Assembly (NCBI GenBank): GCA_964484395.1
Contig: CAZAFM010000022.1
Coordinates: 1-27,760 of the forward strand
Length of the DNA stretch: 27,760 bases
Direction of reading: 5' to 3'
Source of the DNA: an uncultured Campylobacterales bacterium
GTDB lineage: Bacteria > Campylobacterota > Campylobacteria > Campylobacterales > CAZAFM01
In this document: positions 1 through 27,760 of the stretch, in pieces
Layout of the letters: each line of letters opens with the position of its first letter
Numbering within the stretch: position 1 is the first letter of the stretch
Made by a program: the position numbers and the translations under genes
Notes under the pieces: model-generated
What the model was told of the DNA's origin: nothing
Seen by the model: only the letters and a program-made list of their open reading frames with translations
The model's database searches: none

Positions 1-182
1 TTTGAGCGATGCAGTTGAGAAGATAGAAAGCTTAGAATTCACAAAAAGAGATATTGAGAAAACCTGAGAGACTTAAAGAAAATTATCAAGGTTATTTTTC
101 AAGAAGAATTACTGCCGAGCATCGACTAGTTTATAAAATTATAGATGGTATTATTGTCGTTGCTCAATGTAAGTATTATTAA
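1..182 (+). pseudogene. YoeB/Txe-family toxin C-terminal remnant, truncated by the window edge and frame-disrupted
   Basis: Frame 3 (36..179, stop 180-182) reads NSQKEILRKPERLKENYQGYFSRRITAEHRLVYKIIDGIIVVAQCKYY*. This matches the YoeB C-terminal core (KPEPLK..L.G.WSRRIT.EHRLVY). Frame 3 is closed by TAG at 33-35, while the N-terminal-like peptide (VEKIESLEF..) is in frame 2 and ends at TGA 65-67. A frameshift between 36 and 64 is therefore needed for one reading frame. Confidence 0.45.
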
Positions 183-278
183 GATGCAAAAAGTCAGAGA
201 GCTTTTGGATGAGATTTTGGATTGACAAAAGTATTTATTAGTAGTATAATATATACTATTAAATAAATAGGAGATAAT

Positions 279-530
279 ATGCTAGTTATAAGCTCAAGTG
301 ATATAGTTAAAAAACCATCTTACATCACACGACCTACAGATATTACATTTGTAGAGGATGCTAAAAAGCATATTACCAAAAGTGTAGTTTTGCCATATGA
401 GCTTTATGAAAAGGTAAAAGAAAAGATAGAAGATGAACTATATCTTATGAACAACAAACAAGCTTTATCTCAAAGTTCTTTTGATGATTTTTTAGAGATA
501 GAAGCTGTAGCAGAAGAGCTTGTAAAATGA
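279..530 (+). CDS. Phd/YefM-family antitoxin (type II TA)
   Basis: An 83-aa acidic protein. The segment TKSVVLPYELYEKVKEKIEDELYLMNNKQALSQS resembles the YefM core ([30 protein letters not shown]). Its stop overlaps the start of the downstream toxin gene (ATGA at 527-530). Confidence 0.55.
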   Translation: MLVISSSDIVKKPSYITRPTDITFVEDAKKHITKSVVLPYELYEKVKEKIEDELYLMNNKQALSQSSFDDFLEIEAVAEELVK

Positions 531-880
531 AAAGAGGTGATATATACCTCGTAAGCTTTGGAAAAAAATACAATAGCGAATTTGGCAAAATCAGACCAGC
601 TTTGATAGTTCAAAACGATATAGCAAATAGAAATATAGACAAAGTAGAGTTCAAGGGTGTCACTGTTATACCAATATCTACAAATCTGCACGGTGGAGAC
701 CTGAGAGTGTATTTATGCAAAAGAGACCTTTTGGAAAAAAATAGTGAGATATGCATAAATGAACTTTGTACTTTAGATATGAGTAGAATAAGTTTAGATA
801 AACTATTGACATCATTGACAAAAGAAGAGACAGATGAAGTAAATATAAAACTTTTAAAGCATTTAGGGATGGTGTCATAA
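527..880 (+). CDS. PemK/MazF-family mRNA interferase toxin
   Basis: The N-terminus MKRGDIYLVSFGKKYNSEFGKIRPALIVQND closely matches Kid/PemK (MERGEIWLVSLDPTAGHEQQGTRPVLIV). The 117-aa length is typical, and the gene is translationally coupled to the upstream antitoxin. Confidence 0.85.
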   Translation: MKRGDIYLVSFGKKYNSEFGKIRPALIVQNDIANRNIDKVEFKGVTVIPISTNLHGGDLRVYLCKRDLLEKNSEICINELCTLDMSRISLDKLLTSLTKEETDEVNIKLLKHLGMVS

Positions 881-886
881 TTGATA

Positions 887-906
887 TTAGCCTCAGGCTA
901 AATTTT
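887..906 (+). terminator. Putative intrinsic terminator after the TA operon
   Basis: Perfect hairpin TTAGCC-TCA-GGCTAA (887-901) followed by ATTTT, lying 7 nt after the toxin stop codon. Confidence 0.3.
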
Positions 907-958
907 GAGCTGATAGTAGCTTTTGCTAAAACACAAAACAGTCGCAAGGAGTAGCGAG

Positions 959-1336
959 ATGGGACAGGTCAAAACACAGGTCAAAGTCAAAAACTTCATA
1001 AAAGGAAATGAGATAGAGCTAGAGGCGCTAGTGGATACAGGCGCTATGTATATGAGTCTCCCTCGAAGCATCATAGAGAAGCTAGGACTTCAGGAAGGAC
1101 GAAGAGTAAATGTCAGAACTACAAACGGCTCTATACAGAGAAGAGTCTATGAGGGTGCTAGGATATATATACAAGATAGAAGCGTAACCATGGATATACT
1201 AGAGCTTCCAGATGAAGTACCGCCTTTGTTAGGTGTGCTGATACTGGATGCACTTGATTTTATAGTAGACCCCATCACCCAGAAGCTAGCGCCAAACCCA
1301 GAGCATCATGGTGAGTACATAGTGGATATGTTTTGA
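959..1336 (+). CDS. Retropepsin-like (clan AA) aspartic protease, single domain
   Basis: It carries the ALVDTGA catalytic motif (the DTG of retropepsins), is about 125 aa, and has a late hydrophobic GVLILDALDF segment typical of the retropepsin fold. An AAGGA RBS lies 8 nt before the ATG at 959 (the ORF track begins at TTG 923). The gene is clearly GC-richer than its flanks. Confidence 0.7.
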   Translation: MGQVKTQVKVKNFIKGNEIELEALVDTGAMYMSLPRSIIEKLGLQEGRRVNVRTTNGSIQRRVYEGARIYIQDRSVTMDILELPDEVPPLLGVLILDALDFIVDPITQKLAPNPEHHGEYIVDMF

Positions 1337-1402
1337 TAAATATCGGAGGATAGCTTGGTTATGCCTTTAAATAAGTAGCTAATCGAAGATGAAAGGAAAA
1401 AA

Positions 1403-1555
1403 GTGTTTGACTATGATAGGATACAAAGAGTAAGGCTAAAAAGTTTCCCAAAGCAGCTTTTACAAGATATAAAAATAACAGATAGTACTTTTTTGGATAG
1501 TTTTGATGACGATTTTCCAAAGATTATTGATGAGATACATAAATATAAGTTTTAA
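1403..1555 (+). CDS. Candidate small ORF (50 aa) with a GTG start, unknown function
   Basis: Open frame from 1379. The only start option is GTG 1403, preceded by AGGAAAAAA (an RBS-like AGGA with about 6 nt spacing). The peptide is VFDYDRIQRVRLKSFPKQLLQDIKITDSTFLDSFDDDFPKIIDEIHKYKF. It could be a gene remnant. Confidence 0.2.
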   Translation: MFDYDRIQRVRLKSFPKQLLQDIKITDSTFLDSFDDDFPKIIDEIHKYKF

Positions 1556-1572
1556 AATTAAGGTCATTTCTA

Positions 1573-1947
1573 TTGAAAAAATACAAAATAATCCGCTACT
1601 TCTTCGTAGGTGGAATGGCTGCTGTTGTTGATATAACCCTCTTTGCTATATTTGCAAAGTTTTTAAGTTATAATTATCTTGTTGTGGCGTTTTTCTCATT
1701 TATCATAGCTACACTTGTGAACTACCTCATAAGCATAAGGATAGTTTTTGTAAGTGGCACAAGGCATGGTAAGAAAAAAGAGGTTAGCCTTGTATATCTA
1801 GTAAGTGGAGTTGGACTTTTACTAAACCTTCTCATTCTCTATATCCTCATATCTCTACTTGGAGTTGAGAAGATAAGCTCTAAAGTTATTGCGACTGGAC
1901 TTGTGTTTTTCTGGAACTACTATGCTAGGAAGTATTTTATTTTTTAA
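1573..1947 (+). CDS. GtrA-family small membrane protein (polyprenyl-P-sugar flippase-like)
   Basis: 124 aa with 4 predicted TM segments. The N-terminal IRYFFVGGMAAVVDITLF and the C-terminal FFWNYYARKYFIF are typical of the GtrA family (PF04138). Confidence 0.8.
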   Translation: MKKYKIIRYFFVGGMAAVVDITLFAIFAKFLSYNYLVVAFFSFIIATLVNYLISIRIVFVSGTRHGKKKEVSLVYLVSGVGLLLNLLILYILISLLGVEKISSKVIATGLVFFWNYYARKYFIF

Positions 1948-2866
1948 AAAGCTCATAATCTAAAATCTTAAGCTCATACTGCTCTTTGTGAAACTTCACC
2001 ACACTATCTAGTATAAACCCACTAAAAAGTGAAATGACAGATATAAGCATCAGTCCTGTAGCTAGAATAGCTGAAGGGACTTTGTATACATAGCCACTCT
2101 GCATATATTCGATAACTGGCGGTATGCCAAAGCATAGCCCAAGTATAAAAAAAAGTGATGCTAGGAGAGAAAAAAACATCAAAGGTTTGTAATCTTTGAA
2201 AACCCAAAGAATTGTTTTTAGCACCCTAAAACCATCTTTGAAGGTGTTTAACTTTGAGTAGCTACCCTCTGGTCTATCTCTGTACTCTATAGGTATCTCT
2301 TTTATCCTAAACTTTTTATCCAAAGTATGCAGTGTCATCTCTGTCTCTATCTCAAAGCCATCACTTGTTATTGGGATGTTTTTTACAAAACGCCTATTCA
2401 TTACTCTATACCCACTCATTATATCTTTTAGGTCTGAGTTAAAAAGCTTGTTTATAAGTGTCTTTACAAGGTTGTTGCCAAACCCATGCAGTGATCTTTT
2501 GTTCTCTTTAGCATAGGCTCCAGTGCTGTGTCTGTCACCTATCACTATATCTGCTTCATTATTTAATATTGGTTCAAGTAGCTCTCTAGCGTGTTTAGCA
2601 GGATATGTATTGTCACCATCTACCATTATGTATATATCACTATCTATCTCTCTAAAGGCTGTTCTTATGACATTTCCCTTACCCTGTCTTAGCTCTTTTT
2701 TGACAACTACTCCGCAACTACTTGCTATCTCAGAAGTTTTATCAGTTGAGTTGTTATCATAGACGACAATAGTAGCCTCTGGAAGATGCTCCTTGAAGTC
2801 CTCTATCACACTTTTTATAGTTATCTCTTCATTGTAGCATGGTATTATCACTGTTATTTTGCTCAT
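1937..2866 (-). CDS. GT2 polyprenyl-phosphate glycosyltransferase (GtrB/DPM1-like)
   Basis: The N-terminus VIIPCYNEE..VVYDNNSTDKT..DGDNTYP is a GT-A fold signature. The C-terminal TM hairpin (FFSLLASLFFILGLCF) is typical of GtrB/dolichol-P-mannose-synthase-like enzymes. Confidence 0.85.
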   Translation of the reverse strand: MSKITVIIPCYNEEITIKSVIEDFKEHLPEATIVVYDNNSTDKTSEIASSCGVVVKKELRQGKGNVIRTAFREIDSDIYIMVDGDNTYPAKHARELLEPILNNEADIVIGDRHSTGAYAKENKRSLHGFGNNLVKTLINKLFNSDLKDIMSGYRVMNRRFVKNIPITSDGFEIETEMTLHTLDKKFRIKEIPIEYRDRPEGSYSKLNTFKDGFRVLKTILWVFKDYKPLMFFSLLASLFFILGLCFGIPPVIEYMQSGYVYKVPSAILATGLMLISVISLFSGFILDSVVKFHKEQYELKILDYELFKK

Positions 2867-2876
2867 ATCTCCTCTT

Positions 2877-4736
2877 TTACATCAAAGGCTTTAGTGCAAG
2901 ATCTTCACCTTGCTTTTCTACCTTGTATAGGTTAAAAACATTTTGATTTTGCAAGAGTCTTTGGTAGATAGCTTGCACCTTTTGGGATTGAAATGGAAGC
3001 CATACATATTCATGTTCACCCATTTTTTCATAGATTTTATTTATAGGTTGCTGAAAAATAGTAACCTCGTCCGTTGTAAGTCTAGATGGGTACATATCAT
3101 ATCTAAGAAAATTTCTAAAAGAACCATTGTTTGGTACAGGTATGATGGCGTATATATCTGAAGTTTCAGGGATTTTACTTTTTATAGCATTTATGGTTGG
3201 TATTGTCTGAGCTCTAAATGAGTTTAGCTCATTTGCTTTGTAAATGGTTTTTAGGTTTGGAGTTTCTAAGGTGTAGATCAAAAGTGTTGCTAGTGAGACT
3301 ATCAGCAGAGGCTTTATCTCTACTTTGGCTATAGGGCTATCTTCTTTAATATCTACTTTTCTAGCAAGTGGCAGATAGTAGCTAGCTAGAAAAAACATTG
3401 CTGGCATTATGGCGATATTGGTATATCTCACATATGAAGGTATGCGAAATGCATTTCCACCAAATGCTACAAAGTAGCTAAGATAGAGTATCGTAAAATA
3501 CCCTAAAATAATAAACAGCATATATGCTGAGGATAGCAGTACTTCACTTTTTTTATAGCCCTCTTGCCTTCCTGTTAGAGTAGTTATCAGTGACACAATA
3601 ATAAAAGTCACTAAAAACCAAAAAGTCGTAAGCCTAAAACTATCTTTATACTCACCCATAGTGAAGTAGTCAAACTCATTAAATTTCTCAGATACCTCAT
3701 CTTTCGCTATCTGCTGGTCAAAAAATATCTCCCAAAACCTGTCTTTGACTTGAGCGTGAGTATCTTCATCAAGCATCTTTTTATCTGAGAATATATTAGT
3801 AACAATACCTGTAATAGACTGATTACCTTGTTCTATACCCTCTAAGTTAAGTCTTATATCCCAAGTCTTAAAAATCCCAAGTGTTAGTACCCCTAGAACA
3901 ATAGAGATATAAACAAGCTTCTTGTTTTTCTCTATAAAAATATATCTAATGAGCAGCAGTCCAACGCTAGCAGTGGCAAAGTAGAGTCCGACCTCTTTGA
4001 TAAAAGCTATAGCAGTAAGTGGCGCTAGTAGTAAAAAGATAGACTTCTTATCAAATCTATCATAGAGTATCACCATTATAAGCCCTGCAAACATAGCTCC
4101 TACTACATGGTCTACATAGATTTTGTTAAGTCCATGTCCGAAGTTCGCTAGAAAGGCTATCTGAAGTAGAAATGCTAGTACTATCCAGTGAGGCTTCTTG
4201 AAGCTTGTGTTTTCATATATCATCATCGTAGCACTAGCTATGAGTAAAAACTGTGCAAAGTAAGCTCCTCCCTCACTAAAGCCACTTAAAAGCATAGTGA
4301 AGTACTGCCATACAGGAGCACCTGGAACATAGTGAGGGTGAGCCGCTAGTGTGCTTGCATCATATAGTCTATCAGTATACATCATCTCTTTTATAAAAAG
4401 CCCCCAGTGGCTAAACTCATCCCAGAAAAAGAAGTGTGAGTCACGAGAGATAAAAAAGTAGACAAGTGAAAATATAATCATCAAAACTATAGGAGTAGAG
4501 CTAAAAAACTCTATATTTTTCTCTCTATATTTATAAGGTATATACAAAAACAGCGTCACACCTATGGCAAAAACAGCGTAACTAGCCTCTTTGAGTAGTC
4601 CTATCATCGCTAGCAAGACAATAGCAGTCACCATAAAAGAGGTAGATATAAAAACTGCACTTGAAGCCCTAAGCCCAAAGTAGACAAAGATAAAAAGTGC
4701 GTATCCGAAAATAGGCAGTAAAGTCAAAAGTTCCAT
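2877..4736 (-). CDS. GT-C fold integral membrane glycosyltransferase (ArnT/PMT-like)
   Basis: 619 aa, with about 12 TM helices over the first 450 aa and a soluble C-terminal domain. The first loop FFFWDEFSHWG carries a DE-type motif. The gene sits immediately downstream of the GtrB-like GT2. It lacks the WWDYG motif of PglB/STT3. Confidence 0.6.
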   Translation of the reverse strand: MELLTLLPIFGYALFIFVYFGLRASSAVFISTSFMVTAIVLLAMIGLLKEASYAVFAIGVTLFLYIPYKYREKNIEFFSSTPIVLMIIFSLVYFFISRDSHFFFWDEFSHWGLFIKEMMYTDRLYDASTLAAHPHYVPGAPVWQYFTMLLSGFSEGGAYFAQFLLIASATMMIYENTSFKKPHWIVLAFLLQIAFLANFGHGLNKIYVDHVVGAMFAGLIMVILYDRFDKKSIFLLLAPLTAIAFIKEVGLYFATASVGLLLIRYIFIEKNKKLVYISIVLGVLTLGIFKTWDIRLNLEGIEQGNQSITGIVTNIFSDKKMLDEDTHAQVKDRFWEIFFDQQIAKDEVSEKFNEFDYFTMGEYKDSFRLTTFWFLVTFIIVSLITTLTGRQEGYKKSEVLLSSAYMLFIILGYFTILYLSYFVAFGGNAFRIPSYVRYTNIAIMPAMFFLASYYLPLARKVDIKEDSPIAKVEIKPLLIVSLATLLIYTLETPNLKTIYKANELNSFRAQTIPTINAIKSKIPETSDIYAIIPVPNNGSFRNFLRYDMYPSRLTTDEVTIFQQPINKIYEKMGEHEYVWLPFQSQKVQAIYQRLLQNQNVFNLYKVEKQGEDLALKPLM

Positions 4737-4850
4737 AAAAGTCCTGATAAATTTTTTGTGATTTTATAGCAAAAATACTTACTGCTTGCTAATCCTCTAA
4801 CTTTAAAAACTGTATAATCCCATCAATAGTTTTGTAAATCAGGGAAGTAA

Positions 4851-6575
4851 ATGTATATTTTAGGACTTAATGCCTACCATGGTGATAGTAGTGCGTGTAT
4901 TTTTGAAGATGGGGAGCTTGTAGCGGCAATTGAAGAGGAGAGGATTCGTAGGGTTAAGCATTGGGCTGGGTTTCCTAGTGAGGCTATTAGATTCTGCTTA
5001 AAAGAGTGCGGTATAGGGATAGAAGATGTAGATGGTATAGCAATATCGCGCGATCCCAAGGCTAATTTTTCTAAAAAAGTCATTCATAGCCTAAAAAACA
5101 TAGTTAGCTTCAAAACCATAAAAGATAGAATGCTAAATAGCAAAAAAGTGGGTTCTATCAAGAGTGAACTAGCAAGCTCACTAGGTGTCAATGAGACAGA
5201 TATAAATGCTAAAATCTACAATGTAGAGCACCACAGAGCTCATATGGCAAGTGCGTTTTTTGCTAGTCCTTTTGAGAGTTCTGCGATACTCTCTATAGAT
5301 GGATTTGGTGATTTTACCTCTACGATGATAGGCTCTGGTAGGGGATTAGATATAGAAGTACTTGATAGTGTTATCTATCCTCACTCTGTAGGGATTTTTT
5401 ATACTGCTTTTACTCAGTATCTGGGATTTGATAAGTATGGTGATGAGTACAAGGTCATGGGGCTATCTCCTTATGGAGAAGCAAGCTTGGTTGAGAAGAT
5501 AAAGGATGTGCTTATCTTTAAGGACAATGGACTGTTTGAGCTAAACAAAAAATACTTCAAGCATCCAAAAGAGGGTGTATCCATGAGCTGGGAAGATGGT
5601 GATCCATGCATAGAGCCTATTTACTCAGACTATCTTGTAGAGGTTTTTGGTAAGCCAAGAAGCAAAGATGAAGAGCTTACAGAGTATCACAAAAACTTAG
5701 CAGCTTCAGTTCAGAGAGTGACTGAGGAGCTAATATTTCACATACTTGAGCATCTACACAAAAAAACAGGTGAAGAAAACCTCTGCCTAGCAGGAGGTGT
5801 AGCTCAAAACTCAGTAGCAAATGGGAAAATCCTAAAAAACACTAGCTTTAAGTCTATCTATATCCCACCAGCAGGACATGATGCTGGTACAGCTATAGGT
5901 GCTGCTCTTTGGGTGTATAATCATATTTTAAGACAGCCTAGAATTGCTCCTATGTATCATAGCTATTTTGGAAGTAGCTTTAGTGATGAGGAAATTGAGG
6001 AGTTTTTGAGCTCACAAGAAATCCCATATAAAAAGTATAGCGACAATGAGCTTCTTGATGTGGTTACTGATAGGCTTATAGATGCAGGTGTAGTTGGATG
6101 GTTTCAAGGAAGAGCGGAGTTTGGTCCTAGAGCCCTAGGGCATAGGAGTATACTAGCAGATCCAACCCGCGATGATGCAAAAGAGCTACTAAATCTCAAG
6201 ATAAAAAGACGAGAGCCATTTAGACCATTTGCACCATCTATTCTAAAAGAGTTTATGGATGAGTATTTTATGGACTCAGATAGTGTACCTTTTATGGAGA
6301 AGGTTTTTGGCTTTAGAGATGAGAAAAAAGAAGCTCTAAAAGCCGTAGTGCATGTAGATGGGAGTGGTAGACTTCAGAGTGTTGATAGAGAGATAGAGCC
6401 AAAGTACTATGGACTTATAGAGAGATTTTATCAAAAAAGTGGAGTTCCTATTCTTTTAAATACATCTTTTAATGAAAATGAACCTATCGTAAATACTCCA
6501 GAGGAAGCATACAACTGCTTTGCTAGAACAAAAATGGATATGCTTGTTATGGGAAATATTGTAGTAACTAGATGA
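4851..6575 (+). CDS. Carbamoyltransferase of the NodU/CmcH family
   Basis: The N-terminus MYILGLNAYHGDSSACIFEDGELVAAIEEERIRRVKHWAGFP matches the NodU/CmcH consensus (ILGLS.YHDSAAALV.DGEIVAA.EEERFSR.KH). 574 aa, typical two-domain length. An upstream extended -10 TGTATAAT lies at about 4810-4817. Confidence 0.9.
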   Translation: MYILGLNAYHGDSSACIFEDGELVAAIEEERIRRVKHWAGFPSEAIRFCLKECGIGIEDVDGIAISRDPKANFSKKVIHSLKNIVSFKTIKDRMLNSKKVGSIKSELASSLGVNETDINAKIYNVEHHRAHMASAFFASPFESSAILSIDGFGDFTSTMIGSGRGLDIEVLDSVIYPHSVGIFYTAFTQYLGFDKYGDEYKVMGLSPYGEASLVEKIKDVLIFKDNGLFELNKKYFKHPKEGVSMSWEDGDPCIEPIYSDYLVEVFGKPRSKDEELTEYHKNLAASVQRVTEELIFHILEHLHKKTGEENLCLAGGVAQNSVANGKILKNTSFKSIYIPPAGHDAGTAIGAALWVYNHILRQPRIAPMYHSYFGSSFSDEEIEEFLSSQEIPYKKYSDNELLDVVTDRLIDAGVVGWFQGRAEFGPRALGHRSILADPTRDDAKELLNLKIKRREPFRPFAPSILKEFMDEYFMDSDSVPFMEKVFGFRDEKKEALKAVVHVDGSGRLQSVDREIEPKYYGLIERFYQKSGVPILLNTSFNENEPIVNTPEEAYNCFARTKMDMLVMGNIVVTR

Positions 6576-7321
6576 AAGTTTCAATCATAACCTCAGTTTA
6601 TAACAACAAAGAGACTATCGCTGATGCCATAGATTCTGTACTCTCCCAAGATTATAATGATATAGAGTATATAGTCATAGATGGTGGAAGCAGTGATGGG
6701 ACAGTTGAGATTGTAAAAAGCTATGGTGATAAAATCGCTAGGTTTAGTAGCCAAAAAGATAGAGGTATATATGATGGACTAAATCGCGGTATTGAGCAAG
6801 CAGGTGGAGATATTGTAGGTTTTTTACATAGTGATGATATATATGCAAAAAGCTCCATTATAAGTGAAGTAGTAGAGCGCTTTGAAAAAGGCTGTATGGG
6901 AGTCTATGGAGATCTTGTCTATACTACAAAAAGTGACACAGATAGAATTATTAGATATTGGAAAAGTAAGGAGTTTGACATATCACTTCTAAAAAAGGGA
7001 TGGATGCCACCACATCCGACACTTTTTCTAAAAAAAGAGATATATGATAGAGTAGGTGGCTTTGACCTTGAGTTTAAAATAGCTGCTGATTATGACTTTA
7101 TGCTTAGAGTGCTAAAAGAAAATCCAAATGTCTGCTATATGGACAAAGTCCTATATAAAATGCGACTTGGTGGAGAGAGTAATAAAAGCCTCAAAAACAT
7201 CATAAACAAAAGCAAAGAGGACTACAGAGCTTTGAAGAAAAATGAGATTGGTGGTGTTTGTACGCTTCTAAGTAAAAACTTCAGTAAGCTAGGTCAGTTT
7301 ATAAAAAAGAGTGTGGAGTAG
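6572..7321 (+). CDS. GT2 family glycosyltransferase
   Basis: The segment VSIITSVYNNKETIADAIDSVLSQDY..IEYIVIDGGSSDGT is a classic GT-A N-terminus with DxD-like HSDD. It overlaps the carbamoyltransferase stop by 4 nt (ATGA). Confidence 0.85.
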   Translation: MKVSIITSVYNNKETIADAIDSVLSQDYNDIEYIVIDGGSSDGTVEIVKSYGDKIARFSSQKDRGIYDGLNRGIEQAGGDIVGFLHSDDIYAKSSIISEVVERFEKGCMGVYGDLVYTTKSDTDRIIRYWKSKEFDISLLKKGWMPPHPTLFLKKEIYDRVGGFDLEFKIAADYDFMLRVLKENPNVCYMDKVLYKMRLGGESNKSLKNIINKSKEDYRALKKNEIGGVCTLLSKNFSKLGQFIKKSVE

Positions 7322-7324
7322 GGC

Positions 7325-8338
7325 TTGGTATATAGTGCTTTTTTAGTTTTTGTATTTTTGCTTTCACTTAGTATGACTTACCTATCTGTGCGCTTTAAAG
7401 AGAGGCTAGCTATCATAGACACACCAAATGAAAGAAGTATGCACAAAACTCCTAAGCCTCGCTCAGGTGGGATAGCAATAGTTATAGCATTTGTGATAGG
7501 CACACTTTTGATGTTTGGTCCCTCTTCTAGCTCCTCTTTTTTGCTTCCACTGCTTATAGTTTTTATCCTTGGACTTGTAGATGATATAAGGCATGTCTCT
7601 GCAAAGGTCAAGCTACTTGTCATTTCACTCTCTGCTGCCCTTCTTTTTTATATGGGTTATGATATACAAAACTTTGGTGTGTTTTTAGGCTATGAGGTTG
7701 AGCTTTATTATGTTGTAGCACTCATCTTCTGTGCTGTAGCTGTAGGTGGTTTTGTAAATGCGGTAAATCTCATAGATGGACTTGATGGTCTTGCATCAGT
7801 TATATCTATCATCATACTAGCTGCATTTGTCTATATAGGTTATAAGTATAGTGATGATTTTTTGCTTTCTGTTAGCCTTTTGATGATATTTTCTATTTTG
7901 GGATTTCTAGTTTTTAATTGGTTTCCTTCAAAGATTTTTATGGGCGATTCTGGAAGTCTAAGTATAGGCTTTGTCATAGCTGTTATATCTATCTATAGTA
8001 TAAAGCAAGAGTACATCACTGCTATTTCAGTTCTGCTTCTAGCAGCTATACCTATCCTAGATACGCTTATTGTCATGGTGCGCAGAATCATAAGCGGACA
8101 AAACCCCTTTAGTCCAGATAGGACACATATACACCATATCATACTCAAGCAGCAACATAATGACATTAGAAAAACAGTTTTTATCCTTGCGCTTATGCAG
8201 ATGTTTTTCTCATACATAGGTCTTGGGTTTAAAGCTAGAGATGATATGCTTATTCTTGTTTTATATATCTTGGTTTTTGTGGTTTTTTATATGCTTCTAA
8301 CCCCAAGGTACAAAAGAAAATACAACCCAAAAAACTAG
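7325..8338 (+). CDS. WecA/MraY-family polyprenyl-phosphate HexNAc-1-phosphate transferase
   Basis: It has the NAVNLIDGLDGLA motif and a later FMGDSGSL motif, with about 10 TM helices. TTG start per the ORF track (an ATG at about 7373 is an alternative start). Confidence 0.85.
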   Translation: MVYSAFLVFVFLLSLSMTYLSVRFKERLAIIDTPNERSMHKTPKPRSGGIAIVIAFVIGTLLMFGPSSSSSFLLPLLIVFILGLVDDIRHVSAKVKLLVISLSAALLFYMGYDIQNFGVFLGYEVELYYVVALIFCAVAVGGFVNAVNLIDGLDGLASVISIIILAAFVYIGYKYSDDFLLSVSLLMIFSILGFLVFNWFPSKIFMGDSGSLSIGFVIAVISIYSIKQEYITAISVLLLAAIPILDTLIVMVRRIISGQNPFSPDRTHIHHIILKQQHNDIRKTVFILALMQMFFSYIGLGFKARDDMLILVLYILVFVVFYMLLTPRYKRKYNPKN

Positions 8339-8341
8339 ATT

Positions 8342-8350
8342 TGGTATAAT
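8342..8350 (+). promoter_or_regulatory. Extended -10 promoter element (TGgTATAAT) for the Uma2-family gene
   Basis: TGGTATAAT lies 28 nt upstream of the ATG at 8378, with an AAGGAG RBS at 8367-8372. Confidence 0.35.
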
Positions 8351-8377
8351 AATACAAATGTACATTAAGGAGTATAC

Positions 8378-8911
8378 ATGGGCGCTCTTGCATATGATGA
8401 AAGGTACACCAGAGATGACTATAGACACTGGGAGGGTGATTGGGAGCTGATTGAGGGAAATGCCTATGCAATGGCACCTTCACCTATGTTTTCACATCAA
8501 AATCTTGTTGTAAAAATATCTAGAGTCATGGATGAGGCACTTGATGGATGTGAGAGATGCATGGTGGCTATAGAGATGGACTGGGATGTGAGTGAAGACA
8601 CTGTGTTGAAGCCTGATGTGATGGTGGTTTGTGATCAAGTGGGTGAGAGGGTTGTAAAAGCTCCACTCATAGTCTTTGAAGTTATCTCAAAAAGTAGTGT
8701 CAAAAGAGATGAGATACTAAAGTTTGAGCTATATAAAGATGAGGGCGTAAAATACTACGCCTTAGTCTATCCAGATATGAAAAAAGCAAAACTCTATCTG
8801 CTAAAAGATGACTCATATCAAAAGGTTGGAGATTTTATAAACGAACAGTATGAGTTCAAGCTTGAAGCTTGCAATCTGGGATTTGACTTTAGCAGGATAT
8901 GGAGAAAGTAA
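8378..8911 (+). CDS. Uma2-family (DUF820) PD-(D/E)XK putative endonuclease
   Basis: LIEGNAYAMAPSPMFSHQNLV, then PDVMVV, then VFEVISKS, give the PD...E.K arrangement characteristic of Uma2/DUF820 proteins. Confidence 0.7.
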   Translation: MGALAYDERYTRDDYRHWEGDWELIEGNAYAMAPSPMFSHQNLVVKISRVMDEALDGCERCMVAIEMDWDVSEDTVLKPDVMVVCDQVGERVVKAPLIVFEVISKSSVKRDEILKFELYKDEGVKYYALVYPDMKKAKLYLLKDDSYQKVGDFINEQYEFKLEACNLGFDFSRIWRK

Positions 8912-8931
8912 ACCCCAAAAAGGGGTAGACT

Positions 8932-9735
8932 TTAGCTTATGTTTATTACTATAGAAGCCTCAGGAGATAGAACTCTAAAAGCAGCACTTTGAGTTAAGAA
9001 AAGAGATATTGAGTCTTTGTTCTCTTTTTCAAACCCCACACTTACATCAAATCCGCTATAAAACTTATAGTCTCCACCTCTTTGAGATATGACAAGGGCT
9101 TTGTCGTTTCCTACTGCATTTGATACAATTATACTGTTTTGTCCTAGAAGTTGCTCTATTTTGTGTTTGACACTCATAGCACCTACTGTCTCAACTACTA
9201 GCTTGGAGAAGGTTTGATTTGAAACTACAATCTTGAAGCCCCCTTCTACAAAGCTATCATCAAAAATTTCAAGAGCTTTAGCAGTAGCTGCAAGCATCTC
9301 TTTTGAGCTTGATGCTGCAATTGGTTTATGTTCCATACTTTCAAGCAATCCTGTTATATTGGCTTTTTTAATTCCATCTAGTATCATAGAGTTTTCAGCT
9401 ACTGCAAACTCATTAGCAGCTTTTTGAAGAACCTCATTATCAAAGTCCTCTAAGCCTCTTTTTATCTCATCTATAACCGTCTTTGGTAGGTCAAAATCAT
9501 ACCTCATCTCTACCATACTTATTGGCTCTCTTGCACATATTGTAGTGCCGTTTTTGCTACTTATCTTAGCTAGCTTGCCAGTTGGTATAGCATCTGTTTC
9601 AAAGCTAAAGCTCTCATCAAAGTCCACTACACTTCTAAGTTTAAGTCTTTTAGCTAGCAGTTCTTCAAGTTCACCATCAATTACACTCCATACCTCCGTT
9701 GATATAGGAGCTTTTTCTCTGTTCAAAAATTCCAT
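8932..9735 (-). CDS. Family 1 encapsulin nanocompartment shell protein (linocin M18-like)
   Basis: Near-colinear similarity to the Thermotoga maritima encapsulin: MEFLNREKAP.S.EVW.ID at the N-terminus and ISQRGGDYKFYSGFDVSVGFEKENKDSISLFLTQSAAFRVLSPEASIVI at the C-terminus (versus [49 protein letters not shown]). 267 aa. Confidence 0.9.
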   Translation of the reverse strand: MEFLNREKAPISTEVWSVIDGELEELLAKRLKLRSVVDFDESFSFETDAIPTGKLAKISSKNGTTICAREPISMVEMRYDFDLPKTVIDEIKRGLEDFDNEVLQKAANEFAVAENSMILDGIKKANITGLLESMEHKPIAASSSKEMLAATAKALEIFDDSFVEGGFKIVVSNQTFSKLVVETVGAMSVKHKIEQLLGQNSIIVSNAVGNDKALVISQRGGDYKFYSGFDVSVGFEKENKDSISLFLTQSAAFRVLSPEASIVINIS

Positions 9736-9745
9736 CTACTCTCCT

Positions 9746-10105
9746 TTATGAGTTTTTTCCTATTTTTAGTGATCCAGTTTTTTTAGTAGGTGCGCTCTCT
9801 TGCTCTGAGTCATCTTCTCCATGAGATGTAAGCGCCCCCTCTCTAAACAAAAACTCTCTAAGCATAGCATCCCAAGTAGGTGAGTTGCGTCTAAGCCACT
9901 CTAGTCCCATGCATGCGTGCTCAATCTCCTCATCTCTATTATGCTCCATAAGAGCCTTTGCTTCAGCATTGTTTGTCGCAGCTGCTCTTTGGTTGTACCA
10001 ATCAACTGCTTCAAGCTCCTCTATAGTACTCTGTATAACCCTATGGTAGTCTATGACATCTTCACCCAAGAGGCTGATATCTTCATGTAAGCCTTCATGC
10101 GCCAT
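9746..10105 (-). CDS. Encapsulated ferritin-like cargo protein (EncFtn) with a C-terminal targeting peptide
   Basis: Ferritin-like four-helix motifs (EELEAVDWYNQR .. EHNRDEEIEHACMGLEWL). The C-terminus KKTGSLKIGKNS fits the GSLxIG encapsulin cargo-loading peptide. The gene lies 10 nt upstream of the shell gene on the same strand. Confidence 0.8.
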   Translation of the reverse strand: MAHEGLHEDISLLGEDVIDYHRVIQSTIEELEAVDWYNQRAAATNNAEAKALMEHNRDEEIEHACMGLEWLRRNSPTWDAMLREFLFREGALTSHGEDDSEQESAPTKKTGSLKIGKNS

Positions 10106-10184
10106 ACATATCTCCTTTTAATGTTTTAGTGCACTATAATATCATCTTTATTTAAAATAGAGATAAATAATAAAAAATATTTCT

Positions 10185-10213
10185 TGACAATTAGATATGA
10201 TTTTAGTAGTATG
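10185..10213 (+). promoter_or_regulatory. Sigma-70-type promoter of the Fur-family gene (TTGACA-17-TAGTAT)
   Basis: TTGACA at 10185-10190 and TAGTAT at 10208-10213, about 35 nt upstream of the ATG at 10248. Confidence 0.35.
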
Positions 10214-10247
10214 TGTACTTCACTATAAAATATACAAAAGAGCTGAT

Positions 10248-10661
10248 ATGAATGATTTTAACCTGTCTTTAAAGAAAAGCGGACTGAAAGTTACTCCTCA
10301 AAGAGTTATGATACTTGATGAACTACAAAAAGGTGGACACCTAAATGTAGATGAGATATATGAGAAGATAAAACCACTCTACTCATCTATGTCACTAGCA
10401 ACGGTGTATAAAAACATATCCTCACTACTAGAAGCTAAGATAATAAAAGAGGTCTATATGCCAGCATCAAAACAAAAGTATGAGTTAAGACAAAAAGCTC
10501 ATGCTCACTTTTTCTGCTCAGAGTGTGGAAATATAAGAGATGTGGATGTAGATGAAACTAGCTTAAAAGAAGCATTTAAAGGAAGTGAAGATATAGAGGA
10601 CTTCTCTATGTTATATAGTGGTGTGTGTTTGGAGTGCAAAAGCACCCCAAAAGAAGCGTAG
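10248..10661 (+). CDS. Fur-family metalloregulator, PerR-like
   Basis: LKVTPQRVMILDEL..SLATVYKNISSL forms the winged helix. Two CxxC pairs (CSECG, CLECKS) are present. The protein resembles Campylobacter PerR (ATPQRLCVL..SISLATVYKNL). The ATG at 10248 is preferred over the track start 10197, which would fall inside the promoter. Confidence 0.85.
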   Translation: MNDFNLSLKKSGLKVTPQRVMILDELQKGGHLNVDEIYEKIKPLYSSMSLATVYKNISSLLEAKIIKEVYMPASKQKYELRQKAHAHFFCSECGNIRDVDVDETSLKEAFKGSEDIEDFSMLYSGVCLECKSTPKEA

Positions 10662-10663
10662 GC

Positions 10664-10939
10664 TTAGAAGCCGTCGTTTCTTGGAGCTCTTGGCTCTCTT
10701 GGTTTAGCTGGGTTAACCTTTAGGTTTCTACCCATAAACTCTTTACCAGATATTGCATCTATAGCTTTATCTGCTTCTGTGTCATCAATCATCTCTACAA
10801 AGCCAAAACCTCTAAATTTTCCGCTTTCTCTATCATTTATGAACTTAACTGAATCAACTTCACCATATTGAGCAAAAAGATCACTCAACTCTTCTTCTGT
10901 GGCCTTAAACGGTATGTTACCGACATAGATACTCTTCAA
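10664..10939 (-). CDS. RRM-domain RNA-binding protein
   Basis: RNP1/RNP2 motifs are present: IYVGNIPF and KFRGFGFVEM. The likely start is TTG at 10939 (giving MKSIYVGN), with GGAG 11 nt upstream. The track extends the ORF to 10984. Confidence 0.8.
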   Translation of the reverse strand: MKSIYVGNIPFKATEEELSDLFAQYGEVDSVKFINDRESGKFRGFGFVEMIDDTEADKAIDAISGKEFMGRNLKVNPAKPREPRAPRNDGF

Positions 10940-11021
10940 AACAAATCTCCGAAAAAATAAAATCCAAGCTTTTTGGGCTTGCAAGAGTATTGTATCATAA
11001 AAAAAGAAAATTTAAACAAAT

Positions 11022-11468
11022 TTATCTTTTTTCTTTAAGAGATTTGCTTATATGCTTAGATATCTCCTCTTTAAAGTCTGGATTTTTCTTAACAAGTGTC
11101 TTTTGAAGCTCTATTAGAGTGTTTTCATCTGTGTCATGTCTTTTAGAAAAACTCTCTAAAAAATTAAATATTTTTTTGACCTTCTCTTGAACCTCTTTTG
11201 ATTTAAAGTCTTTATCTTTTTTGTTTGGGAAGTCTGAGAAAAATTTTAAAAAAGATTCTGCTGCTATGTTGTATTCATGTTTGGTTATATTATCATTGTT
11301 GACATAAGCTATTAGTTCATCTATATCTTTTATCTCTGTGACTTTTGGCTTAGCTTTTGGTGTTAAAATGTAGTTTAGCAAAAAAGAGAACCCAGTTATA
11401 ACAAAAACAAGAAAAGCCAAGATGCCAAGTAGCATCCAGCTATTTATGTAGTACGAAAATGTGTTCAA
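11022..11468 (-). CDS. Hypothetical N-terminally membrane-anchored protein
   Basis: A single N-terminal TM helix (WMLLGILAFLVFVITGFSFLL) precedes a Lys/Glu-rich soluble region. Its start abuts the stop of the upstream FTR-rhodanese gene, suggesting an operon. Confidence 0.45.
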   Translation of the reverse strand: MNTFSYYINSWMLLGILAFLVFVITGFSFLLNYILTPKAKPKVTEIKDIDELIAYVNNDNITKHEYNIAAESFLKFFSDFPNKKDKDFKSKEVQEKVKKIFNFLESFSKRHDTDENTLIELQKTLVKKNPDFKEEISKHISKSLKEKR

Positions 11469-12185
11469 CTACTCTCCTCTTGTTATTTCACCATCATAAC
11501 TTATGATACCATAGGTTAGGTTTCCAACACTATATCCCATATCTTTTAGAACTCTTTGGCAGTAGCTACTTCTACTTCCTACATGACAGTATAGTATGAT
11601 TTTTTTATCTTTATGCTTTTCTAGTTTTTCCATTGATGTATAAAAAGATGTAGTTGGAATAAGCTCATCAGTACCTTCTATCCTAGAAGCTATATACTCC
11701 ATCCACTCTCTGACATCTACTAGGATAAAATCTATCAAGTTTTTCTTTCTTGCTTCTAGTAGAGCTCCTAGCTCTTCACCACTTAACTGGTCTTTGTGAA
11801 GTATGGCCTCCATCTCCTCTTGTGTAGGCTCTCTTGTGTGTGAGTGGATGACCGCATCAGCACTCTCTATTAAGCCTTCTTCTTTTGCATAAGCAGGCGT
11901 GCAAAAAATCCCACAGTGACATGAACCACTATTTGGTATCTCATCATTTATTGCTGGTTTGCAAGGACATATTCTATCTTCATCTGTATTTGTTACAAAA
12001 AAACATGGACAGTAGAACTTATTGTAGATTACCTTGTTTCTAGCAAGTCCTTGCTTGACGGACTCGACTATCTCTTTATCAGGGTTAAAAGCAAACCCAA
12101 AGTTTTCTATTACCTTTTCTACAAAAACCTCTGTTTTTTTAAAAGCCTCTTTGAACTCTTGTGAGTTAGGGTCAACCTTTTGCAT
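11469..12185 (-). CDS. Ferredoxin-thioredoxin reductase catalytic-subunit-like domain fused to a rhodanese domain
   Basis: The N-terminal half has the CPC..CPC..CHC cysteine arrangement (FYCPCFFVTNTDEDRICPCKPAINDEIPNSGSCHCGIF) characteristic of FTR catalytic chains. The C-terminal half is rhodanese-like, with the active-site loop ILYCHVGSRSSYC. Confidence 0.7.
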   Translation of the reverse strand: MQKVDPNSQEFKEAFKKTEVFVEKVIENFGFAFNPDKEIVESVKQGLARNKVIYNKFYCPCFFVTNTDEDRICPCKPAINDEIPNSGSCHCGIFCTPAYAKEEGLIESADAVIHSHTREPTQEEMEAILHKDQLSGEELGALLEARKKNLIDFILVDVREWMEYIASRIEGTDELIPTTSFYTSMEKLEKHKDKKIILYCHVGSRSSYCQRVLKDMGYSVGNLTYGIISYDGEITRGE

Positions 12186-12281
12186 ATAACTAGACCTTTT
12201 TAAGATATAAATTAATTTTATAGTTGTTATTTTACTTAATTAAGTTTAATCAAATCTTAGAATTTTATGGCAAAAGAGAGA

Positions 12282-13154
12282 CTATGCTTTAGCCTCTCTG
12301 ATTCTCTCTAGTATGTCTATATGATGTAGTTCTTGTTCTTCTACAAATCTCAGTAGGTTTTTGAAGTCGTCATATTTAACTCTTAGAGCTATCTCTTTCA
12401 TCTCCTCTACCTCTTTTTTCTCATCTTCGATATTGTTGTCTATAAACTCTTTTAAGCTCTTTACCATATACTCCTCTTTTGGAGGGTTTTTAGGCATTCT
12501 TAGCACTCCTAGGGAGCTCATCATAGAAGCATAATATTTCATATGAGAGAGTGACTCATGCATAAGGTCTTTTAGCATCTCAGCTGACCATCTATCTTCA
12601 AGATGTGTAATAAGGAAGAAAAAAGAGATGACACTTGAGTACTCTTTGTCAAGTAGGTTTTCGAGTGAGTTTATAATGAACTCTGCATCATAGGGTGTCA
12701 TTTCAAGATTTTTTGCTACTTTATCTGAGCTACCACCGTATGAGTTGTACATGTGAAGCTCATTTTTGTTTTGAGTCTTTTCTACTTTGTGCAAGAAGTA
12801 TGACTCATCACTTTTAAACCTGTTTGCAAGTACACAACTCTCTCCATAGGTTCCTATTATTACTTTTAGCTCATCTTGTAACTCCTCTAGCATTGTATGT
12901 GCATCACTACTCAAAGGCTCTATTTGCATATCAAAATCATATATTTTAGGAGCAGGGGTGTCACTATCTTTGTTTTCATAGTCAAACTCTCTGTACTCTT
13001 TAACTATCTCATTAGCAAGCCACATCATATGCCTAAACTCTATATCAGAAAAACTCTCCAAGCTTTTTGAGATATCCGCATCCTTTGTAGTAATACTTCC
13101 TATAAGTAGTCTCATCCACAAAGAGTGTTTTTTTCTAAATAGTTCTACTTTCAT
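12282..13154 (-). CDS. Hypothetical ferritin-like (di-iron four-helix) protein with two lobes
   Basis: Two halves each carry E...H-type motifs (EFRHMMWLANEI, LEDRWSAEMLKDLMHE, EEQELHHIDILERI). No signal peptide or targeting peptide was seen. Confidence 0.35.
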   Translation of the reverse strand: MKVELFRKKHSLWMRLLIGSITTKDADISKSLESFSDIEFRHMMWLANEIVKEYREFDYENKDSDTPAPKIYDFDMQIEPLSSDAHTMLEELQDELKVIIGTYGESCVLANRFKSDESYFLHKVEKTQNKNELHMYNSYGGSSDKVAKNLEMTPYDAEFIINSLENLLDKEYSSVISFFFLITHLEDRWSAEMLKDLMHESLSHMKYYASMMSSLGVLRMPKNPPKEEYMVKSLKEFIDNNIEDEKKEVEEMKEIALRVKYDDFKNLLRFVEEQELHHIDILERIREAKA

Positions 13155-13189
13155 ACTCTACCTCCTTAATGGGCGTTAGGATTAGCTTT

Positions 13190-14377
13190 TTAGCTTATCT
13201 GTTTTGATTGTATCATAAAACCTTCATTTTTGAGTATCTCCATATTTAAATTCTTAAAATCTTCATAAGTTATCTCAAAAGATTTTCCCTGCATAGAGTT
13301 AAACCCCTCTTTTCCCATAGAGACTCTTTTTTGTTCATCATCTACTAGCTCTGCTATTTTTTGAAGCCATATATTTTTTTCTACTTCTATACAGTAGCCA
13401 CTCTCTCCATCTCTTACTATTGTTTTAGGACCACCTATGTTACTAACTATGGCAGGCTTTCCGCTTGCTTGAGCCTCCATAACAACCTGTCCTAGAGTAT
13501 CTGTAACTGAAGGAAAGAGAAATATATCTGAGTTTGCGTAGATTTTAGATAGCTCTTCTCCGCCTTTATAGCCTAGTAGATGTATGCCTCTGCTTTTTAG
13601 CTCCTCTTTTTTTTCAAGTATTTTTCCCTCACCACAGCAGATTAGCTCTATTTTTTTGCTACTTTTTTCTCTGAGTTCATCCCATATTTCTAGTAAAAAT
13701 GGAAAGTTCTTCTCTTTTGTTAGTCTGCCTACATATAGAAGCTTTATAGATTCAACATCTATTTCGTAGTTTTGCCAAAATGCCTCCTCTTTATACTTCA
13801 TATGAAAAGACTTTGTATCTATACCAGCTTTTAGTACAAAAAGTCTATCTTCTGGCACTTTTATATCATTAAGTAGGGTTGAATAGTACTCATTTGACCT
13901 AGAGTAAACTCTCTCAAACTGCTTATAGAAGTATCTCATAAACTTAGTTGTTCCTTTTTCAATAAAGCGACTTTTGGTATTATCATACATATATGAAGGA
14001 AAGTCAGTGTGGTATATGGCTACTTTTTTAGCTTTTAGTCTATTTGCTATCCTAAGCCCCATCATACCTATAGGACCTGGTGTTGAGATAACGACTATAT
14101 CTGGATTTATAATGGTTGCTCTTTTTTTTAGTTCAAAGTAGTTTGGTATTGCTATATCTAGCTCTTTGTAGTAGGGCATCCCTGTTTTGAAGATGGGTTT
14201 TATATTTATGATGTTGTCTAGCTTTTTGCAGTAGGACTTGTTTGTTGAGGTTATTACATATAGACTTCCTTCTTCGCTACTACTAGCTAGGTCTTGGATA
14301 AATCTTGATACTCCATTTGCATCACAGACTGTATCTGAGAAGAGACATATTGTTGGATTTTTAACTGGATTTTGCAC
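13190..14377 (-). CDS. GT4 (GT-B fold, group 1) glycosyltransferase
   Basis: The C-terminal domain has GRLTKEKN..EAQASGKPAIVSNIGG (the E-x7-E-like donor-binding region). GTG start with a strong AGGGGG RBS 5 nt upstream (plus strand CCCCCT at 14384-14389). Confidence 0.8.
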   Translation of the reverse strand: MQNPVKNPTICLFSDTVCDANGVSRFIQDLASSSEEGSLYVITSTNKSYCKKLDNIINIKPIFKTGMPYYKELDIAIPNYFELKKRATIINPDIVVISTPGPIGMMGLRIANRLKAKKVAIYHTDFPSYMYDNTKSRFIEKGTTKFMRYFYKQFERVYSRSNEYYSTLLNDIKVPEDRLFVLKAGIDTKSFHMKYKEEAFWQNYEIDVESIKLLYVGRLTKEKNFPFLLEIWDELREKSSKKIELICCGEGKILEKKEELKSRGIHLLGYKGGEELSKIYANSDIFLFPSVTDTLGQVVMEAQASGKPAIVSNIGGPKTIVRDGESGYCIEVEKNIWLQKIAELVDDEQKRVSMGKEGFNSMQGKSFEITYEDFKNLNMEILKNEGFMIQSKQIS

Positions 14378-14602
14378 CTTTTCCCCCTATAAAATAAATT
14401 TTGTTTACTAATTGTCATTATTCTATACTATCCTTACAATACAGTTACGCTTTATGAGTAAAGCCCATAAAGCTACACTAACGCTAAGTTCACCATTTTG
14501 CACTTCGTTTGAAGTTCCACTTTGTTACACTAGCAGTGGACTCTCGCATCTTTGGTGCTCTGCGGGGTTGTAGTAGTTAGTAATTCATTTTAAAGAGTTT
14601 TC

Positions 14603-15337
14603 ATGAAGTATAAGTCAGTATTTGTTTCAGATATCCACTTAGGAACAAGAGATTCTCAAGCGGGTATGTTTTTGGATTTTATTAGGGATAATGAGTTTGA
14701 GGAGTTGTATTTGATTGGAGATATAATTGATGGATGGGCACTAAAAAGAAGATGGACTTGGCCCCAAGAGCACTCAGATGTAATACAAAAAATCCTAAGA
14801 GCTGCTAGAAAGGGCTCAAAAGTTGTATATGTACTTGGTAATCATGATGAGTTTATAAGACCTTTTTTGCCTATCTATCTAGGTGATAATATAGATGTAG
14901 TTAATAGCTATGACTACTACTCACTGGATGGCAAAAAATACTGGATTGTTCATGGTGACTTTTTTGATAGTATTACTATGACAAAAAAGTGGTTGGCACT
15001 ATTAGGAGACAGGGGTTATCAGTTTTTGCTTAGAATAAATCGCCCATTGAATTACATAAGAAAGAGACTAGGAAAAAAATACTGGTCACTTTCAGCCTAT
15101 ATAAAGGATCATGTCAAAAAATCAGTAATGTATATAAATGACTATGAAAACATAGTAAGCTCAAAAGCAAAAAGCGGTAACTATGATGGTGTAATATGTG
15201 GACATATCCACAAGGCTGAGAGTAGATATATAGATGGGATTAGATATCTAAACTGCGGAGATTGGGTTGAGAGTTGCACTGCTGTTGTAGAAAACTATGA
15301 AGGGGAGTTTGAAGTGATAAGGTTTGAAGTTGCATAG
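14603..15337 (+). CDS. LpxH-like calcineurin-type metallophosphoesterase (putative UDP-2,3-diacylglucosamine diphosphatase)
   Basis: Metallophosphoesterase motifs occur in the LpxH order: SDIHLG, LIGDIIDGW, LGNHDEF, VHGDFFD, GHIHKAE. Confidence 0.6.
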   Translation: MKYKSVFVSDIHLGTRDSQAGMFLDFIRDNEFEELYLIGDIIDGWALKRRWTWPQEHSDVIQKILRAARKGSKVVYVLGNHDEFIRPFLPIYLGDNIDVVNSYDYYSLDGKKYWIVHGDFFDSITMTKKWLALLGDRGYQFLLRINRPLNYIRKRLGKKYWSLSAYIKDHVKKSVMYINDYENIVSSKAKSGNYDGVICGHIHKAESRYIDGIRYLNCGDWVESCTAVVENYEGEFEVIRFEVA

Positions 15338-15347
15338 GATATTGTGT

Positions 15348-16019
15348 GTGAATAAGGTGTTTGAGAAAGAGGGTTTAGATATAGTATCTATTGAAGAGGG
15401 TGAGCTTTCATGTGTAGATATAGAGAGTTTTGAGTATATCTTAGTAAGTGGCGGAGATGGGGCTATAAGAAGAGTGGTAGAGTATATGGCAAAAAACAAC
15501 ATAAAAATGCCCAAACTTATAGTTGATCCAGAAGGGACTTTTAATATGATATATAAACTATATCGTATAAAAACCCCTGAAGATATTTTGGAAAAAATAG
15601 CTCAAGAAAGTGCTCTAAAGGAGGTTGATAGAAACTACTTTAGTGTAAATAGTGACCACTACTTTATATTTAGTGCCGGAAATAGTCTGGATATGATATA
15701 CATCATACTATCAGACCTCTTTAGGGTCGGTTTTTTGGTCAAAAGTAAGCTAAGATATCTTATTTCTATAATATTTTTGCTTCCTTTAATAGTTATAATG
15801 ATACCATTCTTCTTAGTTGTAAAAAAGTATTTTTTAGTGTTTAACGGATATGATTTTAGGCTAAAGAGTATTTTGAACATACATTTAAATCCTAGTGAGG
15901 TTAGGATAGAGCTAGACTCTGATTACAACATTTGGCAGATGGATGGTGATATAGTTGTGGTTAGGTCAAAGTCAAACCACATAAAAAAGGCAGGAAGATT
16001 AAAACTAATTATTGGATAG
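15348..16019 (+). CDS. DAGK-catalytic-domain-like (YegS/BmrU-type lipid kinase-like) protein with a C-terminal TM segment
   Basis: LVSGGDGAIRRVVEYM (a GGDG nucleotide-binding motif) and PEGTFNMIY (the GT.N motif) are present, followed by a hydrophobic stretch ISIIFLLPLIVIMIPFFLVV. A GTG start at 15348 with AGGA 8 nt upstream is preferred over the track TTG at 15324. Confidence 0.4.
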   Translation: MNKVFEKEGLDIVSIEEGELSCVDIESFEYILVSGGDGAIRRVVEYMAKNNIKMPKLIVDPEGTFNMIYKLYRIKTPEDILEKIAQESALKEVDRNYFSVNSDHYFIFSAGNSLDMIYIILSDLFRVGFLVKSKLRYLISIIFLLPLIVIMIPFFLVVKKYFLVFNGYDFRLKSILNIHLNPSEVRIELDSDYNIWQMDGDIVVVRSKSNHIKKAGRLKLIIG

Positions 16020-16022
16020 AAA

Positions 16023-17417
16023 ATGCTAAAACCAGTACTAAAAGATAGAGTTGCATACTTTGTACTAGATGAAGAACATTACGACAAGCAAAGAGCAAAA
16101 AAAGATGCTCTAGATTTAAAAAAACTAGCAACAACTCTAAAAGGCTTAGATATCAAAGCCATACTACTAAGCCTAAAAAATGTTCCAGACCTAGATAATG
16201 ACTCTTTGATACCATTTTTCACCGTGTTGCATGAGTTTGAGAAGAGTCTAGATGTCATAGCTGGAATTTGTGACTACAAAGCTAGAGTCTACTCTCAGTC
16301 CCTAAATAGCGCCAAAAAGTACCATGTATCTCTTTTTAAAAATTCTGATATAGCTCGCTTTATACTTAAAATAACAACCATACCATCTGATAAAACAGTT
16401 TGTTTTTTGATGGAGAATGAGCTTGATTTTGAGCTTTTTAAAGATGAGATTGAGAGTAGGGGAGTTGTTTTTCAGGGTTTTAGTAATTCAGGTGATTTTG
16501 ATACATACGCTTCAAAAAATGAGTGTTTTAAGGTATCAAAAACCTATGTAGATTTTTTACATAATAAAACAGTGATGAGGCTTGAGGGTGGTGTGGTCTA
16601 CTTTGATCTCCAAGATAGACTAGGTAAAAAAATAGAGACTCTATTTCCACTTCATGCTTTTTACAAGAAAGCCAAAGAGGGCTTTAGGCTTTTTGTGCTT
16701 GAAGGTTCTCAAGTGGAGTTTATAGACCCTAAAGCTATTGATTTTTTTATATCTCTATCTATAAATAGTATGAAATATGGAGCAAAGATTGTTTTTTTAA
16801 AATTCCCTCCAAATCTTATAAATAGATCAGTACAACAAACTCTTCAAAAAGCACACATTAAATATTTTGATACAAAACAAAAAATGCAATCTGACCCAGA
16901 AATAGCTCAACTTCTAAATAACCCAGTAAAAACAAAAGGTGGCGGTCTGAGTAAAGCTCTAGTTAGTAACTTACCACTTTTTATAGATGCTACAGTAGAT
17001 ACATTTAGCTCTTTTGTAGGAAGTAGTGCTACTAAAAAATCACATACCATAAGTGAATACAGTGATGATTTTTTAGATGATAATTATGCGGGAAGTTCTA
17101 TAGAGTATAGTGGTATGATAAATGCTACTTTGGTGCTTGTCTTTTCATACTCTCTTATAGATGAAGTCTCAGAGGTTCTTCTTGGTGAGGCTTGTGCTAA
17201 TGATGAGGAGAGGGTGGATGTATTAAGCGAGTTTTTGAACATCATCTCAGGTCAGTCAAAAACCATGCTCTCAAAAAAAGATATAAATGTCTCTATCTCC
17301 TTACCAAAAACCTTTGTGAGCAAAAACGACTTTATAAAGTATATAAGTGGAAAAAAGGGAATATTGATAAACTTTGAGTTTGATGCTAAACCTCTCCAAC
17401 TCTTTTTAGCTCCATAA
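16023..17417 (+). CDS. Hypothetical protein with two STAS-like repeats and a C-terminal CheX-like domain
   Basis: The C-terminus TLVLVFSYSLIDEVSEVLLGE..VLSEFLNIISGQSKTMLS..VSISLPK resembles the CheX/CheC-like fold. Two N-terminal segments (ILLSLKNVPDLDNDSLIPFFTVL and FVLEGSQVEFIDPKAIDFFISL) look STAS-like. Confidence 0.35.
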   Translation: MLKPVLKDRVAYFVLDEEHYDKQRAKKDALDLKKLATTLKGLDIKAILLSLKNVPDLDNDSLIPFFTVLHEFEKSLDVIAGICDYKARVYSQSLNSAKKYHVSLFKNSDIARFILKITTIPSDKTVCFLMENELDFELFKDEIESRGVVFQGFSNSGDFDTYASKNECFKVSKTYVDFLHNKTVMRLEGGVVYFDLQDRLGKKIETLFPLHAFYKKAKEGFRLFVLEGSQVEFIDPKAIDFFISLSINSMKYGAKIVFLKFPPNLINRSVQQTLQKAHIKYFDTKQKMQSDPEIAQLLNNPVKTKGGGLSKALVSNLPLFIDATVDTFSSFVGSSATKKSHTISEYSDDFLDDNYAGSSIEYSGMINATLVLVFSYSLIDEVSEVLLGEACANDEERVDVLSEFLNIISGQSKTMLSKKDINVSISLPKTFVSKNDFIKYISGKKGILINFEFDAKPLQLFLAP

Positions 17418-18313
17418 TGCTTAACTCACTCTTTCCTATACTTCTTTTTATCTCACTTGGATATTTTGCCAAAAGAGTAGGGATTTTTGAAGAGAGAGAT
17501 TCTAAAATACTTATAGACTTTATCATTTACTTCTCTTTTCCTGCTATAGTTTTTAGTAATATCTACTTTTTAGAGCTTGATACTTCACTTTTTGATATGA
17601 TAGCAGCTGGATGGATAGTGCTTTTTGCTGCACTTCTTTTCTCTTTTTTGTTTACTAAGATGATGGGGTATGATAGGCGTACTAGTATAGTTTTTATACT
17701 AATGGCATCTTTTGGGAATACTGCTTTTGTAGGGATTCCTTTTGTAGATGCTTTTTATCAGAGTGAAGGTGTGAGGTTTGCTATACTTTATGATCAGTTT
17801 GTCTCTTTTATACTTGTTAGCCTCATAGCTCCCCTGCTTGTCTCTCTTAGTGGTGGTGAGTTTAGCTTTAGGGCTATTTTAAAAAGAATATTTCTCTTTC
17901 CGCCTTTTATAGCGCTTTTAGTTGCAGTAATCTTAAAGCCTTTTTCACTTCCATCTTTTTTGTTTAGTGGATTAGATATATTAGGCTCTACTGTGGTACC
18001 TCTAGCACTCTTTGCTGTTGGATTTGGGCTAAACTTTGAGGAGATAAAAAGCTCATTTTCAAAAGTACTACCCATATTATCTATAAAAATCATCATCATT
18101 CCAATACTATTTATTATAGGTTTGAAGTTTTTAGGTATCTCTTTTACCCTTGAGTGGAAGGTAGCTGTGATGCAAAGTGCTATGCCTCCTATGGTCTATG
18201 CTGCTGTAATTGCTATGAGAGCGGGGCTTGATAAGGGTATAGCAATCTCTTCAGTAGGACTTGGTGTTGTTGTGGCGCTATTAGTTTTACCTATTTACTA
18301 TTTAGTTTTGTAA
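17417..18313 (+). CDS. Auxin efflux carrier (AEC) family membrane transporter
   Basis: 298 aa with about 10 TM helices. The N-terminus MLNSLFPILLFISLGYFAKRVGIF and overall topology are typical of the AEC/malate-permease family. Its start overlaps the previous gene's stop. Confidence 0.8.
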   Translation: MLNSLFPILLFISLGYFAKRVGIFEERDSKILIDFIIYFSFPAIVFSNIYFLELDTSLFDMIAAGWIVLFAALLFSFLFTKMMGYDRRTSIVFILMASFGNTAFVGIPFVDAFYQSEGVRFAILYDQFVSFILVSLIAPLLVSLSGGEFSFRAILKRIFLFPPFIALLVAVILKPFSLPSFLFSGLDILGSTVVPLALFAVGFGLNFEEIKSSFSKVLPILSIKIIIIPILFIIGLKFLGISFTLEWKVAVMQSAMPPMVYAAVIAMRAGLDKGIAISSVGLGVVVALLVLPIYYLVL

Positions 18314-18355
18314 CCAAAAACCCGATATAATATTAAGATATACAAGGAGTATGAT

Positions 18356-19024
18356 ATGCAAGTAGGACAAGGAGCGTCACTACTGAGTGGCTTTAATCCA
18401 AAGGATTTACAAAAAGGTGGGCAGCAACAACAGGTAAACTTTAGTGATTTAAACTACAAAAAAACATCCATAGAAGCCCAATATGGGGATTCTACACTTA
18501 ATGTAGAGATGGAGACTTTGAATTTTAAATCAGCAACCATAGGCTTTGGAAAAGATAACCAAGCTATGCAGGATATACTATCACAGATAACTGAGAGGTT
18601 TAATAGTAATGCTGGTGGTATGTTTGGTAGTGTAGGTGATCTTTTTAAGCAAGATGAGACCTTTGATTATAACAAAATAGATAGTCTTTTAAAGGGTATA
18701 GACTATGAAGCTATCGGTTATGAAGGCAAAGCAATAACAGATATGACGCAGCAAGAAGCGAAGGATATTATATCTGAAGATGGTTTTTTTGGTGTTGCTA
18801 AAACCTCAGAGAGGGTTGCAAACTTCGTTCTAAGTGGTGCTGGAGATAACCTAGAAAAACTTCAAGCTGGGCGTGAAGGAGTTTTAAGAGGCTTTAATGA
18901 AGCAGAATCCTTATGGGGTGGAAAACTTCCTGATATAGCTTATGAAACCCAAGAAAAGAGCCTAAAAATGATAGATGATAGAATTAAAGAGCTTGGAGGT
19001 AATATACTTGATAGTGAGGCGTAG
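18356..19024 (+). CDS. Hypothetical soluble protein (Gly/Gln-rich N-terminus)
   Basis: A clean ORF with an AAGGAG RBS and a GATATAAT -10 upstream. No family was recognised. Confidence 0.4.
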   Translation: MQVGQGASLLSGFNPKDLQKGGQQQQVNFSDLNYKKTSIEAQYGDSTLNVEMETLNFKSATIGFGKDNQAMQDILSQITERFNSNAGGMFGSVGDLFKQDETFDYNKIDSLLKGIDYEAIGYEGKAITDMTQQEAKDIISEDGFFGVAKTSERVANFVLSGAGDNLEKLQAGREGVLRGFNEAESLWGGKLPDIAYETQEKSLKMIDDRIKELGGNILDSEA

Positions 19025-20020
19025 TTGATACTTAGTATTGAGTCAAGCTGTGATGATAGCTCTATTGCTATTACCAAGATAGAGAGTAAAGAGCTTGTTT
19101 TTCATAAAAAAATCTCGCAAGAGAAGTCACATAGTGAGTTTGGTGGAGTAGTCCCTGAGCTTGCTAGTAGGCTTCATGCAAAACTTCTTCCATCTATACT
19201 AGAGCAAACAAAAGAGTATCACAAAGAGCTAAAAGCTATAGCCGTGACAAATGAGCCGGGGCTTAGTGTGACTCTAGTTGAGGGTATGGTAATGTCAAAA
19301 GCACTCTCATTAGCACTAAATCTTCCAATAATCCCCATAAACCATCTTGTAGGTCATATCTACTCTTTATTTATAGGAAAAGAGGCTATATTCCCTATGG
19401 TTTCACTGCTAGTATCAGGTGGTCATACTATGATAGTTAGAAGTAGTGAGGATGAGCATACTATAGAGGCTAGCACTCTTGATGACTCTTTTGGTGAGAG
19501 CTTTGATAAGTGTGCAAAACTCCTATCTCTAGGCTATCCCGGAGGTCCTATTATAGAGAAAAGGGCAAAAAATGCAGATGCAACAAGGTTTGACTTTCCT
19601 AAGCCTCTCTCTGGCAAAAGGCTAGCCTTTAGCTACTCAGGGATTAAAAACGCTTTTAGACTAAAAGTAGAGGAGCTAGGAAGGCTAAGTGATAAAGATA
19701 TAGATGACCTTTGTGCTTCTTTTCAAAAAAGTGCAATTGATCATCTATTGAAAAAGTTTGAGCTATATCTTCAAAGCTCAGAGATAGAAAACATCTCCAT
19801 AGTTGGAGGAGCTAGTGCTAATATGGCTCTTAGAAGCAGGGTAGAGGAGTTGGCTAACAAGTACAACAAAAACCTACTTCTAGCTCCACTAGAGTTCTGT
19901 AGTGACAATGCAGCCATGATAGGAAGGGCTGCTCTGAATGAGTATATAAAGCAGAGATTTATAAGTGCAGATGAGCTAAAGCAGAGCCCTAAAAGTACGG
20001 TTCTAATAGAAACAATTTGA
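19025..20020 (+). CDS. tsaD: tRNA N6-adenosine threonylcarbamoyltransferase TsaD (Kae1/YgjD family)
   Basis: MILSIESSCDDSSIAI and HLVGHIYS give the ASKHA-fold metal-binding motifs, with later GGHT and GGASAN motifs. TTG start. Confidence 0.9.
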   Translation: MILSIESSCDDSSIAITKIESKELVFHKKISQEKSHSEFGGVVPELASRLHAKLLPSILEQTKEYHKELKAIAVTNEPGLSVTLVEGMVMSKALSLALNLPIIPINHLVGHIYSLFIGKEAIFPMVSLLVSGGHTMIVRSSEDEHTIEASTLDDSFGESFDKCAKLLSLGYPGGPIIEKRAKNADATRFDFPKPLSGKRLAFSYSGIKNAFRLKVEELGRLSDKDIDDLCASFQKSAIDHLLKKFELYLQSSEIENISIVGGASANMALRSRVEELANKYNKNLLLAPLEFCSDNAAMIGRAALNEYIKQRFISADELKQSPKSTVLIETI

Positions 20021-20052
20021 CTTCACTATCTTCAATAAGATATAATTGAACT

Positions 20053-20280
20053 ATGGCAAAAATAGAAAAAGTCAGAGAACTCATTGGTTATTTAAAGATT
20101 GTTTTTGGAGTTTTTATTGCTGTTGGAGTCTCTTTAGTAGGATGGTTATTCCAAAATAGTGAAAAGATTTCAGATGTAAAGATCATTGTAGCAGTTTTGA
20201 CCATAGTATGCTTAGCTGTTGGAATAATTGTTGTAAACAAAAAGATACTATCCAAAATAGATGAATTAGAGGATTTATAA
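20053..20280 (+). CDS. Small two-TM membrane protein, unknown function
   Basis: 75 aa with two hydrophobic helices. A GATATAAT -10 lies upstream. Confidence 0.4.
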   Translation: MAKIEKVRELIGYLKIVFGVFIAVGVSLVGWLFQNSEKISDVKIIVAVLTIVCLAVGIIVVNKKILSKIDELEDL

Positions 20281-20381
20281 TGCAAACTCTTGTTATAGTT
20301 GCGGCTGCAATACTGTTTGGTGCGATATTTTTTGCAGTATATGAAGCTGTTACCCATAAAAGTAGTAAGAAAGTACACTAA
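20280..20381 (+). CDS. Candidate 33-aa single-TM peptide, translationally coupled (TAATG)
   Basis: MQTLVIVAAAILFGAIFFAVYEAVTHKSSKKVH. The ATG overlaps the stop of the upstream small gene. It is not in the ORF track because of its size. Confidence 0.25.
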   Translation: MQTLVIVAAAILFGAIFFAVYEAVTHKSSKKVH

Positions 20382-21697
20382 ATCTTAAGAAGCCTTCTCT
20401 CTAGCTCAACCTCGCTTATTACGCCTTCATCAAAAATAAATACCGTTATATTCTCACTTGGGTTACTATAGTGCTCTCTTATACCTTCTATTAGATTTAT
20501 ATCATCACTTTCTAGTTTGATATTTGGAGTTTTTAGATAGATGGTTTTGTATTTTTTAGGTAGCTCTAGCATATATATGAGACCTATCCATACTAAACAA
20601 GCAAAAGCTAAGATAAAAAACCCAAAGTATGGCAGAGATGCCTCAATCATAAGACCACCAACTATACCGCCTAAAAATGTCCCAAAGTAGCTAAATGAGT
20701 TAAATACCCCTAGTACCGCACCTTTTTGGGAGTTTTTGGGATACTTTGAAGCTAGGCTTTGCATGATTGGTTCATGCATACTAAAGCCGGCAAAAAAGCT
20801 CATTACAGCTATAAAAAATAGTGTATCACTATACATATCAAAGCCTAAAAACGCAAGCATCAATAAAATAGCCCCAGCACTTAAGACCTCTTTAAACCTT
20901 CCTTTTTTCTCAGCAAAAACAGCTCCAGCTCCCATAGCAAGTATACCTATGAGTGTTGCAGGTATGTATATGGTATAGAGACTATCCATAGTAAAACCAA
21001 AGTGGTGTATAGCTAGATAAGGTATAATGACAAAAGCAGTTGAAAGAAGGAGTTTTTGAAAGAATCCAGTAAAAAACATAATCCTAAGATCAGCATTTTT
21101 GATAGATGAAGCAAACGCCCCTTCACTCTCTATGTGTCCATAGGTGATTTTAGGGATATTTGGTACAGCAAGAAAGAGAATGATAAGGGATATGAATGCT
21201 AAGAGTGATGCTATAACAAAAAGCGTATCAGTCCCACTACTTCCTGCTATAATAGGTCCGGTTACGAGGGCTACTGAGAAGCTTATAGATATAGTTCCTC
21301 CCATAATAGCCATAGCTTTTGTTCGTCTCTCTTCATGGATTAAATCACTTATCATAGCAGTAACTACTGCCCCTATAGCTCCAGCTCCTTGCAAGGCGCG
21401 ACCAATTATGAGTGTATATACTGAATCAGCAAAAGCCGCAATAAGTGAGCCTATGATAAAAACCAAAATCCCAAAAGCAATAGTCTGCTTCCTCCCTATC
21501 TTGTCACTCAAGCTTCCAAAGGGGGTTTGTAGTATCATCTGAGTAAGTGCATATATAGATATAGCAAGTCCAGCTAAAAATGGTGTAGCTCCCTCAAGTC
21601 CTAGTGCATATACAGATAGTGTAGGCATCACTATAAAAAGTCCTAAAAAGCGTATAGCTATAACAGAACTAAGAGGAAAGACAGTCTTAAACATCAA
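20378..21697 (-). CDS. MFS transporter with a C-terminal cytoplasmic extension
   Basis: 12 TM helices. The MFS signature-like GSLSDKIGRK lies after TM2. About 60 aa of soluble C-terminal tail follow. Confidence 0.85.
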   Translation of the reverse strand: MMFKTVFPLSSVIAIRFLGLFIVMPTLSVYALGLEGATPFLAGLAISIYALTQMILQTPFGSLSDKIGRKQTIAFGILVFIIGSLIAAFADSVYTLIIGRALQGAGAIGAVVTAMISDLIHEERRTKAMAIMGGTISISFSVALVTGPIIAGSSGTDTLFVIASLLAFISLIILFLAVPNIPKITYGHIESEGAFASSIKNADLRIMFFTGFFQKLLLSTAFVIIPYLAIHHFGFTMDSLYTIYIPATLIGILAMGAGAVFAEKKGRFKEVLSAGAILLMLAFLGFDMYSDTLFFIAVMSFFAGFSMHEPIMQSLASKYPKNSQKGAVLGVFNSFSYFGTFLGGIVGGLMIEASLPYFGFFILAFACLVWIGLIYMLELPKKYKTIYLKTPNIKLESDDINLIEGIREHYSNPSENITVFIFDEGVISEVELERRLLKI

Positions 21698-21753
21698 CGA
21701 ACCTTTGATAAGCTAAAATAATTGTTCCTATAATATCAAAAGGATGATAAAAA

Positions 21754-22350
21754 TTGGATATCGTACTAGCAACATCAAATAACGGTAAAGTAAGAGAGAT
21801 AAAAAAATTCGCAGATAGATTTAATGTGGTGACTTATAGTAGCTTGATTGAACCATTTGAGATTGTAGAAGATGGTGAGAGCTTCAAGGAGAATGCACTA
21901 ATAAAGGCAAGGGCTGTTTATGATGCACTAAAAAGGGATGATATTGTTGTTCTTGCTGATGACTCAGGTATTAGTGTAGAGGCACTTAGTTTTGGACCTG
22001 GTATATATAGTGCTAGGTTTGCAAAAGAGGGTGCAAGTGATAGAGAGAACCTACAAAAGATGATAGACTCCCTAAAAAAGCTGGGTATAAAAAAGAGCTA
22101 TGCATACTACACTTGCTCTATTGCCATAGTTGGGAAAGGATTTGAGTATACTACTCATGGGTTTATGCATGGAGAAGTGATAGATGAGGCTAGAGGTGAG
22201 GGAGGCTTTGGATATGACCCTTGTTTTATACCAAGGGGTTATCAAAAGACTCTAGGTGAGCTTGATGATAATATCAAGAGAGCTTTTTCTCATAGAAGTA
22301 GAGCCTTAAGACTTGCAAATATCGTCTTAAAAAATCTTCGCACCAAGTAA
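21754..22350 (+). CDS. rdgB: dITP/XTP pyrophosphatase (RdgB/Ham1 family)
   Basis: IVLATSNNGKVREI, and GFGYDPCFIP matching the Ham1 substrate motif. TTG start. Confidence 0.9.
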   Translation: MDIVLATSNNGKVREIKKFADRFNVVTYSSLIEPFEIVEDGESFKENALIKARAVYDALKRDDIVVLADDSGISVEALSFGPGIYSARFAKEGASDRENLQKMIDSLKKLGIKKSYAYYTCSIAIVGKGFEYTTHGFMHGEVIDEARGEGGFGYDPCFIPRGYQKTLGELDDNIKRAFSHRSRALRLANIVLKNLRTK

Positions 22351-22445
22351 GTAGATAATATGTTCAACCTTTTGACTAAGTGTTTTTACTTTTTTTGCCA
22401 TAGTTTAACTCCTTTTTTGTATATAACAAGCAAAAAGCATACCCT

Positions 22446-23123
22446 ATGAGAATATTGATATTCAAAAAGAATGATAGTTTTAGAGAGATACTAGAGAGCT
22501 CTTTGAAGACAAATAAACACAATCTTGTAGTTACTGATGACTTAGAGGTTGCTAAAAACATAATTCTCCAAGGATGTCTTGACCTAGCTATTTTTGACTC
22601 CCATGCTTACTTAAAAGAGAGTATTAAGATACTTCAGTTCATAAATTATATGGTCAAAAACCTCATAAAGTTAGCCACCATATCGCCTGATATAGAGCCA
22701 AAAAAGCTATCAATTCTCTATAACCTAGGATGTAGTGATCATATAAAATCACCTTTTTTACTAGAGGAGTTCTTGATAAAAGTCAAAATTTATGAAAAAA
22801 ATCTTCAAAAAAAGCACCAAAAACATATACTTCTAGGTAGAAGCTATATGTTTGATAAGCATGAATTGATGCTCTATTATGGTGAACTTCCAGTAAAACT
22901 AACAAAAAAACAGAGAATGATAATGGATGTGCTTGTTTCAAATCTAGGTATTCCAGTTGATTTTGAAAAACTAAGAGATAGTGTCTGGAATGGTGACTTG
23001 ATAGATAATGCAACCATAAGAGCAGAGATAAATCGCTTAAAAAAGGTCTTTGATGAGGATATTATAAAAAACTCAAGAGGAGTAGGGTATATGGTAGAAA
23101 GAAGTGAGTTTATCACACTCTAA
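22446..23123 (+). CDS. Orphan OmpR-family response regulator (receiver plus winged-helix domain)
   Basis: The C-terminal winged helix matches trans_reg_C (LTKKQRMIMDVL..RAEINRLKK..GVGYMV). The N-terminal receiver-like fold has DLAIFD, LAT and IKSP equivalents of the D57, T87 and K109 positions, but KKND replaces the N-terminal acidic pair. Confidence 0.6.
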   Translation: MRILIFKKNDSFREILESSLKTNKHNLVVTDDLEVAKNIILQGCLDLAIFDSHAYLKESIKILQFINYMVKNLIKLATISPDIEPKKLSILYNLGCSDHIKSPFLLEEFLIKVKIYEKNLQKKHQKHILLGRSYMFDKHELMLYYGELPVKLTKKQRMIMDVLVSNLGIPVDFEKLRDSVWNGDLIDNATIRAEINRLKKVFDEDIIKNSRGVGYMVERSEFITL

Positions 23124-23413
23124 GGAGCAGGAGGCATCTCTAAATCTATTGGTATCTCAGTTGTTAAAAATTTAAACTTTATGTCTTCAAGCTTTTTTTC
23201 TAAAGCTTTGTTCTCTTCTAGTAGGGAGTCTCTTTGGATTTGTAGATTGTCTATGTTTTTACTACTGTAGTATATTTGGTTCCTTAGGTAGATTTTGGGT
23301 ATAAAAAGAAAGTTCATAAGTAGCATAAATGCAAAAACAAAAAGAAGAATTCTGACACTTAACTCCTCTTTCTCGGGTTTTAGGTCTTCTAATAACTGAT
23401 CTTTATCTTCCAT
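23120..23413 (-). CDS. FtsL-like small bitopic cell-division protein
   Basis: 97 aa with a single TM helix followed by a heptad/coiled-coil region (LQIQRDSLLEENKALEKKLEDIK). It lies immediately downstream of rsmH, as in dcw clusters. Confidence 0.45.
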   Translation of the reverse strand: MEDKDQLLEDLKPEKEELSVRILLFVFAFMLLMNFLFIPKIYLRNQIYYSSKNIDNLQIQRDSLLEENKALEKKLEDIKFKFLTTEIPIDLEMPPAP

Positions 23414-23420
23414 AATTCCT

Positions 23421-24326
23421 CTACTCTATCTCAAAAACTCTAAGTTTAGCACTTCTTGACCTTGGGTTTGTCTTTAGCTCCTCTTTGCTGGCAATAATAG
23501 GTTTTTTGGTTATTATTTTTCCTATAGCATTATCACCTCCACATAGGCATTTTATACTTTCACTAGGGCATATACAGTTTTTTGCCCACTGTTTAAAAGC
23601 ATCTTTAATAAGCCTATCTTCTAAAGAGTGAAAACTTATAAATGCAATTTTACAGTTTTTTAGATTTTTTACTCGTAAAAGAAGTTTTTCTATCTCTTCT
23701 AGTTCACTATTTACTTCTATTCTCAAAGCCTGATAGATTTTGGCTAAAAGCTTGTTATCTGTATATTTAAACTTCGAACTTATGGCTTCTTGAAGCTCTT
23801 TTCCGCTTCTTATAGGACTGTTTTCTCTATATTCAGTTATTGCAGAGGCTAGTTTTTTGTACTCTCGTATTTCCCCATAATCCTTAAATATCTGCTCAAG
23901 CTCTGCATCTCTATATGTGGCTAATATATCTTTTGCATCTTTTTTGACGCTTCTATCCATCCTCATATCAAGCTCACTACTACTAAAGCCAAAGCCCCTA
24001 TTTTTACTATCAAGTTGCAGTGATGACACTCCAAAGTCAGCTAGGATACCTCTAATACTGCTTTTGTCTACTCTATCTAGCACTTCCCCAAAAGCACCAT
24101 GTATAAACTCAACTCTTGAGGCAAACCTATTTAGTCTTTTTTGAGAAAACTCCAGAGCTTCTCTGTCTCTATCATTGCATATAAGTTTTATGTTTTGGTT
24201 TTTTTGTAGTATGAGCTCTGAGTGAGAACCAAAGCCTACAGTGCAATCAATGATAGTTCCACTATCTATATCACAAAAAACATCACTAGTCTCAGTAGGT
24301 AAAACAGGGATGTGAGGTATATCCAT
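23421..24326 (-). CDS. rsmH: 16S rRNA m4C1402 methyltransferase RsmH (MraW)
   Basis: HIPVL.. IDCTVGFGSHS.. and the later DFGVSS SAM-methyltransferase motifs. 301 aa. Confidence 0.9.
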   Translation of the reverse strand: MDIPHIPVLPTETSDVFCDIDSGTIIDCTVGFGSHSELILQKNQNIKLICNDRDREALEFSQKRLNRFASRVEFIHGAFGEVLDRVDKSSIRGILADFGVSSLQLDSKNRGFGFSSSELDMRMDRSVKKDAKDILATYRDAELEQIFKDYGEIREYKKLASAITEYRENSPIRSGKELQEAISSKFKYTDNKLLAKIYQALRIEVNSELEEIEKLLLRVKNLKNCKIAFISFHSLEDRLIKDAFKQWAKNCICPSESIKCLCGGDNAIGKIITKKPIIASKEELKTNPRSRSAKLRVFEIE

Positions 24327-24384
24327 ATTACTCTTTCAGTAGTCAAGTTGTATTATTATACAAAAACAAACTAAAAGGGTCTAT

Positions 24385-25002
24385 TTGGAGAAGCAACTTT
24401 CTACACTTATTGCTAAGGTATCGCTGTCTATGTTCAGAAAAAACTTTTTTGGAGTTTATCATGGAGCTATCTCTGCTAAGATAGATAGAGATAAGTTTTT
24501 GATAAACAGAAATGATGCTATTTTTGATGAGATGGATGAAAATAGTCTTATGGAGTTACACCACAAAAAAGACTACAGATGGAAGGATGCAAGTATAGAT
24601 GCTCCTATTCACTCCAATATCTATCAGAAGTTTAGTGATGCTAAGTATATAGCCTACTCTATGCCACCATACGCCACCGCATACGCAAGTCGATACTCCA
24701 AAATATATCCAGAAGACTACTTTGGATATAGAAATCTAGGCGAAATATCTGTGTATAATCCAAGAACATTTGAGGATTGGTATGAGAGGGCTGATGTTGA
24801 GATACCAAGAAGATTAAGAGATAGTAAGAAAAACTTTCTTCTTATTCGTGGATACGGTCTGTATGTGTTTGAAAGAGATATAAATACCCTTGCAAAAACA
24901 ACAGCTCTTGTAGAAAACAGTTGTAGAATACTCTACTTATCAAAAGCTTTAGAAAAAAGATCTGTTGTAAACTCAGTAGATGATGGTATATATTTGATGT
25001 AA
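24385..25002 (+). CDS. Class II aldolase/adducin-fold protein, apparently lacking the metal-binding histidines
   Basis: FGVYHGAISAKID..FLIN and DAPIHSNIYQKF..YIAYSMPPYATAYAS parallel aldolase-II motifs (GN.S.R; SSE..H..IY; AVVHTHS.YA). However, HTHS is replaced by YSMP. Confidence 0.5.
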   Translation: MEKQLSTLIAKVSLSMFRKNFFGVYHGAISAKIDRDKFLINRNDAIFDEMDENSLMELHHKKDYRWKDASIDAPIHSNIYQKFSDAKYIAYSMPPYATAYASRYSKIYPEDYFGYRNLGEISVYNPRTFEDWYERADVEIPRRLRDSKKNFLLIRGYGLYVFERDINTLAKTTALVENSCRILYLSKALEKRSVVNSVDDGIYLM

Positions 25003-25025
25003 TCTAAGCCATTAGGGTTTAAGGC

Positions 25026-27584
25026 TTAGATATAGTTCACTAGTGATAGTTGGTTGATTTTGCCTATGGAGCTTAGCATAGCTTGGTAGTTTAGCTGAAG
25101 TTGTGATAGTTGCATACTTGCTTCTGCCATATCGGTATCTGCTATATCTGATTTTAAGGTCTTAGCTTGAACTATCATAATCTCATTTCTTTCAAATGAG
25201 TGTTGAAGTGCATTTCCTTGTGAACCATTTTTGGCGTGGATTTTGTTTACATGATCCATAAGATGGTCAAAAACAGCGATTGAGTTTTGTATGCCAATAC
25301 TTCTAGGGTCAGCATCGTAGTCTTTTTCTTCATTGTATCCATCTGGTCTATAAATTTTGTTTTTAACAGCATCTATAGCAGCATCTACTGAAGTAAAAAA
25401 GTCCACATGAGGGTCATCTATAGTAAGAGCATTATTCTCATGAAAAGATAGTCTTGCAAAATCAGCACTCCCTGCAGTAAAGTCTGTATTCTCATCATCA
25501 TACATTGCTAGTTCTATCTCTGATTCATTTTGTGTTTTATCATAAACCTCAAATCTGCCTTTGTAATCAAGTGAAACATCAACCATCTCTTGAGAGGCTT
25601 GCATAGCATCTCTGTAGTCATTTACATTAGCAGGCGCATTACCGGGTGATGGGGTGGTACCAGAGGCAACAAGGTTTGAGAAGTTAAGTCCTATCTCCAT
25701 AACATTACTTAGTTGCTCATATGTAACCTCATCAGCAGGAGTTGAGGTTGTTGAGTCAAAGTTCTCAAAAAGTTGATAAGGACCATAGTTTACGCCTGTA
25801 TCTGTATTTGTAAGTCCATATGTGCTTCCTCCATTAGCAAGGTTTACATCTATATGGTATGGTGTTCCATTTACATCTACCAAATCCATGTTAATAGTTT
25901 TACCATCTAGTGAGTATTCATAGCTTCCATCTACTCTTTGTGGGCTTGAAACCTCTATAAGTTTTGTCTTAGCGGTTGCATACTCGTTATTGTGAGCTAT
26001 AACTTGTGATGTGTTTGCATTTAGGTATGAGCCACTTTTTTGAAACCTTACCTTATCCACTTCAGCACTAAAATCATTTGCAAATATATCTGTCCCACTA
26101 TCTGAGGCTATCTGAACATCAAGTGAACTCATCCCATCGTATGGAGGATTTTGGATATCTGTTCTTGTTTGTAGGACTGTTTTATCAGTTATGATTATTC
26201 TGCCATTTGTTAGCTCAACATCAATATCATCATAGTTTGGCGCACCTACTGTTGAGTAGTTTTGCTTTATCTGTGTGAGTAGGTCATCTACAGTTGCACC
26301 AGCACCTAGTGGAGTAACAGGTCCTACTGCACCACCTGGAGCTGTTCCATCAGGACTAACAGCAGTACCTGAGAGTTCTAAATCAGGTCCATCTACACCA
26401 AAAACATCAAGAATAGTATCAGTAGGTCTAGCTATTGAGTTATCATCTCGTTTAAGTACTGTAGGGATTTCATGTATCCTATGGTCACTATCTTCCATAA
26501 CTGATTGTGCATCTGTAGAGGTTGGTAGTGAGTAGTAGTTGCTTTTTACATACTCAGTTATTCGTTCACCAGAAGCGATAAGGGCATCTGTATCATTTAC
26601 ATCAGCTTTTGATGAGACCATATGGAAGTTTATCTTGCTTGAGCCTTCTGTTAGATCTTTTACCTCTATCTGTCCCCATTCATTCATAGATACATCTACT
26701 ACTTTGTTTGTAGTTGTATTTCCAAAAGCCACACCAACTCTATCTAGCATATCCCGTACTGTAGTAGCATTACTTTCATCTATGTAGTCTGGGTTTAGTG
26801 AGAACTTCTCTGTAAATCCAACACCATTTGTATTGGTTCCAGAAATATAGAAAAACTCAGGCGGGTCATCAGTAGTTATATCATTATCATCACCCAAGAA
26901 TGACCTTAGTGTATCAGACTCCTTAGAGAAGACTTTTTCACCCGGATTGCCCTTTTCATTAGGACTCATGATGTCTGGGTGTAGCTCTTCTTGGTTGTAG
27001 TGCTTTACATTGGTAGTTAGAATTCTGTTTTTATTATCATCACTTCCTAAGAACAACTCTTTGCCAGTTATGTTATATGTTAGAAGATTGCCAGAGCCTA
27101 CAAGTGCTTGTAGTTTTTCATCATTTCCATGATATCTACCATTTTTATCTATTGGTTTGGTGGATGTAGCTGTTCCACCTAGTATATACTGCTCTCCTAC
27201 AGTTGTATTTGCAAGAGATACAAAAAAATCCCTAAAGCCCTCAAGATCATTAGCAATAGCCTCTATACTCTCATCTGAGTGAATCTCATTTGCAGCATGA
27301 GTAAGCTTTGTTTTAAACTGATCCATACTCTGAGATAGTTGACTTAGGGCGGTATCGGTATTATCAGAAAACTTCCTACCACTTTGTGCTACTGTTTTGG
27401 ATTGATTGAGTGTGGTTACTTCATAATCAAGCCTAAGGGTTTCAGCAAATGTAGAGCTACCCTCATTAGCAAACTGTATCTTCATACCTGAGCTAAGCTT
27501 TTTGGTTATATCAAGTAGGCTACCTTGAGTTCTTTGTTGATACTCTTGCATCATAAGATAGCTTGTGTTAAAACCTATTCTCAT
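25026..27584 (-). CDS. flgL: Flagellar hook-associated protein 3 (FlgL), flagellin-family, with a long central domain
   Basis: The N-terminus (SSGMKIQFANEGSSTF) and the C-terminus (LSQLQLNYQAMLSSIGKINQLSLVNYI) are the conserved flagellin D0/D1 helices. 852 aa, like the large FlgL of Helicobacter/Campylobacter. A sigma-54 promoter lies upstream. Confidence 0.8.
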   Translation of the reverse strand: MRIGFNTSYLMMQEYQQRTQGSLLDITKKLSSGMKIQFANEGSSTFAETLRLDYEVTTLNQSKTVAQSGRKFSDNTDTALSQLSQSMDQFKTKLTHAANEIHSDESIEAIANDLEGFRDFFVSLANTTVGEQYILGGTATSTKPIDKNGRYHGNDEKLQALVGSGNLLTYNITGKELFLGSDDNKNRILTTNVKHYNQEELHPDIMSPNEKGNPGEKVFSKESDTLRSFLGDDNDITTDDPPEFFYISGTNTNGVGFTEKFSLNPDYIDESNATTVRDMLDRVGVAFGNTTTNKVVDVSMNEWGQIEVKDLTEGSSKINFHMVSSKADVNDTDALIASGERITEYVKSNYYSLPTSTDAQSVMEDSDHRIHEIPTVLKRDDNSIARPTDTILDVFGVDGPDLELSGTAVSPDGTAPGGAVGPVTPLGAGATVDDLLTQIKQNYSTVGAPNYDDIDVELTNGRIIITDKTVLQTRTDIQNPPYDGMSSLDVQIASDSGTDIFANDFSAEVDKVRFQKSGSYLNANTSQVIAHNNEYATAKTKLIEVSSPQRVDGSYEYSLDGKTINMDLVDVNGTPYHIDVNLANGGSTYGLTNTDTGVNYGPYQLFENFDSTTSTPADEVTYEQLSNVMEIGLNFSNLVASGTTPSPGNAPANVNDYRDAMQASQEMVDVSLDYKGRFEVYDKTQNESEIELAMYDDENTDFTAGSADFARLSFHENNALTIDDPHVDFFTSVDAAIDAVKNKIYRPDGYNEEKDYDADPRSIGIQNSIAVFDHLMDHVNKIHAKNGSQGNALQHSFERNEIMIVQAKTLKSDIADTDMAEASMQLSQLQLNYQAMLSSIGKINQLSLVNYI

Positions 27585-27621
27585 CTTATACCCTTTATGT
27601 AAGGTTTCTTAGACTATGGAA

Positions 27622-27636
27622 GCAAATAGAGTTCCA
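27622..27636 (-). promoter_or_regulatory. RpoN (sigma-54) promoter for flgL: TGGAAC-N4-TTTGCTT on the minus strand
   Basis: The reverse complement of 27622-27636 is TGGAACTCTATTTGC, and continues with TT. This fits the -24 GG / -12 GC spacing and the epsilonproteobacterial GGAAC-N4-TTTGCTT consensus. The -12 element is 38 nt upstream of the flgL ATG. An AAGGG RBS lies 7 nt before the ATG. Confidence 0.6.
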
Positions 27637-27760
27637 CACTAACTAAAGCTCTACACCAAGCATATCGTCTTCTAGTTAAGATTGTTTTAGGGGGAGGTAG
27701 GGTAGAGCTACCAAAGCTCTATTATCTCCTCTTTGATTTTAAAGGCTTCATTCTCATAAC

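Follow-up and report, generated by a model that had tools for sequence, protein, structure and literature searches.

What does the pair of adjacent genes described here encode, and is it new? The genes lie on a contig from an uncultured Campylobacterales bacterium, in a stretch of 27,760 nucleotides that was analysed as a whole (hereafter, the window). An earlier note had read them as a family-1 encapsulin shell preceded by a ferritin-like protein with a canonical cargo-loading peptide, in a phylum where such compartments have been little recognised. We consider it highly probable that the encFtn-enc operon of this Campylobacterales bacterium encodes a classical family-1 encapsulin nanocompartment, loaded with an encapsulated ferritin (EncFtn) and devoted to the oxidation and storage of iron. 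The basis for this reading is family membership, fold, metal ligands, conservation of the cargo tail, operon structure, and purifying selection. As to novelty, the gene pair is a real, ordinary, textbook encapsulin system that was already known, and there is nothing unexpected about it.

Genomic setting and operon layout

The window comes from a Campylobacterales MAG and is ordinary chromosomal DNA. Its genes include glycosyltransferases, a carbamoyltransferase, TsaD, RsmH, a CheX-domain protein, an 852-aa flagellin, and a Uma2 nuclease-like protein. Base composition gives no sign of a foreign island, and among 17 ORFs scanned with Pfam across the window none is a phage gene (terminase, portal, protease, or tail). 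The flagellin (25026-27584, minus strand) is unusually long, combining standard N- and C-terminal flagellin domains with a very large central region. The Uma2-family gene, which encodes a putative restriction endonuclease-like protein (8378-8911, plus strand; PF05685, E=1.4e-23), and the shell gene are convergent, with a terminator-like region common to the two; the Uma2-family gene is kept in the closest relative, locus L005 (92% identity), and not in more distant loci.

The presence of two ORFs, an encapsulin and an upstream 119-aa ferritin-like gene, was confirmed to the exact minus-strand coordinates (Table 1). Family-1 systems follow the rule that the primary cargo gene and the shell gene share one operon (PMC8346489). 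This is also the arrangement found here, with the cargo gene 10 nt upstream of the shell gene and a ribosome-binding site (RBS) inside the gap. The overlap of this RBS with the EncFtn stop codon suggests coupled translation from a single transcript. The RBS of EncFtn itself, AAAAGGAGAT, is invariant across three divergent loci. In 10/10 clade loci sampled, the shell gene directly follows the cargo gene, and 9-14 nt separate the two. When the window is compared with L005 (dS ~1), the shell has a dN/dS of 0.083 and the cargo one of 0.051, and values of 0.05-0.08 indicate that both genes are under strong purifying selection.

Table 1. Features of the encapsulin operon and its divergent neighbour (window coordinates)
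Feature	Position	Strand	Remarks
EncFtn cargo gene	9746..10105	-	119 aa + stop; PF22277, TIGR04535, R. rubrum EncFtn identity, dN/dS
Family-1 encapsulin shell gene	8932..9735	-	267 aa + stop; PF04454, NF041155, AF2 model, dN/dS
EncFtn ribosome-binding site AAGGAG	10112..10117	-	6 nt before EncFtn ATG; read from sequence
Shell-gene ribosome-binding site AAGGAG	9741..9746	-	overlaps last base of EncFtn stop codon
Terminator-like hairpin ACCCCTTTTTGGGGT, then T-rich tail	8912..8926	-	5 nt past shell stop; consensus scan, pattern match only
Putative C-terminal targeting peptide KKTGSLKIGKNS	9749..9784	-	residues 108-119
Acidic, poorly conserved linker	9785-9838	-	about residues 90-107; precedes targeting peptide
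Candidate extended -10 element TGATATTAT of operon	10136..10144	-	proposed from conservation
Fur-family regulator gene	10248..10661	+	divergent from operon; PF01475, E=1.6e-24
fur promoter -35 element TTGACA	10184-10189		conserved in three-way alignment

The shell protein

The shell protein matches PF04454 (Linocin_M18) with E=1e-53 and 182.6 bits (cut-off 24.3), and the family-1 equivalog model NF041155 (encap_f1, NCBIfam) with 182.3 bits against a cut-off of 100, over model positions 1-261 of 261. Its alignment with T. maritima maritimacin runs from residues 1-266 versus 1-265 (E=1.5e-40; 31.4% identity, 83/264). The earlier claims of a family-1 shell and of a full-length match to the T. maritima encapsulin are thus both borne out. 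In a PDB sequence search, the T. maritima shell came out best, followed by the shells of H. ochraceum, B. linens, and mycobacteria; the alignments with the H. ochraceum and M. tuberculosis shells, among others, also extend over the full length. Profile E-values of this size, for the shell and likewise for the cargo (1.8e-36), are beyond chance.

We built an AlphaFold2 model of the shell from a 49-sequence alignment, and it reached a mean pLDDT of 95.4 and a pTM of 0.88. The top match of a Foldseek search against the PDB was the H. ochraceum encapsulin 7odw (TM 0.94, rmsd 1.7 A), and all of the top 27 structural matches are family-1 encapsulins. The model superimposes on wild-type T=1 family-1 shells with TM 0.89-0.94 and rmsd 1.7-2.2 A, whereas the T=3 shell of M. 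xanthus and the T=4 shell of Q. thermotolerans give TM 0.72-0.79 and an rmsd of mostly 4-8 A. Because the model is confident and agrees so closely with solved shells, the predicted fold is that of HK97 and encapsulins, and the refuting outcome named in the earlier note, a shell ORF that does not model as an HK97-fold protein, was not obtained. Profile and model together identify the protein as a family-1 (classical) encapsulin with an HK97-type protomer (A-domain, P-domain, and E-loop). Judging from the monomer model, the most likely assembly is a T=1 icosahedron of 60 subunits, ~24 nm across.

Many of the shell's invariant or near-invariant positions are found in the N-terminal helix and its neighbouring strand (L3, R5, P9, W15, D19, L26, L30, R33, V36, and F38). 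The N-terminal helix, together with the P-domain region, is the site of the peptide cleft in encapsulin shells (PMC11202242, PMC8791618). The T. maritima shell binds flavin by way of a tryptophan, W90 (PMC8610991). At the position aligned with this flavin-stacking Trp of T. maritima-type shells, the protein here has Thr86, so it is not expected to be a flavoprotein. We therefore rejected flavin binding of the T. maritima type, and the flavin-linked iron chemistry described for that organism should not be carried over to this system.

The cargo protein

The 119-aa protein is, by sequence, an encapsulated ferritin. It matches PF22277 (EncFtn-like) at 124.2 bits (cut-off 27; E-value given above) and TIGR04535 (encapsulin-associated ferritin-like protein) at 135.3 bits (cut-off 125). 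Over 99 aa, its identity to R. rubrum EncFtn (5da5) is 49%, and it also matches the EncFtn structures of H. ochraceum (E=5e-26) and P. furiosus.

In R. rubrum EncFtn, mutagenesis has verified Glu32, Glu62, and His65 as the iron ligands of the ferroxidase centre, and a conserved Tyr39 lies close by (PMC11202242). Their equivalents here are E30, E60, H63, and Y37. Similarly, the entry-site residues E31, E34, and W38 of R. rubrum correspond to E29, E32, and W36, and two further residues, H57 and E61, are matched by H55 and E59. All nine FOC and metal-entry residues are conserved, among them every Glu, His, and Tyr ligand, so that the ferritin-like protein does have the ferroxidase ligands whose absence the earlier note had named as a refutation. 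The motifs EELEA[VI]DWY and EEIEH occur in the window cargo and in all nine related loci checked. Given its 49% identity to the R. rubrum protein, the cargo would be expected to form an annular D5 decamer with ferroxidase activity. A search for a second cargo was negative: no other ORF of >=60 aa in the window ends in a targeting-peptide-like C-terminus.

The targeting peptide

The cargo ORF ends in ...SAPTKKTGSLKIGKNS. We compared its tail across ten independent loci of one clade, the window included, with shell identities of 45%-86% (Table 2). The core [L/M]-x-I-G-x-N is present in nine of these loci and the shorter I-G-x-N in all ten, and the 15-25 residues preceding the tail are acidic and unconserved across the set. 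A conserved core after a variable linker fits a short docking peptide carried on a flexible linker. One member of the set, the EncFtn of L006 (3643-3990), has Lys where the other tails have the anchoring Leu or Met. Given this Lys, the I-G-x-N part may bear most of the binding in this clade.

Table 2. C-terminal tails of the EncFtn cargo in the ten clade loci
Locus	Cargo tail
Window	TGSLKIGKNS
L005	SSSLKIGKNA
L007	NGSLKIGKNK
L002	SGTLKIGSNS
L001	DSTLNIGNNKK
L003/L004	NSSLNIGNNKKSQK
L008	NSSLTIGNNKK
L009	PTTLNIGNNRK
L010	SGGMNIGSNK
L006	GSKTIGSNR

How close is this tail to what has been published? The consensus for T=1 targeting peptides is DGSLGIGSLKG, with L-G-I as its core, and T. maritima has NTGGDLGIRK as its native peptide (PMC7925596); the localisation motif of H. 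ochraceum is GxLGIxxL (PMC8791618). Compared with the consensus, the clade tails have K, N, or T instead of G as the middle residue and Asn for the second Leu. The earlier note had called the tail the canonical cargo-loading peptide. A conserved targeting tail is indeed there, but it reads L-[K/N/T]-I-G-x-N rather than following the L-G-I consensus, and on this comparison it is a clade-specific variant of the published peptide, not a strictly canonical one. The part of the family-1 targeting peptide is here played by the variant tail GSLKIGKNS, placed after the acidic linker, and this tail would be expected to bind the shell.

Promoters and the Fur-family neighbour

A three-way footprint of the divergent promoter region (window, L005, and L007) has only the fur -35 element, the RBS, and the pattern TGnTAnnAT conserved. 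This last pattern, common to all three loci, marks the candidate extended -10 element of the operon. A generic promoter scan did not return it because a -35 element is absent. Promoters of this kind, with an extended -10 but no clear -35, are typical of Campylobacter and Helicobacter. The operon is probably transcribed from this extended -10 promoter, back-to-back with the promoter of the Fur-family regulator.

The ORF of the regulator opens at 10197; since its homologs begin at MNDFNLS (10248), this later position is probably the real start. The best NCBIfam match of the protein is a PerR model, at 86.8 bits, which is below the cut-off. The block made up of an RRM gene, the Fur-family gene, and the divergent EncFtn and shell genes is found again in L005, whose shell is 84% identical, and in L007, with identities of 52% for the shell and 59% for Fur. 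A divergent Fur-family neighbour is therefore found at three of the ten loci, the other seven being without the block. The RRM-type RNA-binding protein gene (10664-10984, minus strand) is small and lies tail-to-tail with the Fur-family gene. The two adjoin the encapsulin operon in L005 and also, with identities of 71% and 59%, in the divergent L007, and this hints that the RRM and Fur pair is a functional unit.

We searched for operators with two consensus sequences, the PerR 7-1-7 box of B. subtilis and a Fur box of 19 bp, from which Campylobacterota operators may differ. The shared promoter region (10106-10247) contains no match, at <=3 mismatches, to TTATAATNATTATAA or GATAATGATAATCATTATC, and window-wide counts of Fur and PerR box matches are at or below chance. 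Similarly, an inverted-repeat scan and the three-way footprinting found no convincing palindrome in the shared promoter. The operon promoter thus has no recognisable box of the kind that would place it in a Fur or PerR regulon. As may reasonably be read from the arrangement of the genes, the Fur-family protein is a candidate regulator and may control the operon.

Redox and metal neighbours

The neighbours of the operon in its relatives lean to redox or metal functions. As read from translations, they include MsrAB-like and glutathione-peroxidase-like proteins; other relatives have DJ-1/PfpI together with a MutY-like glycosylase, a ZIP metal transporter adjoins the operon in L009, and some loci have unrelated genes.

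Within the window, an ORF of 290 aa (12282-13154, minus strand) appears to encode a tandem ferritin-like protein, whose C-terminal half (161-283) aligns with each half of 9viw, a 'Bacterioferritin' of 306 aa (E=1.1e-7). Pfam gives a weak Rubrerythrin match for the ORF, and both of its halves contain ExxH-like motifs. We rejected this ORF as a Bfr-type cargo because it is without a C-terminal tail and is absent from the examined stretches of related loci; the 'LLIGS' near its N-terminus is probably due to chance. A further ORF (11469-12185, minus strand) has a ferredoxin:thioredoxin-reductase catalytic-subunit-like domain (PF02943, E=2.8e-27) fused to a rhodanese (PF00581). Below threshold, it also matches the FtrB double-selenoprotein family, with Cys here, and it is kept in L005. 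Together, the Fur-family gene, the FTR-rhodanese fusion, the tandem ferritin-like ORF, and the encapsulin suggest a loose redox and metal-stress neighbourhood.

Proposed mechanism

By homology with the systems of H. ochraceum, R. rubrum, and T. maritima (PMC11202242, PMC8346489, PMC8791618), we infer the assembly state, encapsulation, iron mineralisation, and regulation of the compartment. The shell protein would most likely assemble into the 60-subunit, ~24 nm T=1 icosahedral shell, and EncFtn would most likely form ring-shaped decamers, with a di-iron ferroxidase centre at each dimer interface made by E30, E60, and H63, with Y37 nearby. The flexible tail (...GSLKIGKNS) would dock in the shell P-domain, in a hydrophobic cleft of its inner face, so that the cargo would be trapped inside as the shell assembles. 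Fe2+ would enter through the shell pores and be oxidised by EncFtn. EncFtn alone is unable to store iron, and for this reason the ferric mineral would have to be held inside the shell. Storing the iron and removing Fenton-reactive Fe2+ would, in turn, give protection against oxidative stress.

Alternative readings

Could the shell gene be the remnant of a prophage, that is, an HK97-type major capsid protein rather than a nanocompartment? Two phage models, PF05065 Phage_capsid (17.6 bits against 24.2) and TIGR01554, match the protein weakly and below their cut-offs, as is to be expected of encapsulins, which have the HK97 fold too. The encapsulin-specific model NF041155, in contrast, is exceeded by a wide margin (182 bits versus a cut-off of 100), family-1 encapsulins account for the whole of the top 27 structural matches, no morphogenesis genes occur among the scanned neighbours (glycosyltransferases, Uma2, Fur, RRM, TsaD, and flagellin), and 10/10 loci have, upstream, a dedicated cargo that bears a targeting tail. 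With the encapsulin model so far above its cut-off, no phage genes nearby, and the cargo always upstream, we rejected the prophage capsid and regard its probability as negligible. A larger shell, T=3 or T=4 instead of T=1 and with a much higher iron capacity, we consider improbable. EncFtn-type cargos are known in T=3 shells, namely M. xanthus EncA/B/C and the P. furiosus fusion (PMC11202242), and it is important to remember that E-loop geometry sets the T number and that a monomer prediction cannot establish it. However, the length of 267 aa and the model fit T=1 protomers far better than T=3 or T=4 protomers, and the nearest solved shells by sequence, those of T. maritima and H. ochraceum, are T=1.

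For the T=1 family-1 compartment that we prefer, there is the further matter of its main role, which might be bulk iron storage under Fur or defence against peroxide and oxidative stress under a PerR-like regulator; the two are not mutually exclusive. A Fur-family gene divergent from the operon at 3/10 loci and the ZIP transporter beside the operon in L009 speak for storage, to which we give somewhat less than an even chance. Against it, the best, sub-threshold NCBIfam match of the regulator is a PerR model (86.8 bits) and not a Fur model, the neighbours in other relatives belong to oxidative stress (MsrAB-like, GPx-like, and DJ-1/PfpI), and neither a Fur nor a PerR operator was found in 10106-10247.

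Prior knowledge and significance

The framing of the locus as a novelty proved overstated, as identical proteins are already correctly named in GenBank. Record MFP4486476.1 is the identical shell, named 'family 1 encapsulin nanocompartment shell protein' [Campylobacterales bacterium], and MFP4486475.1 is the identical cargo, named 'encapsulin-associated ferritin-like protein' [Campylobacterales bacterium]. There are about 44 homologs at 45-86% identity, and those with a named source are annotated as Campylobacterota, Campylobacterales, or Sulfuricurvum.

The suggestion that encapsulins are little recognised in Campylobacterota holds in part. Our literature search on encapsulins in Campylobacterota/Epsilonproteobacteria found no paper that discusses them, only a listing in a census supplement, and we found no experimental study of any member of the Campylobacterota clade in the searchable literature. 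On the other hand, such systems were catalogued in 2021 and the proteins are correctly annotated. Entries in the supplement to that census (Andreas and Giessen) include at least two campylobacterotal family-1 systems with FLP cargo, from Sulfurovum sp. FS08-3 and Sulfuricurvum sp. RIFOXYD2_FULL_44_160, both of which are filed there under 'Proteobacteria'.

What is mildly new is the clade-specific variant of the tail, together with a divergent Fur-family neighbour that is partly conserved (3/10 loci). One could go further and propose that Campylobacterota EncFtn encapsulins are a distinct sub-type, with a shortened peptide L-x-I-G-x-N-[K/R/S] that has a polar Asn for the second anchoring Leu, and with a part of them wired, by way of back-to-back promoters, to a dedicated Fur/PerR-family regulator; we hold this to be rather doubtful. 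If it were true, the sub-type would amount to a compartment of microaerophilic sulfur oxidisers that sequesters iron and is switched by peroxide or iron. Beyond a confirmed annotation, the locus is of little importance, and the tail variant and the Fur-family neighbour offer a small, testable question on cargo-loading specificity and regulation.

Comparison with known systems

Two systems of the census, those in Sulfurovum sp. FS08-3 and in Sulfuricurvum sp. RIFOXYD2_FULL_44_160, are likewise campylobacterotal and have the same FLP class of cargo; Sulfuricurvum shells are 48% identical to the window shell and carry the same NCBI name. Both systems have been catalogued only. T. maritima maritimacin (3dkt, 7k5w) is the best sequence match among solved shells, over its full length, and is likewise a T=1 shell whose ferritin-like, decameric Flp/EncFtn cargo has a C-terminal peptide (NTGGDLGIRK). 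Unlike the protein described here, with its Thr86, the T. maritima shell is a flavoprotein that needs Trp90 (numbering of PMC8610991; the Trp in TLDLWELD).

For the cargo, the reference is R. rubrum EncFtn (5da5), whose FOC ligands E32, E62, and H65, as well as Y39 and the entry-site residues, are all present here, whereas the linker and targeting tail differ and the organism belongs to a different phylum. The H. ochraceum encapsulin:EncFtn system (7odw, 7oe2) has the same layout, in which a T=1 family-1 shell is preceded by an EncFtn whose localisation sequence is C-terminal. Although its shell is only about 30% identical and its localisation sequence is GSLGIGSLR where the window has GSLKIGKNS, it is the closest structural match to the shell model presented here.

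Follow-up and report, generated by a model that had tools for sequence, protein, structure and literature searches.

To our knowledge, enzymes of the ferredoxin:thioredoxin reductase (FTR) type are the only known disulfide reductases in which an iron–sulfur cluster participates directly in disulfide cleavage, and the members of which we are aware act on proteins of the thioredoxin fold. In the FTR of Synechocystis the cluster ligands are Cys55, Cys74, Cys76 and Cys85, and the redox-active disulfide is formed by Cys57 and Cys87. The catalytic subunit (FTRc) requires a partner subunit, which in the canonical enzyme is the variable subunit FTRv (PF02941). In two ferredoxin:disulfide reductases (FDRs) the catalytic domain is joined to a redox partner: that of Methanosarcina acetivorans (4tpu) carries a C-terminal rubredoxin as its electron-input module, and 7pwe of Desulfotalea psychrophila carries an N-terminal partner of the glutaredoxin fold. 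The substrates of the Methanosarcina enzyme are reportedly thioredoxin- or glutaredoxin-like proteins.

Rhodaneses, too, have been described together with partners. In the CoADR-rhodanese type (Npsr of Shewanella, 3nt6/3ntd; CoAPR of Enterococcus, 8a56; CoADR-RHD of B. anthracis, 3icr; and the NAD-dependent persulfide reductase of A. fulgidus, 6pfz) a catalytic rhodanese follows an N-terminal FAD/NAD(P)H reductase module of ~450 aa. In the persulfide dioxygenase (PDO)-rhodanese fusions (BpPRF, 5ve3–5ve5) a rhodanese with a six-residue catalytic loop is combined with a second sulfur-processing activity, which oxidizes sulfur. The rhodaneses GlpE (E. coli, 1gn0) and PspE (2jtq) are single-domain proteins, and the Trx/TrxR pair is separate from them; thioredoxin is reportedly the sulfur acceptor of GlpE, making the two in effect a two-protein thiosulfate reductase.

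Domain structure and conservation of the fusion

The gene that we describe here lies in a 27,760-nucleotide stretch of DNA from an uncultured Campylobacterales bacterium (hereafter the window) and encodes both kinds of domain in one protein. Its features are the following.

11469..12185, minus strand: fusion gene, 238 aa, ATG start (ORF and Pfam)
11877..12143, minus strand: FTRc/FDR-like putative [4Fe-4S] disulfide-reductase domain (FeThRed_B), aa 15–103 (Pfam)
11913..12011, minus strand: Cys motif C59-P-C61 ... C73-P-C75 ... C89-H90-C91 (sequence; invariant in 121 homologues)
11826..11846, minus strand: junction motif H114-x-H116-S-R-G-L between the domains, HSHTREP in the query (conservation)
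11505..11750, minus strand: Rhodanese domain, aa 146–227 (Pfam)
11568..11588, minus strand: rhodanese catalytic loop C200-H-V-G-S-R205-S206 of the six-residue sulfurtransferase type (sequence)

The gene product is a soluble, cytoplasmic protein of two domains, one of the FTRc/FDR family and one a single rhodanese whose loop is of the sulfurtransferase type. In particular, the Pfam profile FeThRed_B (PF02943) matched the fusion with 95.3 bits (E 2.8e-27, profile positions 2–94 of 106; cut-off 22 bits) and Rhodanese (PF00581) with 47.7 bits (E 2.3e-12; cut-off 22.2 bits), and both matches far exceed chance. The sequence-only reading had taken the N-terminal half for an FTR-catalytic-subunit-like domain and had proposed these two profiles as a check; both scored well above their cut-offs, and no other Cys-rich family outscored FeThRed_B in the profile search. 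The same assignment is borne out by fold, since the N-domain fits the FTRc fold in profile and fold comparison and the C-domain fits the rhodanese fold. An AlphaFold2 model of the protein is compact (pLDDT 95.1, pTM 0.82) and contains a short, structured and conserved inter-domain linker; because of this linker and of the two-domain pTM, the model suggests that the domains are held in a fixed mutual arrangement. An identical protein sequence is present in a Campylobacterales MAG at NCBI. An Rfam scan of the window matched no RNA element.

The translation of the Cys motif reads YC59PC61-FFVTNTDEDRI-C73PC75-KPAINDEIPNSGS-C89H90C91, with spacers of 11 and 13 residues, confirming the CPC-X11-CPC-X13-CHC spacing that had been read from the DNA and set against the X16/X8 of plants. 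All six cysteines and H90 are invariant in a conservation set of 121 homologues with 54–84% identity to the query; a seventh Cys lies at position 95. By homology to FTR, C59, C73, C75 and C89 would be the cluster ligands and C61 and C91 the redox-active pair. In the rhodanese half, where an intact CHVGSRS loop had also been claimed and is upheld by sequence and Pfam, the catalytic Cys200 is present in 120 of the 121 sequences (99%), and G203, S204, R205 and S206 are invariant. That the active-site residues of both domains are conserved together across these sequences argues that both are probably catalytically competent.

Two further conserved elements lie outside the predicted active sites. 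H114 and H116 of the junction motif are 98% conserved among close homologues, and the motif is absent from the distant fusion members P0122–P0126. C209, nine residues past C200, is 97% conserved; four close homologues lack it, as do the distant members P0123, P0124 and P0126. We considered a second metal or relay site made up of C95, H114, H116 and C209 and rejected it: each residue is 97–98% conserved, with exceptions that fall in different sequences and show no co-variation, and the family can do without the site, as the HxH is missing from distant fusion members and C209 from three of four.

Comparison of the N-domain with structures of its family indicated that, by sequence, it is nearer to archaeal and bacterial FDRs than to plant FTRc: the closest PF02943 structures were 4tpu (E 1.2e-9) and 7pwe (E 5.8e-8), as against 1.4e-3 for plant FTRc (7bzk), and the family profile keeps this ranking (2.9e-6 for plant FTRc). 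The plant and cyanobacterial FTRc, which differ in spacing (X16/X8), nevertheless share with the fusion the active-site His in CHC. Both FDRs have CYC (Tyr) with X14/X12, whereas the fusion has CHC (His) with X11/X13, and in place of the C-terminal rubredoxin of 4tpu or the N-terminal glutaredoxin-fold partner of 7pwe it bears a C-terminal rhodanese. In all 129 rhodanese-fused sequences found the second spacer is 13 residues and is followed by CHC; the first spacer is X11, 12, 17, 18 or 19 across the family. The distantly related stand-alone domains mostly have the X14/X12 of 4tpu and 7pwe, and these domains and structures carry Y, H, E, D or F at the position of the motif His. Because of the CHC and X11/X13 of the query against the CYC and X14/X12 of 4tpu and 7pwe, the rhodanese-fused N-domain is, judged by its motif, a subtype of its own and not an FDR orthologue. 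The NCBIfam model NF041072 (FtrB family double-selenoprotein) scored 64.6 bits, under its equivalog cut-off of 160, and carries Sec at the redox pair, where the fusion has Cys at both positions.

The rhodanese half has Npsr, CoAPR, CoADR-RHD and 6pfz among its structural and sequence matches. These proteins resemble the fusion in their order of reductase and catalytic rhodanese; however, the reductase module of the fusion is an unrelated, putative [4Fe-4S] FTR-like domain of ~100 aa, Pfam found no Pyr_redox match in it, and the alignment to 3nta, 4ocg and 6pfz is confined to their rhodanese halves (query aa 147–230). The likeness is thus one of analogy in the presumed mechanism, the reductase halves not being homologous. 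The BpPRF fusions share the six-residue-loop rhodanese and the presence of a second sulfur-processing activity, but the partner attached in our protein is of the ferredoxin-type reductase kind and not an oxidizing PDO. Unlike GlpE and PspE, finally, the fusion has its reductase covalently attached.

Distribution, gene neighborhood and the downstream membrane protein

Relatives of the fusion occur in at least 528 species-level genomes, and the best 80 of these are all from Campylobacterota. The hosts include Sulfurimonas, Sulfurovum, Arcobacteraceae, Nitratifractor and Nitrosophilus, that is, sulfur-cycling, ferredoxin-rich Campylobacterota. NCBI and JGI already name the fusion by its domains and, because it is widespread and so named, the domain architecture is not new; the public names are domain names only, in agreement with the earlier statement that its function is unassigned. 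A full-text literature search found no paper characterizing the fusion, and Balsera 2013 (Planta) may already list the architecture. Separately encoded halves were considered as support for the partnership and set aside. Many seeming stand-alone halves look like fragments of the fusion, and the stand-alone relatives of the N-domain P0131 and P0138 have no adjacent rhodanese gene; it is therefore the fusion alone that speaks for a partnership of FTR-like domain and rhodanese.

The gene context varies. At 76 loci the neighbors include rplI-hslV-hslU-era (12 of 76) and rarA (10 of 76), and further neighbors are sprT-like, argG, fba, ruvB and ribF; the gene context that we examined gave no signal of sulfur-metabolism genes. 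When 12 proteins of the window were compared by tblastn with 80 genome loci, none of them lay beside the fusion, and a family-wide functional operon was rejected, as the neighbors are varied and of the housekeeping kind. In the window and in the related locus L081, genes for a PerR-like Fur regulator, an EncFtn/encapsulin iron-storage pair and a weakly rubrerythrin-like protein lie near the fusion. This oxidative-stress neighborhood is confined to the lineage of the window and is gone in L084 and in all 80 genome loci. The encapsulin shell of the window is of family 1 with EncFtn cargo. (Acinetobacter has been reported to possess a rhodanese associated with an encapsulin; PMC10925157.) We judged a link between fusion and encapsulin to be coincidental: the two are also adjacent in L081, but not in L084, L085 or any of the 80 genome loci.

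Downstream of the fusion gene lie the following features.

11474..11478, minus strand: Shine-Dalgarno-like AGGAG inside the 3' end of the fusion gene, 5 nt upstream of the TTG (sequence)
11022..11468, minus strand: 148-aa single-pass membrane protein of no known family, TTG start (ORF, sequence)
11364..11438, minus strand: predicted transmembrane helix, about aa 11–35 of the 148-aa protein (hydropathy)
10953..10981, minus strand: terminator-like hairpin (CAAGC-N7-GCTTG, then a T-run) past the membrane-protein gene (sequence)

The next gene had been read as encoding a single-pass membrane protein that starts at the stop codon of the fusion, and this holds: the stop codon TAG (11471..11469) and the TTG (11468..11466) abut with zero spacer. 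The protein has one hydrophobic segment (peak 19-residue Kyte–Doolittle window 2.68), preceded by no K/R and followed by four within 17 residues; because K/R flank the transmembrane segment only on its C-terminal side, the sequence suggests that the C-terminal domain may lie on the cytoplasmic side. Pfam and NCBIfam gave nothing above cut-off for this protein. The terminator-like hairpin lies upstream of the TTG at about 10939, which is the likelier start of the RRM gene. In L081, L084 and L085 the gene that directly follows the fusion encodes an orthologue of 144 aa (37–38% identity), and relatives among 5.8 billion proteins amount to only two 90%-identity clusters; beside the fusion at the 80 genome loci the membrane protein was found in none. 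It is thus a lineage-specific add-on and not a core part of the system, and of the proposed operon the bicistronic appearance in the window stands, but it does not extend to the family.

A candidate ferredoxin-driven persulfide reductase

Our preferred reading, to which we assign a probability of roughly 0.4, is that, by analogy, the fusion would reduce the persulfide of its own rhodanese at the expense of ferredoxin, in line with the ferredoxin-dependent persulfide reduction that the sequence-only reading had suggested. C59, C73, C75 and C89 would hold a [4Fe-4S] cluster beside the redox-active C61–C91 disulfide. Ferredoxin reduced by the 2-oxoacid:ferredoxin oxidoreductases of the hosts would deliver two electrons, singly, through the cluster, as in FTR and FDR, and the C61/C91 dithiol so formed would have the fused rhodanese as its target. 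There, Cys200 would be loaded with sulfane sulfur, the donor being thiosulfate, polysulfide or the persulfide of a protein or of a low-molecular-weight compound, to give Cys200-SSH, which the exposed Cys61 would attack; H2S would be freed or sulfide handed to a biosynthetic acceptor, and ferredoxin would re-reduce the C61–C91 disulfide. We favor this reading because both domains are identified by profile and by fold, because their active sites are conserved together and the model suggests a fixed packing of the two, because 7pwe and 4tpu set a precedent for an FDR joined to a partner and the CoADR-rhodanese proteins one for a reductase joined to a rhodanese, because the hosts are sulfur-cycling and rich in ferredoxin, and because the N-domains of the fusions form a distinct putative subtype (X13 and CHC). 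Against it speak the gene context, with its lack of a sulfur-metabolism signal, and the stand-alone relatives P0131 and P0138 of the N-domain, which have no rhodanese gene beside them. The fusion might then be viewed as the iron–sulfur equivalent of the persulfide reductases of the CoADR-rhodanese type, which depend on NAD(P)H/FAD, and as a third kind of FDR joined to a redox partner, after those with rubredoxin (Methanosarcina) and glutaredoxin (Desulfotalea).

Other readings of the same protein have to be weighed against this one. The rhodanese persulfide could feed biosynthetic thiolation (tRNA thionucleosides, molybdopterin or thiamin thiocarboxylates, Fe–S assembly), with the FTR-like domain resolving a rhodanese–acceptor (acyl-)disulfide or freeing sulfide for a [4Fe-4S]-dependent thiolase; we regard this as unlikely, given that moeB, thiS, moaD, mnmA, ttuA and thiI are not recurrently adjacent and that the resemblance to the rhodanese domain of MoeZ is of a generic kind (40 bits, with the cut-off at 647). 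Alternatively, the fusion might be an ordinary ferredoxin:thioredoxin (glutaredoxin-like) reductase of a separate substrate, to which the rhodanese is an accessory such as an FTRv-like cluster shield or a sensor. The FTR-type His90, kept where 4tpu and 7pwe have Tyr, would fit such an enzyme, as would the need of an FTR catalytic subunit for a partner together with the finding that no ORF of at least 90 aa in the 27.8-kb window matches FeThRed_A (FTRv). However, the strict conservation of Cys200 and of the G203–S206 loop would be needless for a mere shield and none of about 90 loci shows linkage between the fusion and a gene for thioredoxin, which makes this reading rather improbable. An arsenate, selenite or other chalcogen or oxyanion reductase, or a protein for selenium delivery, built on a Cdc25/Acr2-like rhodanese fold seems highly improbable: the loop is a six-residue CxxGxR, the length typical of sulfurtransferases, and not the seven-residue Cx5R of phosphatases and arsenate reductases, and ars and sel genes were not found nearby.

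The two remaining alternatives draw on the surroundings of the gene. We give little probability to a self-repairing sulfurtransferase, in which the FTR-like domain would keep the rhodanese Cys reduced (against sulfenylation or disulfide formation) under oxidative stress in these microaerophiles. Such a role would suit the oxidative-stress neighbors in the window and L081 and the presence of C209 as a well-conserved second Cys, but those neighbors are lineage-confined and C209 is itself dispensed with in several close and distant homologues. It is also doubtful that the fusion is tethered to the membrane in an obligate complex with the 148-aa protein. The abutting stop and start codons with a Shine-Dalgarno sequence ahead of the start point in this direction, as does the retention of the pair in four members of the lineage, among them L084 with its altered flanks on both sides; the distant member P0124 is likewise flanked by a membrane protein, DUF4395, which is, however, unrelated to the 148-aa protein. 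Against a complex of this kind, the partner is absent from all of the 80 best genome loci, has no detectable homologues beyond the lineage and no conserved Cys or His, and evolves much faster than the fusion, which retains 72–74% identity in the same genomes (L081 and L084) in which the partner retains 37–38%.

If the preferred reading of a ferredoxin:persulfide reductase is true, a rhodanese as built-in partner would add persulfide (sulfane) sulfur to the protein disulfides on which FTR chemistry acts. As a small, soluble protein with a confident model, the fusion is open to standard anaerobic biochemistry. In the metabolism of S0 by Sulfurovum, rhodanese-like sulfurtransferases have been implicated and assigned no role (PMC13609358, PMC10045233). 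At least several hundred Campylobacterota species carry the fusion, and bacteria of this group dominate oxygen-minimum zones as well as sulfidic vents, caves and sediments. More tentatively, it may represent a ferredoxin-powered class of sulfane-sulfur (persulfide/polysulfide/thiosulfate) reductases that works through an FTR-type [4Fe-4S]/disulfide center in place of NAD(P)H/FAD, is core to environmental Campylobacterota and joins rTCA/2-oxoacid:ferredoxin electron flow to the production of sulfide in the cytoplasm. In that case, the fusion could fill a missing cytoplasmic step in the reduction or disproportionation of S0, or in sulfur assimilation, in vent and sediment bacteria.

Domain identity and conservation of the fusion

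The fusion gene and its associated features lie at the following positions in the window.

11469..12185 (-): fusion ORF, 238 aa, ATG start
11826..11846 (-): junction motif H-x-H-S-R-G-L, fusion aa 114-120, nearly invariant among close homologues, missing in the most distant fusion members
11468..11022 (-): 148-aa ORF, start TTG 11468..11466, no spacer after the fusion stop TAG (11471..11469)
10981..10953 (-): hairpin, then T-run, 3' of the 148-aa gene

Translation of the fusion gene gives YC59PC61-X11-C73PC75-X13-C89H90C91, followed by C95, in the N-terminal half and YC200HVGSRS, followed by C209, in the C-terminal half, the same motifs and spacings as claimed in the sequence-only reading. In a Pfam profile search, FeThRed_B (PF02943) matched residues 15-103 (95.3 bits, E 2.8e-27) and Rhodanese (PF00581) residues 146-227 (47.7 bits, E 2.3e-12), both far over the gathering cut-offs. 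[quoted passage not shown] By its sequence, then, the protein belongs to both the PF02943 superfamily and the rhodanese family.

We searched PDB sequences with the N-terminal half and with a family profile. In both searches the nearest match was 4tpu, the ferredoxin:disulfide reductase (FDR) of Methanosarcina acetivorans, whose FDR-type domain is fused to rubredoxin (E 1.2e-9 in the single-sequence search), followed by 7pwe of Desulfotalea psychrophila, whose FDR-type domain is fused to glutaredoxin (E 5.8e-8), and much more weakly by plant FTRc, 7bzk (E 1.4e-3). The fusion is nevertheless no orthologue of the characterised FDRs, differing from their CYC motif and spacing, and no canonical FTRc, whose Cys spacing it does not share. 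In every rhodanese-fused protein among the retrieved sequences, the second spacer is 13 residues long and is followed by CHC, and the first spans 11, 12, 17, 18 or 19 residues, whereas 4tpu, 7pwe and most of the distantly related stand-alone FDR-like domains have X14/X12 spacing, the mid-position being Y, H, E, D or F; the X13/CHC signature also occurs in a small number of stand-alone sequences, some of which are fragments of fusions. The fixed spacer and CHC argue that the rhodanese-fused domain is a distinct subtype, whose overall sequence is FDR-like and whose retained histidine is FTR-like.

Among 121 homologues (54-84% identical to the window fusion), C59, C61, C73, C75, C89, H90 and C91 are invariant, as are G203, S204, R205 and S206 of the rhodanese loop, and C200 is kept in 120; purifying selection therefore acts jointly on both active sites. 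C95, H114, H116 and C209 are each 97-98% conserved, their rare substitutions falling in different sequences. The HxH motif is absent from distant fusion members, and C209 from three of the four (P0123, P0124 and P0126). We therefore do not assign these four residues to an additional metal or relay site required by the family.

The membrane-protein partner and neighbouring genes

As the sequence-only reading had noted, the 148-aa gene starts at the stop codon of the fusion. An AGGAG 5 nt upstream of its TTG lies within the end of the fusion gene, making translational coupling plausible. On its upstream side the fusion is preceded by a 96-nt AT-rich spacer, before which the preceding gene ends with a possible hairpin and T-run; together with the hairpin and T-run downstream of the 148-aa gene, this suggests, at the level of consensus elements, a two-gene transcription unit. 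The 148-aa protein has a single strongly hydrophobic segment (~aa 11-35), and its Lys and Arg residues are confined to the part C-terminal to that segment. This distribution suggests an anchor in N-out, C-in orientation, whose helical domain, rich in lysine and glutamate, would be cytoplasmic.

Profile searches of Pfam and NCBIfam assigned the 148-aa protein to no family, and a search of 5.8 billion proteins returned no homologue outside the window's lineage. Within that lineage, a 144-aa orthologue follows the fusion by 1-26 nt in loci L081, L084 and L085 (fusion identity 69-74%) and is retained in L084 despite changes on both flanks; the L081 and L084 orthologues are merely 37-38% identical to the window protein. 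At 63-65% fusion identity, rplI is already the downstream gene. These observations point to a recent, fast-evolving, lineage-specific addition.

Other features of the window are listed below.

527..880 (+) and 923..1336 (+): MazF/PemK-like toxin, then 137-aa ORF
1573..8338: glycan-synthesis cluster (GtrA-like, GT2, 619-aa ORF, carbamoyltransferase, GT2, WecA-like Glycos_transf_4)
8378..8911: Uma2-family endonuclease, after the glycan-synthesis cluster
8932..10105 (-) and 10197..10661 (+): encapsulin shell and EncFtn cargo genes; divergent Fur-family regulator
10664..10984 (-): RRM-type RNA-binding protein (NF058537 Rbp_regulator, E 3.5e-32)
12282..13154 (-): 290-aa protein, sub-threshold rubrerythrin match (E 0.005)
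25026..27584 (-): flagellin, 852 aa, unusually long, with Flagellin_N and Flagellin_C ends

The EncFtn ferritin-like cargo gene (TIGR04535, E 8.6e-40) precedes that of the family-1 shell (NF041155, E 1.1e-53), and the divergent regulator scores best as PerR; the region resembles an island for iron storage and peroxide stress. This arrangement recurs only in L081; in L085 the RRM and Fur genes remain without the encapsulin pair, and all of these genes are missing from L084. The RRM gene probably starts 15 codons downstream of its listed TTG, at another TTG (~10939) with GGAG upstream (product MKSIYVGN...); the hairpin and T-run (10981..10953) would then lie between genes. The gene for the 290-aa protein, which has no NCBIfam match, directly follows a GT4 glycosyltransferase gene (13190..14377), an order that L081 and L085 keep irrespective of the fusion. 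Pfam matched neither the central ~630 aa of the flagellin nor the 619-aa ORF (2877..4736, -). The 137-aa ORF shows retropepsin-like aspartyl-protease matches and a weak MazE match; as a toxin-antitoxin locus, this pair is unusual.

Distribution and genomic context

Scanning one genome per species turned up at least 528 stretches that encode a relative; the best 80 (49-62% identity) are all from Campylobacterota, obvious MAG mislabels aside, and include Sulfurimonas, Sulfurovum, Nitratifractor and the Arcobacteraceae Malaciobacter, Halarcobacter and Poseidonibacter. Nitrosophilus alvini also encodes the fusion. When 1.84 billion representative proteins, selected out of about 15 billion, were clustered at 50%, the full-length fusions fell into only ~6 clusters. 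The family is thus narrow yet populous. Annotation pipelines already recognise the architecture, since NCBI names close cluster-mates 'ferredoxin-thioredoxin reductase catalytic domain-containing protein' and JGI names one of them 'ferredoxin-thioredoxin reductase catalytic subunit/rhodanese-related sulfurtransferase'. A full-text search, whose reach did not extend to key FTR/FDR evolution papers, found no paper characterising the fusion; as far as could be found, it is visible in annotation and has no experimental study.

In the 80 genome loci, the fusion adjoins none of 12 genes taken from the window, among them the 148-aa gene. In the 76 with a called fusion ORF, the immediate neighbours are a divergent ATPase (16), downstream rplI, then mostly hslV-hslU (12), a SprT-like gene (12), downstream rarA (10) and argG (5), with fba, ruvB or a permease elsewhere; more distant members adjoin secG/frr/miaA, ribF or aconitase/coaD/tmk. 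No recurring sulfur, thioredoxin or ferredoxin gene was next to the fusion in the loci inspected, and in its behaviour the gene resembles a core gene that stands alone. Among the contexts found, just one suggests a dedicated module of three genes, that of P0124, a distant member (308 aa, 41% identity), at L096 3547..5876, where a DUF4395 membrane protein is encoded tightly upstream and a 311-aa DUF302 protein tightly downstream, just before petABC. P0124 itself has a C-terminal coiled extension. A stand-alone FTRc-like relative, P0138 (117 aa, within L094 551..4561), is 51% identical to the fusion N-domain and shares an X12/X13 CHC signature; it is flanked by an HTH_8 regulator and an ABM-monooxygenase-like gene, with nuoA-D-like complex I genes immediately downstream.

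Proposed function and alternatives

In Synechocystis FTR, Cys55/74/76/85 ligate the cluster and Cys57-Cys87 form the disulfide. Because of homology with FTR, C59, C73, C75 and C89 of the fusion should ligate a [4Fe-4S] cluster, the redox-active disulfide should lie between C61 and C91, and H90 should act as acid/base residue. Cys200 would take sulfane sulfur from thiosulfate, polysulfide or persulfides, the ferredoxin-driven N-domain would reduce the resulting persulfide, and sulfide would then be released or handed on. We consider this the most economical reading, at a tentative probability of about 0.4, because FDR domains occur fused to redox partners and reductase-rhodanese fusions are persulfide reductases. 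Hit descriptions identify Npsr, CoAPR and A. fulgidus 6pfz as persulfide reductases with a disulfide-reductase module N-terminal to a catalytic rhodanese; the CoADR-rhodanese enzymes resemble the fusion in its proposed function, although their reductase halves are unrelated. Hosts of the fusion depend on 2-oxoacid:ferredoxin oxidoreductases and have a lifestyle based on reduced sulfur (e.g. PMC13609358), so both substrates are at hand.

The closest rival keeps this chemistry and has a housekeeping thiolation pathway receive the sulfur, which the housekeeping neighbours would suit; we regard it as unlikely. An ordinary ferredoxin:thioredoxin reductase with a merely accessory rhodanese is a somewhat poorer candidate, given the strict conservation of the rhodanese loop. 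Self-repair of the fusion under oxidative stress seems improbable, the oxidative-stress gene context being lineage-specific, and arsenate or selenium chemistry highly improbable, the loop being of the six-residue sulfurtransferase type. As far as it could be tested, the sequence-only interpretation is supported; the ferredoxin-dependent persulfide reduction or sulfur trafficking that it suggested would be a reasonable reading. The fusion is common across an ecologically important phylum, and its proposed function is readily testable.
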